Origin: an uncultured Spirochaetia bacterium
GTDB lineage: Bacteria > Spirochaetota > Spirochaetia > JABEVK01
DNA length: 64,000 nt
Assembly: GCA_937960645.1 (NCBI GenBank)
Contig: CALGPJ010000012.1
Span: 2,702 to 66,701, forward strand
Direction of reading: 5' to 3'
The position numbers were made by a program, and so were the translations under genes. This document shows positions 1-64,000 of this stretch, piece after piece (within the stretch, counting starts at the first letter, position 1; every line of letters starts with the position of its first letter). The notes under the pieces were generated by a model. That model was not told where the DNA came from. It saw only the letters and a list, made by a program, of their open reading frames with translations, and made no database searches.

Positions 1-458
1 AAACCCCGTTTCGGGGAAGCCTCTGGTCCAAGCTCATCGTGTTCCTGTTTTCCAATGTTGCCGGAGCCTTCGTGGTCCTCCCCTACGAGGCTCTTCGCTC
101 CTCGGAGCCCAAACGGCTGCCGCCGCGCTGGTTTTTCCGGCTCGGGCATTCTCGATGGTTTGCCCTGATACTCTTTGCCATTGCCGGATCGATCTTCCTC
201 TTCGCGATCGTCAAGGGAGGATTCAAGGATTACCTGGAGTTACTCATGCAATCGAGCTTTGTCCGAGTGATGCTGGCCGATTTCCTGCTCTTTCATGCTC
301 TGGCGCTTCGATTGCTGTTACGTGACAGCCGTGACCGCGAGGCCCGATATCATCCGGCACAGTACCTGTTTTTCGCGATCCCGCTCTTTGGCCCGCTTAC
401 CTACCTATTGTTTCGTAAACAACTGGAGGCCGCCCATCCCGCGATGGTGCGGTATTAA
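1..458 (+). CDS. hypothetical multi-pass membrane protein, 5-prime end probably outside the window
   Basis: The frame is open from the window edge, with no stop upstream of the GTG at 39. Hydrophobic helices include WFALILFAIAGSIFLFAIV and LFFAIPLFGPLTYLLF. No family recognised. Confidence 0.45.
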   Translation, partial: TPFRGSLWSKLIVFLFSNVAGAFVVLPYEALRSSEPKRLPPRWFFRLGHSRWFALILFAIAGSIFLFAIVKGGFKDYLELLMQSSFVRVMLADFLLFHALALRLLLRDSRDREARYHPAQYLFFAIPLFGPLTYLLFRKQLEAAHPAMVRY

Positions 459-468
459 ACGTGCTAAC

Positions 469-1602
469 CTACAGCTTGGCTTGATGAAGCTTGGCGAGAC
501 GCTCAGCAAGCATTCGGGCTAAAAAAAAGGCATACTGGGGTTTTTCTTTCAGCGTTTGAATGTATTCCTGTTTGCTGATCTTGATCAGGGTCCCCTGCGA
601 CATCGCTTTGACAGTGGCCGTACGCTTGTTTTTGAGGAGAAAACTCATTTCGCCCAGGAAGACATCGACGGGGCTGAGCGTGCTGATTCTTTTGCCGTTG
701 GCTACCACCTCGTATTCCCCGGACACGATGAAGAAAAGATGACTCGACTCCTCCCCCTGCTGGAACACCACATCACCCGGTTTGAAATGTTCCTGTTTTT
801 GTGAATCGAAGATGTTGGGGACGATACCGCCATGCGATTTTTGATGCTGGACTTGAAGAACCAGGGTCCGATTGGCGTCCCGGAGGCTGTAGCTCAGAAA
901 GGAATCTGCGGAGGCGGTAAGACGATCCCAGGTAAAGCTGCGATCTTCGGTCGCAATCAAAAACTGGGAATCGTTTTGCCCCACGTGGTACTCCAGGTGA
1001 ATCTTGCCCGTACCGTGTCCATGATCGTGCTCCACAATCCACATGAGTTTTTCCAAAAGGGCTGTGAAAAGCCTTTCCTTTTCTAAAACACCGATCAGGT
1101 TGGCGTTGGCCAAAAAATTCACCAAAAGGTTGACATAGGTCAACAGGTCGAAGGCATCCCGGTCGATTTGAAAACTTCCGTCCAGATTGGATTTAACCAG
1201 GGAATTGAAGTTCCATTGGTTGAGCAGGTTGGGGTGGGCAGCGAGAACGCCGAGAACACGGTTAAAATAGTGCCCTACCCGGTTTTTTTCGATGTAGGTC
1301 AGGATGTTGATCCCCTTCAGTTTGCGGATTTTTTCGGCCTCCTGGCTGTTTTCATAGATAAAAATACAAGCGCCGTAGTGAAGCCAGGGATCACGCATCA
1401 ATTCATCGACGATCGACTCGATGTGGATGACCTTATCGCTCCAGTTGATGACATTGATTTCGGGCAGTTCATAATTCAGGTATTGGATACCCATCGTTTT
1501 GGTTTTGAGAACGGTCAGTTCGAAGTAAGGGTATTTGGCAACGCTCTCCCTGATCAGCGAATTGAGTCCATCGTCCGTAGACAAAAGGAGTATTTCTGGC
1601 AT
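469..1602 (-). CDS. cyclic-nucleotide-binding domain protein with receiver-like N-terminus
   Basis: C-terminal cNMP-binding barrel (FKPGDVVFQQGEESSHLFFIVSGEYEVV ... FLGEMSFLLKNKRTATVKA). The N-terminus is receiver-like (ILLLSTDDG). Its ATG lies 2 nt after the cheW stop. Confidence 0.7.
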   Translation of the reverse strand: MPEILLLSTDDGLNSLIRESVAKYPYFELTVLKTKTMGIQYLNYELPEINVINWSDKVIHIESIVDELMRDPWLHYGACIFIYENSQEAEKIRKLKGINILTYIEKNRVGHYFNRVLGVLAAHPNLLNQWNFNSLVKSNLDGSFQIDRDAFDLLTYVNLLVNFLANANLIGVLEKERLFTALLEKLMWIVEHDHGHGTGKIHLEYHVGQNDSQFLIATEDRSFTWDRLTASADSFLSYSLRDANRTLVLQVQHQKSHGGIVPNIFDSQKQEHFKPGDVVFQQGEESSHLFFIVSGEYEVVANGKRISTLSPVDVFLGEMSFLLKNKRTATVKAMSQGTLIKISKQEYIQTLKEKPQYAFFLARMLAERLAKLHQAKL

Positions 1603-1604
1603 CC

Positions 1605-2126
1605 TCAGCTTACCTTCATACCGGAAGGAAGGTCGTCTTCATCCAACAGCTTATCGACATCGAGGAGGATACGGATAGAGTCCCCGACCTTGCCAATGCC
1701 CATGATGTATTGCTTATTGAATTTCTTGTTCATTACTTGAACTGGGGGCTCGATTTGATCCGCGGGGATGTCCTGAACCTCGGCCACGGTATCGACGATC
1801 AATCCAAAAGATTGATCTTTGGATTTGACGATGATGATGCAGGTACGATCATCGTATTCTCGGGCACTCAGGTTGAAACGCACCCTCAGATCGATTACCG
1901 GCAACACGTTTCCTCGGAGGTTGATCAAACCCTTGATATACCCCGGGACATCGGGAACGGCCGTAATTTTCTGAAGCTCGACGATATTGATGACGGTTTG
2001 AATCGGAATCCCGTAGAGTTCCTCCCCGAGAGGAAACAACAAGTACTTGTTTTGCTGCGTGTTCTCTTCTTCGTCGATCGAATCTTCCATCAGTTCGTCG
2101 TCCAGCATGGCTTCCCCTTGTTTCAT
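1605..2126 (-). CDS. cheW: chemotaxis coupling protein CheW
   Basis: CheW-like domain KYLLFPLGEELYGIPIQTVINIVE ... VPGYIKGLINLRGNVLPVIDLR. Met7 (2108), preceded by AAGGGG, is an alternative start. Confidence 0.85.
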   Translation of the reverse strand: MKQGEAMLDDELMEDSIDEEENTQQNKYLLFPLGEELYGIPIQTVINIVELQKITAVPDVPGYIKGLINLRGNVLPVIDLRVRFNLSAREYDDRTCIIIVKSKDQSFGLIVDTVAEVQDIPADQIEPPVQVMNKKFNKQYIMGIGKVGDSIRILLDVDKLLDEDDLPSGMKVS

Positions 2127-2183
2127 TATCAGACAATGTGGTAATTTTGTCCAGTCACCATTGTTTGTAATCCGGAGGGATCA

Positions 2184-3104
2184 TTGTCGATGCCAACTCC
2201 TGTGGTGGTGGTGAGCGGTTTTCTTGGCGCAGGCAAGACCACCCTGATCAACCGCTTCCTGAGCACCCATCAAAGGATACGTGCGGGTATTCTCTGCAAC
2301 GAGGCAGGATCGGAATCCTACGAGGCATGGAACTATCATCACGATGTTTATCGTCTGGAAAACCTTCACGCACCTTGTTTGACATGTTTGGGTGTGGATC
2401 GATTTGCCATGGCCCTGAGCCGACTCATCCGCCGATCGAAAGCACGAGTTGTCCTTATCGAGGCTTCGGGTTTGACCCACCTGCCCACCTTGATACATCG
2501 CCTCGAAGCTCCTCAACTTCAAAACCTTGTTCAATTTGCAGGAGTGATTCACGTGGTGGACGCCTTGAATGGGCGCCGTCAGCTGGACCTGTATCCCGAA
2601 GCAAAAAGCGGCCTCCGCTACGCCTCCCTTGTGTTTCTTTCCAAGGCCGACGGTATCCCCCCGGTCGATCGCGAGGATTTGATCCATGACCTGAAAAAGA
2701 TTCGCCCCGATCTGACAGTTTGTGATCATCCCGATCGATTACCCTGGACAAGTTTATTGGCCACGCATTATCCACGTTCGGAAAATAATACCTTTTTTCA
2801 AAAGCACGTTCATTCCGACCTGAGTTTTCTGGAATACTTTCAGGATCGCCCTCTAACCCTGGAAGGATTCAAAGCCTTTCTTAAAAAGCCCCGCGAAAAC
2901 CTCTACCGAATCAAGGGCCAACTTTATCTGAGACACCCCTCGGCTCGTTTCAACCGCTACATCATCAATCATGCCTTTGCCCAAACCCGTCTCGACGCAC
3001 GTCCCTGGCCCCTGTTCCGTCGAAAAACGACCCGGCTTCTTTTGGTGGGCAATGGTTTGAACCAAGATGAGCTTTTTCAGGAACTCGATGCCCTTATTGG
3101 CTAA
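2184..3104 (+). CDS. COG0523/CobW-family G3E GTPase (metallochaperone-like)
   Basis: P-loop VVVVSGFLGAGKTTLINRFL and overall CobW layout. The usual CxCC metal motif reads CLTC. ATG 2190, with GGAGGG upstream, is an alternative start. Confidence 0.85.
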   Translation: MSMPTPVVVVSGFLGAGKTTLINRFLSTHQRIRAGILCNEAGSESYEAWNYHHDVYRLENLHAPCLTCLGVDRFAMALSRLIRRSKARVVLIEASGLTHLPTLIHRLEAPQLQNLVQFAGVIHVVDALNGRRQLDLYPEAKSGLRYASLVFLSKADGIPPVDREDLIHDLKKIRPDLTVCDHPDRLPWTSLLATHYPRSENNTFFQKHVHSDLSFLEYFQDRPLTLEGFKAFLKKPRENLYRIKGQLYLRHPSARFNRYIINHAFAQTRLDARPWPLFRRKTTRLLLVGNGLNQDELFQELDALIG

Positions 3105-4002
3105 ATGTGTCCTTCTGACTTTGGTTTTGGCTGTGACATCGGCCCAGGTCAACCCTTTTTCCGGTCGTTCGGTTCCCGCCGAGCCTGCTGTTGCCGCCCC
3201 CTTGCCGTTTTTCGAATTGCTGCGGCAAATTCAACGGGAACTTCACCGAACCATGGTGGAAACCATGAATCAGGCGCAGCAGTCCCTCCTGTTTTGGCCC
3301 CTGCTCTTTCTGGTTACCTTCGGCTACGGTATCCTCCACAGCCTTCTGCCGGGACATCAAAAAGGTCTCGTGGTCGGGTATCTGATGAACCACCGGGAGG
3401 GGCCCCCCGAGGCCTTGATTCTGGGAATCCTGATGGCAACAGCACACTTTCTTTCCAGCCTCCTGCTTTACCTCGCGATGATGCTGCTACAGTATCTGGC
3501 CGTGGGGGCCCTCAGCCTCATCGAATCTCAAGCCCTGGTCACGCGTATCTTTTCCTCGATTTCGGCCCTTGGCATCCTGGTGCTGGCGGTTTTTCTTGTC
3601 CGGGAATCATGGCACCACCTCCAACAACTGAGACGCCAAAAAGCGCTCCAGGAGGTGACCAAAATCCTGGACATCCCCACCAACGAAACTGGCCCCCGGG
3701 TACAAAATCGCCATCTCCGCGGGGTGTTGTTCGTATCGGCCATGGTCCCCTGTCCGGGAACGATGCTGGTATTGCTTTTTGCCTTTTCTCTGGGGGCCCA
3801 TGGCCTCGGCCTGTTGTCTATCCTCGGGATTTCGTTGGGTAACGGAGTCTTGATCGGGACCCTGGCCCTTTTGACGATTCTTGCCAGGAAAAACGGTGAG
3901 GCCCTGGCAAGCCAGCATGGCCTGGAAATCGCCGCCGCGTTTATTCAGCTGGGCACGGTGTTGCTCCTTGCCCTGTCTGCCGTTTCTATCCTGACGATCT
4001 AA
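3067..4002 (+). CDS. metal (Ni/Co-type) transporter-like membrane protein, COG2215/NicO-like
   Basis: Signal-like N-terminus and about 6 TM helices. The HSLLPGHQKG motif resembles the PGHGK signature of RcnA/NicO-type transporters. The gene overlaps the end of the GTPase gene. Confidence 0.55.
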   Translation: MSFFRNSMPLLAKCVLLTLVLAVTSAQVNPFSGRSVPAEPAVAAPLPFFELLRQIQRELHRTMVETMNQAQQSLLFWPLLFLVTFGYGILHSLLPGHQKGLVVGYLMNHREGPPEALILGILMATAHFLSSLLLYLAMMLLQYLAVGALSLIESQALVTRIFSSISALGILVLAVFLVRESWHHLQQLRRQKALQEVTKILDIPTNETGPRVQNRHLRGVLFVSAMVPCPGTMLVLLFAFSLGAHGLGLLSILGISLGNGVLIGTLALLTILARKNGEALASQHGLEIAAAFIQLGTVLLLALSAVSILTI

Positions 4003-4010
4003 GGGCGAAT

Positions 4011-5690
4011 TCAGAGCTCCAACCTGCGGTGCCCCTGGTAGAGTTTGTCGCGCTGGGCCTTGACCTCGGGCGAACGCAGGTATGTCTCAAAATCGCAGCG
4101 GCGGTCGATGAATCCCCCCGGCGTGAGTTCGATGATACGGTTAGCAGTACTGGCCACCAGCTGATGGTCATGGCTGGTAAAGACGAGCACCTGATCGTAT
4201 TCCTCGAGGGCTGTGTTCAGACTGGTAATCGCTTCCAGATCGAGATGGTTGGTCGGCTCGTCCATTAAAAGCACGTTGGGGCCCTGCAGCATCAGCCGCG
4301 CCAGAAGACAACGCACCCGTTCACCGCCGGAGAGCACGTTCACGGGTTTTTGGGTCTCGTCGCCGCTGAATAGCATCCGTCCCAGAAAGCCTCGAATGAA
4401 GGTATCGTCGTCCTCCTTGCTGAAGGGCCTAAGCCAATCCACCAGGTTTTCGGTTCCTTGAAAGAGACGGGTGTTGTCCTTTGGGAAGTAGCCGATCTGA
4501 ATGGTTTGCCCCCATTCCAGGTTGCCGCTGTCCGGCGCGACCTCGCCGGCTAAAAGCTGCAGCAGCAGGGTCTTGAGACCAGCCTCGCCCAAAAGAGCGA
4601 TTTTGTCTCCCTGCTCCACCACCAGATCAAAGTCCTTGAGTGGGCTCACCCCTTCGACGGTTTTGGAAAGCCGATTAACCCGCAGCACACTCTTTCCACA
4701 GGGACGCTCCGGCTTGAACGCGATGTAGGGGTACTTGCGATTGCTGGGCCGTAGGCTCTCCAAATCCAGCTTTTCAAGCAGCTTCTGACGGCTGGTGGCC
4801 TGACGGCTTTTGGCAGCATTGTGGGCAAACCGCATGATAAAGGCCTTGAGCTCGGCCGCCTTTTCTTCGGCTCGGCGCTTTTCGTCCCGGCGCTGACGGG
4901 CTAAAATCTGACTGCTCTCGTACCAGAAATCATAATTGCCCACATAAAGTTGGATCGTGCCGTAGTCGATGTCGGCGATGTGGGTACACACCTGGTTCAG
5001 GAAGTGGCGGTCATGGCTGACCACAATCACAGTGTTTTTGAATTCGTAGAGAAAGTCTTCGAGCCAGGCGATGGACTCCATATCGAGGTGGTTGGTCGGC
5101 TCGTCCAAAAGGAGAATGTCCGGATTGCCGAAAAGGGATTGCGCCAGAAGGACCCTCACCTTTTCCCCACCTTCCAGTTCGCGCATCAGTTTCGTGTGAT
5201 AACTTTCCTCGATCCCCAGCCCATCCAGAAGAGTGGCGGCCTCGCTTTCGGCTTCCCATCCATTCAGCTCGGCAAACTCGCCCTCGAGTTCGCTGATGCG
5301 AAGACCTTCCTCATCCGTCAAAGACTCCTTGGCATAGAGGGCCTCTTTTTCCTGCATGATCTCGTAAAGCCTTCTGTGCCCCATGATGACGGTATTCAGG
5401 ACGGTGTGGTCGTCGAAGGCAAATTGGTTTTGTTGCAATACTGCCATCCGCAGACCCCTGGGGATCGAGATCGATCCACTGGAAGGTTCAATCTCACCGG
5501 ACAGGATTTTGAGAAAGGTGGACTTGCCGGCGCCGTTGGCCCCGATCAAACCGTAACAATTGCCGGGGTTGAATTGAATGTTGACGTCCTTGAACAGGAA
5601 GCGCTTCCCAAAAGCCAAAGAAAGATTGTTGACGGTAATCACGACATCATGCTGGTCATGCGTGGCACTCCTGTCAAGAGCGTCGATCAA
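4011..5690 (-). CDS. ABC-F family ATPase (two fused ABC cassettes, no TM domain)
   Basis: Cassette 1: GANGAGKSTFLKIL, LSGGEKVRVLLA, LLLDEPTNHLD, SHDRHFLN. A charged inter-cassette linker (RRDEKRRAEEKAAELKAF) follows. Cassette 2: LSGGERVRCLLA and LLMDEPTNHLD, with a degenerate P-loop LLGEAGLKT. Confidence 0.85.
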   Translation of the reverse strand: MIDALDRSATHDQHDVVITVNNLSLAFGKRFLFKDVNIQFNPGNCYGLIGANGAGKSTFLKILSGEIEPSSGSISIPRGLRMAVLQQNQFAFDDHTVLNTVIMGHRRLYEIMQEKEALYAKESLTDEEGLRISELEGEFAELNGWEAESEAATLLDGLGIEESYHTKLMRELEGGEKVRVLLAQSLFGNPDILLLDEPTNHLDMESIAWLEDFLYEFKNTVIVVSHDRHFLNQVCTHIADIDYGTIQLYVGNYDFWYESSQILARQRRDEKRRAEEKAAELKAFIMRFAHNAAKSRQATSRQKLLEKLDLESLRPSNRKYPYIAFKPERPCGKSVLRVNRLSKTVEGVSPLKDFDLVVEQGDKIALLGEAGLKTLLLQLLAGEVAPDSGNLEWGQTIQIGYFPKDNTRLFQGTENLVDWLRPFSKEDDDTFIRGFLGRMLFSGDETQKPVNVLSGGERVRCLLARLMLQGPNVLLMDEPTNHLDLEAITSLNTALEEYDQVLVFTSHDHQLVASTANRIIELTPGGFIDRRCDFETYLRSPEVKAQRDKLYQGHRRLEL

Positions 5691-6952
5691 TGATCTGATT
5701 TTTCATTACCCAATAACAACATCAGGATGGCACGTAGGGCAAACACGGCGAACAAAAAAGTCAGGGCCGCGGATGCCGCCAGAGGGCGTAATTGCCGCAA
5801 ACCGACATCGACAAGATGGTAAACTTCGGCGGGAAAAAGGGCCCACAAATCGGGATAGAGCCACCCTCGAATGAAATCCAGCAGAACAACGAAGAGTCCT
5901 GTTTCGATCAGGGACCTGCCTGCGGACCGCAGACATCGTCGGGTATATTCCCCGAAGCGCGCCGGTAGAACCAAAAAATGCATCACGTAGGAGCTCGGTA
6001 AACCGAGAGCGATGCCTGCCAGTAGGAGGCCTGGTTGGCTGGTTTCCTCGAAGCCATTTTCCAGAACGAAGACAGGAATGAGGGTAAGCGCGTAAACCAG
6101 GCCCAGGAAGGCATACCAGAGCAGAGCACCCGACCCACTTTCGGAAACAGCAACCATGAGCGGGCGCAGGAAGGTCGCCAGGGCCAGAATGGCTCCCAAA
6201 CCAAAAATGAGTGTAGTCGGATATCGGGCAAGGACCAGCAACTTGACGATGAGTTTCCTTACCGGATGATTCGGTTTGGCTTCGTTGAGGTACAACCAGA
6301 GGCTCAAACTTGCCGGCAAGGCCAGGACAAAACCCAGGAAAATGACCAATAACCAGGGTAATAGAAGAAGGATGCCAACGTTTTCGTTTTCCGAAAAGGA
6401 GGCACCTTCCCGGCTCCAGAAATGACTCAACCAAAATTGTGTTTCGGCACGCACCCGTCTCCCCTTGATTTCCTCGATCTGGCGGATCGCCGTGAGAGCC
6501 TCCTCGATCCGAGATTGCTGAAAGAGGGCCTGGAGGCCGGAGAACGAAGCAACAACCTGCGGCCGCAGCACGTAACGGTCCAGGAGATACACCAGGTCGG
6601 CCTGCGTCAGATTGTCCAGGAGCACCAACCGAACCGACTCCCACGGGAGCTCGGAAACCGTGCTCCCAAGGGTCCGTGCATGCAATTCCACCACCGCGGG
6701 AAACCTCCGTTCGGCAAAGGCACGCAAGGTCGAGGCCGGGACGTGCGCAAAAATCCATCGAACCTGTTGTTCCCGGGGATAATCCTGCAGCCCAGGAATT
6801 TCCTGCTGAAAACCCGAGGGAATGAAGCGATCGACCAGGATGGAAGCCGTCCAGGATTCGTTGAGCAGAACGAGCACGACCGCGATGGGAAGCAAGGCTG
6901 TGAAAATGCTCGAGGCGAGGCCGGTGGCGCGAAAAACGACGTCATTACTCAT
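5687..6952 (-). CDS. ABC-transporter-type permease with large extracytoplasmic loop
   Basis: Multi-pass membrane protein with an EAA-like loop (GIALGLPSSYVMHFLVLPARFG). Start set at ATG 6952 (Met27 of the ORF-track ORF), just after the upstream stop. Its stop overlaps the ABC-F ATG (ATGA). Confidence 0.6.
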   Translation of the reverse strand: MSNDVVFRATGLASSIFTALLPIAVVLVLLNESWTASILVDRFIPSGFQQEIPGLQDYPREQQVRWIFAHVPASTLRAFAERRFPAVVELHARTLGSTVSELPWESVRLVLLDNLTQADLVYLLDRYVLRPQVVASFSGLQALFQQSRIEEALTAIRQIEEIKGRRVRAETQFWLSHFWSREGASFSENENVGILLLLPWLLVIFLGFVLALPASLSLWLYLNEAKPNHPVRKLIVKLLVLARYPTTLIFGLGAILALATFLRPLMVAVSESGSGALLWYAFLGLVYALTLIPVFVLENGFEETSQPGLLLAGIALGLPSSYVMHFLVLPARFGEYTRRCLRSAGRSLIETGLFVVLLDFIRGWLYPDLWALFPAEVYHLVDVGLRQLRPLAASAALTFLFAVFALRAILMLLLGNEKSDH

Positions 6953-7823
6953 CGTTCGAATCCCTGCCAGTTTTCGATGCCGAAGAGGTTCTAACCCATC
7001 CCGAGGATTCAACCAGGCGGTCCGCGACAATTTTGCAAACCACGATGAGAAAAAACAAAACCAGGGCCGTGAGGGCCAAACTGGAAAAACGACCCGCGGC
7101 CGCTTCCGCAGGCGCCTGCCGAAGCAAAAGACCGGCGAGGGTTGTGGTTTGATCAGGGCCCACCAGAAGTGCCGGCAGCACTGCCTCCCCCAGGCCTCGG
7201 GCCCCCATCACCCAGCAAATACTCATCAGGGGCCGCGCGCTGAGGGGAAGGAGAAGATCCTTGATGAGTTGGCCTCGCGTGGCCCCCAGGTGCAGGGCCG
7301 TTTGACGGATATTGGCCGCGACATTTTGAAAAATTCGGTAAAATTCCCAACTCAGCAGGGGTAGAAAACAGAGCGAAAACGCCACGATAAGGTTGGCGCT
7401 GGGATCCAAACTTGCCCAAAATACCGCGACGACGAGGGTGGGAATGTAGTGAGCCGCTTTCAAAAAGGGCAGAATCCTTGTTCGAAAACGGGTCGAAGCG
7501 GCCTCGCTCAAATAAAGACCCGCCACTAAAGCGATAGGAAGGGCCAATACAAGTCCCGCCCCCACCGTCACCAGGGTGGGTCCGAGGAGACTCCCCAGAC
7601 GCTGCAGCGTCCCCAGAGCGTCGTGCCGCTGGGTGACGGCGAACAGAACAAGGAGTGCGGGAAAAAACAAGAGACTGACGGCCACACTAAAGGCCAAGGC
7701 ACGGCTTGACGCCAACAGCACACGAGCTGACAGGGGAATGTTCACTTTCTCGGAAGGGCCTCGGCGCTTCAAAACAGCCTCGATACTTTTGTAAATAATC
7801 GGAAATATCGTTGCAGTTGACAT
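6945..7823 (-). CDS. ABC transporter permease (binding-protein-dependent transport type)
   Basis: Six hydrophobic helices and an EAA loop TALHLGATRGQLIKDLLLPLSARP. Confidence 0.7.
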   Translation of the reverse strand: MSTATIFPIIYKSIEAVLKRRGPSEKVNIPLSARVLLASSRALAFSVAVSLLFFPALLVLFAVTQRHDALGTLQRLGSLLGPTLVTVGAGLVLALPIALVAGLYLSEAASTRFRTRILPFLKAAHYIPTLVVAVFWASLDPSANLIVAFSLCFLPLLSWEFYRIFQNVAANIRQTALHLGATRGQLIKDLLLPLSARPLMSICWVMGARGLGEAVLPALLVGPDQTTTLAGLLLRQAPAEAAAGRFSSLALTALVLFFLIVVCKIVADRLVESSGWVRTSSASKTGRDSNDE

Positions 7824-7907
7824 TCAATAAGTAGTGGTGAACAGGCACAAAAAACAGAGGTATCTCCAGCCATCACGTGAAAATTATATGTGGCCATGCG
7901 GCCATCA

Positions 7908-7937
7908 TCAAGAAAGCCGGACCCCGAAAGGTCCGGC
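7908..7937 (-). terminator. intrinsic terminator after the porin gene
   Basis: The minus strand reads GCCGGACC-tttcgg-GGTCCGGC followed by TTTCTT, about 25 nt after the stop at 7961. Confidence 0.6.
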
Positions 7938-7960
7938 CTGAAAAATTTTAGAGAAAACGA

Positions 7961-9319
7961 TTAGTAGTTGACAGTCATCCCGAAGGTGATCGCACCGTCG
8001 ATGTCCATTTCCGCGCCGATCTTGGAAGTGTTGAAGTCCGCCACGTAGCCCAACCGGATCTCGTTTCGACCTTCGATCAGCCGAATGGAGGGGTAAAGCC
8101 GGAATTTGTCCGCTGGCGCCGTGGCACCCGAAGCATCCCTGGCGGTCTCGTAGGTGAAGTCAAGAGCAGGTTTGAAATCGTAACCAAACAGAAGACCCTT
8201 GAAGAGGTAGCTCACGTAACCATCGATGTACAAGGCGTTGTCGTCATATTTTTCGTAGGGCTTGGTGGGCGAGTTGGGGATTTCATAGCCCGTGTTGAAG
8301 AATTTGGAGAGCACGTCGATTCCGAAGGCCAGCCCTTCCCAGGTGAAGCCCAGGGTAGCGTTGAGGTCCTGGGCGCGCACCGAGAAATTATCCCCTCGGA
8401 ACGCAACGCCGTACTGCAGCCCCATCTTCAGGCCTTTCACGAGTCCAAAAAAGTCCTTGGTGATATTGACACCCACATGGGTGACGTTGAAACCAGTCTT
8501 TTCGTCGGAACCGAAATAATTTCCAAAGCCACCAGAGAATGAAGCCGAAGTAAGGAAGGAGTTTTTGATATCGTCTCCGTAGAGCCAGCCGCCCACAAAC
8601 TTGAGGCCGAGGTCCTTCACGTCTACGAAGAAATTGACGTCAACGCGGTCACCGCTGGCCAACCAGGCGCCATCGACACCCGTCGATGTATCCAGTTTCC
8701 AGGGCAGGAACACTCCCAGGCCGACATCGACCGGGGCCTTGTCGAGTACCTGAAGGTTGGACAGAACCTGGATGGGCTTGAGCTGGAACTCGAAGCCCTC
8801 AGAGGCACGGCCGCCGCTGTAGTTACCGAAACCAATGTTGTCCCCAGCCCCATAAAAGAAGACGTTGTAATCGCCGGTGATGCGCGTCCGCCCGCCGGTC
8901 ACCCGGAAAGCTTTTTTCCATAATTGAGCGTAGGCACTCGCATACTCGAGATCGATCAGGCCACCGATCAGGTAGGGATTAACAAGCGTCTGGGCCAATC
9001 GGTAATGGAGACGGGCTCTCAGACCGAAGTCGCCACTGGTGTAGTCGAAGTTGAACCGGAAACGGGTGTTTTCGGGCGAAGCGTCGTAGGCACCGGTCTG
9101 GAATGCATCCAGGTTGAACAGGCCGGAGTAGGCCAGGTAGCCGCTGATCCTGATGCGGTTTTCCAGGGCCTTGACCCGATCTCCCAATTCCTTTTCCAAC
9201 TTCTCCACACGCTCGCCCAGCTGGGGTTGCGAAGGTGCGGGAGTGGCTTCCTCCGATTGGGCGTAGATGCCCAAACCCAACAATGTTGCCATGAGGGCAA
9301 CGAGATATCTGTTTTTCAT
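7961..9319 (-). CDS. outer-membrane porin-like beta-barrel with N-terminal coiled coil
   Basis: Start at ATG 9319, with AAGGAGG upstream. Signal peptide MKNRYLVALMATLLGLGIYAQ, then coiled segment LGERVEKLEKELGDRVKALENR. Alternating beta pattern, ending in an aromatic residue (TFGMTVNY). Confidence 0.6.
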   Translation of the reverse strand: MKNRYLVALMATLLGLGIYAQSEEATPAPSQPQLGERVEKLEKELGDRVKALENRIRISGYLAYSGLFNLDAFQTGAYDASPENTRFRFNFDYTSGDFGLRARLHYRLAQTLVNPYLIGGLIDLEYASAYAQLWKKAFRVTGGRTRITGDYNVFFYGAGDNIGFGNYSGGRASEGFEFQLKPIQVLSNLQVLDKAPVDVGLGVFLPWKLDTSTGVDGAWLASGDRVDVNFFVDVKDLGLKFVGGWLYGDDIKNSFLTSASFSGGFGNYFGSDEKTGFNVTHVGVNITKDFFGLVKGLKMGLQYGVAFRGDNFSVRAQDLNATLGFTWEGLAFGIDVLSKFFNTGYEIPNSPTKPYEKYDDNALYIDGYVSYLFKGLLFGYDFKPALDFTYETARDASGATAPADKFRLYPSIRLIEGRNEIRLGYVADFNTSKIGAEMDIDGAITFGMTVNY

Positions 9320-9474
9320 CCTTGAAATCCTCCTTGGATTTTGTTTCACACCACAGATACAGAATTTGAGTGGTGATGTTCAAGAAGGTTTTGGGCATTC
9401 TTACCAATATTTAACACGATTTACCGATTTTTAACAATTTGACGAAAAACCGTAACAGATTTTTAAAGGGGTTC

Positions 9475-10971
9475 TCATAATTTTCTAAAAAAGGTCAAGA
9501 GCTCACAAAGAACCTCTTCCAGCTCACCCCTTTGTGAGCAAATCTCTCCAAACTGCTCGTACAATTCGATCTGGTGCAATCGGTCCCGGCGTCCGCTCCG
9601 ATGCAGAGACTGCCAGGCAATCCATCCGAAATGGCCCAATCCCTGCCGGGCCAGTTCCATCGCGCGTCGGAAAAGTCGCGCACTGACTGCCCCCTGGCTC
9701 ACCACGTCCTGGTTGCCGCTTTCGGTGGGTCGAGAGAGGTTCACCACGCTCGTGGCGAGTTGCTGGACCTCGGCGGCCAGGGCGCTCAGGGCAATGCCCA
9801 CCGCCTTGAGTCCAAAACGAGGTTGGGCGGGATCCCAGTCGGCCAAATTGGCCCCCAGCCCTCGGTTCTGGGCCGGATCCAGCAGCAGCTGAGCCTGGCG
9901 GTCGATCAGGTTCATACTGCTCGCCAGCACCTGGCGCAAGAGATCGCCGGCCAGGCTGACGTGGAAGCCCGAGAAATTGCCGTTGTGATAGACGCGGCCT
10001 GAGTCGGGGTCGATGAGGGGGTTGTCGTCCACTCCCGCCAGCTCGTTTTCCAACCAGCGCGCCGCCACCTCCAGGGACTCCAGAGCCATCCCGTAAACCT
10101 GGGGCGCACACCGAAAACTGTAGCGAGGTTGGATATTGAATGGCCCGGTTCGGGTCCCCACCGGCGTCCCTTCGAGTTCGGCAACACCGAGGAGGAACTG
10201 GGCGCTTTGTCGAATGCCCGGATGTCCCTTGAGACGATTGGGAACATCCAGGAAAAACTCGTCTTCGAGGTCCAGGGCCAGGGCGCCCCAGGCGGTAAAG
10301 GTTTGAGCCAAATCGATCCAGCGCCGCATCTGGACGCTGCTGAGGATGGCCAGGGCTGTCATGAAGGCCGTGCCGTTCATCAAGGCGAGGGCCTCGCGCC
10401 CCTCCAGTTCCAAGGGAGGAATGCCAAGTTCCCTCAGGACATCCCTGGCGGGCATGATCTGTCCCCGATACCAGGCCCGCCGCTGACCCATTACCAGGGC
10501 GGCAAGGTAGCTGAGCGGGGTCAGATCGCCGCTGGCCCCAACGCTGCCCTGTTCCGGGATCACGGGAGCGATTCCGGCCTCGTAGAGGCGAAGGAGGCCC
10601 TCGATGAGTTCGGGCCTGACCCCGGAGTAACCTCGGGATAAGGTGCAAAGTCGTGCTAGGAGAACGGCACGGCCCTCGATTTCGGACAACTCGGGCCCGG
10701 TCCCACAACCGTGGTAGGACACGAGCTCGATCTGCAGACGTGCCATCCCCTCCGGTCCCACCACCAGCCGCCCCTCCTCGCCGAAACCGGTGTTGACGCC
10801 GTAGATTTTTCGCCCCTGTTGGAGAAACTGCATCAATAATCGATGGGAATGGAGGCTTCGTTCCCGGGCCTGGGGATCCCACGACAACTTTTGGGGATTC
10901 TTGGCCCAATCAACAAATTGGTCAAGGTCTATCCTGGCGGTACCCAGCTGGTTCGACAAATTTGACTCCAC
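9475..10971 (-). CDS. tal: MIO-dependent aromatic amino acid ammonia-lyase, tyrosine ammonia-lyase by context
   Basis: YGVNTGFG, the MIO tripeptide in GSVGASGDLTPLSY, NGT, QPRYSFRCAPQV and DDNP. GTG start. Divergent from pyp across 47 bp. Confidence 0.85.
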   Translation of the reverse strand: MESNLSNQLGTARIDLDQFVDWAKNPQKLSWDPQARERSLHSHRLLMQFLQQGRKIYGVNTGFGEEGRLVVGPEGMARLQIELVSYHGCGTGPELSEIEGRAVLLARLCTLSRGYSGVRPELIEGLLRLYEAGIAPVIPEQGSVGASGDLTPLSYLAALVMGQRRAWYRGQIMPARDVLRELGIPPLELEGREALALMNGTAFMTALAILSSVQMRRWIDLAQTFTAWGALALDLEDEFFLDVPNRLKGHPGIRQSAQFLLGVAELEGTPVGTRTGPFNIQPRYSFRCAPQVYGMALESLEVAARWLENELAGVDDNPLIDPDSGRVYHNGNFSGFHVSLAGDLLRQVLASSMNLIDRQAQLLLDPAQNRGLGANLADWDPAQPRFGLKAVGIALSALAAEVQQLATSVVNLSRPTESGNQDVVSQGAVSARLFRRAMELARQGLGHFGWIAWQSLHRSGRRDRLHQIELYEQFGEICSQRGELEEVLCELLTFFRKL

Positions 10972-11018
10972 GTTAAAAAATTTATTATTTTCATGGTATC
11001 ACAGACTTGGAGGTTTGT

Positions 11019-11396
11019 ATGGAGCAGATTCAATTCGGCGCCAATGACATGGCCAACGCTATTTCGAAACTCGGAGACAGGGAAATCGAAAACCTGGCAT
11101 TCGGCGCGATCAAGCTCGACAAGAGCGGCAAGATCCTGTCCTATAACAAGGCCGAGGGGGACATCACCGGCCGCAATCCCAACGAGGTTATCGGGAAAAA
11201 CTTCTTCACCGAGGTTGCCCCCTGCACCAATCAGCCCGAATTTTACGGCAAATTCAAAAAGGGTGTGGAAGAGGGAAACCTCAACACCTTGTTCGAGTAC
11301 ACCTTCGACTACAAAATGACGCCCACCAAGGTGAAGGTTCACATGATGAAGTCCTTGTTGGACGACGGTTACTACATCTTCGTCAAGCGTGTGTGA
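11019..11396 (+). CDS. pyp: photoactive yellow protein (125 aa)
   Basis: Aligns without gaps to the H. halophila PYP as I recall it. Tyr42, Glu46, Thr50, Arg52 and Cys69 (VAPCT) are retained, as is [23 protein letters not shown] lies 5 nt before ATG 11019; the TTG at 11007 in the ORF track is unlikely to be the start. Confidence 0.95.
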
Positions 11397-12556
11397 TCGA
11401 TCTCAGTGAGGAAGCTCAGCGGCGGTACTGTAGGGACTTCATCCGCTTCCATCTGGCCCGGCTTCGTCGGTCGTCCGAGGTTCTAAACCTCGGGGAGGAA
11501 TATGATTCCGTCCTACTCCGAGAGGGCCCGTTCCTTGTCGATTCCCTGGAAATGGTCCAACTGGCGGGCCTGTTTGCAGATGTTCTCGATCTGCGAACCT
11601 ACGGTCTGGAAGACCTGCTCTTGGCCAAACCCAGCGTTCAACAATGGCAACACATCCTGAACCGGGCCATCGAGGCGGGCCTGGACACCTGGGGCTTTCA
11701 TACCTCCGGGAGTCAGGGCGAACCCCGTCTGGTCCGCCATTCCTGGGAGCACCTCGTGAGCGAAGTGGCTCTGATCGGAAAGCATCTGAACAACTGGACC
11801 ATTGAGAGGGTGATTGGTCTGGTCCCGTCCCACCACATCTACGGCTTTCTCTGGTCGATCCTGTTTCCACAGATGTTCGGCCTGCCTGTCATCACGCCGG
11901 GACCTGTGTTCACCGCCTTCCAGGACAGGGATCTGGTGATCGCCACGCCCTTTTTGGTCGAGCAATGGCGTGTCCGGGAAATCCTTCCTCCCCCTTCTGC
12001 CCTGATCCTGGTATCCACCGCCCCCTTTGAACCAAAAACTGCCGGGTGGTTGGATGCCAACAGCCGCCCCTGGGTGGAGATTTACGGCAGCACCGAGACC
12101 GGGGGCATCGGCTTCCGATCCTCTACCGACCGGGGCTTTACCCTCCTCGATCACTGGGAATGGATCGAGGAGAGCGGAAACCTCGTTCTTCAGAAGGACG
12201 GGCGCACTTATGCCTTCCCCGACCACGTGCGCCTCGAAGGAAGGACCGTGGTACCGATGGGCCGTAAAGACGGGGCGGTGCAGGTCGGCGGGGTCAACGT
12301 CTATCCGCAAAAAGTCCAGGCCTTTCTCAGCAATCTGCCCGGTGTCCAACGGGTGTGGGTCCGCCCGCACACGGAAAATGGCTCCGTGCGCCTCAAAGCC
12401 TGGGTGATCCCCGACGGAAGCCTCGAGCCGAAACAGCTGGAAATCAGCCTCAGGGAGCGCTGTGCCCAGGGATTGACCTCTGCGGAGCGCCCTGTCCATT
12501 TCACGATCGACGAGAACCCGCCCCTTTCTCCCTTCGGAAAACTGTTGGACTGGTAG
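11393..12556 (+). CDS. pcl: 4-coumarate--CoA ligase-like adenylate-forming enzyme (PYP chromophore activation)
   Basis: Short acyl-CoA ligase with [21 protein letters not shown] and C-terminal PFGK. Its GTG start overlaps the pyp stop (GTGA). Confidence 0.8.
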
Positions 12557-12621
12557 CCTTGTTCGGTTGTGTTTCTTGAAGTATCCCTGAATTTCGGATA
12601 TAGTTTCCCTAAGGAGGCCCT

Positions 12622-13311
12622 ATGCGTTATCTTGCCCTTCTCTCTCTTCTTGCAATCAGCCAAGTATATGGGAATGTCATCGACGACATCATGAATCGTC
12701 GTCAGCTCGAACTCGCCGATGCCTACTGGCTGGCGGGAGAGCGCTACATCGAACTGAATAAGACCGAAATCGGCCGGGCGATGCAGGCCCGTGCCCGCCA
12801 ACTGGTCCCGGGTTACCAACCGCCGTCGGAGAGACAGATGGATGGGGTACCGAGCCTGACGCCGGCCCCAGTCGAGGTCGCTCTGCCGCAGATCAGTCAG
12901 GAAGAGATCGCCCGAAGAGCCGCTGAAGGTCGGAGGATCGTGAGAATCCAGTTCAACCGGCTGGTGCGCGGTTTTCTCATGGAAGAGATTTCCACGATTT
13001 CCTCTGGTTTGGCGGAACGCATCGAGGTTCCCGAGGTTGGCAATTTGAGTCGTAACGAGGCAACGCGTCGGCTACAGGAACTGTTCCAGGACGCTGAAGT
13101 CGATGGCCTTGGCATCGAGGACTTGTATAACCCGGACACGATCCAGGTAGAACAGGTCGAGGGCACGACAGACGATTACGTTTTGACCGTCAACCTATCT
13201 TCGAACGCCCCGGATTATCTTCAGCGACGCCCCTGGTGGGCCCCCTCGCTCAGCCTGTACTTTGTTCGATCGGGTAACAACTGGGTTTTGCGCGCAGTAT
13301 CGAAAAACTGA
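12622..13311 (+). CDS. secreted hypothetical protein
   Basis: AAGGAGG before the ATG. Signal peptide MRYLALLSLLAISQVYG. No family recognised. Confidence 0.6.
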   Translation: MRYLALLSLLAISQVYGNVIDDIMNRRQLELADAYWLAGERYIELNKTEIGRAMQARARQLVPGYQPPSERQMDGVPSLTPAPVEVALPQISQEEIARRAAEGRRIVRIQFNRLVRGFLMEEISTISSGLAERIEVPEVGNLSRNEATRRLQELFQDAEVDGLGIEDLYNPDTIQVEQVEGTTDDYVLTVNLSSNAPDYLQRRPWWAPSLSLYFVRSGNNWVLRAVSKN

Positions 13312-13313
13312 TC

Positions 13314-14045
13314 TTATCGCCTTTGCATCAGGTAGCGGACCTCCCCCTCCTTGGTGAGGGGGATGATCCAATCTCGGAAATAATACACGATAGGCTCGGC
13401 GGCAATGATGATGCGGTTGTTGGGATCGGATGCCTTCTGAAGACTTCTGATCTTTCGCTCCACCCGCCGCAGCACTTCCTGTTCAACTTCTTTGCGGGTC
13501 AGGCGTTCCATCAAGCTCTTCTCGTCCTGGCGATCGATCAATTCCTGATAGACGGCGGGCTCGAGACGGTACTTGCTCTCCGCGACATAACAGGCAGCGT
13601 AATGAATGCGGCGGGCTATGGCCTGGAGACAGATCACATCGTGCTCGACACTGCTGCCGAGATGCCCGTCGCTGTCGGGTTTGCAGATTTGCGGTAAAAG
13701 CTCGAGATAACTGATGAGAATGCGTCCCGATAAATTGATGGTTTCCAATTCGCGAATATGGAGCTCGGGATCGAGTGTCGTCACCAGGCGCCGGGGCCGG
13801 GGCAGACCGGTGTAAAAGGGCCGTTCTTCCGGAACCAGGTAGCGCCCGAAGAGCGCATCCACCGTTTCCTGATGGAGCAGGCGAAGTTCCAGAAGGGTTG
13901 CCGACTCAGGGGGATCGAATCCGCTGATACCGGGTGTGTAGGCCGCCTCGTTGTACGCAAATTGACATCGGTCCAGGAGTTTCATCAATATCGCTTCTTC
14001 CAGGCCCGCAAGACGGGCAACGACCTGATCGAGGTTCAAGGGCAT
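13314..14045 (-). CDS. chorismate mutase, eukaryotic (yeast Aro7-like) long AroQ type
   Basis: Collinear with yeast Aro7 as recalled. LNLDQVVARLAGLEEAILMKLLDRCQF matches LNLQNIRDELVRMEDSIIFKFIERSHF. CLQAIARRIHY..VAESKY matches CLQSLSRRIHFGKFVAEAKF. IIPLTKEGEVRYLMQR matches VIPITKEVEVEYLLRR. Confidence 0.8.
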   Translation of the reverse strand: MPLNLDQVVARLAGLEEAILMKLLDRCQFAYNEAAYTPGISGFDPPESATLLELRLLHQETVDALFGRYLVPEERPFYTGLPRPRRLVTTLDPELHIRELETINLSGRILISYLELLPQICKPDSDGHLGSSVEHDVICLQAIARRIHYAACYVAESKYRLEPAVYQELIDRQDEKSLMERLTRKEVEQEVLRRVERKIRSLQKASDPNNRIIIAAEPIVYYFRDWIIPLTKEGEVRYLMQRR

Positions 14046-14060
14046 GGTAGAAGCATTCTA

Positions 14061-15197
14061 TCATGAGACCTGCCCTTTTGCCACGAGCATCTGAACGGGG
14101 ATGCCGCCATTCCGAAAAAAAAGCCGTTGAATACGTGCAAGACTCAGCAGTTTCTCGGAATCTGACTGTGCACTCAAAACCCCCAGACAGCCCAGCCGTT
14201 GATGATGGAAAATCTGGCCCAGGTCCCGCAGAACCGATCGGGCGGTCTGCGTGTCCTCCAGGCGTTCTCCCCAGGGGGGATTGGTGAGGAGCCAGGCCGC
14301 GGGACCGGGAGGCTGCGACCGGCCAAGATCCGCCTTTTCCCAGCGTATTTTTTCCAGGACACTTCGGGGGAGACCCAGCCGCCCCAGATTGTCTTTCGCG
14401 ATTTGCAGGGCCCGTGGATCACGGTCGGCAGCTCCCATTTCCAGTTCGTTGGGCACAATTTCCCGAGACACCCAATACTCCCTGGCCCTTTTCCTGTTGA
14501 TTTCTTCGATACCGAGAGCCGGCGGCAAGTCAAATTGTCGATCCCTGTTGGGCGCCCTGTCCATGAGCCAGAGCACGGCCTCGGCCAAAATGGTTCCGTT
14601 GCCGCACATCGGGTCCCAAAAAGCTCTTCCCCGTTTGAACCCGGACCAAAGTACCAGGGCCGCCGCCACGGTCTCCCGCAGGGGGGCCCCCATTGCTTCG
14701 AGTCGATAACCGCGGTGGCTCAGAGGCTCGGGCGTGAGATCCAGCCCAACCTCCACCCGATCCGAATGCCCGTAGATTCGCAAAAAGCTCTGAGCGGTGT
14801 AGGAAGGCAGCCGCGCTGTCCCCATTTTTTGCGCCAGCCGTTGAAGGATGGCCTTGTGGAGGGTGGCTTGCAGCACCGCGGGACTGTGGGGGCTATCGGA
14901 ACCGAGGCGTACCTTTTGAATGACCGGGAAGGTTTGTGCGGGTACAAAGAGTTCCCAAGCGTGAGCTTGCACGTGCTCGAAAAGCTGATCCAGTGCCGAG
15001 GCACGAAAGTCCCCAATGAGCCAGAGAATTCGGTCCGCCGTCCTCAGTCCCAAAAGGCAGCGGCAGAGCCCTTCCGCCTCGGCCTCGAAGATGACCCGCC
15101 CCGGCCAGGTTTCGATCACCCTGAGACCGAGGTAGCGGATTTCACGGGCCGGTAAATGCTCCAGTCCCGGGCTGCAAAGGGCCGAAAACCGATTCAT
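14061..15197 (-). CDS. THUMP-domain class I SAM-dependent RNA methyltransferase (RlmL/COG0116-like)
   Basis: DPMCGNGTILAEA (SAM motif I) and LLTNPPWGERL (NPPW motif IV). Start set at ATG 15197 (Met39), which overlaps the upstream stop as ATGA. Confidence 0.8.
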   Translation of the reverse strand: MNRFSALCSPGLEHLPAREIRYLGLRVIETWPGRVIFEAEAEGLCRCLLGLRTADRILWLIGDFRASALDQLFEHVQAHAWELFVPAQTFPVIQKVRLGSDSPHSPAVLQATLHKAILQRLAQKMGTARLPSYTAQSFLRIYGHSDRVEVGLDLTPEPLSHRGYRLEAMGAPLRETVAAALVLWSGFKRGRAFWDPMCGNGTILAEAVLWLMDRAPNRDRQFDLPPALGIEEINRKRAREYWVSREIVPNELEMGAADRDPRALQIAKDNLGRLGLPRSVLEKIRWEKADLGRSQPPGPAAWLLTNPPWGERLEDTQTARSVLRDLGQIFHHQRLGCLGVLSAQSDSEKLLSLARIQRLFFRNGGIPVQMLVAKGQVS

Positions 15198-16450
15198 GGC
15201 CCCGGCCGCCTGATGGCGTAGAGTTCCAGACGGTCGCTCAGAAAATCGGTGAAGGCCAGGTAGCGGCCATCGGGGGACACATCCAATCCCGTGGGCTGGT
15301 CCCTTCCCCAAATCCAGGTTGATGGCGTAAATTCGCCCAGGGAAACCAAATAAACCTTTCCGTAATCGGGTCCGGGCAAAAGGTAACTATCCGGGTTGTT
15401 GCGTCCACGGCTGGAAGCGAAAAGGTAGGTTGCTTCCCCGTCCACGGCGATGGTGTTGATGTTCCAACCCAGAAAAAGTTGAGATTCAAGGCGGCCAGTC
15501 AGGGCATCGAAGCGATAAACGTAGCCGCTCCCCATGTCGCTGGCATAGAGTTTTCCCTTCAGGGTGACCAGGTGGCGCATCGCCCCCCAGCTCCCCAACC
15601 GAAGAGGCTCCAAAATTTGGCGGGTAGATAGGCTATACCTAAAAATCACTGCCCCGTCGAAAATGCTGACATAAAGGACCTCCTCATTGGGGCTGAGGGC
15701 CAGGCCGCGCGGCGTTCCTGGGGTGGGGATACGGGAGATGACCTGGCGAGAATCGACGTCGATGATCGACACATCTTGACTTGTCCAGTTGCTGATGTAC
15801 GCAAAACGTTCTCCTTTATCGACCAAAATGAACTTCGACCAGGTCCCCATGGTGGAAAAACTGTCGATGTACGAAAAATCTTTTAGGCGAAAGCAGTGAA
15901 CGTGGCCCGTGGTCATCTGCGAGACCCAGAGTTCGCCGCGTTGGGGTAGCATCCAGGTTTCGACAAAACCGGTCCGCGACGAAAATCCCGGAGCCAGCAA
16001 CAAAGCCAGACGGATCAACGGACGGACACGATAGATCTCCACGCCCGGCCCGTTCAGCAGGGCCACGGCCATATAGCGTCCATCCGGGGTAAAGCGCACA
16101 CTCTTGGGACGCGAACCCGTGGAAATTTCTCCCAGAAAATGCAGGGGGATCCCCAGCCGAAACAAACGTTCCCGAAGCGCAGGTAAGCCGGGCCTCACGT
16201 CGATGGTGAAGCTCCGCGGCTCGTAGCCCGAACAGGCCAGGGTCAGCCGTTGTTTGCCCGGGGGCAGGCGGTAAATCCGCGATTCGGCAAGAACCCGCCA
16301 GGGAACCTGGAACTCCCCTTGCACGAAAACATCCGCCTCGACCGGAAAGGATTGAATTTCCACCGGAATCAAGTTAATCGACGCCTGGCTCTCGAGGCCG
16401 GCGATCGATCCAACCCAACAGATCAACACCCAGAGGATCTTAGCGCGCAT
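15194..16450 (-). CDS. secreted beta-propeller repeat protein (YVTN/lactonase-like blades) with PEGA-like N-terminal domain
   Basis: Signal peptide MRAKILWVLICWVGSIAGLESQA from ATG 16450. Repeated blades include RFTPDGRYMAVAL, LALSPNEEVLYVS and VSPDGRYLAFTD. Confidence 0.7.
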   Translation of the reverse strand: MRAKILWVLICWVGSIAGLESQASINLIPVEIQSFPVEADVFVQGEFQVPWRVLAESRIYRLPPGKQRLTLACSGYEPRSFTIDVRPGLPALRERLFRLGIPLHFLGEISTGSRPKSVRFTPDGRYMAVALLNGPGVEIYRVRPLIRLALLLAPGFSSRTGFVETWMLPQRGELWVSQMTTGHVHCFRLKDFSYIDSFSTMGTWSKFILVDKGERFAYISNWTSQDVSIIDVDSRQVISRIPTPGTPRGLALSPNEEVLYVSIFDGAVIFRYSLSTRQILEPLRLGSWGAMRHLVTLKGKLYASDMGSGYVYRFDALTGRLESQLFLGWNINTIAVDGEATYLFASSRGRNNPDSYLLPGPDYGKVYLVSLGEFTPSTWIWGRDQPTGLDVSPDGRYLAFTDFLSDRLELYAIRRPGP

Positions 16451-17126
16451 CGGCAACGGGTTGAAGCATCTTTTCCAAATGAGCCTTGGCCCGCATTTGC
16501 TCCGTGATCGAGTTTTCCAATTCCAGGCTCACCCAGCGTGGCAGGTAGCGCCGATAAGCCATCAAATAATCGAATTCGTTCAAATCCCGAAACTCATGGT
16601 CATCGTAGGCGTTCCAGGGGCTGGTGGGTGTCGAGTGGATGGCAGACACGTGACAGCACCCCACGGGGAAACTTTCCGCCAGTTGTGCGAAGTTGCGGTA
16701 CTCAGGCAGATTCATTCGCCGGCCGTTCTCCCAATGGCTGAAGTCGATGCAAAGGCCGCCGTACAGCGCCAGTTCTTTCTCTCCTGGGATGACCCCGCTG
16801 TTCTCGATGAAGATGATCTTGAGATAGCGCGTGCTTTCCGGTTGATAGGGATGGGTGCTGTAGAGGCTGTGAATGTTGAACACCTCGGTTTGGAAGCGAT
16901 CGATCAGGTATTCCATTTCCTTCTGGTCCATGTCGGACCTTAGATGGACGTGCGGGATGCGTGTGACGGGAGAGTTTTCGAGCTCATGGTAAAGAATGCG
17001 CCGTTGACGCGTGTCGAGGGCCGTCGGGAACAACGCGATCCTCTCGATATTGTTCTCTCGAATCTCTTTAAGAAAGAGGGCGATGCGGTCGGAGCGGGTC
17101 GTCGTGAAGCCCAGCAAAATCTCCAT
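16440..17126 (-). CDS. hypothetical protein (228 aa), possibly TIM-barrel-like
   Basis: Only the C-terminal 228 codons of ORF 16440..17999 are taken, because the upstream part is antisense to the UPRT gene. ATG 17126 sits 6 nt after a TGgTATAAT box. Confidence 0.6.
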   Translation of the reverse strand: MEILLGFTTTRSDRIALFLKEIRENNIERIALFPTALDTRQRRILYHELENSPVTRIPHVHLRSDMDQKEMEYLIDRFQTEVFNIHSLYSTHPYQPESTRYLKIIFIENSGVIPGEKELALYGGLCIDFSHWENGRRMNLPEYRNFAQLAESFPVGCCHVSAIHSTPTSPWNAYDDHEFRDLNEFDYLMAYRRYLPRWVSLELENSITEQMRAKAHLEKMLQPVADAR

Positions 17127-17160
17127 GCCGCGATTATACCAAAGCGGCCCCTTTTGTAAA
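17127..17160 (-). promoter_or_regulatory. sigma-70-type promoter abutting ATG 17126 (predicted leaderless)
   Basis: The minus strand reads TTTACA-N16-TGgTATAAT-cgcggc-ATG. There is no SD. Confidence 0.55.
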
Positions 17161-17186
17161 CATTCGAGATCTGGTAAAGTGAGCTC
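17154..17186 (+). promoter_or_regulatory. extended -10 promoter abutting ATG 17187 (predicted leaderless)
   Basis: TTGTAA-N15-TGgTAAAGT-gagctc-ATG, with no SD. The -35 overlaps that of the divergent promoter. Confidence 0.45.
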
Positions 17187-18230
17187 ATGGCCTCTTTTCA
17201 TCGCACCGCCGACCACTTCCGCCACCTTCTGAGCCCTCAGGATCACACCCTGATCGAATCCATCCATGAAGATTACCGGCGACTCTTCGCGTTGTTTCAA
17301 CGCCATTCCCAGGGTGATACGTGCGAGAAAAAGCTGATCGAAGGTTTTGACGCTATCGGTGAAAAGATGAAATCTGCCCTGAGCCAGGAAGATCGGATCC
17401 ACGTCTACGGTTTTGAAACCCCTTCCCTGGTCCACGCCGAGGCCAGCCGCCTCATCGCCCGACTGCGAGACCGAGGCACCCAACGGCCGGAATTCGTCTA
17501 TCTCATCCAGCGTGCCTATGAGATGCTCTTTCATTTTGGCTACAACCTTCGTCAACGCCGGGAAAAAAACTACCTGCTTGTCGAAACCCCCGTCGAGAAT
17601 CCGGTGCGCAACTGGGCCGTCCACAAAATTTCCAACCTCGATGAAGAGCTGGAAAGGACAGCCGTTTGTGTGATGTTGCGCGGTGCCCTTCTTCCCAGCC
17701 TCATCATGAGCAAGGAAATCCAGGAGCACACCACGCGTCACTACATCACCCCCTTTGCCTTGTTCCGGGTAAAACGAAACGAGGAACGATCGGAGCGGGA
17801 TATGGAGTACATTTTGGACCTGGACCGGTCTTTCTTCGACATCGAGAACCTCCAGGGCAGGGACCTGATCTTCGCCGACCCGATGAATGCCACCGGCGGC
17901 AGTATGATCACGGTGGTAGAATACCTTAGAAGCCAGGGGGTGAAGTTCGGCAGGATCTTGAGCTTCCACGCCATCACCAGTTTCAAAGGGGCGCTTCAAA
18001 CCGTCCGCGGCATCCCGGAAGCGGAGCTCTATACCCTGTGGCTCGATCCCTACCTCAACGATGCGGCCTACATTCTTCCCGGACTGGGAGATGCGGGCGA
18101 CCGTTTGAACGGCCCCGATACCCGGGAATCGCCCCGTAACATTTTACAACTCCTGGCGGGTTTTGGTCCCGCTACCATGGACCTTTACCGCAACCAGGTT
18201 GCTGCTGTGGAGAGGGCCGTGCTCGGATGA
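17187..18230 (+). CDS. upp: uracil phosphoribosyltransferase-family protein with N- and C-terminal extensions
   Basis: PRPP loop LIFADPMNATGGSM and the UPRT signature YILPGLGDAGDRLNG. At 347 aa it is much longer than the roughly 210 aa of canonical Upp. Confidence 0.75.
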   Translation: MASFHRTADHFRHLLSPQDHTLIESIHEDYRRLFALFQRHSQGDTCEKKLIEGFDAIGEKMKSALSQEDRIHVYGFETPSLVHAEASRLIARLRDRGTQRPEFVYLIQRAYEMLFHFGYNLRQRREKNYLLVETPVENPVRNWAVHKISNLDEELERTAVCVMLRGALLPSLIMSKEIQEHTTRHYITPFALFRVKRNEERSERDMEYILDLDRSFFDIENLQGRDLIFADPMNATGGSMITVVEYLRSQGVKFGRILSFHAITSFKGALQTVRGIPEAELYTLWLDPYLNDAAYILPGLGDAGDRLNGPDTRESPRNILQLLAGFGPATMDLYRNQVAAVERAVLG

Positions 18231-19138
18231 GGAACGGACCGAATGGTTGGCAAAGTATCCTCCTCCTGCTCGCTGTTGTCTCTTGCCAGACCGCGCCGGA
18301 ATTGTCTCTGGCGGAAGATTATTTGACGTTGGGTACCGCGTATTACGATTTGAAAAATTGGTCCCAGGCAGAACGATTCCTCCTCAGGGCCGTCCAGCTC
18401 GATCCTGCCAACAAAGCGGCACGGTTCAACCTTGCCCTTACCCTGTTGCAACAGTCCCGACCTGAAGAGGCGATCGGGCATTTGAAAGATTTGCTGAGCG
18501 ACGACTCCGAAAACACGGTCCTCCTCAAGACCCTGGGGTATGCCTATTTCTGGAGCAAGAACTTCACCGAGGCGCGCAGTGTCTATCGAAAGGTGCTCGA
18601 CATCCTTGTCCAGGACCGCGATACCCAATTCAACCTCGGCCTCATCGCTTATGAACTCGGAGAATACAGCGAGGCCAGGCAGATTCTGGATACCTGGCTG
18701 AGCGAAGAAACCTCGCCGCCCGACTCGATCTGGCCCGTGCTCGAAGCCATCTCCCGAAAATTAAAGGACGATGCCGGTCTGGTGCGGGCCCTGGCAAAAA
18801 TCGTCGAAAAAAACAAGGGCGATCTGGTTCGTCTTGCGGAACTCGAGTCCTTGTACGCAAAGGCCGGCCGCTGGGAGGAACGCATCGCCGTTCTCACCCA
18901 ATTGGACAGCCAGCTGACCCTTCAGGGCAAAGCAGACCCCCAGCATCGGTGGAACATCGGCGAGACTTTTTTGTTGCAATTACGTCAACAGGACCCGGCC
19001 CTCGAGTGGTTCGGAAAGGCCATTCAGGCGGGGTTCAAGGATACGTCTCGGGCGGAAAACCTCCTGGCCCGTACCGAGGTACTCAATCCTGAGTTGATTC
19101 GCTCGTTTTTCATCGAAAAAAAATTGTTGGCGAGGTGA
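18227..19138 (+). CDS. TPR-repeat lipoprotein
   Basis: Lipobox LLAVVSC. TPR repeats include YLTLGTAYYDLKNWSQAERFLLRAVQLDP. The start overlaps the upp stop (ATGA). Confidence 0.7.
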   Translation: MRNGPNGWQSILLLLAVVSCQTAPELSLAEDYLTLGTAYYDLKNWSQAERFLLRAVQLDPANKAARFNLALTLLQQSRPEEAIGHLKDLLSDDSENTVLLKTLGYAYFWSKNFTEARSVYRKVLDILVQDRDTQFNLGLIAYELGEYSEARQILDTWLSEETSPPDSIWPVLEAISRKLKDDAGLVRALAKIVEKNKGDLVRLAELESLYAKAGRWEERIAVLTQLDSQLTLQGKADPQHRWNIGETFLLQLRQQDPALEWFGKAIQAGFKDTSRAENLLARTEVLNPELIRSFFIEKKLLAR

Positions 19139-19141
19139 CGC

Positions 19142-19918
19142 ATGGTCATGGGCATCCTGAACCTCACTCCGGATTCGTTCTATCCCGAAAGCCGGTACAA
19201 TCCCGATGAGGCCATCGAACAAGTGCGTCGATGGGAAAAACTCGGATGCAGCCTGGTGGATGTGGGCGGTGAAAGCAGCCGCCCCGGAGCCGAAGCGATC
19301 AGCGAAGAGGAGGAAATGCGGCGCGTCCTTCCCGTGGTCCGGGCCCTCCGACGGATATCCTCGATTCCCCTCAGCGTGGATACCACCAAGCCCAACGTCA
19401 TGCGCGCCTGTGCTCAGGAGGGGGCCGAGTGGCTGAACGACATCAGTGCCCTGGAATCTCCGGGAATGCTCGACGTGGCTCGGGAATTCTCCCTGACGGT
19501 GATTCTGATGCACAAAAAAGGCCAACCCAAGACCATGCAGGACCAACCCGAATATCGGGATGTGGTCACCGAAGTGAAAGACTACCTTGTGGAAAGGGCA
19601 CGGATCGCCGAGGAAGCGGGAATACGCCACGATAAAATCTGGATCGATCCGGGTATCGGTTTCGGCAAGAAGCTGGAACACAACCTCGCCCTTCTGCGTC
19701 ACCTGGGCGAATTTACCGCCCTCGGTTACCCAGTCGTCGTGGGCCTGAGCCGCAAACGATGGATCGCCGACCTCTGGGGTGACGGAGACAGACTGGGCGG
19801 CTCCCTTGCCGGCGCTCTTTTTTGTATGACCCAGGGAGTGCGCATGATCCGGGTCCACGATGTCCCGGAAACCCTTCAGGCACTCCGAATTTGGGAGGCG
19901 CTTTGGACCAAATCCTGA
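19142..19918 (+). CDS. folP: dihydropteroate synthase
   Basis: VMGILNLTPDSFY, DVGGESSRPGA, DPGIGFGK. Confidence 0.9.
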   Translation: MVMGILNLTPDSFYPESRYNPDEAIEQVRRWEKLGCSLVDVGGESSRPGAEAISEEEEMRRVLPVVRALRRISSIPLSVDTTKPNVMRACAQEGAEWLNDISALESPGMLDVAREFSLTVILMHKKGQPKTMQDQPEYRDVVTEVKDYLVERARIAEEAGIRHDKIWIDPGIGFGKKLEHNLALLRHLGEFTALGYPVVVGLSRKRWIADLWGDGDRLGGSLAGALFCMTQGVRMIRVHDVPETLQALRIWEALWTKS

Positions 19919-20697
19919 ACCATTGGCTTTTTCGGTATTGGATCATCCCTGCGCTGGACATCGGCATCTTGAGCTGGCTCATCTATTTGGCCTACCGCTC
20001 CTTTGCCCAATCCAAGACCGTCATCGTTCTGCGGGGCATGCTGGTCATCCTGGCGCTCTATTTTTTTGCGGCCGTGATGCGGTTGGAGACACTCACCTGG
20101 ATCATGGGCCTCCTTGCCCCGGGTCTCTTTGTGGGATTGGCCATCCTCCTTCAGTCCGACCTGCGAAGGATTTTCCAGCAGCTGGGTCAGGGCCTGGCGA
20201 TCACCTCCCCTTCCAAAGGAAAGCTGGTCCCCCTGGATGCGGTCATGTCAGCGGTGGAAAATCTTTCCGGCAGACATTTTGGCGCCCTCATCGTCTTCAC
20301 GCGCCGTGTTGGACTCAAGGACTCTTATAAGCAGGGGACGAGTTTGAATGCCGATTTGAGCTCGAGTTTGATCAACACGATCTTTTTCAAAGATTCGCCC
20401 CTGCACGACGGGGCCATTGTTATCAACGGGGATAAAATCGTCGCTGCCGGGGTGATTTTGCCAATGTCCGACCAACCCGACATCAAAAAGCAGTTCGGGA
20501 CGCGGCATCGGGCAGCGCTGGGCCTGGTCGAGGAAACGGATGCCGTCGTGGTGGTGGTCAGCGAGGAGAGTGGAGCCGTCAGCCTGGCTTACGAGGGAGC
20601 CTTACACTACAACCTCCCCATCGCGGAAGCCAAACGGCGTCTCGGTCTTCTCTTGCAGTATATGAGCGTCGAGGAGCTGGACGATGGCCTCATCTAA
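19903..20697 (+). CDS. cdaA: diadenylate cyclase CdaA (membrane-anchored DAC domain)
   Basis: Three N-terminal TM helices, then LHDGAIVINGDKIVAAG, GTRHRAALG and VVVVSEESGAVSLA. The start is uncertain: TTG 19903 has GGGAGG 4 nt upstream, while the ORF-track ATG 19822 would overlap folP by 97 nt. Confidence 0.85.
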   Translation: MDQILNHWLFRYWIIPALDIGILSWLIYLAYRSFAQSKTVIVLRGMLVILALYFFAAVMRLETLTWIMGLLAPGLFVGLAILLQSDLRRIFQQLGQGLAITSPSKGKLVPLDAVMSAVENLSGRHFGALIVFTRRVGLKDSYKQGTSLNADLSSSLINTIFFKDSPLHDGAIVINGDKIVAAGVILPMSDQPDIKKQFGTRHRAALGLVEETDAVVVVVSEESGAVSLAYEGALHYNLPIAEAKRRLGLLLQYMSVEELDDGLI

Positions 20698-21637
20698 ATG
20701 GCTACGCATCGACTGGAACAAAGTTTTTTTCGATTTTCCCGCAAAACTTCTCAGCATCGCCCTCGCTTTTGGTCTTTTTTTCTTCAATCGTCTGGAGAAT
20801 ATCGTACCCAAGACCCTGCTGGTACCCCTGTCTCTCAGTTTCCCCGAAAGACTGACGCCCTCGGAAAATTTTCCCCGCAGGGTACGTGTCCTGGTGCGCG
20901 GTCCCAGGGACCTTGTGGAACAGATTGGCGACACCGATTACGAGGCCATCGGGAGTGTGACCGAGGACCGCGGCGAAGGGATCTATATGGTTCCCTTGCG
21001 TCTGGTGAGTACCGGTGGCAAGGCTCCGCTTCAAGGAATCGAGGTCAACCTGGAAATCGATGAGCTGCGGCTCGAGTTGCAACAAAGCGTTACCAAGCTC
21101 CTGGATGTTCGTGTCCCCATCGTCGGTAACCCCGAAAATGGTTTTCAGCTCGAATCCATCATCACATCGCCACCCGCCATCACGGTCCGCGGCCCGCGCT
21201 CCAAACTGGAACCTCTGGCCCTCATTTATACCGAGAAACTGGAAGTCTCGACACGTACCGAAAGCTTCTCGGCCAGGCTCCAACTCAACACGCCTGACCC
21301 CTTGATCGAGCTGACGAGCGGCACCCTGATCGAGGTTCGTGTCCAAATCGTGCCCATCATCGATGAAAAAAGCATCGAAGAGCTGCCCGTCCTGTACACG
21401 AACCTTTCGCCTTCCCTCAAGATCGTCTCTGAACCCGTATTGGCGATGATCCGGATTTCCGGCCCCCAAACGCTCATCAACCTGACCGGAGCTCAAAACC
21501 TTTCGCCAACGGTTAATCTGGAAAACATCACGCTCCCCGGCACCTACGAGCTTCCCATCCGTTGGAACCTCGATCCCAGAATCCAGGTCTTGGAACAGTT
21601 CCCCTTGACGGTTAAAGTCGAGCTGGAGGGGCGATGA
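20684..21637 (+). CDS. cdaR: CdaR-like YbbR-domain protein
   Basis: N-terminal TM helix followed by repeated YbbR-like beta domains. It lies immediately after cdaA and overlaps it. Confidence 0.7.
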   Translation: MASSKWLRIDWNKVFFDFPAKLLSIALAFGLFFFNRLENIVPKTLLVPLSLSFPERLTPSENFPRRVRVLVRGPRDLVEQIGDTDYEAIGSVTEDRGEGIYMVPLRLVSTGGKAPLQGIEVNLEIDELRLELQQSVTKLLDVRVPIVGNPENGFQLESIITSPPAITVRGPRSKLEPLALIYTEKLEVSTRTESFSARLQLNTPDPLIELTSGTLIEVRVQIVPIIDEKSIEELPVLYTNLSPSLKIVSEPVLAMIRISGPQTLINLTGAQNLSPTVNLENITLPGTYELPIRWNLDPRIQVLEQFPLTVKVELEGR

Positions 21638-22020
21638 TTCTCGGCATCGGTATCGACATTGTCCGCGTGGAGCGGTTCCTGTCCTGGTTGGAAAACGATC
21701 GCCTGATGGAAAAATACTTCGGGCCTGAGGAAATCGAGTACGTCCGATCCCAGGGAAGGAGGGCCGCCGAAAGCCTTGCCGTTCGCTTTGCAGCCAAAGA
21801 GGCTTTGGGCAAGTCCCTGGGGTGCGGACTGGTGGGGTGGAACCTCCGGGAGGTACAAGTTCACCACGGAGAGGGTGGCGCCCCGTTTTTTCGTTTCCAG
21901 GGAGCCGCCGCCGAAAACCTGGGAGACCCGGATAAAAACGGCCGATACCATTTAAGCCTTTCTCATGACAATTTTGTTGCGGTCGCTGTGGTGATCAGGG
22001 AGATCGACCATGTCCGATGA
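21634..22020 (+). CDS. acpS: holo-[acyl-carrier-protein] synthase
   Basis: MILGIGIDIVRVERF ... FAAKEALGK. Confidence 0.9.
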   Translation: MILGIGIDIVRVERFLSWLENDRLMEKYFGPEEIEYVRSQGRRAAESLAVRFAAKEALGKSLGCGLVGWNLREVQVHHGEGGAPFFRFQGAAAENLGDPDKNGRYHLSLSHDNFVAVAVVIREIDHVR

Positions 22021-22882
22021 TTTGATGAAAGAAGATTCCGGCGGCGGAACCCGGATCAGCTTTTTCGAAAAAAAGGAAAGTGCCTGTCCCATTTGTGAGC
22101 ATCAATTCAAAATCGAGCGATTCATGACGGGCGGGGGCAGAATGAACGCCGGTCAATTGCACCAGGATTTAAGACGGGAGTGGCTGCCTTCCAAAAAGTT
22201 CGGGGAGGTTTTTCCTCTTATTTACGACGTCATTGTTTGCCCAAACTGTTGGTATTCCGCCCTGGCCGTAGAGTTCCTCAAACCGGATCCCAAGGCCGTG
22301 CCGAAACTCAACGAAAACCGGGACGACCGCAAGGCCTTTGTTGCCGATGTGTTCCCCGACCTGGATTTCACCCTGCCCCGGGGGCTCAAAGAGGGGGCGG
22401 CGGCCTACCTTCTGGCCCTTCATTCCTATCAAAGCTGGGGGCCGAACTTCGCTCCCAGTCTCAAGAGCGCCATTTGCAGTCTGCGTGCCTCCTGGATTTT
22501 TCACGATTTATACAAAAAGTTTCCCCAGGAAAACTACGATTACCTGTCCCTAATCATGAAACACAAGGCCCGGTTTTATTACAATCGAATTGTCGAACGT
22601 GAGACCAGCGGGAAGGAAAGTGTGGGCTCGGTGACGCACTTCGGTCCGGACATCGACTTTAATTGGGGATACGACGGCGTATTGTACCTGACAGGTTATC
22701 TGGAATACATCTTGGGGGACGCCAGCAACGAAGCCGAACGACACAAAAAGTTGGAACGGGCCCGGATGGTGATCGCCCGCCTGGTGGGGCTGGGCAAGAG
22801 CTCCAAGTCCAAGCCCTCCGCCATGCTGGAAATGGCCAAGGAGCTCTACCATCAAATGGGCGGCGAGCTCAAAGGAAGCTAG
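22010..22882 (+). CDS. DUF2225-like zinc-ribbon/helical-repeat protein
   Basis: CPICEHQF ... VIVCPNCWYSA zinc-ribbon pair followed by a helical region, as in the DUF2225 family (recalled). Confidence 0.6.
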   Translation: MSDDLMKEDSGGGTRISFFEKKESACPICEHQFKIERFMTGGGRMNAGQLHQDLRREWLPSKKFGEVFPLIYDVIVCPNCWYSALAVEFLKPDPKAVPKLNENRDDRKAFVADVFPDLDFTLPRGLKEGAAAYLLALHSYQSWGPNFAPSLKSAICSLRASWIFHDLYKKFPQENYDYLSLIMKHKARFYYNRIVERETSGKESVGSVTHFGPDIDFNWGYDGVLYLTGYLEYILGDASNEAERHKKLERARMVIARLVGLGKSSKSKPSAMLEMAKELYHQMGGELKGS

Positions 22883-22883
22883 G

Positions 22884-23642
22884 ATGATCGTTCGCCTGGA
22901 TCTTTCCTACGATGGCTGCGATTTCAACGGCTGGCAATCGCAGCAGGGGCAAAATACCGTTCAGAAAACCCTGGAACGAGCCCTGGAAAGGATCTACAAA
23001 AAACGGCTCCGGCTTTATGCCGCCGGAAGGACCGATACCGGGGTCCACGCCCGGCACCAGTGCTGTGCCTTTTGGGTCGAAAACTCTCCCCCACCCGAAA
23101 TCCTGCAGAGAGCCCTGCGGGCGTTCTTGCCCCCGTCGCTCCATGTCTGGAGGGTCGGATTTGCCCAGGAAAACTTCCACCCCAGGAAAAGCGCCCTGGC
23201 CCGGTGCTACGAGTACCACGTCGATCCCCGTCCGAGATGCGAACCGTGGAGGGTTCGGTATGTGTGGCCCTACCACCGCCGTGTCGACTTCGAAAAACTG
23301 GGAATCATGGCCGCCCTGATCCTGGGAGAGCACGACTTCAGCGGCTTCTGTGCCGCCCAGGACCCATCCCCCAGCAAAAGCCGGCTCGTGACGCAGAGTC
23401 ATTGGCGCCTGGAGGCGGGACGAATGATCTATCGAGTCACGGCCAACGCGTTTTTGTGGCGGATGGTGAGGCGCCTCGTGGGCGCCATGATCCGCCTCAG
23501 CGGTCGAAAAGACGGCCCGGATCGATTCTCCCTCTTGTTGAATCGACCGCAACTTTACAGGGATCCCCTCCCTGCCCCTGCGCCAGCCTCGGGACTTTAT
23601 CTCTACAAGGTGGTTTACGATGCCCACGACTTCCCTCATTAA
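22884..23642 (+). CDS. truA: tRNA pseudouridine(38-40) synthase
   Basis: LSYDGCDFNGWQSQ ... AAGRTDTGVHA. Confidence 0.9.
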   Translation: MIVRLDLSYDGCDFNGWQSQQGQNTVQKTLERALERIYKKRLRLYAAGRTDTGVHARHQCCAFWVENSPPPEILQRALRAFLPPSLHVWRVGFAQENFHPRKSALARCYEYHVDPRPRCEPWRVRYVWPYHRRVDFEKLGIMAALILGEHDFSGFCAAQDPSPSKSRLVTQSHWRLEAGRMIYRVTANAFLWRMVRRLVGAMIRLSGRKDGPDRFSLLLNRPQLYRDPLPAPAPASGLYLYKVVYDAHDFPH

Positions 23643-24192
23643 AAAACTTCTGGAACTGGCTACCGACGCCCAGGTCCGCTTGAAAGGTGGTTGGCCGATT
23701 TTCGATCTGGCGCCCGTCAACATCGCCGTTAAAGAAGACTCACCGCAGGACCCGGGACTTCCTGCCCTGCTCAAAGATTACGGTAAGGAATACCTGGGAA
23801 CGAGCAGCCCGCGATTGGTCATCTGCTGTACTCCCGTCCCGAGGGGGGAGGAGCTCGAATATCTAAAAAAATGGTTGGGGGCCATTCAACTGGATTTGGA
23901 ACGGGATTGCTTTTTGGTCGGCGGTCCCGATTCCGCCGATGAACTGGGCGACCTCCGCACCCTGATCGATCACCTCAAACCCAAGAGCCTGCTGGTCCTG
24001 GGGTCCGGGGCCAGCTCGGTGATCGTGGGCAGCAGGGTGCGAATCGAGGCCCTCCGGGACCAGGTTCGCGAGTTCGGAAAGATACCCATGGTCATCACCT
24101 ACGACCCGGCATCCGTGCTTGCCGACCCCAATCTTAAACGCCCGGTCTGGAAGGACCTCCAGCGAGTCGAGGGACTGATCCGATATGGATGA
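23620..24192 (+). CDS. uracil-DNA-glycosylase-fold protein (family-4-like, catalytic motifs degenerate)
   Basis: The C-terminal ITYDPASVLADPNLKRPVWKDL matches the HPS..LLR.P..K..AW.DL motif B, but with Asp in place of His. The GEAPG motif A position reads CCTPV. Confidence 0.5.
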   Translation: MPTTSLIKKLLELATDAQVRLKGGWPIFDLAPVNIAVKEDSPQDPGLPALLKDYGKEYLGTSSPRLVICCTPVPRGEELEYLKKWLGAIQLDLERDCFLVGGPDSADELGDLRTLIDHLKPKSLLVLGSGASSVIVGSRVRIEALRDQVREFGKIPMVITYDPASVLADPNLKRPVWKDLQRVEGLIRYG

Positions 24193-26125
24193 GCCGCAGG
24201 CGGTCGAAGTTGCTTTTCCCATTCCCGAGGACCGCCTCTTCACCTACCTCAGCCACCGGCGGCTGGAAGTGGGCGTGCGGGTTTTGGCTCGGCTCAAAAA
24301 CCGTAAGGTCAAGGGGATCGTGGTCAACACGGAGGCGCGGCCCCCCGAGGGAATCGAGCTCAAACCCGTAGAGAGGGCACTCGACGAAGAACCCCTGACC
24401 GGGCCTTACACCCTAAAACTTGGCTACTGGATCGCTCAGCAAACCCTGTGTTCGCTGGGTGAAGCTCTCTCGGCCATGCTCCCCTCGGCGATGCGGGAGA
24501 AGGAGCTCCCCCTCCTCGAGGACAGCCAGGAATTCCATCGGATCGAAAACCTCAGCGAGGAGCAAACCCAGGCGGTCCGAATGATCGTGGAATCACCGAC
24601 CGGCTGGTTTTACCTGCAAGGCCCCACAGGAAGCGGCAAAACCGAGGTCTACTTGCAGGCGGCTCGGCATGTCATCGACACCGGGAAAAGGGTTTTGTAC
24701 CTGGTACCGGAAATCAGCCTGACCTTTCAGCTCATCGACCAGACCCGGAAAAGATTCAAACGGGTGGCTGTGCTTCACTCGGCCCTCAGTCCCTCGCAGC
24801 GCCTCAGGGAATGGGAACGGATCCGAAAGGGGGAAGTCGATCTGGTCCTGGGGGCCAGAAGCGCCGTCTTTGCGCCCATGGACAACATCGGACTCATCGT
24901 CGTGGATGAAGAACAGGAAATGAGTTACAAGAGCCAGGCCGTGCCACGCTATCATGCCCGCAGCGTGGCCATGATCCTGTCGAAATGGCAGGGCGCACGG
25001 CTGGTGATGGGCAGCGCCACCCCCAGTCTGGAGGCCCTCCATGCCATCGAGGAAGGGCTTTTCGTTAGGTTGCGCCTCAGCCGTCGTCTGGCCGGGGGGG
25101 CACAGCCCCAGGTGCACCTCCTGGATACCCGGCAACTCAACGAAATTTTCAGTCCCGAACTCGCCCAGGCCATATTGGATACCCACACCGAAGGCCTTCA
25201 GAGCGTCATCGTTCTGAACCGTCGGGGCTACACCAACCTTTACCATTGTCGTCACTGCCATTACGAAATGCAGTGCCCGCACTGCTCGGTGCCCGTCACC
25301 TACCACAAATCGCGGGACCTGGTGATCTGCCACCACTGCGGCTATTCGGGTAAATCGCCCCCGAAATGCCCCAATTGCGGTTCCTCCGAGGTTGGCTGGG
25401 CAGGATACGGCACGGAGCTGGTGGAACAGGAGCTCCGGCGGCTTTTCCCCCAGCTGCGTTTGGCCCGACTGGACTCGGACACGGTGGCCGACCGCAAACA
25501 GGCTGCAGGGATCATCAAGGGCTTCGCTGGCGGCGACATCGACCTTTTGGTGGGGACCCAAATGATCGCCAAAGGACTCAATTTCCCCCGTCTCAAAACC
25601 GTGGGCATCCTGAATGCGGATATCGGCCTGAGCATCCCGGACTTTCGTTCTGCCGAGAGGGTGTATTCCCTGATTCGGCAGACCGCCGGCAGGGCTGGCC
25701 GGTATCGACCCGATGGACAGGTCTATATCCAAACCTACCGGCCTGACTATTGGGTCATGCAGGCGGCAGCCCAGGCAAGAGATGAGGAATTTCAAAAGCG
25801 GGAACTGGAACTCCGAAAAACCACACGCCTGCCGCCCTACACACGCTTGCTTCGCGTGGTGCTCCGTCACCGAGACGTTGGCAAGGTCAAGGCGGACGCC
25901 GCGGCTCTTTCGTTGTTTTTTGAACGATCGAAAACCGGTTCCCTCGAGATCATCGGCCCTGCTCCCTGCCCTCTGGAAAAACTCAACGACTGGTACCGCT
26001 ACCATGCCCTCGTTTGTGGTCCGCATGTCCACGAACTGAGGGAGATCGGTCACCGAATGAGGTCCTGGAAAAGCCCCTCCCGAAGCGTGGTGGAGCTGGA
26101 CATGGATCCCTACCACCTTCGTTGA
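24185..26125 (+). CDS. priA: primosomal protein N-prime (replication restart helicase PriA)
   Basis: GPTGSGKTEVYL, VVDEEQE, and zinc-finger cysteines CRHCHYEMQCPHC...CHHCGY...CPNCGS. Confidence 0.9.
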   Translation: MDEPQAVEVAFPIPEDRLFTYLSHRRLEVGVRVLARLKNRKVKGIVVNTEARPPEGIELKPVERALDEEPLTGPYTLKLGYWIAQQTLCSLGEALSAMLPSAMREKELPLLEDSQEFHRIENLSEEQTQAVRMIVESPTGWFYLQGPTGSGKTEVYLQAARHVIDTGKRVLYLVPEISLTFQLIDQTRKRFKRVAVLHSALSPSQRLREWERIRKGEVDLVLGARSAVFAPMDNIGLIVVDEEQEMSYKSQAVPRYHARSVAMILSKWQGARLVMGSATPSLEALHAIEEGLFVRLRLSRRLAGGAQPQVHLLDTRQLNEIFSPELAQAILDTHTEGLQSVIVLNRRGYTNLYHCRHCHYEMQCPHCSVPVTYHKSRDLVICHHCGYSGKSPPKCPNCGSSEVGWAGYGTELVEQELRRLFPQLRLARLDSDTVADRKQAAGIIKGFAGGDIDLLVGTQMIAKGLNFPRLKTVGILNADIGLSIPDFRSAERVYSLIRQTAGRAGRYRPDGQVYIQTYRPDYWVMQAAAQARDEEFQKRELELRKTTRLPPYTRLLRVVLRHRDVGKVKADAAALSLFFERSKTGSLEIIGPAPCPLEKLNDWYRYHALVCGPHVHELREIGHRMRSWKSPSRSVVELDMDPYHLR

Positions 26126-26156
26126 CCCCTGTCATCGCTTCGGCTAAATTGTATTA
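26122..26156 (+). promoter_or_regulatory. sigma-70-type promoter abutting the def ATG (predicted leaderless)
   Basis: TTGACC-N17-TAAATT-gtatta-ATG. There is no SD. Confidence 0.5.
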
Positions 26157-26642
26157 ATGGATCTGGTCTTCTATCCCCACGAGGTATTGCGGCAACGAGC
26201 AACGCCTGTCGAGTCCGTCACTCCGGAAATTCGGGACGCTCTTCAGGAAATGGTTCCCCTCATGGAACGCAGCCGCGGCGTGGGATTGGCGGCCCCGCAG
26301 GTCGGCCTGAGCCAACGTTTTTTCGTGGTCAAGCTTCAAGACGATCCTCTCTACTTCATCAACCCCGAACTGGTGGCGACCAGCCACGAAACCGGCGTGT
26401 ACGAGGAAGGCTGCCTCAGCCTTCCCGGCATCTGGGCCGAAGTTGTTCGCCCCCTTGCCGTGACCATCCAGGCAATCAACCTGAAGGGCCGTCCCTTCCA
26501 ACTCAAGGCCGACGGATTTTTGGCCAGGGTCATTCAGCATGAACTGGACCACCTCAACGGAGTGCTTTTTACCGACCGTCTCGACGAGCCCCTGCGGTCC
26601 CAGATCCTCGAGCTTTACATGAAAAAGCGTGCCACGTCCTGA
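26157..26642 (+). CDS. def: peptide deformylase
   Basis: GVGLAAPQVG, EGCLSLPG, HELDHLNG. Confidence 0.95.
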   Translation: MDLVFYPHEVLRQRATPVESVTPEIRDALQEMVPLMERSRGVGLAAPQVGLSQRFFVVKLQDDPLYFINPELVATSHETGVYEEGCLSLPGIWAEVVRPLAVTIQAINLKGRPFQLKADGFLARVIQHELDHLNGVLFTDRLDEPLRSQILELYMKKRATS

Positions 26643-27572
26643 ATGAAGGTCCTCCTTGCCTCTTCCAGTGCGATCGCCCTGCCTACCGCACAGGCCCTCG
26701 AGACAAGGGGCTGGCTAAAAGCCGTTCTGACATCCCCACCCGCTCCCGCAGGACGAGGCAAGATCCTTACCCCCAACCCCATCGAGGAATTCGCTCACCA
26801 ACACAACATCCCTGCCCTGAAACCGGAGAGGCTGGGTTCCGAGGCCCGTGCGCAGGTTGAGGAACTCCACTGTGATGTCCTCGTTTCTTTTTCGTATGGG
26901 CGGATTTTCGGCCCGAAGTTCCTGGCTGTTTTTCCGCTTGGCGGAGTGAATCTCCACCCGAGCCTTCTCCCCCGCCACCGCGGACCGGCGCCGGCAGTGG
27001 CTACCATCCTCAGTGGCGATCCTGAAGCAGGATTGACCCTGCAGACCCTGGCCCTGGAAGTGGACAGCGGCGATATTCTGTTGCAAACCCGTTGGCCCCT
27101 GGACGGGCGAGAGACGGCGGCGGACATTTTGGAACGCAGTTCCCGGGAGGCCCCTAAAATCCTCCTCGACGCACTGGAGAACTGGCGGAGGGTTTGGGAA
27201 GAGCGAAGGCCTCAGAACCACGAAGAGGCGACCTGGTCGCGACTTTTGGAAAAATCCGAGGGGCTTTTGGTCTGGAGCCAGGACGCCGAAGGCCTGGATC
27301 GGCGCATCCGTGCCTGCATCCCCTGGCCCGGGGCCTACACCTTCCTCGGGGGACGCCGCCTTTTGATTTGGGAGGCCATCCCGGACCCCCAGGCACCCCT
27401 CCGTGACGTACCCGGCAAGGTCCTGGGTCTAGACAAGGCGAGTGGGATTCGGGTACAAACAGGTAAGGGCCATCTCTTGATCAGATCCCTTCAATGGGAG
27501 GGGAAAAAGAAGCTCGATTACCTGAGCTTTTGGAACGGGCTTCGAGATGTCTCAACAACGATATTGGGGTAA
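26643..27572 (+). CDS. fmt: methionyl-tRNA formyltransferase
   Basis: NLHPSLLPRHRGPAP. The ATG directly follows the def stop. Confidence 0.9.
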   Translation: MKVLLASSSAIALPTAQALETRGWLKAVLTSPPAPAGRGKILTPNPIEEFAHQHNIPALKPERLGSEARAQVEELHCDVLVSFSYGRIFGPKFLAVFPLGGVNLHPSLLPRHRGPAPAVATILSGDPEAGLTLQTLALEVDSGDILLQTRWPLDGRETAADILERSSREAPKILLDALENWRRVWEERRPQNHEEATWSRLLEKSEGLLVWSQDAEGLDRRIRACIPWPGAYTFLGGRRLLIWEAIPDPQAPLRDVPGKVLGLDKASGIRVQTGKGHLLIRSLQWEGKKKLDYLSFWNGLRDVSTTILG

Positions 27573-27574
27573 GC

Positions 27575-28633
27575 ATGAATCGTTTTTTAAGCTTCTTCCA
27601 TCATCTCTGGAAGAACGTGGTGATTACTTCGGAAGATGACGATCGAACGGTTTATTTCAAACGCTCCCTTTACGCCATCTTCGGTATGATGGTCGTCAGT
27701 TTCGTCACCGCCGTCAGCGTCTTTTTCGTGTTTCTTGAAGGCGAAGAAGATGTGGTCGTCCCCAATTTGTTGGGCGCCCCGCTTCAACAGGCCCTCCGGT
27801 CCCTCAACGAAAAGAATCTTTACCCCGTCTATCGTGAGGACCTGAATCGAGCTGACCAGGAAAGTTGGGACAGGGTCGTGTTTCAGGATCCGCCCGGCGG
27901 TCAAATCGTCAAACAGGGACGGCGGGTGGTGATCACGGTTGGGCGCCCGCCCATTTCTGACAGGGTACCCGATTTCCGGGGGCAAACCCTCGATCAGGCC
28001 AAAGACACCATCCTGGAGTTCAACCGCAAATACGCCCAGACCGGCGGCAGCATCTCCCTCGTCATCCAAGAGCCCGTGACGTTTTTGCGCAACAACGCGC
28101 CCCGGCTGACGATACTTCAACAATCTCCGGCACCGGGGGCTGATATCTTTTCCAAAACCGAATTGGTCTTTGTCGTAAGTGACGGTCCCAGCGGACCTCT
28201 GATCAAAATTCCTAATCTTGTCGGAAAAAACTTCCAGGATGCCCTGACAGAACTCGAAAATCTGGAAGCAGCTTACTTCGTTACCGTCAGGGAGGCGGGG
28301 CCCGGTCAAACTCCGGGGAACGTCATCGCCCAGTCCCCCCAGCCAGGATCCGAAATCGGCGCCCGTGGGATGGTCGAGCTCGTGATCGCCAAACCCACCC
28401 GGCTTCCGGCCAACACCTTTTTCGGAGTAGTGGAACTGTCGTTGAGGTCCGAACCCATCCCCATAAAACTCACCCTGAGTGCCCGGTTGCCGAGCGGGGA
28501 AATCAAGGTGCTGTCGCAGATGAATCATCCTGGCGGACAGGTCAGGATTCCCTACATCACCGAAAGGGGAACGGAATTGATCTTGCAGAGGTTCTCGGAA
28601 ACGATTTGGACCAGGACTGTCATTTCCGAGTAA
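27575..28633 (+). CDS. membrane-anchored stand-alone PASTA-domain protein (3 PASTA repeats)
   Basis: Start at ATG 27575 (Met28 of the ORF-track ORF). TM helix IFGMMVVSFVTAVSVFFVF. PASTA starts at VPNLLGAPLQQAL, VPDFRGQTLDQAK and IPNLVGKNFQDAL. No kinase or transpeptidase domain. Confidence 0.7.
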   Translation: MNRFLSFFHHLWKNVVITSEDDDRTVYFKRSLYAIFGMMVVSFVTAVSVFFVFLEGEEDVVVPNLLGAPLQQALRSLNEKNLYPVYREDLNRADQESWDRVVFQDPPGGQIVKQGRRVVITVGRPPISDRVPDFRGQTLDQAKDTILEFNRKYAQTGGSISLVIQEPVTFLRNNAPRLTILQQSPAPGADIFSKTELVFVVSDGPSGPLIKIPNLVGKNFQDALTELENLEAAYFVTVREAGPGQTPGNVIAQSPQPGSEIGARGMVELVIAKPTRLPANTFFGVVELSLRSEPIPIKLTLSARLPSGEIKVLSQMNHPGGQVRIPYITERGTELILQRFSETIWTRTVISE

Positions 28634-29313
28634 TCTGGGTCGATGAATGTCCATCGACGATGGACCTGGCACGGGAGGGAGCTCTTCGGGGAGATCCCGA
28701 GGGAACGGTCTACGGCACAGATTATCAAAGTCAGGGACGCGGGCGCTTTGCCGACCGCAAGTGGCTCACCCCGCCCGGGTGTGCCCTCACTTTCACCCTT
28801 CTCGTGCGTCCCCCCTTTCCCGGCTTTCCCCTTAGCCTGCGCAGCGCCCTCGGTGTTGCCCTCTGGCTCGAGGCACTGGGCCTGACGCCGAAAATCAAGT
28901 GGCCCAACGATGTTCTTGTCAAAGACCGAAAAATTTCCGGGATATTGGTCGAATCGACTCAAAACTATGCCGGGATCGGTATCGGGATCAACATCCTCCA
29001 GGCCCCGCCATCCGCACACCTGCGAACTCCGGCCACCTTTTTGGCCGAACACATCGACAATGTGGCCCCGCCTCGGGACCACCTCGAAGCCTTTCTGGGT
29101 TATTTGAGCCATTCCCTCACCTGTGCCGATGCCCGAGAACAAACCGAAGCGCGGTTAGCCTGGCGGGGGGACTGGCTGGAAATCCTGGAGGGTGAAGGTA
29201 CCAAATGCTGCCGGGCGCACGTTCGGGGTGTGGATGACAGCGGGGGTCTGATATACGAGGCCGAGGGGCAGATCAGGACGCTCGTGAGTGGGGAGGTCCG
29301 TAGACCAGTCTAG
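28606..29313 (+). CDS. birA: biotin--[acetyl-CoA-carboxylase] ligase (group I, no HTH)
   Basis: QSQGRGRFADRKW, KWPNDVLVKDRKISGILVE. Confidence 0.85.
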   Translation: MDQDCHFRVIWVDECPSTMDLAREGALRGDPEGTVYGTDYQSQGRGRFADRKWLTPPGCALTFTLLVRPPFPGFPLSLRSALGVALWLEALGLTPKIKWPNDVLVKDRKISGILVESTQNYAGIGIGINILQAPPSAHLRTPATFLAEHIDNVAPPRDHLEAFLGYLSHSLTCADAREQTEARLAWRGDWLEILEGEGTKCCRAHVRGVDDSGGLIYEAEGQIRTLVSGEVRRPV

Positions 29314-30556
29314 CCACGGCCCCGCCGCTGGACCGGTTTTCCAGCTCTAAATGAACGCCGGTCGGTTCCAAAAGCTCACGGATGAGTCGCAGCCCCAGCC
29401 CGGAACCGGGCTGGGAAGATTCGGTGTGTTCCTGCAGGTTCAAAACCTCCGGCGGGAACCCTGGACCCTCGTCCTCGATCTCGGTCACCCAGTTGCCATT
29501 GAAACGCTCCACGTGAATATGAATCCTGGTCCTGGGCGGGCTGTTTTTGATCGCGTTGTGCACCAGGTTCCGGACCACGATCTCGTACAGCATGGGGTCC
29601 CAGCGCAGTGAGTCTCCTTTGATATCAATCTCCAACGAGATCGCCTTTTGAATCAGAAGGTCACTCCAGAGCGACCTTACTTTTTCCAGGATGTCTCTGG
29701 GTAAAAAGTCCTTAAGTTCGACGGCCGGGTTTTGTCCACGGGACTTGGCCCAGACCACGAGCCCCTCCAAAAGCTCGTAGCTGCGTTCCAGGTTGTGACC
29801 CAGCTGCTCAAGATCGCTTTTGATCTCGTCTTTTGTAAATTGATCCCAGCGGCGGACCAGCCAGTTGACGAGTTGATAGCTGCTACCCAGGCTGTTGCGC
29901 AGGTCGTGGCCCAGCACGGAGAGTACCTGGTTTTTGAATTGAAGGTTTTGACGATTGACCACCAGCTCCTCTACCTGGCGGCGCTGAACAGTGTAGAGGT
30001 GATGACTCACAAACAACCCGACCGGAACAAAAAACGCTCCCCCCATCACATACGAGATCTGATGGAAAAAGTTGGGATGGTGATAAAAGTACCAATGGAT
30101 TGCCGCCAAAAATCCCACATAGTGAGGAAGGATCCACAGAGCGGCCTTGTTCCAGGGAAGGTAGTAGGCATAAGGCAGAAAGACCATGCTCAAATACCAT
30201 GCGACATTTTGGGTATTGTATTTTAAAGTTTCCAATGAGTAGGTGATTGATGTGAGGCTCATCACCACAAAAAAAAGGCCTAACATCCAACCAGGAAGCA
30301 GGCCGCCTTTCTGGATAAAAAGAACGACGGCGAGGGCCGTGAAGGAGGAGATCAATAAAAAGAAATTTTCCACCAGGCCCAAATCCGAAAGGAATTTTAA
30401 TAAAAACAAAGCAATTTTGATGGAAATGTAAAGTAAGTTGTATAGGATAGTGACTAGTGCAACTTTTTTGAGATTATGGAGCCGATTTTGATGTAGACGA
30501 ATTTCTACCTCGTTCTGATCATAAAATTTGTTTGCCATCGACAACATGTTACCCAA
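29273..30556 (-). CDS. multi-pass membrane sensor histidine kinase (orphan)
   Basis: About 6 TM helices, H-box SVLGHDLRNSL, and an ATPase domain with NAIKNSPP, DEGPGF and GSGLGLRLI. The start is ambiguous (TTG 30556, ATG 30547 or 30538). Its 3-prime end overlaps birA convergently by 41 nt. Confidence 0.8.
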   Translation of the reverse strand: MGNMLSMANKFYDQNEVEIRLHQNRLHNLKKVALVTILYNLLYISIKIALFLLKFLSDLGLVENFFLLISSFTALAVVLFIQKGGLLPGWMLGLFFVVMSLTSITYSLETLKYNTQNVAWYLSMVFLPYAYYLPWNKAALWILPHYVGFLAAIHWYFYHHPNFFHQISYVMGGAFFVPVGLFVSHHLYTVQRRQVEELVVNRQNLQFKNQVLSVLGHDLRNSLGSSYQLVNWLVRRWDQFTKDEIKSDLEQLGHNLERSYELLEGLVVWAKSRGQNPAVELKDFLPRDILEKVRSLWSDLLIQKAISLEIDIKGDSLRWDPMLYEIVVRNLVHNAIKNSPPRTRIHIHVERFNGNWVTEIEDEGPGFPPEVLNLQEHTESSQPGSGLGLRLIRELLEPTGVHLELENRSSGGAVARLVYGPPHSRAS

Positions 30557-30577
30557 TTACTGCAAAAAAACAAGATG

Positions 30578-31432
30578 CTAAAACAAAAATTCGGTAAAAC
30601 TGAAATTTCCTCGAAACACGTAACGGATGGGAACCATGACCCGGTTTCGTTGACGGGACAGATCCACATGGACAAAGTACGGATGGTCCTGGATTCTGAC
30701 CACCACGTCCTCGTCGATCAGGCCGTTGAGATAGGCTGCCTGGGCCGCCAGGGACGCCAGCACCACCGTATCGGGCTCCTGCGCGGCAGGTCGGTACTCG
30801 AGGTGCAACAACCGGGGAGAGGCCAGCTGGACCACCGTGGGTAAATAGGGTCCCTGCCGAAGACGAAATACCGCCCGTTTCCAGGGGCCGATGCGGTCAA
30901 GCTCCAGCTCGGGTTGGAAAAAGATCAGGGCCTTCTGCCTCTCTCCTTCCAGAAAAGTGCCCTGCAGGGCCCAGGCGCCTTCGAGAAAGGTACGATGCCC
31001 CAATTCTTCGTTTTGGAGGGCAGGTCTCTTTCGGGACGTGGCGAAATTCAAGTCCACGGCCATGCTGAGGCTGTCGATAGGATGGATTCGGTACACCTGC
31101 GAATCCCAGGTAAATGTGAACGCTGTGGGGCCATACCTGGCCCCGTCCCGCAAATACTTGGCCGCGCAGAGCAAGGAGGGGTAGTTGGGTACAGAATCGG
31201 GCCGCCCCGGCCGATAAAGGCTCGCTCGGACGTCCCCCTCGTGCGAGGTCAAAACCAATAGACCACAGGCGCCCACTCCGGTCCGACGAGGGCATACCTG
31301 ACGCGCTGCCTCGTGTAAATCCTCCGCGGTAGGAACCACGCGTTGCTCGGTCTGGTCCCACAGGAGAAAGTCCAATTGACCGCAGGCGAGTTTGATGAAA
31401 TCGAGGCTCGAGGGAAGTCCCGAATCAGACAC
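30578..31432 (-). CDS. diaminopimelate-epimerase-fold protein lacking both catalytic cysteines (DapF-like)
   Basis: FIKLACGQLDFLLWD matches FSKMHGLGNDFMVVD, and GVGACGLLVL matches GVGFDQLLVV. The positions of E. coli Cys73 and Cys217 read Asn83 and Thr222 in my by-eye alignment. Confidence 0.6.
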   Translation of the reverse strand: MSDSGLPSSLDFIKLACGQLDFLLWDQTEQRVVPTAEDLHEAARQVCPRRTGVGACGLLVLTSHEGDVRASLYRPGRPDSVPNYPSLLCAAKYLRDGARYGPTAFTFTWDSQVYRIHPIDSLSMAVDLNFATSRKRPALQNEELGHRTFLEGAWALQGTFLEGERQKALIFFQPELELDRIGPWKRAVFRLRQGPYLPTVVQLASPRLLHLEYRPAAQEPDTVVLASLAAQAAYLNGLIDEDVVVRIQDHPYFVHVDLSRQRNRVMVPIRYVFRGNFSFTEFLF

Positions 31433-32765
31433 CGAAAAACTCGCGGTGGACCCGCCTCAGGGCCTCTGCCAGGTCCGATTCGTTCATGACCAAACTGAGA
31501 TTGGTTTCCGAAGCCCCAAGGCTCACCAGGTGGACGGTCATCTCACCCAGGGCTTGAAAAACGCGTCCCAATTCCCGGCCGCAGGTCCAGGCCCGTGGCC
31601 CCACCAGACAGAGAATGCCGGCGTCGCTTTGCACATTGACGTTCCCCAGGCGCTCCAGGTCCTCGATGACTTGCCGCGCCTCCTCTTTTCTGTCTACGGA
31701 GACCGAAACGCTCACCTCACTGGTGGCTACCAGGTCGACGGCAATTCGGTGATTGCGGAAAATATCGAAGATTCGCGCCATGAAGCCGTGGGCGTTGAGC
31801 ATCCGAGAGCTGGTGACGGAGATGATGACGGCGTTTTTCTTGATGGCAAAGGCACGGGGGCCTCGGTGGGGGGTCTCCGGCAGGATGACGGTACCCGGGT
31901 GGTCGGGGTTCTTGGTGTTCTTGACCCAAACAGGGATTTTTTTGTCCACGGCAGGTTGGATGGTGGCCGGGTGGATGACCTTGGCCCCAAAATAGGAGAG
32001 CTCGGCGGCCTCGGCGTAGGAAATCTCGGGAATGGTCCGCGCCTGGGGGACGATCCGCGGATCGGTGGTGAGGATGCCATCCACGTCGGTCCAGATTTCA
32101 ACGGCCTCGGCCCCGAGAGCCGAGCCGAAGATGGAGGCCGAGTAGTCGGAGCCGCCTCGGCCGAGGATGGTCATCACCCCGTCGGTAGTACTCCCGATGA
32201 AGCCCTGGGTGATGAGGATGCGCCCGGGCCTGGCGTGGATTCCCCGAGCGATTTTTTCGTTGGTGGGACCGAAGAGCACCGCGGCCTCGTTGAAGTGATC
32301 GTCGGTGACGATGAAGTGCCGCGCATCGAGGAGCTCTGCCTCGTAACCCAATTGGCAACATCGCCCCCAAAGCAGGCGGGTGCTCAAAAGCTCTCCACTG
32401 CCCACAACAGCGTCGTAGACCCGGGGACTGCACTCCCCCAGAAGAATCATGCCCCGGGTCAGGCTTCCGACCTCCTGCCAGACATCTTCCAGAAGTTGTT
32501 GGGTCCGATTTCGAATTTCGCCCTCGGTCTGCTCCAGCAACACATTCGTGTGACGTGCTTTTAACTTCTCCAAAAGATCCATGGCAGCCGCCTCCTGTCC
32601 GGAGGAAGCCAATTCCGTCAAGCGGATGAGATCGTTGGTGACCCCGGACATGGCGGAACTCACCACAAGAGGGGCCTTGTCCAGGACCCTGGCCACGATG
32701 GCCAGAGCCTGATTTTGGCTGGCAGAGTCCTGAACGCTGGTACCGCCAAACTTGAGAACGATCAT
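31425..32765 (-). CDS. lysC: aspartate kinase
   Basis: MIVLKFGGTSV, GRGGSDYSA, C-terminal ACT region. Confidence 0.9.
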   Translation of the reverse strand: MIVLKFGGTSVQDSASQNQALAIVARVLDKAPLVVSSAMSGVTNDLIRLTELASSGQEAAAMDLLEKLKARHTNVLLEQTEGEIRNRTQQLLEDVWQEVGSLTRGMILLGECSPRVYDAVVGSGELLSTRLLWGRCCQLGYEAELLDARHFIVTDDHFNEAAVLFGPTNEKIARGIHARPGRILITQGFIGSTTDGVMTILGRGGSDYSASIFGSALGAEAVEIWTDVDGILTTDPRIVPQARTIPEISYAEAAELSYFGAKVIHPATIQPAVDKKIPVWVKNTKNPDHPGTVILPETPHRGPRAFAIKKNAVIISVTSSRMLNAHGFMARIFDIFRNHRIAVDLVATSEVSVSVSVDRKEEARQVIEDLERLGNVNVQSDAGILCLVGPRAWTCGRELGRVFQALGEMTVHLVSLGASETNLSLVMNESDLAEALRRVHREFFGV

Positions 32766-33805
32766 CGTTTAACGTACCCCAATTCCACCAGGGCTTCCGC
32801 ATTCAGGATGGCCGCCCCGGCAGCCCCACGAATGGTATTGTGCCCCAGGATGGTCATCTTGACATCGAACAGAGGACAGGGCCGCACCCGTCCCACCATG
32901 CAGGCCATGCCGCCCTGGTTGTCCACATCGCGCAGCGGCTGGGGTCGGTCGGGTTCGGGAAGCACCACCACCGGACGCATGGGAGCGAACGGCAGTTTTT
33001 TCTCCTGGGGCAAGCCCCGAAAGTCTTGCAAGGCGGACACCACGTCTTCCAGCGAAGAGGGTTTTTGGTCAAACTCGATGCTCAAACTTTCCGTGTGGCC
33101 CTCGATCACAGGAACACGATTGCAGGATGCGCTTACCCGGAAAGATGCCATTTCGATTTGACCGTTCACCAGTTTGCCCAGGATCTTTTGCGGCTCGGTC
33201 TGCATCTTTTCCTCTTCGTCGGAAATGTAGGGGACGACGTTGCCCAGAATGTCCCAACTGGGCACGCCGGGGTAACCGGCCCCGCTGATGGCCTGGAGGG
33301 TGGTAACCATTACCCTTCGAACCCCCCAACGGCGGTGAAGGGGGTAAAGCGCCATGGCCAGAAACATGGTCGAGCAATTGGAATTGGTGACGATCTTTCC
33401 GGAGGTTGGCTGACGATGGACCAATTCGAAGTGGTCTGGGTTGATTTCGGGGATGACCAGGGGCACGTCGGCATCCATCCGGTGGTTCTTGCTGTTGGAG
33501 ATCACCCAATGTCCCTTCTGCGCGTATCGGCTCTCGGCCTCCCCAGCCACCGAGCTGTCCAAACCGGAAAAAAGAACGGGGGATTGAAGATCCTGATCGA
33601 GGTCCTGGACGATCAGATCCGCGACCGAGTCGGGGATGGGGGTGTTTTGTTTCCACTGGGCCGCCTGCCTGTAGGTTTTCCCGCTGGATCGGGTCGAGGC
33701 AACCAGTTCCCTGACCTCGAACCAGGGGTGTCCTTCGAGGAGTTTGACGAATTTCTGACCGACAGCTCCGGTCGCACCGAGGATGGCCACAGGAATTTTT
33801 TTCAT
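32762..33805 (-). CDS. asd: aspartate-semialdehyde dehydrogenase
   Basis: MKKIPVAILGATGAVGQ and active-site SNCSTM. Start set at ATG 33805 (Met13 of the ORF-track ORF). Confidence 0.9.
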   Translation of the reverse strand: MKKIPVAILGATGAVGQKFVKLLEGHPWFEVRELVASTRSSGKTYRQAAQWKQNTPIPDSVADLIVQDLDQDLQSPVLFSGLDSSVAGEAESRYAQKGHWVISNSKNHRMDADVPLVIPEINPDHFELVHRQPTSGKIVTNSNCSTMFLAMALYPLHRRWGVRRVMVTTLQAISGAGYPGVPSWDILGNVVPYISDEEEKMQTEPQKILGKLVNGQIEMASFRVSASCNRVPVIEGHTESLSIEFDQKPSSLEDVVSALQDFRGLPQEKKLPFAPMRPVVVLPEPDRPQPLRDVDNQGGMACMVGRVRPCPLFDVKMTILGHNTIRGAAGAAILNAEALVELGYVKR

Positions 33806-33841
33806 GATGATGAGCCTAATCGAGGCCCCTGCCCTTGTCAA
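33806..33841 (-). promoter_or_regulatory. sigma-70-type promoter abutting the asd ATG (predicted leaderless)
   Basis: The minus strand reads TTGACA-N17-TAGGCT-catcatc-ATG. There is no SD. Confidence 0.5.
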
Positions 33842-33869
33842 TCTTGGGTTTAAAATCTACAAAATCATT
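33835..33869 (+). promoter_or_regulatory. candidate promoter abutting the punA ATG (predicted leaderless)
   Basis: TTGTCA-N17-TACAAA-atcatt-ATG. The -10 is weak because it ends in A. The -35 overlaps the asd -35. Confidence 0.4.
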
Positions 33870-34691
33870 ATGAACAGCGACTACACTCAGCAAATCAAAA
33901 GAGCCGCCGAATGGTTGAGTCAGAAAACCGAGCACCGGCCCAAACTGGGGATCGTTCTGGGATCGGGCCTTTCGGAGGTTGCCGATGGCTTTCGTGGAGT
34001 AGACATTCCTTACCGTGACATACCCGGTTTTCCCGTCTCCACGGTGAGCGGGCACAAGGGGATGATGCGCATCACCCCCGAGGTGATGATCATGATCGGC
34101 CGGGTCCATTACTACGAAGGTTGGGCGTTGACCGATGTGGTCCTGCCGCTCTTCGTCATGCACGCCTTCGGGGTCAAAAAGCTGATCATCACCAATGCCG
34201 CGGGCGCGGTGACCCCGCAGCTCAAGCCAGCCAGCCTGGTCCTCATTCGGGATCATATCAATCTGATGGGTACCAACCCCTTCATCGGTGCCAACGACCC
34301 AGAGCTGGGACCGCGGTTTTTCGACATGACCCGAGTCTGGGACCACGAAATGCGGATTCAGGCCCAGGAGGTCGCCCGCGCCCAGTTGTCGAAGCGCTAC
34401 CCCCTGCCGGAGGGAGTTTACGCCGCTCTGCCGGGCCCCAACTACGAGACTCCCGCCGAAATCCGAATGCTCCAGGTCCTGGGGGCCGATCTGGTAGGGA
34501 TGAGCACCGTCCCCGAGGCCCTCGCGGCAGCCTACCTGAACATGAAAGCCCTGGGAATCAGCTGTGTCACCAATTTAGGGGCCGGTTTATCGCAGGGGCC
34601 GCTCAATCACGAGGAAGTCGTCGAAGTCGGAAAAATCGTGGAACGGGATATGCAGACCCTGATCCAGGGACTTGTTGCCCGTCTGCAATGA
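33870..34691 (+). CDS. punA: purine nucleoside phosphorylase (trimeric PNP/PunA type)
   Basis: GIVLGSGL, GHKGMM, HYYEGW, ITNAAG, GMSTVPE. Start at ATG 33870 (Met30 of the ORF-track ORF). Confidence 0.85.
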   Translation: MNSDYTQQIKRAAEWLSQKTEHRPKLGIVLGSGLSEVADGFRGVDIPYRDIPGFPVSTVSGHKGMMRITPEVMIMIGRVHYYEGWALTDVVLPLFVMHAFGVKKLIITNAAGAVTPQLKPASLVLIRDHINLMGTNPFIGANDPELGPRFFDMTRVWDHEMRIQAQEVARAQLSKRYPLPEGVYAALPGPNYETPAEIRMLQVLGADLVGMSTVPEALAAAYLNMKALGISCVTNLGAGLSQGPLNHEEVVEVGKIVERDMQTLIQGLVARLQ

Positions 34692-37102
34692 CCATCACCG
34701 AGGTCTTTCCCCCCAAGGTACTCGCCTCCATGAAGGAGGACCTCCAGGAAGCCGGCGGGCACGAGGTCCTGTGGGTTGCCCAGGTCGATGCGAACCTCAA
34801 CGTCACTTCGGTGGAAAAGGTCGCCGAGGGGACGATCGATTCGGTGGCTGTCCTGCGTCCCTGGGCCGAATCCGGGGATGCCATTATCCACAACCACCCC
34901 TCCGGCAACACCCATCCCAGCAAGGCCGACCTCGACGTGGCGCATCAACTGGGGGAATGGGGGGTGGGATTTATTATTGTAGATAACAAACTTACCTCCT
35001 GCCGCATCGTGGCCAGGCCGTTGGTGCTGCGGCCCATCGACGAGCTGGAAGGGGAGAAGCTCGCCGAAGTCCTCAAACCTGGGGGAAAGCTCAGCCAGGA
35101 GCCGGGCTATGAATACCGCAGCGCTCAGGTGGCGCTTCTTGAGGCCATCGTCCACGCCTTCAACCGGGACAGGGTCCTGGTGGCCGAAGCAGGAACGGGG
35201 ATCGGCAAAAGTTACGCCTACCTCCTTCCCGCCCTGAACTGGGCACAGAAGAACAAGGAACGGGTCGTGATTTCCACCGGCACCATCAACCTCCAGCGGC
35301 AGGTGCTGGAGAAAGACATTCCCCGGGTTCAAAAGCTGTTGGGGACTCGGCTTCGCGCGGAACTGGTCAAGGGCCGCAGCAACTACCTCTGCCCGGCACG
35401 CCTGGCTGAAGCCCTGAAAGAAGCCGATCCCCAACAAAAAGAGGCCTTGAAGCCCTTTGCCGATTGGGCCGAAACCAGCCCCACCGGGGACCGCGAAGAT
35501 TTCAATGGTAGCATTTCCCCGGATGTCTGGTCCGAAATATGCTCCGAAAAAGAAATTTGCGCGGGCTTTCGCTGCGGCCTGCGGGAAGATTGCTTCGTGA
35601 CCCAGGCCCGCAAGCGCGCTGCCGCAGCCCAAATCCTGGTGGTCAATCACCACCTGCTCCTGGCCGATTTGAGCCTGAGGTTGGACGGCATGGGCTGGCA
35701 AGGAAACGCCGTCCTGCCCCCGTTTAGAAGATTGGTGATCGACGAGGCCCACAAAATCGAGGAAAGCGCCACAAGCTATTTTTCCCAGTTCTACAGCCGC
35801 CGCCGGGTGTTGCGCCTGATCCGACGCTTGTTCCGCCGAAAGAAACGAAAGCAGCTGGGCGTCCTCGTACAGTTGAGTGAAGAAATCACTCTGCCGGTAA
35901 AACTCACCGACATCGAAAAAAAGCTGGAAGTCATCGATGCCCATTCCAGCGCGGTCCAAACAGGGGCTCAGGAGATCCTGGGCGAAGAAAACTCCTTGTG
36001 GATGCGTGAAATCGACCAGAGAATTCGCGACCTTTTACTGCGGCCTTTGCAGGAACTGCAACTCAGCTTTCTGGAGCTGACGAATCTTTGCCAAAAAATC
36101 AACCGAGGGCTATCGGAAAAGACCGCACAATCCCCGGTCGGCTACGAATTTCGGCACCTTATCGAGCGCCTCCAATCCCTGGCCGCCTTGATGGGGCAAA
36201 TCCTCCAATTCGAAGAACAGAAAAATCTGATTTATTGGCTGGAAAGGTCCCAGGATGACGTCAACATCAACATCAGTCCCATCGAGCTGGGTCCCTACCT
36301 TCATGAAGCCCTCTTCGAGCCGATCAAGACCGTCGTCGCAGTCAGTGCCACCCTGGCAGTACGCCAGGGATTTGACTATTTTCTCAAGAATAGTGGGGCC
36401 GACCGTCTCCCGTCCGAAAGACGGATCACCTCCCTCTTCGAAAGCCCCTTCGACTACGCCAGCCGCGTGCTTTTGGGTGTTCCCACCGACATCGCCCCTC
36501 CAGAACAAAAAGTTGCCTGGTTCCAAAAGTCTCTCGAGTTCACCCGGCAGGCACTCAAGATCAGCGGCGGCGGCGCCCTGCTCCTCTTTACCAGTTACGA
36601 ACAGCTCAGGGAAGCACGCGACGCTTTGCAGCCTTTTTGTGCACACCAGGGCATCAATCTTTACCATCAAGGTCAAACCAGCAATTCCCAGCTGTTGAGA
36701 CAGTTCAACCAGGATGTGGACTCTATCCTTCTCGCTACCTACAGTTTCTGGGAGGGGGTCGATAGTCCCGGGGATACCCTGAGGCTCTTGATCATCTTCA
36801 AGCTCCCTTTCAGCGTGCCAACGGACCCAGTCCGGCTTGCCCGAAGCGAATACCTGGAAAAGATGGGCAGGAACTCGTTCCGGGAGCTAAGTTTGCCTGA
36901 AGCGGTCATCCGCTTGAAGCAGGGTTTTGGACGCCTCATGCGCCGCAGCGACGACGGGGGCGCCGTACTCATCCTGGACAGCCGTCTGGTCAACAAGTTT
37001 TACGGGAGGGAGTTCCTGGATTCCTTACCGCCGGCCAGGCAGGCCATACTTCCCTCGGTTGAATTGACCGAAGCACTGGAACGGCATTTCAGAAACCTAT
37101 AA
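34688..37102 (+). CDS. RadC-type JAB/MPN domain fused to DinG/XPD-family Fe-S DNA helicase (804 aa)
   Basis: Start at ATG 34688, overlapping the punA stop (ATGA). JAMM motif IIHNHPSGNTHPSKAD (34889-34930). Walker A AEAGTGIGKSYA. Cys cluster NYLCP ... CSEKEICAGFRCGLREDC. DEAH box VIDEAHKIEE. C-terminal helicase motifs include WEGVD and GFGRLMRR. Confidence 0.85.
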   Translation: MTITEVFPPKVLASMKEDLQEAGGHEVLWVAQVDANLNVTSVEKVAEGTIDSVAVLRPWAESGDAIIHNHPSGNTHPSKADLDVAHQLGEWGVGFIIVDNKLTSCRIVARPLVLRPIDELEGEKLAEVLKPGGKLSQEPGYEYRSAQVALLEAIVHAFNRDRVLVAEAGTGIGKSYAYLLPALNWAQKNKERVVISTGTINLQRQVLEKDIPRVQKLLGTRLRAELVKGRSNYLCPARLAEALKEADPQQKEALKPFADWAETSPTGDREDFNGSISPDVWSEICSEKEICAGFRCGLREDCFVTQARKRAAAAQILVVNHHLLLADLSLRLDGMGWQGNAVLPPFRRLVIDEAHKIEESATSYFSQFYSRRRVLRLIRRLFRRKKRKQLGVLVQLSEEITLPVKLTDIEKKLEVIDAHSSAVQTGAQEILGEENSLWMREIDQRIRDLLLRPLQELQLSFLELTNLCQKINRGLSEKTAQSPVGYEFRHLIERLQSLAALMGQILQFEEQKNLIYWLERSQDDVNINISPIELGPYLHEALFEPIKTVVAVSATLAVRQGFDYFLKNSGADRLPSERRITSLFESPFDYASRVLLGVPTDIAPPEQKVAWFQKSLEFTRQALKISGGGALLLFTSYEQLREARDALQPFCAHQGINLYHQGQTSNSQLLRQFNQDVDSILLATYSFWEGVDSPGDTLRLLIIFKLPFSVPTDPVRLARSEYLEKMGRNSFRELSLPEAVIRLKQGFGRLMRRSDDGGAVLILDSRLVNKFYGREFLDSLPPARQAILPSVELTEALERHFRNL

Positions 37103-37127
37103 AAAAGGGGGCAAATCGCCCCCTTTT
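37101..37127. terminator. bidirectional intrinsic terminator between convergent genes
   Basis: AAAAAA-GGGGGC-aaatc-GCCCCC-TTTT. Confidence 0.7.
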
Positions 37128-37145
37128 GAAAAGGAACCTCTCGAC

Positions 37146-37826
37146 TCAGAACGTGAACTGCACACCCAGCGACACTCTGTTCCCCGCGATTTTCGTGCGG
37201 TCGACTTTACCCTCGCTAAAGTTGAAATACCGGGTGTAGTCCATGTAGAAGAACCACACCGAAGCGCGGATTCCGGCAACAAATTGAGTGACCGGACCCG
37301 CAAGAGTTTCTTCTCCCCTTTCTATCGTGTTGTTGGGATCGTTCACATCGCTGTCATATTGCCAGGTCATCGTGAGATAATTGAAGTTGAGTCCCATGAA
37401 GAAGCTGCCGGTTAAAAAACCTTCGGCAAGCCTCAGGGTGGCGATGACACGTGGGCTAAGGTCGATATCCCAATAATTTGCCTTGAAACCCGCCTGGCTC
37501 AGCCACGCATAAAATACATAGCCCGAACCCGTATCTTGCAGTTCCTGGTTGTAAACCAGGGCGGAATAGGAATCCTCACCGACCTTGGCAATCATCAGGT
37601 TGAACTCGAAACCAATATAGATAGGAAGAGGCGGCAAAATAGGCGCCCCCAAACCTAAAAATGCCGTAAATTTACCGGTGTCGATGGGGTTGAGCTGGGT
37701 TCCCTCGTAGTTGGTAAACCCGCCCGTGGCTCCCCCCAATCCAATCCATCCCGTCAGATCGTTCCCCTGGGCATGAAGTGAACTCATACCGAGCGAGATG
37801 ATTGTTAACAGCAAAAGCTTCCTCAT
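37146..37826 (-). CDS. small outer-membrane beta-barrel protein
   Basis: AAGGGGGGA before the ATG. Signal peptide MRKLLLLTIISLGMSSLHAQG. Alternating beta pattern, ending in C-terminal SLGVQFTF. Confidence 0.65.
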   Translation of the reverse strand: MRKLLLLTIISLGMSSLHAQGNDLTGWIGLGGATGGFTNYEGTQLNPIDTGKFTAFLGLGAPILPPLPIYIGFEFNLMIAKVGEDSYSALVYNQELQDTGSGYVFYAWLSQAGFKANYWDIDLSPRVIATLRLAEGFLTGSFFMGLNFNYLTMTWQYDSDVNDPNNTIERGEETLAGPVTQFVAGIRASVWFFYMDYTRYFNFSEGKVDRTKIAGNRVSLGVQFTF

Positions 37827-37948
37827 AAATCCCCCCTTAAAAACATGTTTTATCGATCACTTTCTCTGTTTTGAGTTTGTGAACATGACTCAATATACAA
37901 GCGTCCCCTGAGTTTTTCAAATCATCCATCGCCTTTTACCATTCACGA

Positions 37949-37983
37949 TTGAACTTTTCTACATTTTTGTGTAATCTCAAACT
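37949..37983 (+). promoter_or_regulatory. sigma-70-type promoter abutting GTG 37984 (predicted leaderless)
   Basis: TTGAAC-N17-TAATCT-caaact-GTG. An in-frame TAA inside the -10 box excludes any upstream start. Confidence 0.45.
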
Positions 37984-39549
37984 GTGTCCAACCTCGATCT
38001 TTCTACAGATTTGAAGGACAGGCTCAGCCAACTGAGCCTTCTCTTCGATATCAGCCAGGTCATCAGCAGTCCTCTTCCCTTCGAAGAAATCATCGAAAGC
38101 ATCTTCAAAAAGCTGCAAAGCGGTATCCAGATCAATCGGGGCATCCTCACCCTCCTCAATCGGAACACTTCCGAAATCATCATCGATACGGGTTTTAACC
38201 TCACCCCCGAGGAAAAAAGCCGGGGGCGCTACCGCCTGGGGGAGGGCATCACCGGCGAGGTGATTCAGACCGGCCGGCCAATTGTGGTCCCGCGGATCGG
38301 CGAGGAGCCTCGCTTCCTGAACAAGACCAACGCCCGCCGAAGGCCTGAGGACCTCGAGTTGAGCTTCATTTGCATTCCGATCCGCCAGGGTTCCGAGACG
38401 ATCGGTGCTCTGGGCGTCGATAAGCTTTACACGGACACCCAATTGATCGATGTGGACATTCAGGTTCTGACAGTCATCGCCTCGATGATCGCCCAAAATG
38501 TGAGCCTTCGCCAGCAATTTCAGGAAGAAAAGGAGTTCCTGCTCCGCGAAAATATCCGCCTGAATCAGGCCCTCACCGAAAAGTTCCGCTTTGATAACAT
38601 CATTGGAACCAACCATGCCATCCGCCAGGTGTTCGAGCTCATTGCCCAGGTAAGCACCAGTAATGCCACGGTCCTTATTCGCGGTGAGAGCGGAACGGGA
38701 AAGGAAATCATTGCCTCGGTCATTCATTACAACAGCCTGAGGCACGAAGGTCCGTTCATTCGGGTGAACTGCGCCGCCTTGCCTGAAAGCCTCATCGAAA
38801 GCGAACTTTTTGGGCACGAAAAAGGAGCATTTACCGGTGCCGTCTCCGAGCGCAAAGGACGGTTCGAGCTGGCCCACGGCGGTACCCTGTTTTTGGACGA
38901 GATCGGTGATCTCAGCCCACTGATCCAGGTCAAACTCCTGCGTGCCTTGCAGGAGAGGGAGATCGAGAGGGTGGGCAGCGGCAAACCCATTTCCATCGAT
39001 ACCCGAGTCATCGCGGCAACCAACCGAAACCTCGAGGAGCTGATGAGTCAAGGCAAGTTCCGCGAGGACCTGTTTTACCGTCTCAACGTCTTCCCCATCC
39101 ATGTTCCGCCGCTTCGGGAACGCAAAAGCGATATTCCACTCCTCGTGGATCATTTTATCGAAAAGTACAACCAGCGTCATGGGAAAAATGTCAAAAGAAT
39201 CGCCTCGACCGCCATCAATCTTTTGATGGCCTACCACTGGCCGGGAAACATCCGGGAGTTGGAGAACACGATCGAAAGAGCCGTTCTTCTGGCCAGCGAC
39301 GGGGTGATCATGGCCCATCACCTTCCGCCAACCCTCCAAACTGCCCAGAGCTCCAAGACCGAAATCTTTCAGAACCTCGAGCAGAGGCTCGATCAAATCG
39401 AAAAAGACATGATTTTGGATGCCCTCAAAGCGACCAACGGCAATTACTCCAAGGCTGCGAAGCTTTTGGGGCTCACCGAGCGAAAGATGGGACTCCGAAT
39501 CCAGAAGTTTGGCCTTACCAAAGAAGTTCTAAAAGGTACGTTTTTGTAG
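37984..39549 (+). CDS. sigma-54-dependent transcriptional activator with N-terminal GAF domain (NifA/NtrC-family EBP, no receiver)
   Basis: GAF region, then an AAA+ core with [23 protein letters not shown] and DEIGDL. C-terminal Fis-type [28 protein letters not shown]. Confidence 0.9.
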
Positions 39550-39623
39550 TGTTTTTTACGTTTATGTATTATTAACCCAGCGACAAGGGTTGCAATCACC
39601 CCCGTTCGAATGTTCGACTCCTT

Positions 39624-39719
39624 CGTTTCGTATCGGTAAATAAGCTTCGAATCACGATCACGAGGATTTTTCGTGCTGTCGTCTACCGAAGGGGGGCCCC
39701 AGGTTTCCGTTTCGTATCG
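39624..39719 (+). repeat. two perfect 12-bp direct repeats CGTTTCGTATCG, 84 bp apart (candidate enhancer sites)
   Basis: Copies lie at 39624-39635 and 39708-39719. The second is embedded in the dyad TTCG-TAT-CGAA. The surrounding 39605-39651 is rich in TTCG(A) cores. Confidence 0.5.
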
Positions 39720-39984
39720 AAGATTTACGTAGTGCCTCAGCAATTGTCCCCCAGAATTAACGACTTTGGCCCAAAAAATTAGTAAAAATGTTCGCAAAAG
39801 CCACAATCCTCGAACACATTCCCCAAATAATGGAAACAAATATCGGCCGCAAAAACCCGCATTTTCCCACTTAGGCGAAAACCACAAGCTACATGGGCCC
39901 ATTTTGGGGCTAACGGACAAAACTTGAGCACAATCAACGCGGCACTGGGGAAGATTTAATACGAAAACGCAATCTTTTTATCTC

Positions 39985-40000
39985 TGGCACGCTTCTTGCT
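39985..40000 (+). promoter_or_regulatory. sigma-54 (-24/-12) promoter of amtB-glnK
   Basis: cTGGCACgcttcTTGCTt is an exact TGGCAC-N5-TTGCW. It lies 32 nt upstream of the amtB ATG, with AAGGAGG in between. Confidence 0.8.
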
Positions 40001-40031
40001 TTTACTCTGAGTTTGCTTAAGGAGGTAAAGC

Positions 40032-41405
40032 ATGAGCAAAATCAAACTCGGTTTGTTCCTGGCGCTTCTGGTGTTCGGTAGCGCGAGTGTGTGGTCTCAG
40101 GAGGAACCCGCTGAGCCGCCGACTGTGGAGAGCGTACAATCCGGATTGGAGGCCGTCCAGAGCAGTCTGACCATGATCTGGTTGGTCCTGGCGGGGGCCC
40201 TGGTATTTTTCATGCAGGCCGGTTTTGCCGCTGTGGAAGTGGGATTGACCCGCGCCAAAAACTCGGCCAACATCATCATGAAGAACCTGATGGACTTCTC
40301 GGCGGGTTCCGTTGCATTCTTTTTCGTGGGATGGGGGCTCATGTACGGGGCAACGGCCTCCGGTCTGGTGGGTACGTCGAACTTCGCCTTGATGGGATAC
40401 GAGGCCGGGGAGGTCGCCAACATCCTTCGGGACTGGTTCTTCCAGGTAGTGTTTGCCGCCACGGCAGCCACGATCGTTTCGGGAGCGATGGCGGAGCGCA
40501 CCAAGTTTGTGTCCTACCTTCTCTACTCCATCTTTATCAGCGCCGTCGTCTATCCCATCAGCGGCCACTGGATATGGGGAGGAGGCTGGTTGAGTGAACT
40601 CGGTTTCCACGACTTTGCCGGTTCGACGGTGGTGCATAGTGTCGGCGGTTGGGCAGCCCTGGCTGGTGCCATCCTGCTCGGTCCGCGAATTGGGAAATAC
40701 GTCAAACTTTCCGATGGCAAAGTCAAGGTAAAAGCCATCCTTGGCCACAATCTTCCCCTGGCTGCCCTGGGTGTGTTCATCCTCTGGTTCGGATGGTACG
40801 GGTTCAACGCCGGCTCCACCCTGGACGGCAACAGTGGGGACATCGGCTGGGTGGCTGTTACCACCACGTTGGGAGCCTCTACGGGTGCTGTCGGGGCCAT
40901 GCTGACTTCCTGGTTCCTGTTCAAAAAGCCGGACACCTCGATGTCGCTCAACGGCGCCCTGGCCGGTCTGGTAGCCATCACCGCTCCCACCTATGTCGTT
41001 GAACCGTGGGCGGCCATCGTGATCGGTCTAATCGGTGGAATCCTGGTGGTTCTCAGCGTCGAATTCTTCGACAAGGTCCTGCACATCGACGACCCCGTGG
41101 GTGCCATCTCCGTCCACGGTGTTTGCGGTGTTTGGGGGACCCTCGCCGTGGGACTTTTCGCCAATCGGCCCGATGATGAAATTGTCGGTTTGTTTTATAA
41201 CGGCAGTTTTTACCAACTGGGAGTCCAGGCCCTCGGCGTCCTTGCGGTGTTCGCCTGGGTTGCGATCACCATGGGTCTCTTCTTCCTCCTCCTCAAGTTC
41301 ACGATCGGGCTCAGGGTTTCCGAAAAGGAAGAATTACAGGGCCTGGACATCACCGAACACGCCGCCGAAGCCTACCCTGGCTTCCAGATCTTCAGCAATA
41401 TGTAA
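40032..41405 (+). CDS. amtB: ammonium transporter
   Basis: Signal peptide followed by 11 TM helices. Amt signatures: AGFAAVEVGL, DFAGSTVVHSVGG, FGWYGFNAGS, DDPVGAISVHGVCG. Confidence 0.95.
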   Translation: MSKIKLGLFLALLVFGSASVWSQEEPAEPPTVESVQSGLEAVQSSLTMIWLVLAGALVFFMQAGFAAVEVGLTRAKNSANIIMKNLMDFSAGSVAFFFVGWGLMYGATASGLVGTSNFALMGYEAGEVANILRDWFFQVVFAATAATIVSGAMAERTKFVSYLLYSIFISAVVYPISGHWIWGGGWLSELGFHDFAGSTVVHSVGGWAALAGAILLGPRIGKYVKLSDGKVKVKAILGHNLPLAALGVFILWFGWYGFNAGSTLDGNSGDIGWVAVTTTLGASTGAVGAMLTSWFLFKKPDTSMSLNGALAGLVAITAPTYVVEPWAAIVIGLIGGILVVLSVEFFDKVLHIDDPVGAISVHGVCGVWGTLAVGLFANRPDDEIVGLFYNGSFYQLGVQALGVLAVFAWVAITMGLFFLLLKFTIGLRVSEKEELQGLDITEHAAEAYPGFQIFSNM

Positions 41406-41417
41406 GGAGGAAAGACC

Positions 41418-41759
41418 ATGAAACTGATCATCGCCTACATTCAGCCGCACAAACTGAACGATGTAAAGCAAGAACTTTACGCGAACGAAATTTACAAGAT
41501 GAGTGTGACCAACTCGCTGGGATGTGGCCAGCAAGCGGGGTACACGGAGCACTACCGCGGAGTGGACATCGAGGTCAACCTCCTGAAGAAGGTACGTCTC
41601 GAGATCGCCGTGAACGATAACTTCGTGACTAAAACGGTGGATGCCATCATTAAGGGTGCCCGAACCGGGGAAATTGGTGACGGAAAAATCTTCATCCTCC
41701 CCCTGGAAGACTGTATCCGCATTCGAACAGGGGATAAAGGAAGCTCGGCCATCGGCTGA
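41418..41759 (+). CDS. glnK: P-II nitrogen regulatory protein (GlnK-type, amtB-linked)
   Basis: [17 protein letters not shown] ... [24 protein letters not shown]-loop position 51 is Ile rather than Tyr. Confidence 0.9.
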
Positions 41760-41780
41760 TTTGCCGCCTCGACAACGAAA

Positions 41781-41807
41781 CCACCCCCAGCACGGGGGTG
41801 GTTTTTT
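41781..41807 (+). terminator. intrinsic terminator after glnK
   Basis: CCACCCCC-agcac-GGGGGTGG followed by TTTTTT. Confidence 0.8.
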
Positions 41808-41977
41808 ATTTTCTGACGTTTCTGCCGATAAAATTTAAAAAACAACGAAGTTTCTCCTTCGGAGACTTGAATAAATATTAATATTTGATATTTTGGATTA
41901 TGTTAGATAAGTTTTATTATTGATTTTTTAGATATTAGGATCGATAATTATACTATTGAAACTGCCAAGGAGGAGCG

Positions 41978-42856
41978 ATGAAAAACTTTTTCGCCTGGAG
42001 CTTCTTTCTGTTGATTGCGGGGAACTGGGCCTATGGGGAGGTGATCTACCTGCGCAGCGGCGAGATCGTGATTGGTAACATCGTCGGGGCCGGGCTGGGC
42101 ACCATCTCGGTTCGCTCTTTCGGTAAGGAACGCAACATTCCCTCCAAAGACATCCTGAAAACCATCGCCTCCTTGCGGGAAATTGGTGAAGACACCGTCC
42201 TGGTGGTTCTCAAGGATGGAACCAACATCGTCGGGAAACCGGTGGATGTGGACGACGAGCTGGGATTGTTCGTGGACATTGGGTTCGGCAACCTCGCTCT
42301 TCCCACCCGGGCCATCTCTTCGATATACGACCCGGAAAGACGGGCCGTGGCCCAGGGGACTTCCGTCAATTTCTCGGGTAACTTCAAATACATCCTCCCC
42401 CTGAGTAGCAGTTTTTCGCCCGGTATTGGGGGTTCCGTCAGCACCGAGGTTCGGCTGGGGCAGATCCGAGAATTATTCCTCAATCCGGTGGTGTCTTTTT
42501 ATCACATGGACTACAAGGTCAACGATAAAATCGATTTTTACAACGTTGCCGTCGATTTGAATATTCTTTACAAACTTCTGGTTTTTGGGGAAATTCTTCC
42601 CGCGGTAGAGTTCCTGGTGCCCTATTTCGGATTGGGCGCTGGCGCCACCTTGGTCAATCTTTTCGATGCCCGCGACGAGGCGCCCCTTCCCCAATATGGT
42701 CTGTTGACAGGTTCCTTCAATGCCCAGGCCGGTTTCGAGTGGCGATTCCCGCTCAACATCGCCTTGAAAACGGGGGCAATTTTCGAAGGCATCCTCCAAT
42801 CGGGCGGGCTGTTCTGGAACGTCTATTTGGTGGCCGGGTTGGGCTATGGTTTTTAG
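41978..42856 (+). CDS. outer-membrane beta-barrel protein with N-terminal soluble beta domains
   Basis: AAGGAGG before the ATG. Signal peptide MKNFFAWSFFLLIAGNWAYG. The C-terminal half has an alternating beta pattern and ends in VAGLGYGF. Confidence 0.6.
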   Translation: MKNFFAWSFFLLIAGNWAYGEVIYLRSGEIVIGNIVGAGLGTISVRSFGKERNIPSKDILKTIASLREIGEDTVLVVLKDGTNIVGKPVDVDDELGLFVDIGFGNLALPTRAISSIYDPERRAVAQGTSVNFSGNFKYILPLSSSFSPGIGGSVSTEVRLGQIRELFLNPVVSFYHMDYKVNDKIDFYNVAVDLNILYKLLVFGEILPAVEFLVPYFGLGAGATLVNLFDARDEAPLPQYGLLTGSFNAQAGFEWRFPLNIALKTGAIFEGILQSGGLFWNVYLVAGLGYGF

Positions 42857-43991
42857 AAATCGATGGGCTGCCCTTGGCCTCATCGGCCTGGTCCTGGTTG
42901 CGTGTCAAAACAATCTCCTCTTCCAGCCCGTTGCGCCAACAGATGTTGAAGAAACCCTGAAGGCGGTGAAGCTTCGGGGAATATGGGTCATCGGTGGTCA
43001 GAATACCCCGTACAACCTGGGGTACCCCACCGCGGCCGGCGTCATCGCTCAGGTGGACCTCTACGATCCCGAGACGAACACCTGGTACCCCGACATCACC
43101 CGCCTGCCACTGCCGGTCACGTTTGCCGGTGCCGCCAGCTACGGGGGTAAGATCTACGTTTCCGGGGGCTGGGATTCCCGCGGCGTCGTTCGCAATGAGC
43201 TACAAATCTTTGACGTGATTCAAAATCGCTGGAGCTTCGGTGCGATCATGCCGGAGCCCAGGGCCTACCACGACCTCATCCTTCTGGACGAATATTTTTA
43301 CGCCTCCGCCGGCGTCAACACGAACCACGATGCCACATTCAATCCTCGATATCAGTACTTCCGCTACGATCCTTCCCGAAACAGCTGGGCACCCCGGCTG
43401 GCTTTTGGGAATATCAACAGCACCATAACCCTTGCAGGGGGCATCATCCGCGCCATGGGCGGACGTAGTACCAGCACTGCCATCCAGAACTATCACGATG
43501 GTTACATCGCCACGCCAACTTCATCCACGGACGCCACGACAACCGGTACGACAGAAATTTCCATTGCCCGGATGTTCGGAGGGGCCGTATCGCTCCTCGG
43601 TTCCGACCTGGCTGGGTACATCCTCTATTTCGGAGGCATCAATGCCAACCTGGGAGGAACCTGGCGAGCCTTCGTGTTTCACGACCTGACATCCAACAAC
43701 AGCATTCTGACGAACACCATCTTTTACCTGAAGGCTCCTTACGAGGCCCCCTCCAACTGGACCGCTGCCCCGGCCAGCCTCAACCAGGCCCTGGCCTTTC
43801 ACCGTGCCATCACCTACAAGAGCGGCGTGTACGTTATGGGCGGTTCGAAAAACCTTCCCGGCCCCATCGCCACCGAGGAAAATTGGTTTTTCAACCTCAG
43901 CAACTTCCCTGCGGCCCTTCCCCCCCCTGTGGCTAAATCTCCCATGCCGGTGGCCCGATACGGCCACCAACTCGTGAGGGTAGTCGAATGA
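42846..43991 (+). CDS. Kelch-type beta-propeller lipoprotein, paralog 1
   Basis: Lipobox LVLVAC followed by QNNLLF. Kelch-like blades: GKIYVSGGWDS, LQIFDVIQNRWS, YDPSRNSW. C-terminal PMPVARYGH. Confidence 0.75.
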   Translation: MVFRNRWAALGLIGLVLVACQNNLLFQPVAPTDVEETLKAVKLRGIWVIGGQNTPYNLGYPTAAGVIAQVDLYDPETNTWYPDITRLPLPVTFAGAASYGGKIYVSGGWDSRGVVRNELQIFDVIQNRWSFGAIMPEPRAYHDLILLDEYFYASAGVNTNHDATFNPRYQYFRYDPSRNSWAPRLAFGNINSTITLAGGIIRAMGGRSTSTAIQNYHDGYIATPTSSTDATTTGTTEISIARMFGGAVSLLGSDLAGYILYFGGINANLGGTWRAFVFHDLTSNNSILTNTIFYLKAPYEAPSNWTAAPASLNQALAFHRAITYKSGVYVMGGSKNLPGPIATEENWFFNLSNFPAALPPPVAKSPMPVARYGHQLVRVVE

Positions 43992-45133
43992 AAAGGCACC
44001 TGTCCATTTTTCTGGTTCTCCTGGCCTCCTGTCAGGGCAATCTGCTCTTCGAACCGTACCCAAAGGACGCCCCCGGGGACCCGCGCCCCCTCGCGGCGCT
44101 GAAGCGGGGTTTTTGGGTAGTGGGCGGCCAAAGCTCCCACTACACGGGCACCTCCTTTCCCTTCGTTGCGAACCTGCCCGCCCAGATTGACGTGTTCGAC
44201 CCCGAAACAGAGACCTGGTACCCCAACGTCACCCAGCTTCCCACACCCGTCAGCTTTGCGGGGGTGGCCGGATACAAGGGGAAGCTCTATGTGGTCGGCG
44301 GCTGGGACAGCCAGGGGGCCGTTCAGCAAAAACTCCAAATTTATGATTTGATGAGCGACACCTGGACGCAAGGGGCCGTGTTGCCGGCTTTGAGGGCTGG
44401 CCTGGAATTGGTGGGCATCGAGGGCGATTATCTTTATGCCACCAACGGGTATAATACCAACATCGACGGGGCCTACGCCAATCAAAATCTCTGGTATATG
44501 TATCAAATCAATAGCAACACCTGGCTGCCGAGGATCAACCACGGGGCGGTGGACCAGGCCGTTCTTTCGTTTCGCGGCATCATTCACACCGTAGGAGGCA
44601 GAACGGCCGTAGCGACCCTCGTCAATGCCCACGACGGCTACCTGACCTGGCCGACCTCTTCCACCGACACAGCCACCACCACAACGGCAGAAATCCCCGC
44701 TCCTTCCGTTCGCGCCGGGTCCAGCCTCACCATTCTTTCTTACACCAATGGCATGCCCCTGCTGATTCTGTCCGGGGGCATGTCTGCGAATCCGACGGGA
44801 ACGCCCCTGGCCTACATCTTCCGCAATATAACAGGGGGAACGCTGACCAACCAGCTCCATTTTTTGCCCCCGCCCTACGAGGCGGGAAGCTGGACCCTCC
44901 TAACCCCTACCTTGCCCGCTACCCTGATGTACCACCAAAGCCTGGCTTACAAAACCCGGCTGTATGTGTTTGGGGGGGCATCGGCAGTGTTATCGCCCTC
45001 GGGTCTCGACACCGTCTACCGTTTCGATTTGAGCAACCTGACCAGTGTGCCCGCCCCTGCGACCCTTGTCCCCATGCCGGTGGGCCGTTTTGGACACCGG
45101 GTGGTTCGAATTTCGGAATTTCTGGAGGATTGA
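43988..45133 (+). CDS. Kelch-type beta-propeller lipoprotein, paralog 2
   Basis: Lipobox LLASC followed by QGNLLF. Motifs: AQIDVFDPETETWYP, GKLYVVGGWDS, LQIYDLMSDTW. C-terminal PMPVGRFGH. The start overlaps the paralog 1 stop (ATGA). Confidence 0.75.
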   Translation: MKRHLSIFLVLLASCQGNLLFEPYPKDAPGDPRPLAALKRGFWVVGGQSSHYTGTSFPFVANLPAQIDVFDPETETWYPNVTQLPTPVSFAGVAGYKGKLYVVGGWDSQGAVQQKLQIYDLMSDTWTQGAVLPALRAGLELVGIEGDYLYATNGYNTNIDGAYANQNLWYMYQINSNTWLPRINHGAVDQAVLSFRGIIHTVGGRTAVATLVNAHDGYLTWPTSSTDTATTTTAEIPAPSVRAGSSLTILSYTNGMPLLILSGGMSANPTGTPLAYIFRNITGGTLTNQLHFLPPPYEAGSWTLLTPTLPATLMYHQSLAYKTRLYVFGGASAVLSPSGLDTVYRFDLSNLTSVPAPATLVPMPVGRFGHRVVRISEFLED

Positions 45134-45134
45134 C

Positions 45135-46268
45135 ATGAAACGATGGAGTTCTCTCGTGTTGCTACTGGCGCTGTTGGGATGTAACGGAAACCTGCTCTAT
45201 GTCCCCTTCGAGGAGCCCGAGCCCCTGGCGGTCACACCCCCAACCTGGGAGGAGCTAGTGAACCGGGGGATCTGGATAGTGGGCGGGCAGCAGGCCAACT
45301 ACACCAGTCCGAACCTGGTAGCTCAGATCGACCTCTTCGATCCGATAACCGAAACCTGGTATCCAAGCGTGACCACCCTGCCGACGCCCGTCACCTTTGC
45401 CGGTGTGGCCGCCCACAAAGGAAAGATCTACGTGGCCGGGGGCTTCAACGCAACCGGAGCCAACACCAATGCCCTGCAAATCTTCGACACCGTAACCCAG
45501 ATCTGGACCACCGGCGCCAACCTGCCTGCCGTGCGCGCGAATTTCGATCTGGTGCCCTCGGCCGGCTACCTTTACGGGACAGCGGGTACCACAGCGGCAA
45601 ATTACAACACGGCCTTCGCTAATGCCACTAACTGGGTTTTTTACAATACATCCACCAATGCCTGGACGGGCCCTACCGCCTTCACGACCTTCTACGAATC
45701 CGGAATGGCCCTCCTTGTCTACGGCCTGATCCATCAATTCGGCGGCCGCAGCTCCAACACAAATATTGCCAGCACCCATTTTGGCTTCATCCCCAATGCC
45801 GCCACCGCAGTGGAGACCACCGCTACCGCCGAGTATCCCATCAGCCGTGTTGGCTCCGCCGTTGGTTTTTACGCGAATTCTCTGGGTACAGGTTACATCC
45901 TGGTGGCAGGGGGAATCAACGCCAACCTGACCGGCACCCCCACGGCCTACATCTTCAATGGTAACACGGCCAACCAAACCATTTTGACCAACCTGATCTG
46001 GTACCTCCGTGCGCCGTTCGAGGCGCCGGCCGCCTGGGTGGCCGCGGGCGCCTCCCTTCCCTTCCCAGTGGCCATGATCCAGGGAGCCGTTGCGAACAAC
46101 AAGTTCTACATGTTTGGCGGCACAAAGTCCCTGCCTACCCCCAACGCCACCGACGAGTCCTGGGTGCTCGATCTCAAAGGCTTTCCCAACGCGCCCACGA
46201 GTATCCAGGCCCTGCCGCCGATGCCCGTTGCGCGATTCGGTCACAAGGCCGTCATGATGGTTCAATAA
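45135..46268 (+). CDS. Kelch-type beta-propeller lipoprotein, paralog 3
   Basis: Start at ATG 45135, with GGAGGA upstream. Lipobox ALLGC followed by NGNLLY. Motifs: AQIDLFDPITETWYP, GKIYVAGGFN, LQIFDTVTQIW. C-terminal PMPVARFGH. Confidence 0.75.
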   Translation: MKRWSSLVLLLALLGCNGNLLYVPFEEPEPLAVTPPTWEELVNRGIWIVGGQQANYTSPNLVAQIDLFDPITETWYPSVTTLPTPVTFAGVAAHKGKIYVAGGFNATGANTNALQIFDTVTQIWTTGANLPAVRANFDLVPSAGYLYGTAGTTAANYNTAFANATNWVFYNTSTNAWTGPTAFTTFYESGMALLVYGLIHQFGGRSSNTNIASTHFGFIPNAATAVETTATAEYPISRVGSAVGFYANSLGTGYILVAGGINANLTGTPTAYIFNGNTANQTILTNLIWYLRAPFEAPAAWVAAGASLPFPVAMIQGAVANNKFYMFGGTKSLPTPNATDESWVLDLKGFPNAPTSIQALPPMPVARFGHKAVMMVQ

Positions 46269-46295
46269 ACGGAGTACTCAAAAGGAGTTTGCACG

Positions 46296-48368
46296 ATGAA
46301 AAGAATGATGTTGGTTTTGGCCTCACTGATCCTTCTTCCAGCCCTCGGAGCCCAGGAGCTGAGCGCCACGATTACACAAGCACGAAGCCTGGTCCAGGAT
46401 AAAAATGATTATCCCGCCGCCGAGGGACTTTTGAACGGTGTCTCTTCCCAGGACGCCCGATCCGTATCCGACGCATTCACGGAAATCGGCGTTCTGGAAT
46501 ACAACCGGCGCAATTTCCGAAACGCTTACAGCGCCTTCCGGGCCGCCATTCGACTCCAGAGTACCAATCAGACGGCGACGCAATACTATCTACGCATGCG
46601 CCGAGAGATGGATGTTAACAATCTGAAAAACGAATATGTCCCGCCGGCGCCTCAGGTTACCCAGACCCAACCCAGCACCGAAACCACGTCCTCCTCTTCC
46701 CGGTCCCCAGAAACCCGCCAACCTCCAACCGACAGTATCAGCTCCGAAGAGCGTCAAGCCGAAGCCGCTCGCCAAGTTGAAGCCGCTCGCCAAGCAGAGG
46801 CTGCTCGTCAAGCTGAAATCGCACGTCAGATCGAGGCCGCTCGTCAGGCGGCCGAGATCGAAAAACGCAACGCGGAACTCCAGGCCATGATGGCCCAACT
46901 CAAGGCAGCCGAAGACCGGCTTAACGCCGCTCAGACCAGTGTTACCTCTTCCCAGCGAGAAAACGAAATGTTGCGCCGTCAGGTGGAGGCCCAGCGGCAA
47001 CAGGTCGATGCCCAGCGGCAGATGGTGGAGCGCCTGATTGCGCAGCAAGCCTCTCGGACGCAAACGGCACCTGCCGCCACCGCCAACAACGCCCAGCTTG
47101 CCGAGGCCATCCGAGCCCTGTCCGAGGCGGCCCAACGCCCGGTCAAGGTGGAGACCGATCCGACGATTCTGCAACTTTTGAATGAGATTAAAAATGAACG
47201 TCCCAGCACCGCATCGAGCTTCGATCCTTTTGCCCCCCCTCTGCTGTACTTCACCATCCTCATCGGCGTCGTGGTCCTGGTACTTTTGGTTTTCCTGGGA
47301 TTATTCGTTGCCGCCCTCCTCCGTGCCCGTCAATCGCGTGGCTCCCAGGAGTACAAGGGGTCGTATGGCATCATCCCGGTGGGCTTGGAGAATAACCCGG
47401 CCAGCGTGTTCCTGCCCGCATCGGCCAACCGCGGTCTGATCGAGGGCGATCAATCGGGGGGCAATCCCGCTGACAGCATTGAAATTCAACGATTGATGTT
47501 ACGCGCCGACCATCTGCAGAAGATGTACGACGACGCGAGAAGCGGCAAACTGAGCTGGGACACCATCCGGCGTTACGTGGATGACCTTGACAAGGCCCTG
47601 CGCCACGACATCCTCAAGGTGGTCGAGACACGGCTCAACAGCGGCATCCTTTTTTCTACCGACGCGGCGCTCTCGGTTCTCTTTCCCTTCCTGAGCGATT
47701 TTGATGCCTACATCAGCGCCAAGGCCGAAGAATTGGGTGCGGCCGCTCTCAAGAACGGCCGAGGTCCCCGAAGTTCCCGCCAGGAGCAGGGGCCGTTCAG
47801 CCTGGAAGCCCTGACGCAAATCCCCAGAAAACTTGCCGAGGTGACCAAAAAAATGGATCGAAGCCTCATCACCGCCCAGCTGGCCTACGGCCTGGCTTTG
47901 AAAATTGGTCTTTCCAACGAAGAAAGCGAGATGATTTACAGAGGCGCTCTCGCCCACGACGCCGGCTATTTGGTTCTCGATCCCAGCAAATTGCAACGGA
48001 TCATCTCCAAAGCGGAAATCACCGACGAGGAGTGGAAGTTCCTGCAATCGCACGTCGAGAAGGGGATGGAATACTTCAACGGAGCCACGGTTCCACCCGT
48101 TATCCGCGATTCCATTCTTTACCACCATGAACGGAACGACGGAAGCGGCTACCCCCGGGGACTCAAGAAAGAGGAAATACCGCTTTGTGCCAAAGTCATC
48201 GGGATTTCCGAAACCTTCGCCACCCTGATCAGTCCCCGCTCGTACCGAGAAAAACACGAAATTAACAGCGCCATGGCCATCATCCGAGACGGGGCCCGCC
48301 GCAAGTTCGATCCCGATTTGGTCAGCGCGCTCGAGGAAATCGTCCGGGTGAATGGGAGCGACCTATGA
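46296..48368 (+). CDS. bitopic HD-GYP phosphodiesterase with periplasmic TPR-like head and long coiled coil
   Basis: Signal peptide, a TPR-like region, an S/T/P-rich linker and a Q/R/A/E-rich coiled coil. TM helix YFTILIGVVVLVLLVFLGLFVAALL. Cytoplasmic HD-GYP motifs: ALAHDAGY, HVEKG, YHHERNDGSGYPRGL. Confidence 0.85.
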   Translation: MKRMMLVLASLILLPALGAQELSATITQARSLVQDKNDYPAAEGLLNGVSSQDARSVSDAFTEIGVLEYNRRNFRNAYSAFRAAIRLQSTNQTATQYYLRMRREMDVNNLKNEYVPPAPQVTQTQPSTETTSSSSRSPETRQPPTDSISSEERQAEAARQVEAARQAEAARQAEIARQIEAARQAAEIEKRNAELQAMMAQLKAAEDRLNAAQTSVTSSQRENEMLRRQVEAQRQQVDAQRQMVERLIAQQASRTQTAPAATANNAQLAEAIRALSEAAQRPVKVETDPTILQLLNEIKNERPSTASSFDPFAPPLLYFTILIGVVVLVLLVFLGLFVAALLRARQSRGSQEYKGSYGIIPVGLENNPASVFLPASANRGLIEGDQSGGNPADSIEIQRLMLRADHLQKMYDDARSGKLSWDTIRRYVDDLDKALRHDILKVVETRLNSGILFSTDAALSVLFPFLSDFDAYISAKAEELGAAALKNGRGPRSSRQEQGPFSLEALTQIPRKLAEVTKKMDRSLITAQLAYGLALKIGLSNEESEMIYRGALAHDAGYLVLDPSKLQRIISKAEITDEEWKFLQSHVEKGMEYFNGATVPPVIRDSILYHHERNDGSGYPRGLKKEEIPLCAKVIGISETFATLISPRSYREKHEINSAMAIIRDGARRKFDPDLVSALEEIVRVNGSDL
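46758..46847 (+). repeat. five in-frame 18-bp tandem repeats encoding (A/V/I)E(A/I)ARQ
   Basis: AEAARQ VEAARQ AEAARQ AEIARQ IEAARQ. The first two units share 15 identical consecutive nucleotides (gaagccgctcgccaa). Confidence 0.9.
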
Positions 48369-49108
48369 ACAGTCCGGCCATCTACGGAATACTCAACAAT
48401 CTGGAAAAGGACGAATTCCGGATGATTTTGGAGGAATTAGCCCACCACCTGGCCCTGCACGAGGGGGTCCATCCCCTGATTGTGGATCCCTACCAGACCC
48501 TGCCAACTGGAGAGTGGGCCCCCCATGCGACAGGTTCGTTGAAAAAGCACGTCAAAAAAACTCTGGGGGGGAGGATTCCCCTTCTCGGGCAGGAACAAAT
48601 CCTGGCGCTGAGCAAGTCAAAATCGCGGGAGCCCTGGGAAATGTTCCAGCAGGCGGTGAGTTTTTTCGTGTTGAAGCCCGATCAACTCAACAGCCTCCCC
48701 GAAGCCCCCTTTCCCGTGATCTTTATCGTGAAACCTGAAAGCGACAGCACATCCTTCCTTTTCGAGTGCTTCAACTCCATCAAAAAGCGATGGGCGACTT
48801 TGCCCCCCTGCCCCACCGTGATCTGGAACAAGGATCACATCGAGAAGGCGGCGGAAACCTTTGTGGAAATTGTCTCGGAGCTGACGAAGGTCACAAAGGT
48901 CAGGCCGCCCTTCGAGTTTCTGGGAAACCTGGCCGTATCCCTGGAAAAGGTTCAGGTCATCCGAAACCGCCCGGGTCTGTCCCTGATCGAAACCTTTCCT
49001 GAGGACCAGTTTCACGGCCAGATCCGCCGGCTGTTTCGAGGATTGTCCCGAACCCCGGCCGTTTTTTCAACAAAAATCGTGGAATCTTTGAAGGAAACGT
49101 CCGCTTAG
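48365..49108 (+). CDS. hypothetical protein, possibly a P-loop-less ParA/MinD-fold protein
   Basis: The ATG overlaps the HD-GYP stop (ATGA). The N-terminus AIYGILNNLEKDEF...LAHHLALHEGVHPLIVDP aligns loosely to the MinD strand-P-loop-helix-strand unit but lacks GKGGxGKT. Confidence 0.5.
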   Translation: MNSPAIYGILNNLEKDEFRMILEELAHHLALHEGVHPLIVDPYQTLPTGEWAPHATGSLKKHVKKTLGGRIPLLGQEQILALSKSKSREPWEMFQQAVSFFVLKPDQLNSLPEAPFPVIFIVKPESDSTSFLFECFNSIKKRWATLPPCPTVIWNKDHIEKAAETFVEIVSELTKVTKVRPPFEFLGNLAVSLEKVQVIRNRPGLSLIETFPEDQFHGQIRRLFRGLSRTPAVFSTKIVESLKETSA

Positions 49109-49120
49109 GGATTTCACGAC

Positions 49121-49468
49121 CTAAAAAGGGGACTCTTTCATGTCGGAAAGGTAGGAAACAGTCGATTCTAGGACGCGCCGAGCCTCCTCCCAATTTTTCT
49201 TAGCCAGGTCCCTGTGACCCAGCCGCGCTTGATCTTCGGCCGCCTGAAGGAGTGTCACAGCCGGGGTTGCGGCAAGATTACGACAGGCGCCCTTGATCTT
49301 ATGGATGCTGTCCTCGATCTCGAATGTATCGTTGCGATCAAAAGATCTGAGAATGTCCTGGTACATCTCCTCGTAGGATTCCAGGAAAAGTCGAACCAAA
49401 CTGAGGTAGAGTTTTCCATCCCCGGCGCAGATCTCGCGAGCCCGGGCGGCGTCGATCCATTCCGTCAT
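49121..49468 (-). CDS. Hpt (histidine phosphotransfer) domain protein
   Basis: Four-helix-bundle-sized protein (115 aa) with the IEDSIHKIKGACRNLAA phosphohistidine motif. Confidence 0.7.
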   Translation of the reverse strand: MTEWIDAARAREICAGDGKLYLSLVRLFLESYEEMYQDILRSFDRNDTFEIEDSIHKIKGACRNLAATPAVTLLQAAEDQARLGHRDLAKKNWEEARRVLESTVSYLSDMKESPF

Positions 49469-49503
49469 ACCCCATATCTTACCACGACGGTCTCCATTTG
49501 CAA
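49469..49503 (-). promoter_or_regulatory. extended -10 promoter abutting the hpt ATG (predicted leaderless)
   Basis: The minus strand reads TTGCAA-N16-TGgTAAGAT-atggggt-ATG. Confidence 0.5.
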
Positions 49504-49532
49504 CATTTCACGCTAAATGCTATAGTCTCTCC
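49498..49532 (+). promoter_or_regulatory. sigma-70-type promoter abutting the pheS ATG (predicted leaderless)
   Basis: TTGCAA-N17-TATAGT-ctctcc-ATG. There is no SD. Confidence 0.55.
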
Positions 49533-51080
49533 ATGCTTCAACCAGACCTTCTGAAGTCCCTTCACCCTTTGGAAATCAAAGTGTTGCTCTCCGGGCTGGA
49601 GGTTCTCGACGCCCCCCTCATCGTGGAAAAGCTCGATTACAAGCTCGGTCACGCGCTGCAGTCCCTGAGCTGGCTCAGCATGAAAAACCTTGTCCAGGAA
49701 ACCGATCGCAAGACCCTGCGTTTTTACGAGCTTACCGATCTGGGGCGGGTTTGGCTGGCGGAAGGCTTCCCCGAAGCTAAACTGTTGCGGGCCGTGGCTT
49801 CGGGAAAACGGCTACCCCTCAGTGCCTGGACTGGGGAGCTGAATCTCGAACAAAGTGAGCTCGGCAGTGCCTTCGGGAGGCTGAGCAAGGAAGGTTTTTT
49901 GGGCCTGGATTCCGAGAAGAACGTCATTCCCCTCCAAACCGAAGAGCCCGCCTGGTTTGCAATTGTCCGCCACCTCCTCGACAGGGCCAGTAAACAGGAC
50001 CTGCTCGCGGAAACCGATCTCGGTCCCGAGGAGCTTTCGCTGATGCAGGCCATGGCACGAAAACGCGGCGCTTCGGGGGCAGCGTTCAAGGTGGTGGAGC
50101 GCGACGAGGTTCGGTACCAGCTGACCGACCTGGGCCGTGAAGTGCGCGAGCAGCTGCGTTCCAGCGGCCTGAGCGGTGAGGAGGCCGGGGCGCTCACACC
50201 CGAGATGCTCCGCAGCGGTGAATGGAAAAAACTCACCTTTCGGGCGTACAACATTCGGGTACCACCTACCCGGGTGCTCATGGGCCGGAAGAACCCCTAC
50301 ACCGAATTTCTGCGTCAGGTCAAGGACAAGCTGGTCAGCCTGGGCTTCGAGGAATTCGACGGTCCCCTGGTGGAAACCGAGTTTTGGAACGGGGACGCCC
50401 TCTTCATGCCGCAGTTTCACTCCGCCCGGGACATCCACGATGTTTACTACATCCGCGAACCCACCCATGCCCGTCACATCGAGGAACCCTGGTTGAGCCA
50501 GGTAGCCGCCGCCCACGAAAACGGGGGCGGTACCGGAAGCCGCGGCTGGGGATACCGCTTCGACCACGACTTTACCCGTCGGCTCATCCTGCGCAGCCAG
50601 GGAACCGTGCTGAGTGCCAAGCAGCTGCCCAGGGCCAGGGTGCCGGGTAAGTACTTCGGGGTGGTCCGCTGTTTTCGTTACGATCAGGTGGATGCCACCC
50701 ATGGCGCGGACTTCTACCAAACCGAAGGAATCGTGTTGGGAGAGGAAGTGAACCTTCGGACCCTGCTGGGCCTGCTCGAAATGTTCGCCGTGGAGGTGGC
50801 CGGCGCCACCGACGTCAAGTACGTGCCCGGATACTTCCCCTTCACCGAGCCGAGCATCGAGGTGCACATCAGGCACCCGGTCCTGGGATGGTTTGAACTG
50901 GGCGGATCGGGCATCTTCCGCCCCGAGGTGACACGCCCCCTGGGTGTGGAGGTGCCGGTCCTGGCCTGGGGACTGGGGATCGACCGTATGGCCCTGATGC
51001 AGCTGGGACTCAACGACCTGCGCGAGCTTTTCACGCCCGACATCGAAAAAGTGCGCCTGCGCCGGGCCCAAGGAGCCTGA
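49533..51080 (+). CDS. pheS: phenylalanine--tRNA ligase alpha subunit, archaeal/eukaryal type
   Basis: 515 aa with a long N-terminal extension. Class II core: FMPQFHSARD, FRYDQVDATH, GGSGIFRPEV. Confidence 0.9.
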   Translation: MLQPDLLKSLHPLEIKVLLSGLEVLDAPLIVEKLDYKLGHALQSLSWLSMKNLVQETDRKTLRFYELTDLGRVWLAEGFPEAKLLRAVASGKRLPLSAWTGELNLEQSELGSAFGRLSKEGFLGLDSEKNVIPLQTEEPAWFAIVRHLLDRASKQDLLAETDLGPEELSLMQAMARKRGASGAAFKVVERDEVRYQLTDLGREVREQLRSSGLSGEEAGALTPEMLRSGEWKKLTFRAYNIRVPPTRVLMGRKNPYTEFLRQVKDKLVSLGFEEFDGPLVETEFWNGDALFMPQFHSARDIHDVYYIREPTHARHIEEPWLSQVAAAHENGGGTGSRGWGYRFDHDFTRRLILRSQGTVLSAKQLPRARVPGKYFGVVRCFRYDQVDATHGADFYQTEGIVLGEEVNLRTLLGLLEMFAVEVAGATDVKYVPGYFPFTEPSIEVHIRHPVLGWFELGGSGIFRPEVTRPLGVEVPVLAWGLGIDRMALMQLGLNDLRELFTPDIEKVRLRRAQGA

Positions 51081-51081
51081 A

Positions 51082-52779
51082 ATGCCAAAAATCGAAGTCA
51101 ACTACAAAGTGCTGGAACGGTTAGCCGGCCAAACCTGGAAGAACATCGAGGAGCTGGAAAGAGACCTGGTCAACCTCAAGGGGGAACTGGACGGAAGGGA
51201 AGGCGACGAGCTGAAACTGGAATTCAACGACACCAACCGGCCCGACCTCTGGTCGACGGCCGGTGCTGCCCGAGCCCTGAGGTGTTATCGGACCGCCGAT
51301 CCCCCGTCCTACGATTTTTTTTCCCGCGCAGATAAGCCGCTTGAAGCCGAACAACGCGTGATCCGGGTGGACCCCGCCCTAAAGGACATCCGCCCTCACA
51401 TCGCGGCCTTCGTGGCCAGGGGGCCGGCCCTCGACGATGCCGGTCTGAGGGACCTGATTCAAACCCAGGAGAAACTCTGCTGGAATTACGGGCGCAAGCG
51501 CCGCAGTATCGCCATGGGAGTGTACCGCTCACAGCAACTCCATTGGCCCCTCACCTACACGGCCAGGGATCCCCACTCGACCCGATTCGTCCCCCTGGGG
51601 ATGGAGGAGGAACTGAGCCTGGTGGACATCCTCGAGAAGCACCCGAAAGGGAAGGAGTACGGCCACATCGTCAAGGGGTTCTCCCTCTATCCCTTTTTGC
51701 AGGATGCCGATGGCAAGGTGCTGAGCTTTCCGCCCATCATCAACGCAGCGCACCTGGGTGCCGTCGAGGTTGGGGATAGTGAGGTACTGGTGGAACTTAC
51801 CGGCACCGAGCTGCCCTCGCTGAGCCTCGCTGCCGCCATCGTGGCCTGCGATCTGGCCGACCAGGGCTTTATCATCCTGCCCGTCAGGATCGAGTACCCC
51901 GAACCCACACCCTGGGGATCCACCCTGGTTTACCCCTACTACTTCCAACCCTCAGCCCGTGCAAAAACGAGCGCCTGCACCCGGCTCCTCGGTCTGGAAC
52001 TCTCTCCCGATGACATCACGACGGCGCTGAAGCGGATGGGGCTGGAAGCGCGATTCGCGGGGGACTCTTTTGAAGTGGCCCCGCCGCCGTACCGAAACGA
52101 TTTTTTGCACGAGGTGGACCTGATCGAGGACGTGATGATCGGCCATGGCCTGACCCGGTTCACGCCCACCCAACCCCGCGAGAGCACCATTGGGCGGTTG
52201 ACGCCCATGGAAGAGCTCGTGCGCCAGGTCCGCGATTTGATGGTGGGCCTGGGATTTCAGGAGATGATTTACAACTACCTCGGCTCGGGCCGGGACTTCA
52301 TCGAGAAAATGGGCATCGACGGCAGCCATCTGGTACGCATCCTCAACCCCATGACCGAAAACTACGAATACGTGCGCAACTCGATCGCCCCCAACCTCCT
52401 GGAATCCGAGTCGGTGAGCGGCGGGGCCATCTACCCCCACCGCATCTTCGAGATCGGCAAGGTGGCGGTGCGGGACGACTCGGACGTGAGCGGCACGGTC
52501 ACCCTGGACCAGCTGGGTTTCCTGATTGCCGATCGAAGCGCCGATTTCAACCAGATCAACGCGGTGGTCTACGCCCTGGCCTACTACCTCCACGTGGACT
52601 GGAACGTTCAGGAATCCAGCGATCCCCGGTTTCTACCGGGACGAGCCGCCCGCCTGGTGAAGAACGACCAAACCCTGGCCGTCTTCGGGGAGATTCACCC
52701 CCAGGTGTTGGAAAATTGGGACATCGGTGTCCCCTGCGCATACGCAGAATGGAACCTGGGAGCACTCATCGATGGCTAA
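51082..52779 (+). CDS. pheT: phenylalanine--tRNA ligase beta subunit, archaeal/eukaryal type
   Basis: 565 aa against roughly 800 aa in bacterial-type PheT. B3/4- and B5-like layout, directly after pheS. Confidence 0.9.
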   Translation: MPKIEVNYKVLERLAGQTWKNIEELERDLVNLKGELDGREGDELKLEFNDTNRPDLWSTAGAARALRCYRTADPPSYDFFSRADKPLEAEQRVIRVDPALKDIRPHIAAFVARGPALDDAGLRDLIQTQEKLCWNYGRKRRSIAMGVYRSQQLHWPLTYTARDPHSTRFVPLGMEEELSLVDILEKHPKGKEYGHIVKGFSLYPFLQDADGKVLSFPPIINAAHLGAVEVGDSEVLVELTGTELPSLSLAAAIVACDLADQGFIILPVRIEYPEPTPWGSTLVYPYYFQPSARAKTSACTRLLGLELSPDDITTALKRMGLEARFAGDSFEVAPPPYRNDFLHEVDLIEDVMIGHGLTRFTPTQPRESTIGRLTPMEELVRQVRDLMVGLGFQEMIYNYLGSGRDFIEKMGIDGSHLVRILNPMTENYEYVRNSIAPNLLESESVSGGAIYPHRIFEIGKVAVRDDSDVSGTVTLDQLGFLIADRSADFNQINAVVYALAYYLHVDWNVQESSDPRFLPGRAARLVKNDQTLAVFGEIHPQVLENWDIGVPCAYAEWNLGALIDG

Positions 52780-53923
52780 ACAAAAAATCCTCTATTGTTT
52801 TTTCAAGACCGGAGGCGGTCACTTTTTCAGCGCCAAGGCCCTGGCCAGGGCGGTGGAGCAGACCTACCCCGATACGGAAAGCGTTCTGGTCGATGGCCTC
52901 CCCGACGGGCCGAGTTTCTGGCGAACCTTTCTGGAAGACGGTTACCGTTTTGCCGTCCAGGACTGGCCCTTTCTCTGGCCCCTGCTTTATAACATCAGCC
53001 GGCTCCGACCCGTGCGTTTTTTTCAGCTCCTCAATATCGACAACATCTGCAGCCGCCACCTCCAGGAGCAAATCCTGCGTCACCAGCCCACCCGGATCGT
53101 GGTCTTGCATTTCCTGCTGGTGCGGCCCGTCGTCAAGGCCGTCCGCCGGCTGGGGCTCGACATCCCCGTGCGCGAAGTGGTCACCGACCCCTTCACGGTG
53201 CATCCGTTTTGGTGGCACCACCGCAATGTCCCCGCCGCCGTCTTCTCCGAGAGGGCCCGCAACGACGCGATCAAACACGGGTGGAAGCCCGAGTACCTCA
53301 CCGTCTTTCCCATCATGCTTCGGCCGGAGTTTTCCGGCCCCCTGCCGCCCGAACAGATTTCTCAGAAGAGGCAGCAATTCAACCTGGGCAACGACAAGCC
53401 CGTCATTCTCCTCGCCGGCGGCGGGGACGGCCTGCCGGATGCCGACAAGCTGCTGGCCGAATGCGACCGCCTCGGTCTCGATGCACGTTTCCTGGTGGTC
53501 TGCGGTAAAAACGAAAAACTGCGGGCAGTTGTTCAAAAACTTGTCGACCAAAACCCCCGGCTGACCGAGCGAACCCAGGTGTTCGGCTTCGTGGACTTCA
53601 TGTTCGACCTGATGAACATGGCGGACATCATCGTCACCAAGGGCGGACCCGCCACCATCATGGAAATCCTCCTGATCGGCAAGCCGCCGTTGGTAATCAA
53701 CTACATCTACGGCCAGGAGCAGGGCAACGTGGACTTTCTGCTGGAGCACCGCATCGGGACCTACATTCCCAGCCCCCGAAAGATGGCCCTCGAGCTCAAA
53801 AAACTTCTCGACAACCCCGCCGAGCTCACTGCGATGGTGGACCGTATTCGAAAACTGAACCTCACCAACGGCACCCCCGAGGTGGCGCGTTGGGTGATCG
53901 AAAGCCGAGATCCCAAAAGCTGA
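52772..53923 (+). CDS. MGDG-synthase-like (GT28) diacylglycerol glycosyltransferase
   Basis: KILYCFFKTGGGHFFSAKAL, VILLAGGGDG, IIVTKGGPATIMEILL. Start at ATG 52772, overlapping the pheT end by 8 nt. Confidence 0.8.
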   Translation: MAKQKILYCFFKTGGGHFFSAKALARAVEQTYPDTESVLVDGLPDGPSFWRTFLEDGYRFAVQDWPFLWPLLYNISRLRPVRFFQLLNIDNICSRHLQEQILRHQPTRIVVLHFLLVRPVVKAVRRLGLDIPVREVVTDPFTVHPFWWHHRNVPAAVFSERARNDAIKHGWKPEYLTVFPIMLRPEFSGPLPPEQISQKRQQFNLGNDKPVILLAGGGDGLPDADKLLAECDRLGLDARFLVVCGKNEKLRAVVQKLVDQNPRLTERTQVFGFVDFMFDLMNMADIIVTKGGPATIMEILLIGKPPLVINYIYGQEQGNVDFLLEHRIGTYIPSPRKMALELKKLLDNPAELTAMVDRIRKLNLTNGTPEVARWVIESRDPKS

Positions 53924-53926
53924 AAC

Positions 53927-54286
53927 CTAGATCAGGAACACCAGGCTGGCCCCGCTGCCGCCCCAACGCGCGGGAGCCTTTTTAACCTTGATCCCCTTCT
54001 GGGCCGCCACCCACCTTAGAAAGGATGTTTTGAGCACCCCTTCTCCGGCCGAATGCAGTCCCTTGCCGTGGATCACCAGAATCTTTTTCAAGTTGCGATG
54101 GCGGGCCCCCTGAAGAAACTGGTCCAATCGCCTGAGAGCGGATTCTCGATCCAAACCGTGAAGGTCGAGGGTATCCTGGGGCTCGAGGACGTTTTTTTCC
54201 CATTGGCTGAGAGGTGGGTGATTTTCGTTTTCGGAGTCCTTGGCCGGAGGCTCGAATCGATCCAGGTAATCGTACCAATTTTTCAT
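53927..54286 (-). CDS. Smr-domain protein
   Basis: LDLHGLDRESALRRLDQFL ... ILVIHGKG. Only the 119 C-terminal codons of ORF 53927..54559 are taken; the rest overlaps the glycosylase gene. Confidence 0.8.
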   Translation of the reverse strand: MKNWYDYLDRFEPPAKDSENENHPPLSQWEKNVLEPQDTLDLHGLDRESALRRLDQFLQGARHRNLKKILVIHGKGLHSAGEGVLKTSFLRWVAAQKGIKVKKAPARWGGSGASLVFLI

Positions 54287-54301
54287 TTTATGTAATTTAA
54301 C

Positions 54302-55015
54302 ATGGAATACCAGACTTTGACACAGTCCTTGCCCGATCGAGGCGCTCACGATAAGCTGGCAGCGATCATGGAAACCACTTTTCAGGATGAATGGAATCAG
54401 GCGGTCGCGTTCCTTGCCGCATCGGACCCGGTTCTCCAGCCTGTGCTGGAAGCCTACAAGGGGGAAATCCTTCATCGAAGCCCCGACGCCCTGTCGACAC
54501 TCATGAACGCCGTCGTGGGTCAGCAGGTGTCCGTCCACGCCGCCGAGGCAATCTGGCAACGTCTTTTGGCCAGATTCAAGGGCAGGGGCGGTGTCATCAG
54601 CGGCCCGAGGTTAGCCGCGGCCTCCGATGAGGAGCTACGTGCCTGCGGCCTGTCACGACAAAAAATCGCTTACCTGAGGGGCATCGTTCAAGAGTTTCGC
54701 GAGGGTTTCTTTTCAAACCCCGAGTGGCGGAATCTGGACGATGCCAGTATTCTGCAGCACCTCGTGAAGTTGAAAGGAGTCGGCACCTGGACCGCTCACA
54801 TGCTGATGATCTTCCACCTGGGAAGGTTGGATATTCTGCCCGACGAGGATTTGGGTCTGATCAAGTCATTCAAAAAGGTCTATGGTTTTGACGGAATCGA
54901 TCGAGAGGGTCTGCGCCGCCGCCTGAGGGAACAGGCGCAATTGTGGAGGCCCTACCGAACCGTGGCGACCTGGTATTTATGGCGGGTCCTCGACCCCCTG
55001 GTGGTCGCCTACTGA
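54302..55015 (+). CDS. HhH-GPD DNA glycosylase (AlkA-like 3-methyladenine glycosylase II)
   Basis: VGQQVSVHAAEAIWQRL and the HhH LKGVGTWTAHMLMIF, then PDEDLGL with the catalytic Asp. Met23 (54368) is an alternative start. Confidence 0.75.
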   Translation: MEYQTLTQSLPDRGAHDKLAAIMETTFQDEWNQAVAFLAASDPVLQPVLEAYKGEILHRSPDALSTLMNAVVGQQVSVHAAEAIWQRLLARFKGRGGVISGPRLAAASDEELRACGLSRQKIAYLRGIVQEFREGFFSNPEWRNLDDASILQHLVKLKGVGTWTAHMLMIFHLGRLDILPDEDLGLIKSFKKVYGFDGIDREGLRRRLREQAQLWRPYRTVATWYLWRVLDPLVVAY

Positions 55016-55016
55016 G

Positions 55017-55769
55017 CTAGCCGATACATTTGGCGGATCGCCGGGCAACTTCCAGACGCCGCTCCATTTCCACGTCCGAGCGAGTCAGTACATCCAGGAT
55101 GCCCATGGCTCCCTCCGGTAAAAACTCTAACTCTTTGAGCCGCAGGAGGACCTGATCGAAGGGCGGCATAAAATTTTTGTCCATGGTGAACCAGGCTTCG
55201 ACCAGGGTCTCCAGGTACTTGCCCAGGGTCATTTGAAACATGAGCTGATCCCTGGCGTAGGCAGCGATGGCCAGATCGCTAACGAGGTGCTCCAGACGGT
55301 CTCGGAGTAAACCCAGGTGAATGATGAAAAAACTCCCGGGCAAATTGAAGAGGGTATCTTTTTGGCGGTGGATCCAGCCCGAATGATCCCTGAGGACGAT
55401 CCCCTCGGCCACGCGGAAAAAGGGGTAGGTACTTCCGTCCCAATGAAAGTCGTTTTGTTGGACCAACTGCATCAACTCTTCCCACTGGTGACACAGCTTG
55501 TATTCGACATGGATAGGGAGGTTCTTCCAAAAAAAACGATCCTTTGGTTTGCGCTTCGAGGCCTCGAAAAAGCTGGCCTCGGGTATGAGTTTTTTTCGAA
55601 GCTCGAAGTCGGGAAGCTCCTCCTTGAGAAAAACATCGAGTTTGAGGCTGAACAGGGGTTCTTCGTATTCCTTAGGAAGGATGGGAAGGCGGATGATGGC
55701 TTCGACATCTTTGAGCTGTCCGAGGTGCTGAAGCAAATCGTTGATCATTTCCTGCTGGAGGACTACCAT
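55017..55769 (-). CDS. hypothetical protein (250 aa)
   Basis: Long ORF with typical codon style. No motif recognised. Confidence 0.5.
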   Translation of the reverse strand: MVVLQQEMINDLLQHLGQLKDVEAIIRLPILPKEYEEPLFSLKLDVFLKEELPDFELRKKLIPEASFFEASKRKPKDRFFWKNLPIHVEYKLCHQWEELMQLVQQNDFHWDGSTYPFFRVAEGIVLRDHSGWIHRQKDTLFNLPGSFFIIHLGLLRDRLEHLVSDLAIAAYARDQLMFQMTLGKYLETLVEAWFTMDKNFMPPFDQVLLRLKELEFLPEGAMGILDVLTRSDVEMERRLEVARRSAKCIG

Positions 55770-55813
55770 AAATTATTAGTACCACAGCTTCAAAGCCTTG
55801 AAAAGGGGCACCG

Positions 55814-56230
55814 ATGATTTACAAAGTCCTGACTCCGCCGCCCGGTTTTCATGCGTGGCGCCGACTCCAGAACCTCCTGGCAGCTTCAGGGCGGCCCATG
55901 GCTTTGTCCTTACCTCCCCTGTGTGTCCTTGGCGACGAAGAGGCCTTGGTCCGCCTGCCGACGGGTCCCCTGCGCTGGGTACGGACCGCAAACGGATGGG
56001 GCCTGGGACAGGATGACGACACCGAGCGGGCCGCCTTCGGATCACTCGCCCCCTCGTTTTCCTGGCTCTTTCTTCCCTGGGACTGGGAGGATCCGCCGCC
56101 TTTGCAGCTTCCCGACGCGTTTCCTCAAAAAAAATACCGCCTGGCCCTGCTCCATCTGGAGATCTGCCGCGGCGGTATCCGTTGGTACTGGGTTAAGGAG
56201 GAATCCTACCTCCTCCCCGTCGGGCTGTAA
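55814..56230 (+). CDS. hypothetical protein (138 aa), weak call
   Basis: Best of three overlapping ORFs in a very GC-rich 440-bp gap. GC-rich third codon positions fit the local coding style. No motif recognised. Confidence 0.35.
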   Translation: MIYKVLTPPPGFHAWRRLQNLLAASGRPMALSLPPLCVLGDEEALVRLPTGPLRWVRTANGWGLGQDDDTERAAFGSLAPSFSWLFLPWDWEDPPPLQLPDAFPQKKYRLALLHLEICRGGIRWYWVKEESYLLPVGL

Positions 56231-57234
56231 AGATACCGGAAATAGTCCGGGTCGGTCGTCAAAGTCGTTCGGAACCTGGGCATGACCTGGCGGTAACTTT
56301 CGATGGCCCTCCAGAAAGTAAAGAACTCAGGGTCCTGTCGGTAGGCGGTGGCGTAGATGTCGGCCGCCTGGGCATCTGCCCGGCCCTTGATTTCTTCCGC
56401 TTTTCGGTAGGCTTCGGATAGGATGGATCGCTTTTCCCGCTCCATCCTCCCCAGGATTTCGCGTTTTCGTCCCTCACCGAAAGATCGAAGTCCCTCGGCG
56501 ATCTGTTTGCGTTCGGTGATCATCCGATTATAGACGGAGGCGGTCAAATCCTCGGAATATCGTATCTGTCGAATGACCACATCGATGATTTCGATACCGA
56601 ATTCGTTGAGCGTTCGATCTTTGACCCTGTTCAGGATTTGCTGGCTGATCTCCGCCCGGCCGCTTCGTACCTGCGGAAAGGTCCGATTGGTTCCGATGAG
56701 GTCGCGGGCCGCATTGAAACCTTCCTGGTTTTGAGTGGGGTCGACAGCCGAGGCCGATTCGTTCAGCAGGACCTGGGCGGCAATTTCGTTGATGAGGTTG
56801 GTATCCCGCACCGACTCGTGAAGGGGGTTGTTCGAAATCACCGTCCGCGTCGCTGGATCGATGATTTCGTCCAGGCGGGCAAAGGCCCGCTCCAGGGTAT
56901 TGACGCTCTCATAAAACTTGGCAAGGTTGGTGATTCTCCAACGAGCCGTGGTGTCAACCCAAATGAACTGGTTCTCCAGGGTGGGAATCCGCTGGGCCTG
57001 ACCATCCCAGCTCAGAACCTTTTTCGGAAAGATCAGGGCATTTTCGATGAAGGGCATTTTGAAATGCAGGCCGGCCTCGAGGTCGGTCCGGGTGATCCGG
57101 CCGAATTGGGTGACAACGGCCTGTTCCCCTTCGATCACGACATAAAAGGGCCCGGATACCGTAAACAGGAAAATCAACACGCCGAGTGTCACCAGAACGG
57201 CGACAAGGGTGTTCGTGCCTTTGGCCTTGCTCAT
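56206..57234 (-). CDS. hflC: SPFH/band-7 protease modulator HflC
   Basis: N-terminal TM helix plus a prohibitin-homology domain. It is the second gene of the pair and overlaps hflK (ATGA). Confidence 0.85.
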   Translation of the reverse strand: MSKAKGTNTLVAVLVTLGVLIFLFTVSGPFYVVIEGEQAVVTQFGRITRTDLEAGLHFKMPFIENALIFPKKVLSWDGQAQRIPTLENQFIWVDTTARWRITNLAKFYESVNTLERAFARLDEIIDPATRTVISNNPLHESVRDTNLINEIAAQVLLNESASAVDPTQNQEGFNAARDLIGTNRTFPQVRSGRAEISQQILNRVKDRTLNEFGIEIIDVVIRQIRYSEDLTASVYNRMITERKQIAEGLRSFGEGRKREILGRMEREKRSILSEAYRKAEEIKGRADAQAADIYATAYRQDPEFFTFWRAIESYRQVMPRFRTTLTTDPDYFRYLYSPTGRR

Positions 57235-58214
57235 CGCTGACCTCCAGTGACCCCGCCCTGAGGGGGAAGATTCAACAGGGGAACCAGGTTACGCAGGTTT
57301 CTATCGATCAGGGTGGGACCTGTCTGATCCTGGCCATAAATCGCTTCGATGGCCTCGTAATAAAGCCGATTTCGAGTGACCTCGGGGTTTCGGCGGTACT
57401 CGGTCAACACGGCGTTGAATCGGGCGACGTCACCCCGGGCGCGGTTGACGCGTTCGGTGGCGTATCCCTCGGCCACCTGGATCATCTGGTCGGCCTCACC
57501 CCGGGCCTTGGGAATCTCCCGGTTGTACACCTCCTGCCCCTCGTTGATCAACCTGTTCTTATCCTGCTCGGCGATGTTGACATCTTCGAAAGCATCCTGA
57601 ACGGCCCCCTTGGGTGGCACCACGTTACCGAGGTTCACCTGAATGACCTGGATACCAAGACCGAGGTTCTGAAAGTAGGCGTTCATCCTTTCCTGGGCCT
57701 GGGCCATGATGTTGTTACGTTCGCTTCCGATCACGGCGAGGATGGGGCGATCCCCCACGAGCAGGTTCACCACACTTTGGCTGATGTCACGAATCGTCTT
57801 TTCGCGGTCCAAAACATGGAACATCCAATTTTTAGGGTCCACGATTCGATACTGGATGACCCACTGAATATCCACGATGTTCAAATCGCCGGTGAGCATC
57901 AGGCTCTCGTTGGAAAAATCCTTCGAAGAAAGACGAGACTGGACACCTGCGGACTCTGTCCGGTAACCGAACTCGTAATTCTGAACGACACGGGTCGGTA
58001 CCAGGTAGACATTTTCCAGGAAGGGAAGTTTGAACTTCATGCCCGGCCCCTCGGTCCGTTGGTAGCGGCCAAGAAAGGTGACGACGGCCTCCTGGGTTTG
58101 ATCGACCATGTAAATCGACTGGAATACCAAAAACACGGCTGCGATCACACCGACCACCAGAAGCACGAGGCGCGGCGTCAGGGCGATCTTGAAGCCTTGA
58201 AAAGAATCCGACAA
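57231..58214 (-). CDS. hflK: SPFH/band-7 protease modulator HflK
   Basis: N-terminal TM helix plus a prohibitin-homology domain (VVTFLGRYQRT ... LMLTGDLNIVDIQWVIQYRI). Confidence 0.85.
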   Translation of the reverse strand: MSDSFQGFKIALTPRLVLLVVGVIAAVFLVFQSIYMVDQTQEAVVTFLGRYQRTEGPGMKFKLPFLENVYLVPTRVVQNYEFGYRTESAGVQSRLSSKDFSNESLMLTGDLNIVDIQWVIQYRIVDPKNWMFHVLDREKTIRDISQSVVNLLVGDRPILAVIGSERNNIMAQAQERMNAYFQNLGLGIQVIQVNLGNVVPPKGAVQDAFEDVNIAEQDKNRLINEGQEVYNREIPKARGEADQMIQVAEGYATERVNRARGDVARFNAVLTEYRRNPEVTRNRLYYEAIEAIYGQDQTGPTLIDRNLRNLVPLLNLPPQGGVTGGQR

Positions 58215-58240
58215 GGGTCCCTCCTTACACGGGGTTTGTA

Positions 58241-59452
58241 TCAGTACCCTTGCATTGAATCAGATCGTTGGGCATTTTTCAAGCGTTGGACCAGCTCCAT
58301 CGTCCAGGGATTACGAACACCGCGGCGCAGCAATTGGTCCAATAAAATCTGGGCCTCGTTCCATTGCTTGGTTTCGATGTAACATTCGGTGAGTTCCTGA
58401 AAGATTCGGGTATTGTTGGGATCGTTCTTGAGGATGCCTTTCAGGCTGAGGATGGCCTTGTCCCATTCCTTGAGTTGCTTGTGTACCAGGGCCAGGCCCA
58501 GAACCGCATAGAGGTCGTATTCGATATTGAGTGCACGGTTATAGTACTCCTGGGCCTCCTGGAAGCGGCCCATTTGCCGCAGCGCATCCCCCACACGGGT
58601 CATAATCACCTTGTTTTTGCTGTCAAACTCCAGAATCTTTTCCCAGAAATACAGACTTTTCTCGGGATCGTTCAGGCCGCGGTAACAGTCGGCCAGGCCG
58701 AACAGGGCGTAAAAGTTTTGAGGTTCCACCTCGAGGACCTTCATGAAATAGGGGATGCCCTTTTCGTAAGTTTTGAGTTTTCGATGACAATTGCCCAGGG
58801 AGGTGAGGATTCGCACATCGGCATGTTTGGGGTCGGTGTTGTAAACTTGTTCCCAGGCCTTCAGTGCCTCGCGATAGTCCTTGAAATCGTAGTACAGGTG
58901 CCCCAGACCGATGAGAGCGAAGGGGTTGGTCGGTTCCAGGCTGAGAACACGGTAATAATATTCGCGGGACTGGGTGAAGTCTCGAATTTTTCGATAACTG
59001 TCCGCAATCCGAGTGAGCACGGTCACATTCTCCGGATCCTTTTTGATCACCTCCAACCAGATTTGGAGGGCTTTTTGGAACAGACCCAGCGCCTTGTAGA
59101 CGTCGGCCATCCCGAAGATTGCATAAGAGTTGTTCGGATGAAGTTCCAGACAGCGCTGATAAAACTCGAGGGCTCGCTTGTAATCCTTTTTCTTTTTCTC
59201 GACGTCTCCCATCCCGACGAGGGCATAGTTGTTGTCGGGGTCCCGCTGAAGGATCTCCTCGAACGCGGACTGGGCTTCCGGGAGAACGTTTTCCTTGAGA
59301 TACTCATAGGCTCTTTTCGAGAGCAGGGCCAATTCGTCCTCACCATGGATGGGCTGAGAGATCAACTCAGGTTCGTTTTGATAATGTTCCTGTTCAAAGT
59401 TCACGAATCGCTCCTCAGCCATATTTTCAAAACCTCCGCCATTTTCGAACAA
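58241..59452 (-). CDS. TPR-repeat protein
   Basis: About 9 consecutive TPR units, for example YALVGMGDVEKKKKDYKRALEFYQRCLELHPNN. Met11 (59422) is an alternative start. Confidence 0.75.
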   Translation of the reverse strand: MFENGGGFENMAEERFVNFEQEHYQNEPELISQPIHGEDELALLSKRAYEYLKENVLPEAQSAFEEILQRDPDNNYALVGMGDVEKKKKDYKRALEFYQRCLELHPNNSYAIFGMADVYKALGLFQKALQIWLEVIKKDPENVTVLTRIADSYRKIRDFTQSREYYYRVLSLEPTNPFALIGLGHLYYDFKDYREALKAWEQVYNTDPKHADVRILTSLGNCHRKLKTYEKGIPYFMKVLEVEPQNFYALFGLADCYRGLNDPEKSLYFWEKILEFDSKNKVIMTRVGDALRQMGRFQEAQEYYNRALNIEYDLYAVLGLALVHKQLKEWDKAILSLKGILKNDPNNTRIFQELTECYIETKQWNEAQILLDQLLRRGVRNPWTMELVQRLKNAQRSDSMQGY

Positions 59453-59736
59453 ATGATACCGATCTTTTCCTTGTTATCGGCAAAGTAGAAAAACCGCAGC
59501 GCCTCCAGATATTCTCCCTTTTGAAAAAGGGCCACGCCGACCTTGGTCATTCCTTCCTTGTAATTCGTCGTAAAGAAGATTTTCTTGGCTCGGTCCAGGT
59601 CCCCCCGAGCCAGAAGTTCGTTACCCATACGGATCAGGGCAATTCGCTTCTCGTCGGACAAGTCCGAACCCTGGGGTTTTGTGAGTTTGATAAAACCTTC
59701 CGCAGGTATCTCCGGCGGAAGTCCACTTTGTTTCAT
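59401..59736 (-). CDS. small hypothetical protein with TPR-like helix pair
   Basis: 111 codons from ATG 59736; the GTG at 59739 is the ORF-track start. A leadered promoter TTGCAC-N17-TATTCT lies upstream. Confidence 0.45.
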   Translation of the reverse strand: MKQSGLPPEIPAEGFIKLTKPQGSDLSDEKRIALIRMGNELLARGDLDRAKKIFFTTNYKEGMTKVGVALFQKGEYLEALRFFYFADNKEKIGIICSKMAEVLKIWLRSDS

Positions 59737-59842
59737 CACTCTGGACCTACTTATTCTAGAATACTAAAAGAATCAAAAAAGTGCAAATCGGCGTCGAATC
59801 ATCTTGACAAACTTTATCGAGGGGTCATCCGGACAGATCTCT

Positions 59843-60415
59843 TCAGAGTAACCCCTTGGTGCTGGGAACCTCACCACCTGTATTTCGATAGGCGGCGGCC
59901 ATGGCCCTCCCCAGGGCCTTGAAAAGGCTTTCCACCATGTGATGCGCATTTTCGCCGTAGCGGCACCGGGCATGCAGGGCTATTTGGGCCTTTTGGGACA
60001 GGGCCAGGAGGAACTCCCGGATGAGCCACAGATCGAACTGGCCCGCACGCATCTGCGGATAGTTCGCCGTGTAGACGCAGACCGGGCGGCCGCACACGTC
60101 GATGCTCACCTCGCTGAGGGACTCATCCATGGGAACCACGGCATGACCGAACCGCTCGAACCCGCTCAGCCCCTGCTGGTATTGGTGTAGGGCCATGCCC
60201 AGGACCAACCCGACATCCTCCACCAGGTGATGGGGATCGACTTCGACATCCCCATCCGCCTTTAAACCCAGGTAGAACCGCCCGTGAAAGGCCATCGAGC
60301 TCAAGAGATGGTCGAAGAAGGGAAGCGGGGTGCGGATTTGGGGAGGCAGGGCCGCCCCCATGTCCAGTTCCAGCTCGATTTTGGTTTCTTTGGTGGTCCG
60401 TTGCAGACTGATCAT
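59843..60415 (-). CDS. hisB: imidazoleglycerol-phosphate dehydratase
   Basis: TTKETKIELELDM, PFFDHLLSSMAFHG, DPHHLVEDVG. Confidence 0.9.
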   Translation of the reverse strand: MISLQRTTKETKIELELDMGAALPPQIRTPLPFFDHLLSSMAFHGRFYLGLKADGDVEVDPHHLVEDVGLVLGMALHQYQQGLSGFERFGHAVVPMDESLSEVSIDVCGRPVCVYTANYPQMRAGQFDLWLIREFLLALSQKAQIALHARCRYGENAHHMVESLFKALGRAMAAAYRNTGGEVPSTKGLL

Positions 60416-60427
60416 GAGCCCTCCCGT

Positions 60428-61048
60428 TCAAGCATCGGCAGACGAAAGGCGGACGATGAGCCTTTCGATTTGTCGATAGTGCCATTTCCAGTAAGCGCGG
60501 TTGGCCACGAGGTGGACCTTGATTTTCTTGAGCTCTTCGATCACCCTCAGGCCGTGAGCTCGGAGGGTGGAGCCGGTCTCGACCAGATCGACGATGTAGG
60601 GAGCTAGCTCCAGCACCGGGGCCAGTTCTACCGAGCCGTCCAGCTTTATCAGCCTCACCGGCACCCCGCGCTCGTGGAAGTAGTCGTGGGTGAAGCGCAC
60701 GAACTTGGTGGCGATGGTCATGGGGCCCCATTTGGGCCGCTGAAGATCGCTCCTGCCGGCCAGGGCCATGGTGGTTCCACCAAAAGGCAGTTCCAACAGC
60801 CGCACGAGCTCATCCCCGTATTCATACAAAACATCTTCCCCACAGATCCCCAGGCCGGCGATACCATAACGGAGATACGTGGGCAAATCGGCATTCTTGA
60901 CGAGGATGAGCTTCAAAAGTCCATCCGGGTCGTGGGCGATCAATTTTCGATCTTCGAAGGTGATGTCGATTCCTCTTTCCGAGGCGTAGGCGAGGACCTG
61001 GTCCAGTAGCCGCCCCTTAGAAAGTGCCAGGGTGAGGTGTCGACTCAT
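60428..61048 (-). CDS. hisG: ATP phosphoribosyltransferase, short (HisZ-dependent) form
   Basis: LTLALSKGRLL, DLVETGSTLRAHGL. 206 aa. Confidence 0.9.
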   Translation of the reverse strand: MSRHLTLALSKGRLLDQVLAYASERGIDITFEDRKLIAHDPDGLLKLILVKNADLPTYLRYGIAGLGICGEDVLYEYGDELVRLLELPFGGTTMALAGRSDLQRPKWGPMTIATKFVRFTHDYFHERGVPVRLIKLDGSVELAPVLELAPYIVDLVETGSTLRAHGLRVIEELKKIKVHLVANRAYWKWHYRQIERLIVRLSSADA

Positions 61049-62070
61049 AGGACCACCCTCTCACCCTTCGCCCGACGCCGCCGGGCATTGGCCAGGCGTT
61101 CCAGCCAGGATGTTCCCGAGGCTGCAGCCGGTGGCGCCTGCGGTTCCGGGGAGCCGTGGAGGACCTCGATGAGTCCCTGCTGGAGGCTGAAGCCGACGCT
61201 GGGAGCCTCGATACCGAACTTTTTCAAGAGCCCGTCGTAACGTCCCCCAGAAACGACAGCCTCGTGGTAGCCGGGCACATAGATCTTGAAGACGAGGCCC
61301 GTGTAATAGGAGAGAAGCCCCACCTCGTTGAGGTCGATCACCAGCCGCTCCCCCAGTCCAGCGGACCGCAGGATGTCACAACTCTGAAGCAGGAAGGCAG
61401 CCTCGGGACAGGAGGCGAAGGGCCCCAGCTGTTGGGCAATCTGGTCAGGCTCGCCGATGCATTGAAACTGATGGCGAAGATTCGCACTCAGGTTTTCCCA
61501 GCACGGACCGCTCAACCGATGAATGTCGCGGATCAGATCCTTGCTCCATGTCTGCCCCTCGGCCTCGATCAACACCCGGGCCAGGGCCCTGCTTCCCAGG
61601 TGAATCCGATAGTCCTGCAAGCCCAGACACTCGAGGGCCTCGGAGGCAAGGATGATGACTTCCCAGTCTGCCTCTCCCTGGGGAAGGCCGATGTACTCGG
61701 CCCCGGCCTGGAAGCCTGTGTCACCCACAGGATGATTGGAGGGGATGTGGCTGATGGTTTCCTCGGCGTACCAGAGGCGCAGGGGCTGCGAGATTTCCGA
61801 TAGCTGGAGTCCCAAAAGCCGGGCCAGAAAGAGGGTGGCGTCGCTGCGCAGGACGACCAGGTCGCCCTCACGATCGGTAAACCGGTAAACGTGCTGGGGA
61901 TTCACCCACTCGCGGTAAACATCGTAAAAATCCACGATGGGCGTGGCTGCAGGAAGGTAGCCCCACCGCTCGAAGAGCGCGGCAAGCCGGTTCCTGAGTT
62001 CCAATCTTCGGATCGCTTCCTCGAAGGCCAGGCCCATGGTACCGGCCGGCAATCTTCCCATTTCAGGCAT
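61045..62070 (-). CDS. hisZ: ATP phosphoribosyltransferase regulatory subunit (HisRS paralog)
   Basis: HisRS-like class II core without an anticodon domain, directly upstream of and overlapping the short hisG. Confidence 0.85.
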   Translation of the reverse strand: MPEMGRLPAGTMGLAFEEAIRRLELRNRLAALFERWGYLPAATPIVDFYDVYREWVNPQHVYRFTDREGDLVVLRSDATLFLARLLGLQLSEISQPLRLWYAEETISHIPSNHPVGDTGFQAGAEYIGLPQGEADWEVIILASEALECLGLQDYRIHLGSRALARVLIEAEGQTWSKDLIRDIHRLSGPCWENLSANLRHQFQCIGEPDQIAQQLGPFASCPEAAFLLQSCDILRSAGLGERLVIDLNEVGLLSYYTGLVFKIYVPGYHEAVVSGGRYDGLLKKFGIEAPSVGFSLQQGLIEVLHGSPEPQAPPAAASGTSWLERLANARRRRAKGERVVL

Positions 62071-62091
62071 TTGAAAAACCTTTCCTCGAGT

Positions 62092-62119
62092 GGTATTGTT
62101 GCTATTGTTCGCTATTTAG
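62092..62119. repeat. three tandem 9-10 bp repeats G(G/C)TATT(G/T)(T/A)(T/G) in the hisZ / HD-GYP-like divergent spacer
   Basis: ggtattgtt gctattgtt c gctatttag. Confidence 0.5.
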
Positions 62120-62144
62120 TCAATTTAACCAAAGGTGAAGGGCC

Positions 62145-63725
62145 TTGCCGAATATCGAAATCAAAACGATCGACCGACTGAGTCTGGAGGACCGACTGGT
62201 GGTGGACTTCGGAAACCTCCACAAATCCGGAAGATCGGTCGAAACCAAGCTCATCCAGATGTTGGGACGGGGGCAAGTCCCGCACGTTCCCACCATCAGT
62301 CTTACCTACGAGGAGAAAAAACGGCTACCGACAGAGGAATCTCGGAGGGCCTACATCGACGATATCCTTCAAAAGCGAAACACGCCCTGGGAGGAGTTAC
62401 GATACGAATTATTTCAACATCTCCAGGAAGTTTACCATTCCCTCGAGAATGTTTCCGAGTCATCTCAAGCGCCGCGTCGATTACGAGCCTTGCACGACGA
62501 CTCCCTCCTCGAAACCCGAATTTCCCAGGATTTGCAGTCCGAGATACGCCATGCTGCGGAATACCTGTTCAGCGATGCCCGTATCGCCAAACTCAGTCGG
62601 ACCTTCCAGAGTATGCTGGAATGGTGGAAGGGTTTTTCCCCAAACATGCCCGATCTGGAATCCCGGCGAATCTTTCCCCGAGTGAGTGCCCTTTCGATCC
62701 GCATGCAGCCGATCTACGAAAACGAGAAAATCGTCCGACCGGGAACGGCCATTGCCTGGCATGCGGCAGACACCGCTTACCTCTACCTGGCCGCCCTCTA
62801 CCACCTCAACCGAACCCGCGAGGTCATGGGTTGTCCGCCGACCGGATTGAAGTACAATGTCCACTTCAGCTACGGGGATGGGATGGTTTATCGTTATCCC
62901 GAGGAATACCTGGTGAATGCCGCCATCGGGGCGGCCTACCATGCCCTGGGCTTTTGTCACCCCACGGTCCAAAACTCACTCCGTCGCCGCCCTCTGATCC
63001 AGGCTTCAGGGGAATTCACTCAAAAAATCGAAGGCGCCATCAACATGGTTCGCCACCTCGTCAAGAGCCTCGACAACCTTTCCCCAATGACACGGATCGT
63101 GATCCTCGGTCAGTCGGAGTACCCCGATGGCAGCGGTTGGCCTCAAACAAAGCGGAACCACGTCCCCCACGAGTTCGTCAGGCTTTTTCACGTGGTCGAG
63201 CTTTATGATTCCCTGACCAACCCCTGGTATCAAAAAACTGTCTACAGCCGAGAGGATGTGCTGGCCTTCCTTTGGAACAATTCGGAGTATTATCCCGAGG
63301 GCGTGGTGCCCTACCCGACGGCTACCCCCTTCGATCGCGGCATGGTGGAACAATTTTTGTCGGTCCTGGGGCCGTGGCAGCTCGGAGAAAAAGTCTACCT
63401 TTTTCCTTATGCCGATCTGAGCACCCCGCACTTCGTGGGCAGGGTGTACCAATACTTGAAGTCTTATGTCCCCCTGATCTCCATCCTGAGAGACGAGCGC
63501 ACCGGCCAGACCTACCCCTTTGGCCGCTTCCTCCTCGATATTCCCAACGGTCAGTCATTTATGATCGAGGACAAGCAGGTCAGGGAGCGCCGATCGGCCG
63601 ACTGGATCACGCAACTGAGAATACACGACACGACCGTCAACCCCGGCGACATCGGCAAACTCTACCATCCCCTCCTTCACCGTGCCCACGAACATACCAA
63701 CATCGAAGAAGAGCCGACCTTCTGA
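62145..63725 (+). CDS. HD-GYP-like domain protein with degenerate catalytic motifs
   Basis: TTG start. AAYHALGF occupies the HD position and GQSEYPDGSGWPQ the HHE..DGSGYP position. The N-terminal half is unassigned. Confidence 0.55.
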   Translation: MPNIEIKTIDRLSLEDRLVVDFGNLHKSGRSVETKLIQMLGRGQVPHVPTISLTYEEKKRLPTEESRRAYIDDILQKRNTPWEELRYELFQHLQEVYHSLENVSESSQAPRRLRALHDDSLLETRISQDLQSEIRHAAEYLFSDARIAKLSRTFQSMLEWWKGFSPNMPDLESRRIFPRVSALSIRMQPIYENEKIVRPGTAIAWHAADTAYLYLAALYHLNRTREVMGCPPTGLKYNVHFSYGDGMVYRYPEEYLVNAAIGAAYHALGFCHPTVQNSLRRRPLIQASGEFTQKIEGAINMVRHLVKSLDNLSPMTRIVILGQSEYPDGSGWPQTKRNHVPHEFVRLFHVVELYDSLTNPWYQKTVYSREDVLAFLWNNSEYYPEGVVPYPTATPFDRGMVEQFLSVLGPWQLGEKVYLFPYADLSTPHFVGRVYQYLKSYVPLISILRDERTGQTYPFGRFLLDIPNGQSFMIEDKQVRERRSADWITQLRIHDTTVNPGDIGKLYHPLLHRAHEHTNIEEEPTF

Positions 63726-63739
63726 GGTCAGCTCGTCGA

Positions 63740-64000
63740 TCATTCCGAGTCGTAATCGATCAGCGTGGTATAGGAGCGGCCGTGGAGTTTTTTCTCCGGA
63801 TGCAAGAAGGGCAAACCGACAACGCAGAAGATCTCGCTGACCTGTCCTCCCGCCCTTTCCAGGAGGCTGGCCGCAGCCTCGAGGGTGCCGCCGGTCGCCA
63901 GAAGATCGTCCATGAGGAGGATCTTCCCCGCTTGGGGCACGTCGACGGGCTGCAATTCCAGGGTGCCGGTTCCATACTCCAGCTCGAAATCCTGCCGGAT
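63740..64000 (-). CDS. apt: adenine phosphoribosyltransferase, N-terminus beyond window end
   Basis: KILLMDDLLATGGTLEAA PRPP loop. The frame stays open to the window edge (…FELEYGTGTLELQ). Confidence 0.85.
   Translation of the reverse strand: MRQDFELEYGTGTLELQPVDVPQAGKILLMDDLLATGGTLEAAASLLERAGGQVSEIFCVVGLPFLHPEKKLHGRSYTTLIDYDSE

Follow-up and report, generated by a model that had tools for sequence, protein, structure and literature searches.

Three adjacent genes in a 64,000-nucleotide stretch of uncultured spirochaete DNA (the window) very probably constitute a functional, self-sufficient photoactive yellow protein (PYP) module of the Halorhodospira halophila type, carried by a Spirochaetales-like bacterium. 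Each of the three genes is complete and identifiable, their catalytic and pocket residues are conserved, and their layout recurs in related spirochaetes. The open reading frames lie where a first-pass annotation of this DNA had placed them (Table 1), and its proposal that they encode the apoprotein together with both enzymes of chromophore supply is borne out by matches to TIGR02373, PF00221 and TIGR02372 and by residue conservation, with the specificities of the two enzymes being predicted.

The find is correct but ordinary, because the same lyase, pyp and ligase set has already been catalogued in other spirochaetes in the same layout. Spirochaetota account for 5.9% of 984 known PYPs (PMC12826048), and with this locus a photoreceptor family of about a thousand catalogued members gains one more uncultured Spirochaetales lineage, which matters little alone. 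The lineage context was initially regarded as an interesting aspect of the locus, but it is not new: Spirochaetota PYPs are documented, the same neighbourhood has been tabulated for Salinispira pacifica, and the complete Spirochaeta africana genome contains it too. With the architecture already seen in cultured spirochaetes, the useful by-products of the analysis are comparative, and concern lyase classes, the ligase model, and an EAL protein with a CxxC motif.

Table 1. Coordinates of the PYP module and its control elements in the window
Feature	Position	Strand	Basis
MIO-dependent aromatic amino-acid lyase, predicted tyrosine ammonia-lyase (TAL)	9475-10971	-	PF00221, MIO triad, selectivity residues
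Short control region between the divergent genes, 59 bp (47 bp with the GTG 10971 lyase start)	10960-11018	.	pyp ribosome-binding site and sigma-70-like match
pyp, single-domain photoactive yellow protein, 125 aa	11019-11396	+	Ungapped 66.4% identity to H. halophila PYP; TIGR02373
Chromophore attachment codon TGC, Cys69	11223-11225	+	Residue in ungapped alignment
GTGA overlap, pyp stop TGA (11394-11396) and ligase start GTG (11393-11395)	11393-11396	+	Sequence
pcl, 387-aa short adenylate-forming ligase, predicted p-coumarate-CoA ligase (pCL) loading PYP	11393-12556	+	TIGR02372, ANL motifs, position after pyp

The photoreceptor

Residues 1-125 of the window PYP align without gaps to residues 1-125 of H. 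halophila PYP (E 4e-56), and 83 of the 125 positions counted on that alignment are identical, in agreement with the two thirds estimated by eye in the first-pass annotation. The chromophore-pocket residues that it listed, Tyr42, Glu46, Thr50, Arg52 and Cys69, are all found in the alignment, the last at the codon that it had indicated, and Phe62, Val66, Thr70, Phe96, Tyr98 and Met100 are likewise retained. The curated equivalog model TIGR02373 matches residues 2-125 over profile positions 1-124 of 124 at 186.7 bits, above its cutoff of 143.05 bits. PF00989 (PAS) also matches, and the single domain of about 125 aa aligns over its full length to solved PYP structures (66%), consistent with a PAS fold with an N-terminal cap. 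The protein is of the clade A type, with Tyr42 present and no chemoreceptor gene adjacent. Of the three genes in the module, pyp evolves most slowly (its product is 90% and 84% identical to those of two relatives), which points to purifying selection on the photoreceptor.

The lyase and its start codon

The longest open reading frame of the lyase begins at GTG 10971 and encodes 498 aa, and measured from this codon the distance to the pyp ATG is indeed the 47 bp originally described. Homology argues for a different start. GGAG-TCAAAT stands before TTG 10959, just as it does before the ATG starts of the lyases at spirochaete loci L030 and L001, and the N-terminus that this TTG specifies, M-S-N-Q, is that of the S. 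africana lyase. The true start is thus more likely TTG 10959, which would give a protein of 494 aa and a spacer of 59 bp.

The lyase matches PF00221 (E 2e-127), which, like the TIGR02373 score of PYP, is not a chance result, and it contains the Ala-Ser-Gly triad of the MIO cofactor (GASGD). In the numbering of the 498-aa frame, the conserved residues are Tyr57, Asn199, Tyr284 and Arg287, which include the catalytic Tyr and Arg; the selectivity switch consists of Tyr86-His87, and at the carboxylate site stands Asn420-Gln421 in the motif NQDVVS, not the Gln-Glu of histidine ammonia-lyases. At the corresponding selectivity positions 89/90 (RsTAL numbering), the pairs H/L, Y/H, F/H and S/H are taken to mark TALs, and the window lyase carries one of them; positions 435/436 are N/Q in TALs, as against Q/E or T/E in histidine ammonia-lyases, and the published signatures include Y/H and F/H together with N/Q (PMC9321829). 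Spirochaetes branch among the Y/H and F/H branches of the same tree, together with the reported TAL of Idiomarina loihiensis (PMC9321829). The enzyme is therefore predicted to be a tyrosine ammonia-lyase.

PYP-linked lyases fall into two well-separated classes, with a His-Leu switch in the sampled alpha- and gammaproteobacterial loci and a [Tyr/Phe]-His-Gly switch in spirochaetes, Campylobacterota and Idiomarina. The window protein scores under the cutoff of every curated NCBIfam lyase model, including the TAL models BagA/FevW (274 versus 1000 bits) and FlxA (269 versus 700 bits). These two models describe other, pathway-specific TAL subfamilies, and there is no curated model for PYP-linked TALs.

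The ligase

The pcl product matches TIGR02372 over residues 7-384 (profile positions 6-385 of 386, E 5e-67, 226.2 bits), the next-best family being far behind (E 9e-13), and it carries the ANL core motifs [25 protein letters not shown] and PFGK. The score falls short of the curated equivalog cutoff of 334.7 bits, as do those of most PYP-linked ligases scanned: 205 bits for L030, 217 for L001, 292 for Marinobacter and 281 for an Ectothiorhodospiraceae genome. Only a Halorhodospira ligase passes (426 bits), and TIGR02372 is nonetheless the only family that reaches E 1e-20 in the other PYP-linked ligases. A ligase gene follows pyp in 27 of the 29 PYP loci compared. Because of the sub-cutoff scores, the window enzyme is graded as one predicted to work like pCL, belonging to a divergent spirochaetal branch, and not as a proven equivalog. 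The strict TIGR02372 model, in turn, misses most PYP-linked ligases outside Halorhodospira.

Gene organization and proposed function

A divergent arrangement of lyase and pyp-pcl is common to L001, L002, L004, L030, L031 and S. africana. The pyp gene has a ribosome-binding site, GGAGG, 7 nt before ATG 11019, and positions 10962-10991 of the + strand offer it a sigma-70-like match, TTGACT-18-TATTTT. Two elements of the spacer, TTGAC and GGAG, align across L030, L031 and L001, the conservation of TTGAC being ambiguous because this sequence is also the reverse complement of the lyase SD-spacer. The overlap of the ligase GTG with the pyp stop, noted in the first-pass annotation, agrees with the coordinates; an identical 4-nt overlap is called in L030, the longest open reading frames give the same one in L001, L002, L004 and L009, and the overlap in Idiomarina (L191) is 1 nt.

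Two genes downstream of the module were considered and set aside. A eukaryotic-type chorismate mutase (CM) gene, two genes downstream, keeps its position only in the window's clade, and CM and PYP lie on different contigs in MAG 30, clean1873 and clean382, so it is not counted as a module member. The secreted-looking hyp229, downstream of pcl, was rejected as a partner, having no family match and no homologue beside PYP outside the window's clade.

In the proposed scheme, the lyase would convert L-tyrosine to trans-p-coumaric acid by MIO-dependent deamination, the ligase would activate this acid with ATP and CoA, and the p-coumaroyl group would then be attached to Cys69 of apo-PYP through a thioester bond. 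Tyr42, Glu46 and Thr50 would hold the phenolate of the chromophore, with Arg52 shielding it. Absorption of blue light (for the H. halophila prototype, at about 446 nm) would isomerise the chromophore and lead to a partly unfolded signalling state, which would presumably act on a separately encoded partner. The pyp and pcl genes probably share a transcript, with their translation coupled via the GTGA overlap, and the lyase would be transcribed divergently from the spacer of about 59 bp. For the pyp-pcl-tal genes of H. halophila, the corresponding activities have been demonstrated experimentally (PMC12826048).

Alternative explanations and origin of the module

One alternative concerns the lyase, whose activity could instead be that of a histidine or phenylalanine ammonia-lyase or of a tyrosine aminomutase; the chromophore acid would then be imported or made elsewhere. 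Among the NCBIfam models, those for histidine ammonia-lyase score highest (310 and 292 bits), still below cutoff, and the best PDB match is annotated as a histidine ammonia-lyase. Sequence is not a reliable guide to lyase specificity (PMC3992019, PMC12826048), two predicted TALs having proved to be PALs (PMC9321829), and a TAL is present in only 5% of predicted pyp operons (PMC12826048). Yet the Asn420-Gln421 pair and its motif are of the TAL/PAL type, hut genes are absent nearby, and Y/H is a listed TAL signature, the sole aminomutase in the published tree lying on an S/H branch (PMC9321829). Adjacency of lyase and pyp is moreover kept at the five spirochaete loci and in S. africana that share the divergent layout, despite changing flanks, and a lyase of another specificity is accordingly judged very unlikely. 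Loss of light sensing by the PYP homologue itself, as a degenerate PAS domain or as the redox or ligand sensor proposed for some PYP relatives, has precedent in clades of the family that are missing pocket residues, such as Leptospira with Phe42 and methylobacterial Ppr with Y42C (PMC9664959). Here the pocket is complete, the equivalog cutoff is exceeded, dedicated chromophore enzymes are still encoded alongside, and the slow evolution of the gene indicates purifying selection, all of which make such a loss extremely improbable and favor a working photoreceptor.

The similarity to a gammaproteobacterial PYP, in a genome with archaeal-type PheRS, had been taken to suggest horizontal acquisition. 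The spirochaete lineage and the archaeal-type PheRS (alpha 515 aa, beta 565 aa) stand, the window PheS being at most 71% identical to that of any species representative. The similarity, however, does not count as evidence that this genome acquired the gene, and the suggested acquisition, if understood as a recent transfer from a gammaproteobacterium, retains very little probability. The 66% identity to H. halophila PYP is as high as that to some spirochaete PYPs (62-63%), but the closest PYPs (76-90% identity) are spirochaetal, not gammaproteobacterial, as is every named match of at least 76%, and in three MAGs the PYP identity to the window (62-63%) tracks that of PheS (64-65%). PYP is patchy across phyla, and its transfer into Spirochaetota is the published view at the level of the family (PMC9664959). 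Distance trees (Kimura distances, 200 bootstrap replicates) speak on both sides: the PYP-only point tree groups all spirochaete PYPs with weak support (24/200) and pCL places spirochaetes in two groups, but the lyase falls in a spirochaete clade in 200/200 replicates. The nearest genome representative (L194) has the FolP...RlmL-CM order with other genes past CM, and PYP was not found in it; its synteny with the window stops exactly after CM, its contig ends 1.2 kb beyond, and insertion and rearrangement cannot be told apart at this point. Window gene order is, however, common to L030 and L031 over at least 20 kb. Identities to these two relatives are 70% and 55% for TAL, 90% and 84% for PYP, and 56% and 44% for pCL, a divergence within the range of the flanking genes (52-92% and 43-73%, respectively). 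The comparison of module and flank composition proposed as a check gives no signal of recent transfer, GC3 being only slightly raised (0.72-0.78 versus 0.61-0.70 in the flanks) with no sharp step. Shared gene order and unremarkable composition thus indicate that the acquisition is not recent, and within the window's clade the module has been inherited vertically.

The signalling partner

The window PYP is a stand-alone domain of 125 aa, and inspection of its neighbours agrees with the original observation that it has no output domain and that no signalling or transducer gene adjoins the module at this locus. The missing output had also been singled out as a special feature, which it is not: what single-domain PYPs signal to is a question recognised across the whole family. 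To our knowledge, the partner of H. halophila-type PYPs has never been identified.

A lead on this question comes from six other spirochaete loci, where a gene for an EAL protein (c-di-GMP phosphodiesterase) directly adjoins the module. The protein is conserved and stand-alone, with an N-terminal domain containing a CxxC motif; the window holds no homologue of it at E <0.1. When searched from the EAL side, PYP is present at 5 of the best 80 loci of the EAL family, indicating that the association is restricted to certain lineages. By analogy with relatives alone, our best guess is that the output would be control of c-di-GMP turnover or of chemotaxis. A more specific proposal, possible but doubtful, is that in Spirochaetales the CxxC-EAL family is what single-domain PYP regulates directly in response to light, and that the window's clade has kept the full module but has an unlinked orthologue of the partner. 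If true, the CxxC-EAL protein would be a concrete candidate partner for H. halophila-type PYPs.

Comparison with known PYP systems

The module has the same three functions as pyp-pcl-tal of H. halophila, with a PYP of equal length and identical chromophore pocket and with pcl immediately downstream of pyp. H. halophila has a single operon in the order pyp, pcl, tal (PMC12826048), whereas the window lyase is divergent and upstream. The window lyase also differs in its Y/H switch, the ligase is far more divergent (226 versus 426 bits for the Halorhodospira enzyme), and Trp119 of H. halophila PYP is replaced by Tyr.

Leptospira PYP homologues (clade B) come from the same phylum and are likewise single-domain, but they form a separate clade with Phe42, their scores do not reach the TIGR02373 cutoff, and a chemoreceptor is always adjacent (PMC9664959).

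Idiomarina shares the lyase class ([F/Y]-H-G-C-G switch, N/Q site), the pyp/pcl overlap, and a PYP about 68% identical to that of the window. The I. loihiensis TAL has been characterised, and Idiomarina PYP is linked to a GGDEF protein and biofilm control. In Idiomarina tyrosinivorans, unlike the window, pyp-pcl-tal lie on one strand and the PYP-linked lyase has F-H-G-C-G; the window in turn is without an adjacent GGDEF or EAL gene.

Two spirochaetal loci have an architecture identical to that of the window. In S. africana (CP003282) a spacer of 63 bp separates pyp from a divergent lyase with a Y/H switch, pcl follows 3 nt past the pyp stop, and the PYP is 73% identical to that of the window; S. 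pacifica has the neighbourhood lyase, PYP, and acyl-CoA synthetase (PMC9664959 Data Set S3). Both loci are assigned to Spirochaetales_C and PYP clade A (Xing et al. 2022, PMC9664959 Data Set S3). They belong to other species and lineages than the window, with different flanking genes.

Photoactive yellow protein and its ligase

All three open reading frames described in the first-pass annotation are present (see table), and the assignment of the central one to photoactive yellow protein (PYP) is confirmed by its sequence, well outside chance. Its residues 1-125 align without a gap to residues 1-125 of Halorhodospira halophila PYP (E 4e-56 against the solved structures), and a count of identical positions (83/125, 66.4%) agrees with the two thirds that had been estimated by eye. 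The protein scores 186.7 bits on TIGR02373, the curated PYP model (cutoff 143.05), and keeps Tyr42, Glu46, Thr50, Arg52 and the chromophore Cys69, as had been reported, together with Phe62, Val66, Thr70, Phe96, Tyr98 and Met100. H. halophila PYP has one tryptophan, Trp119; the window PYP has Tyr in its place, as do the PYPs of Spirochaeta africana and S. lutea.

By far the strongest family for the ligase is TIGR02372, the short 4-coumarate-CoA ligases encoded beside pyp genes (E 5e-67, against 9e-13 for the second-best family), with an alignment that runs end to end (ligase residues 7-384, profile positions 6-385 of 386); core motifs of adenylate-forming enzymes, PFGK among them, are also found. 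The score of 226 bits is under the family cutoff of 334.7, as are those of the PYP-linked ligases of Marinobacter (292), an Ectothiorhodospiraceae genome (281), the spirochaete locus L001 (217) and the clade relative L030 (205); only that of Halorhodospira passes, at 426 bits. Because most of the scanned PYP-linked ligases fail it, the cutoff covers a small proteobacterial core rather than defining function. Among 29 loci recovered by the PYP query, 27 have a ligase gene downstream of pyp, and in the window the described overlap of the ligase GTG start with the pyp stop, as GTGA, is indeed there. An overlap of 4 nt is likewise called in L030 and follows from the longest open reading frames in L001, L002, L004 and L009, and that of Idiomarina is 1 nt. 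No Shine-Dalgarno sequence precedes GTG 11393, which, together with the overlap, would fit translational coupling of pyp and pcl.

Features of the window and of comparison loci (L numbers; positions are those of the locus named)
Feature	Position	Strand	Remark
CheW and cNMP-binding genes	469-2126	-	173 aa, then 377 aa
Lyase, predicted TAL	9475-10971	-	longest ORF
Sigma-70-like match for pyp	10962-10991		TTGACT-18-TATTTT
GGAGG ribosome-binding-type site	spacer ahead of pyp		
pyp	11019-11396	+	125 aa
PYP Cys69 codon	11223-11225	+	TGC
PYP residue 119	11373-11375		Tyr
pcl	11393-12556	+	387 aa
Protein gene past pcl	12622-13311	+	229 aa
Chorismate mutase	13314-14045	-	243 aa
RadC-like JAB + DEAD + Helicase_C_2	34121-37102	+	993 aa
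Two tandem Kelch-repeat beta-propellers	42846-45133	+	381 aa each
CxxC-EAL	L001 1017-2114		
CxxC-EAL	L005 73-819		
CxxC-EAL	L011 6852-7955		
CxxC-EAL	L013 6870-7964		
CxxC-EAL	L014 6618-7964		
CxxC-EAL	L018 9604-10671		
Response regulator	L008 2424-2804		single-domain
DUF456	L008 4590-5087		
DUF456	L009 5407-5904		
Deposited S. africana lyase	L192 6405-8399		664 aa

Substrate and start of the lyase

The lyase belongs to the MIO aromatic amino-acid lyases (PF00221, E 2e-127). Its scores are under the cutoffs in all curated NCBIfam lyase models, and it is about equidistant from solved lyases for histidine, tyrosine and phenylalanine and from aminomutases; we therefore judged its substrate by active-site residues. 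It carries the MIO triad Ala-Ser-Gly along with the catalytic Tyr and Arg, Tyr86-His87 occupy the positions of His89-Leu90 in the tyrosine ammonia-lyase (TAL) of Rhodobacter sphaeroides, and Asn420-Gln421, inside NQDVVS, stand at positions 435/436. The published TAL signature combines H/L, Y/H, F/H or S/H at 89/90 with N/Q at 435/436, where histidine ammonia-lyases have Q/E or T/E, and Spirochaetes branch among the Y/H-F/H branches, with the reported Idiomarina loihiensis TAL (Brack et al., PMC9321829). The Tyr-His switch is part of this signature and is thus ruled out as an anomaly. Two predicted TALs proved to be phenylalanine ammonia-lyases in that study, so sequence rules are fallible for this family. 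We infer tyrosine as the probable substrate of the window lyase, a reading strengthened by the fact that the lyase stays beside pyp while flanking genes change. PYP-linked lyases fall into two classes, one with His-Leu (Marinobacter, Rhodovibrionaceae and alphaproteobacterial loci) and one with [Tyr/Phe]-His-Gly (spirochaetes, Campylobacterota and Idiomarina), which split in 200/200 bootstraps of a tree built without Idiomarina.

The lyase is divergent from pyp, as first described, but the accompanying spacer of 47 bp holds only if the longest open reading frame, from GTG 10971, is used. TTG 10959 is more likely to be the start, judging from its surroundings: it is preceded by GGAG-TCAAAT, where the ATG starts of L030 and L001 are preceded by GAGG-TCAAAT and GGAG-TCAATC, and it gives the N-terminus M-S-N-Q of the S. 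africana lyase and a spacer of 59 bp (63 bp in S. africana). The spacer also holds the sigma-70-like match and the ribosome-binding-type site listed for pyp. Conservation of the -35 element can be assigned to neither role, because it coincides with the lyase ribosome-binding region on the opposite strand. The lyase call deposited for S. africana extends over all of pyp, which lies on the other strand; the lyase probably starts at the ATG at L192 position 7937, giving about 510 aa.

Neighbouring genes and a candidate output partner

That no transducer gene is adjacent to pyp is borne out, as no kinase, chemoreceptor or GGDEF/EAL gene adjoins the module. The neighbours are an ABC transporter set, a 462-aa protein without family assignment, the 229-aa protein, a chorismate mutase (CM), RlmL methyltransferase, a beta-propeller protein, a TPR protein, FolP, CdaA and YbbR. 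The nearest signalling genes are, 7-9 kb upstream, those for CheW and for a protein with a cNMP-binding domain at its C-terminus (a pair also found in L030) and, downstream, those for an HATPase_c protein at 17 kb and an HD_5 protein at 34 kb. The 229-aa protein begins 65 bp past pcl with a signal-peptide-like N-terminus (MRYLALLSLLAISQVYG) and had no match in family profile searches; no terminator-like site separates its gene from pcl, and it occurs at the same position only in the clade relatives L030 (81%) and L031 (52%). The CM, two genes downstream of pcl, is of the eukaryotic (plant/yeast) AroQ type, aligning end to end with solved plant and yeast structures (E 3e-34 to 3e-27) and full-length with TIGR01802 (164.6 bits, cutoff 170.9); it has no Pfam match. 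In several related Spirochaetales MAGs the CM lies on contigs different from those with PYP, and thus looks like the normal CM of the lineage, not a part of the module. Farther away lie the tandem Kelch-repeat proteins and the 993-aa protein, whose combination of domains struck us as unusual.

Outside the window's clade, 6/10 spirochaete PYP loci encode, directly beside the module, a protein (about 365 aa) that combines an N-terminal CxxC-motif domain with a C-terminal EAL domain. The six are mutually homologous over their full length, and conserve the usual EAL signature motifs in alignment. A weaker relative adjoins the Campylobacterota module L015. The association is one-sided, with PYP nearby in only 5 of the best 80 family members in genomes; the family is broad and mostly without PYP linkage, and the window holds no homologue. 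GGDEF/EAL genes have been reported in 29 pyp operons generally (PMC12826048). Elsewhere, a single-domain response regulator is encoded directly upstream of pyp in L008, and a DUF456 protein downstream of pcl in L008 and L009; DUF456 also appears in one PYP neighbourhood tabulated by Xing et al. (PMC9664959), according to whom the single-domain PYP of H. halophila has no known partner either. Given the EAL genes beside the modules of relatives, c-di-GMP turnover would be the best lead for the output of the window PYP, with chemotaxis as the alternative.

Lineage and inheritance of the module

The PheRS subunits (alpha 515 aa, beta 565 aa) are of sizes that we take to be those of the archaeal/eukaryal form carried by spirochaetes, in line with the archaeal type noted at first. 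Among species representatives, PheS is best matched (71%) by a sulfidic-cave MAG (DYOB01; contigs L032, L194) deposited as Borreliella garinii, evidently a mislabel, and then by Spirochaetales MAGs (62-67%), which points to an uncultured Spirochaetales-like organism as the source of the window.

Horizontal acquisition, argued earlier from similarity to a gammaproteobacterial PYP, is overstated. The nearest PYPs are spirochaetal (90, 90 and 85%, then Spirochaetales MAGs at 79-76% and S. africana at 73%), and gene order is common to the window, L030 and L031 over at least 20 kb. Identities to L030/L031 are 70/55% for TAL, 90/84% for PYP and 56/44% for the ligase (pCL), within the spread of flanking genes (52-92% for L030, 43-73% for L031). 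GC3 is 0.72-0.78 in the module and 0.61-0.70 in the flanks, with no compositional step, and three MAGs with both genes are as close to the window in PYP (62-63%) as in PheS (64-65%). Together these observations show vertical inheritance of the module within the window's clade.

Beyond this clade the picture is patchy. The DYOB01 representative shares the FolP...RlmL-CM order, with a CM 68% identical, but synteny ends at CM with unrelated genes past it, and the PYP query recovered no PYP from it. The pCL tree places spirochaetes in two groups; the PYP-only tree is unresolving, with 24/200 bootstraps for spirochaete monophyly. Xing et al. (PMC9664959) place the origin of PYP in Myxococcota or a Myxococcota-Proteobacteria ancestor, and propose that it reached other phyla, Spirochaetota included, by transfer.

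Comparison with known PYP loci

The observation and gene assignments of the first-pass annotation are correct; the novelty claimed for a PYP module in a spirochaete is overstated. Xing et al. (PMC9664959) list 29 Spirochaetota genomes with PYP, and Spirochaetota account for 5.9% of the 984 PYP homologues of Dohmen et al. (PMC12826048). The PYPs of S. africana and Salinispira pacifica belong to clade A, together with that of H. halophila (PMC9664959). The complete genome of S. africana (CP003282) resembles the window in having a Y/H lyase gene divergent from pyp, with pcl downstream, although there pcl begins 3 nt past the pyp stop instead of overlapping it. Since this neighbourhood is also tabulated for Salinispira pacifica (lyase, PYP, acyl-CoA synthetase; PMC9664959), the architecture of the window module was already on record.

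Follow-up and report, generated by a model that had tools for sequence, protein, structure and literature searches.

In the Rcs (RcsF lipoprotein–OMP–IgaA) and NlpE–Cpx systems, an outer-membrane lipoprotein and a barrel report the state of the envelope to an inner-membrane signaller. In the LapD–LapG–LapA system, an inner-membrane protein combines a degenerate cytoplasmic c-di-GMP domain with an output domain in the periplasm, where it binds a partner. Tol–Pal with CpoB (YbgF) and the BamB/BamD lipoproteins assemble across the envelope from a propeller, TPRs, a long helix in the periplasm and a protein anchored in the outer membrane. NanM/YjhT is a six-bladed periplasmic Kelch propeller, and FlhG, FleN and MinD have a common fold, with FleN paired with the c-di-GMP-related partner FleQ. 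Membrane HD-GYP proteins (PBPb-, dCache- and CHASE2-HD-GYP) consist of an extracytoplasmic sensor, a transmembrane segment and a C-terminal HD-GYP domain (bioRxiv 10.1101/2021.11.05.467447).

The window, a 64,000-nucleotide stretch of DNA from an uncultured Spirochaetia bacterium, contains a module of six + strand open reading frames (G1–G6) at positions 41978–49108 that recalls each of these systems. Judged from sequence, the chances are about even that G1–G6 constitute an operon-like module linking the outer envelope to c-di-GMP signalling in the cytoplasm through the mechanism proposed below, and the role most reasonably inferred for them is signalling across the envelope. The logic resembles that of Rcs and NlpE–Cpx, but no homologous component is common to them and the module, the output is an HD-GYP domain rather than a phosphorelay, and the inner-membrane partner would possess its own periplasm-crossing stalk. 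The likeness to LapD would fit the remodelled metal site of G5, although LapD uses a degenerate GGDEF-EAL pair and a LapD_MoxY_N domain, and the module lacks a protease and a giant adhesin. The Tol–Pal-like combination of parts occurs in the module without a TolQR-type motor or an OmpA-like peptidoglycan-binding domain; in contrast to Tol–Pal and BamB, the propeller is of the Kelch type and predicted to be lipidated, and the assembly would include a signalling domain in the cytoplasm. The module composition has no match in Pfam, NCBIfam, PADLOC, Rfam or the literature searched, in line with the initial annotation, which knew of no characterized system of this kind. Moreover, none of the six proteins (0/6) matched the PADLOC models of anti-phage components.

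The module is bounded on both sides. A terminator-like hairpin 3′ of glnB (41777–41805, + strand; a stem of 12 bp with a run of T residues behind it) closes the upstream amtB–glnB unit and forms the upstream boundary outside the module; glnB (P-II) and amtB were identified through the Pfam matches of their orthologues. The hairpin is followed by an AT-rich leader (41806–41977, + strand) with a GC content of 0.45 versus ∼0.57 in the surroundings. A promoter scan located promoter-like hexamers in the leader at 41920–41954, and an AAGGAGG ribosome-binding site precedes G1. No Rfam family matched the leader, which was therefore taken to contain no riboswitch. G1 (41978–42856, 292 residues), G2 (K1; 42846–43991, 381 residues), G3 (K2; 43988–45133, 381 residues), G4 (K3; 45135–46268, 377 residues, with an ATG start within a longer GTG reading frame), G5 (46296–48368, 690 residues) and G6 (48365–49108, 247 residues) follow one another on the + strand. 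Their junctions are −11, −4, +1, +27 and −4 nt, and the stop codon of G5 overlaps the start codon of G6 as ATGA; the initial annotation had described G6 as translationally coupled to G5. Downstream of G6 lies a convergent Hpt gene (49121–49468), which is not a member of the unit. The initial annotation had described the same junctions, the terminator with its AT-rich spacer and the convergent hpt gene, but counted seven co-directional genes where there are six.

The gene order of the module, consisting of a G1 protein of ∼292 residues, one to three Kelch proteins, a signal peptide–TPR–stalk–TM–HD-GYP protein and a G6 protein of ∼250 residues, is found in 10 further lineages. These lineages comprise 11 loci, of which L004 is a near-identical strain (module loci: L001–L003, L004, L005, L006, L084, L090, L091, L092, L093, L094 and L095). 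All carriers are metagenomic, many of them uncultured, spirochaete-like genomes, and the source organism of the window is itself spirochaete-like, as judged by its relatives labelled Treponemataceae. In 9 of 12 loci, the G5 and G6 reading frames share 4 nt or 1 nt, and every distant member of the G6 family with a readable contig (6/6) terminates such a module. In addition, a Kelch protein comes immediately after a G1 homologue of 26–28% identity, and the same pairing occurs in L085/L086 and L087. One explanation is that the genes are mere neighbours through recent common ancestry and have no joint function. L001–L004 do share the wider neighbourhood of the window from amtB–glnB to pheST, and those loci alone therefore prove nothing about linkage. 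However, the cassette recurs at 21–51% protein identity between flanking genes unrelated to those of the window in at least seven lineages (L006 and L084–L095), and reading frames that overlap or nearly abut are a conserved feature, leaving the neighbour explanation with a nearly negligible probability. Because the order is kept in distant relatives with unrelated flanks, the six genes are one conserved unit, beyond local synteny and far beyond chance; the neighbourhood comparison proposed in the initial annotation thus came out in favour of co-conservation. A recurring module with no described match makes a good candidate for a link of a new kind between the envelope and c-di-GMP signalling.

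G2, G3 and G4 are predicted lipoproteins by their signal peptides and lipoboxes (LVAC, LASC and LLGC, with the cysteines at Cys20, Cys15 and Cys16, respectively). The lipobox cysteine is invariant in an alignment of six proteins, and 26 of the 27 Kelch proteins encoded at the 12 loci have it; every lineage shows lipoboxes and a conserved post-Cys CxG(N/D)LL motif. The three proteins match Kelch_1 with 54.6–55.5 bits (Pfam gathering score, 20.1) and Kelch_6 with 47–63 bits (gathering score, 25.3), related Kelch models also pass their cut-offs, and each contains six GG-containing blades. All motifs quoted for the paralogues were recovered, namely, C(Q/N)(N/G)NLL(F/Y), AQ(V/I)D(L/V)(Y/F)DPxTxTWYP, GK(I/L)YVxGG(W/F), LQI(F/Y)D and PMPV(A/G)R(Y/F)GH, but the pairwise identity among G2, G3 and G4 is 42–45% (42–43% for G3 against K1 and K3) rather than the 35–40% estimated by eye. 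A G3 orthologue occupies the same position in L001, L005 and L006. The usual copy number per module is one, within a range of one to three; the window module has three old paralogues, a triplication confined to its lineage of a gene that is normally single.

The initial annotation had raised the chance that the Kelch paralogues belong to a known enzyme family, for example one like sialic-acid mutarotase, and a NanM-type mutarotase was rejected (TIGR03547, 21.9 bits versus 256; PF24996, 27.2 versus 45). A broader form of this idea is a nutrient or glycan sensor in which carbohydrate-active or carbohydrate-binding Kelch proteins (NanM or galactose oxidase-like) act on or bind a sugar and G5 senses the substrate or product. 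The weak matches to NanM/YjhT models, the mutarotase label given to distant Kelch matches in some sources and the N-terminal Pur_ac_phosph_N/FN3-like domains of several orthologues, which are common in glycan-facing proteins, point in this direction. Nonetheless, a glycan sensor is very unlikely, given that the scores lie far under the family cut-offs, that the conserved neighbours of the module include no sugar transporter or catabolic gene and that the closest solved relatives of G2 are six-bladed, protein-binding Kelch propellers. G2–G4 also differ from NanM/YjhT, to which their profile similarity is weak, by their predicted lipidation, their own conserved motifs and the absence of sialic-acid genes nearby.

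G1, which heads every module found, begins with a signal peptide that is followed by two small beta domains, one Lepto_7_Nterm-like and one LSM/SH3-like. The NCBIfam model Lepto_7_Nterm (NF047433, the N-terminal domain of Leptospira LA_0442/LA_0875) scores 31.1 bits against a cut-off of 43. Within the G1 family, sub-threshold matches were obtained with LB_137_fam (11 of 13 members), Lepto_7_Nterm (10 of 13) and LA_3334_fam (6 of 13), and the LSM model matched weakly in 9 of 13 homologues. By profile similarity, G1 is related to the NF047433, LB_137 and LA_3334 families, yet it is a member of none. The C-terminal ∼165 residues contain eight segments of alternating hydrophobicity, identified heuristically, and end in GLGYGF; this predicted eight-stranded amphipathic beta region is a probable outer-membrane anchor. 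Models of the Pfam OMP_b-brl clan did not match the window G1 itself, two of 13 G1 homologues match OMP_b-brl below the cut-off (E ∼8e-4), and an AlkL match has E = 0.96. Of the earlier description of G1 as an outer-membrane barrel with additional beta domains, the beta domains stand, and the barrel is built on sub-threshold matches and a heuristic, which weighs against the preferred trans-envelope reading.

G5 is divided into five regions. The signal peptide and a periplasmic head of two TPR-like repeats (residues 1–110, 46296–46625, + strand) carry the conserved motif EIGxxEYNRRNFKNAYxxFRxAxKLxxTNQxATQYYLRMRREMDVxNLKNE in the orthologue alignment; TPR_1/TPR_2 matches are weak in the window G5, near the cut-off in L091 and L092 and above it in L090. 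The periplasmic stalk (residues 111–320, 46626–47255, + strand) consists of an S/T/P-rich linker and a 114-residue helical stretch free of proline and glycine. It contains EAARQx hexapeptide repeats (DNA 46755–46817), a heptad-periodic segment at residues 186–258 (z = 3.4 for 3.5-residue periodicity) and weak matches to coiled-coil-type NCBIfam models. The head on a long coiled coil that had been described for G5 is consequently borne out for the head and the helical stalk, with significant heptad periodicity confined to parts of the stalk. Stalk lengths among the orthologues span a two-fold range, from 101 to 222 residues, and even strains that are 99% identical differ by 12 residues, which speaks against a strict ruler. 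A single transmembrane segment (residues 321–339, 47256–47312, + strand) forms the top hydropathy window, with a mean Kyte–Doolittle value of 3.3, and all orthologues (12/12) have a segment at the corresponding position; the combination of signal peptide, TPR head, stalk and transmembrane segment is equally conserved (12/12). On the cytoplasmic side, a helical domain (residues 392–486, 47469–47753, + strand; LLKADxLxKMY...LPVLFPFLTDxDxY) is conserved in eight of nine aligned orthologues, L084 being without it, and no Pfam family corresponds to it. Compared with described membrane HD-GYP proteins, G5 thus differs in its sensor, in an extra cytoplasmic domain of no known family and in being always accompanied by G1, Kelch and G6 proteins. 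An HD-GYP architecture with a two-TPR head on a stalk is not listed by Galperin and Chou (bioRxiv 10.1101/2021.11.05.467447).

The HD-GYP domain (residues 522–675, 47859–48320, + strand) matches Pfam HD_5 with E = 2.3e-25. Its residues were placed by alignment to 4mcw, 5z7c and 4r8z and tabulated over 12 orthologues, with the roles, including that of the guanine-binding RxY[K/R] motif, taken from Galperin and Chou (bioRxiv 10.1101/2021.11.05.467447). As in other membrane HD-GYP proteins, the HD, HHExxDGxGYP and RxY[K/R] motifs are present. The HD dyad (His221-Asp222 in PmGH) corresponds to His554-Asp555 and is kept in 11 of 12 orthologues, with QN in L084; HHERNDGSGYP at residues 610–620 is invariant in 12 of 12 apart from a D/N exchange; and the RxY[K/R] motif is R648-S-Y650-R651, with the variants RAHR in L093 and KPYR in L084. 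In contrast to the canonical proteins, three positions are substituted. The equivalent of the first ligand, PmGH His189, is Arg522 in the 4mcw register; 10 of 12 orthologues carry R, Q or V here, and a histidine occurs in L084 and L090 alone. The lysine of HDxGK is Tyr558 (Tyr or Phe in 12/12), and the equivalent of PmGH Asp305 is Glu639 (Glu in 10/12). The term intact, applied to this domain in the initial annotation, is therefore overstated, although it holds for the three retained motifs.

These substitutions bear on the direction of signalling. With the first histidine missing in 10 of 12 orthologues and L084 without HD, a phosphodiesterase output is doubtful; because Glu639 might still coordinate metal, the substitutions are no proof of inactivity. 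Ten of the 12 orthologues have a remodelled metal site, and a receptor role, or a signal running from the cytoplasm outwards, is therefore just as open as phosphodiesterase activity. In a LapD-like scheme of this kind, the HD-GYP domain would act mainly as a c-di-GMP receptor, binding would shift the stalk and head, and the head would then capture or release Kelch proteins or G1 and thereby alter an envelope property such as adhesion, outer-membrane tethering or surface display; we consider this scheme unlikely. The remodelled ligands, the invariance of HHERxDGxGYP and the largely retained guanine-binding motif agree with a receptor, and non-catalytic functions of HD-GYP domains are mentioned by Galperin and Chou. 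Against it, the L090 orthologue has a complete canonical ligand set, the glutamate is able to coordinate metal and the module contains no LapG/LapA-type protease or adhesin.

For the preferred outside-in reading, we infer localization, physical contacts, signal direction and output as follows. G1 would be exported and held in the outer membrane by its small C-terminal beta-barrel, with its two N-terminal beta domains on the periplasmic side, where the Kelch propellers (usually one, here three) would be lipid-anchored. G5 would cross the inner membrane once and carry its two-TPR head atop a stalk of ∼100–220 residues, long enough to reach the outer-membrane side of the periplasm, so that the head may touch the Kelch/G1 assembly. 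A propeller ligand, the envelope spacing or the condition of either the outer membrane or the peptidoglycan could serve as the trigger. The changed contact would be passed through the stalk and the transmembrane helix to the novel cytoplasmic helical domain and on to the divergent HD-GYP domain, which may respond by altered hydrolysis or binding of c-di-GMP. The fullest version of this reading is a trans-envelope machine in which a remodelled HD-GYP protein bridges the periplasm to a barrel/Kelch complex and interconverts envelope mechanics, spacing or ligand with c-di-GMP, and P-loop-less MinD descendants link this machine to a target, either downstream or spatial. This version is tentative and, taken as a whole, rather unlikely; if true, the envelope sensors would gain a new class and the pseudo-ATPases a new family.

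The AlphaFold model of G6 (pLDDT, 91.7; pTM, 0.89) gives FlhG (4rz2) and FleN (5jvf/8p53) as the top Foldseek matches (TM ∼0.65, E ∼2e-8), with further matches to NifH, HypB and ParA, and on this modelled structure G6 is assigned the MinD/ParA fold. At the sequence level, G6 belongs to no Pfam family. Neither G6 nor its family, defined as the window protein and 26 representatives from an exhaustive HMMER search, matches a Pfam or NCBIfam ParA/MinD model, and Walker A (KGGxGK[ST]) is absent from all members (27/27). In the model, strand 1 and helix 1 are joined by only three residues. The ParA-like protein without a P-loop that was read from the sequence is thus corroborated in both fold and motif. 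A true MinD-like ATPase with GGKGGTGKT fills the G6 slot of L084; hhalign relates it to the G6 family with 77% probability, and a C-terminal ESFFxxI helix is common to it and G6-family members.

These relationships, together with the propeller, TPR, coiled-coil and outer-membrane-anchor combination that recalls Tol–Pal/CpoB, could indicate a spatial landmark or envelope tether, for example near subpolar flagellar motors, that is placed by G6 and uses the HD-GYP domain as a local c-di-GMP sink or scaffold. The best structural matches are regulators of flagellar number, and the ancestral slot would have held a MinD-like ATPase with the ESFFxxI helix, which resembles a membrane-targeting helix of MinD. 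Moreover, ParA/MinD genes usually adjoin the genes of their cargo (PMC10241942). A landmark is nevertheless distinctly unlikely, since flagellar or division genes are adjacent in none of the loci examined, no peptidoglycan-binding domain was found in the module, and G6, lacking a P-loop, cannot cycle as a positioning ATPase. In the preferred signalling reading, G6 would instead descend from a MinD/FlhG-type ATPase that lost nucleotide binding and would serve as a fixed adaptor or positioning partner of G5. G6 would then resemble FleN in being paired with a c-di-GMP-related partner, although a membrane protein of the HD-GYP type takes the place of FleQ or the flagellar C-ring.

The candidate module comprises six plus-strand reading frames between 41978 and 49108 of the window, and not the seven genes counted in the initial annotation. 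G1 (41978–42856, 292 aa) encodes a putative outer-membrane protein, and G2 (42846–43991, 381 aa), G3 (43988–45133, 381 aa) and G4 (45135–46268, 377 aa, with an ATG start within a longer GTG ORF) encode the Kelch lipoproteins K1, K2 and K3, respectively. G5 (46296–48368, 690 aa) encodes a membrane HD-GYP protein, and G6 (48365–49108, 247 aa) encodes a MinD/FlhG-fold protein. The measured junctions from G1 to G6 (−11, −4, +1, +27 and −4 nt) match those reported previously. A strong terminator-like hairpin (41777–41805, plus strand) at the end of the upstream amtB-glnB genes is followed by a 170-nt AT-rich spacer (GC 0.45 versus ∼0.57) that contains promoter-like hexamers (41920–41954), and an AAGGAGG ribosome-binding site precedes G1. 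An Rfam search returned no RNA family in the leader or in the rest of the window, and therefore no c-di-GMP riboswitch is found there.

The region directly upstream (37984–41759) encodes a GAF-sigma-54 activator (521 aa), AmtB and GlnB (P-II). Close relatives show synteny for this nitrogen-regulation unit, but the terminator divides it from the module and it is missing at other loci, and its membership of the module was ruled out on both grounds. On the downstream side, an Hpt gene (49121–49468, minus strand) encoding a 115-aa stand-alone phosphotransfer protein converges on G6, with the two stop codons 12 nt apart. The Hpt gene is retained only in the closest relatives (L001–L004) and so lies outside the module; no Hpt gene is located downstream of the module in L005, L006 or any of the distant loci. 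Beyond the Hpt gene, pheS (515 aa, long alpha subunit) and pheT occupy 49533–52779.

The gene array is conserved as a unit. The homologous loci L001–L003 (55–72% identity) and L004, from a near-identical strain (97–100%), share the whole neighbourhood with the window and so are uninformative on coupling. L006 contains the same six genes between other flanks, with a FecR-like gene upstream and genes for an HATPase_c_3 protein and a class I tRNA synthetase downstream. Six members of the G6 family from separate 50%-identity clusters (L090, L091, L092, L093, L094 and L095) were also examined. Each is encoded in an array of a 287–300-aa G1 homologue, one or two Kelch proteins, a 650–704-aa HD_5 protein and the G6 homologue, which is the last array gene in all six, and the flanks are different in every case. 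L084 exhibits the same array with a true MinD-like ATPase (GGKGGTGKT) in the last slot. A G1 homologue with 26–28% identity also directly precedes a Kelch protein, and this pairing is repeated in L085/L086 and L087. In 9 of 12 loci, G5 and G6 share an overlap of 4 or 1 nt. The core module consists of four parts, usually with a single Kelch gene. Chance synteny was considered and ruled out. A metagenome scan with a narrower alignment recovered only two close loci, and a genome scan yielded, among the matches listed, two true relatives, the others being generic Kelch matches. The initial annotation had proposed an uncharacterised envelope cluster whose genes should be co-conserved in relatives; this was checked and is borne out more strongly than could be known from the window, with the array recurring in distant loci among unrelated flanks.

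G1 begins with a signal peptide and two small β domains. The first β domain matches the Leptospira family Lepto_7_Nterm below threshold (31 bits against a cut-off of 43), and the second gives weak LSM/SH3-like matches in 9 of 13 homologues. The G1 family is related to uncharacterised Leptospira families because its 13 homologues match the NCBIfam entries LB_137_fam (11/13), Lepto_7_Nterm (10/13) and LA_3334_fam (6/13; best E = 2e-14). Alternating hydrophobicity marks eight segments of the C-terminal ∼165 residues, which terminate in GLGYGF. Because of these segments and this terminus, together with weak OMP_b-brl matches in two homologues and a marginal profile match to the eight-strand barrel AlkL (E = 0.96), G1 is likely to be an outer-membrane anchor. 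A sequence-profile search of the PDB with G1 returned nothing significant.

The G2–G4 proteins contain Kelch repeats that score well over the Pfam cut-offs, with six GG-containing blades per protein and the lipoboxes LVAC, LASC and LLGC, respectively. Their closest solved relatives are six-bladed Kelch propellers. The Kelch motifs quoted previously were all found, and the proteins are paralogous as described, but their computed pairwise identity is 42–45% rather than the earlier estimate of ∼35–40%. A NanM/YjhT mutarotase identity was ruled out by score, with 21.9 bits where one family model requires 256 and 27 where another requires 45. The tripling of the Kelch gene is old: positional orthologues of K2 and K3 occur in L001, L005 and L006, and the lineages with one Kelch copy are equidistant from K1, K2 and K3. 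A C-x-G-(N/D/S)-(L/I)-L motif at the predicted lipidated Cys (post-Cys segments 42903–42923, 44030–44050 and 45180–45200, each after the lipobox Cys) is kept in the Kelch genes of all lineages (L001–L095) and persists although the remaining sequence has diverged to ∼30% identity. The motif may direct sorting or provide a docking peptide.

G5 consists of a signal peptide, a two-TPR head, an S/T/P-rich linker, a stalk, a single transmembrane segment (residues 321–339) and a C-terminal HD-GYP domain (HD_5, E = 2.3e-25). The TPR matches are weak in the window protein and reach or exceed the cut-off in orthologues. The stalk region contains a 114-residue stretch without Pro or Gly, in which EAARQx hexapeptide repeats are accompanied by a heptad-periodic segment (residues 186–258, z = 3.4). 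The hexapeptides are encoded by an 18-nt tandem repeat at 46755–46817 (residues ∼154–174). This repeat is present five times in the window and seven times in L004 (11162–13270), a 99%-identical strain, with G5 lengths of 690 and 702 aa, respectively, and therefore the stalk length is polymorphic between strains. Across orthologues the stalk spans 101 to 222 residues, and it is not a strict ruler. Between the transmembrane segment and the HD-GYP domain lies a conserved ∼95-aa cytoplasmic helical domain (residues 392–486; 47469–47753) with the signature LLKADxLxKMY...LPVLFPFLTDxDxY, which is missing only in L084 and has no match in Pfam.

The HD-GYP domain of G5 was aligned to the solved structures 4mcw, 5z7c and 4r8z, with residue roles taken from Galperin and Chou. 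G5 retains the HD pair (His554-Asp555), His586, HHERNDGSGYP and RSYR. Three positions are substituted: the first metal-binding His (His189 of the reference protein PmGH) by Arg522, the HDxGK Lys by Tyr558 and the last Asp ligand by Glu639. The earlier description of an intact HD-GYP is thus right for the retained motifs and wrong for these three positions. The change of the first His to R, Q or V occurs together with the Asp-to-Glu change in 10 of 12 orthologues. The L090 homologue keeps the canonical ligands, as does that of L084, but with QN in place of HD. Because the remainder of the domain is strongly conserved, the metal site looks remodelled, not decayed. Such remodelling makes a LapD-like inside-out receptor role for G5 a serious rival to signalling from the outer side inwards.

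G6 has no family in Pfam or NCBIfam. In an exhaustive HMMER search over 1.84 billion representatives, its family numbered only 26 proteins, each 244–273 aa in length, and no Walker A loop is observed in any family member found. An AlphaFold run on two G6 sequences was unusable (pLDDT 34), and a confident model (pLDDT 91.7, pTM 0.89) required a 27-sequence alignment. The best PDB matches of this model are FlhG (4rz2) and FleN (5jvf, 8p53 and 7ejw), followed by NifH, HypB and ParA, with TM scores of ∼0.65. In the G6 model, a three-residue linker joins strand 1 to helix 1 at the position of the MinD phosphate-binding loop. The designation of G6 as a P-loop-less ParA-like protein agrees with both the fold and the missing Walker A loop. 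A PDB sequence-profile search gave nothing significant. In hhalign, the 27-sequence G6 profile matches the L084 MinD-like ATPase with 77% probability over 118 columns, compared with 4% from a five-sequence alignment. The fold, this match and a common C-terminal ESFFxxI helix link the G6 family to the MinD-like ATPase. G6 is the fastest-evolving of the six proteins, being 36% identical between the window (48365–49108) and L001 (15458–16210), whereas the other five are 55–72% identical. This divergence is consistent with relaxed or shifting constraint after loss of the ATPase site. ParA/MinD genes typically adjoin the genes of the cargo that they act on (PMC10241942). Since G6 resembles FlhG and FleN, a positioning or structural role, which the module may have, remains a candidate.

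The composition, gene order and co-conservation of the module, the fold and P-loop loss of G6 and the active-site substitutions of G5 are established by the data above, and its localisation, contacts, direction and output are inferred; for the latter, a trans-envelope complex is the most economical reading. In such a complex, the N-terminal domains of G1, the lipid-anchored propellers and the stalk-borne TPR head would meet in the periplasm, and the condition of the outer side, with G1 and the Kelch proteins, would be coupled through the stalk and transmembrane helix to the cytoplasmic HD-GYP domain. G6 would be an adaptor that derives from a positioning ATPase and works independently of nucleotide. 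The relay proposed in the initial annotation, with the TPR head reading the outer side, is one specific hypothesis of this kind.

The module belongs to no named system. In the Rcs system, a lipoprotein and an outer-membrane protein report to an inner-membrane partner, LapD signals inside-out, and Tol-Pal/CpoB combines a propeller, TPRs, a coiled coil and an outer-membrane anchor. In logic, the module would resemble these systems and FleQ-FleN. Three conserved catalytic-site positions of HD-GYP fail in G5, and the Walker A loop that defines ParA/MinD fails in G6. PADLOC gave no match for the module proteins, and a defence-system identity was considered and ruled out. A literature search found no description of the module. 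The HD-GYP architecture survey of Galperin and Chou includes PBPb, dCache, CHASE2 and MASE sensors and no TPR head on a stalk; periplasmic-sensor HD-GYPs are common, and by their account none is experimentally characterised. Kelch, TPR or MinD partners also go unmentioned in a 2026 survey of the c-di-GMP genes of Leptospira. In kind, the module would be a membrane-bound HD-GYP signalling protein together with accessory proteins of the envelope, and for one extracytoplasmic-sensor HD-GYP it gives a conserved, clearly delimited group of candidate partners. At least one of its protein families is new, namely G6, whose MinD/FlhG fold minus the nucleotide-binding loop illustrates how a positioning ATPase may become a fixed adaptor. 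It also yields a new conserved domain in the cytoplasmic part of G5 and the Leptospira-related G1 family. Spirochaete envelope sensing is poorly understood, and spirochaete flagella are periplasmic; to our knowledge, spirochaetes lack much of the classical enterobacterial envelope-sensing machinery. Should the module prove to be a trans-envelope sensor, testable hypotheses on c-di-GMP control of spirochaete motility or envelope state would follow from it.

All module carriers are metagenomic, and their few labels, namely Treponemataceae (L006 and P0074), a Treponema denticola cave MAG (L005) and one Clostridia MAG, therefore define the taxon range only roughly. The window PheS, which we take to be the long archaeal/spirochaete type found in spirochaetes, is a hint to the taxon, and the affinity of G1 to Leptospira families gives limited further evidence. 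Individual loci exhibit additional features. In the low-GC relative L084 (2683–6254), the QN HD-GYP and MinD-like ATPase are followed by a second HD-domain protein, in which HDIGK is present and GYP is degenerate; the labour within the module seems to be divided in another way here. In L090, a gene for a STAS-domain anti-sigma-factor antagonist (10762–11280) overlaps the end of the G6 homologue, a possible hint of a partner-switching output in that lineage. In L095, the module is closely preceded by MksE/JetB, DUF3375 and SbcC-like genes (1–4081), which form a condensin or defence cluster of the Wadjet/Mks type and are probably unrelated to it. Elsewhere in the window, four further genes of note encode a cNMP-binding-domain protein (469–1602, minus strand), an aromatic amino-acid lyase of the HAL/PAL type (9475–10971, minus strand), PriA (24185–26125, plus strand) and a RadC-JAB/DinG-like helicase fusion (34121–37102, plus strand), the last of which is 993 aa as a window ORF and 805 aa in called orthologues.
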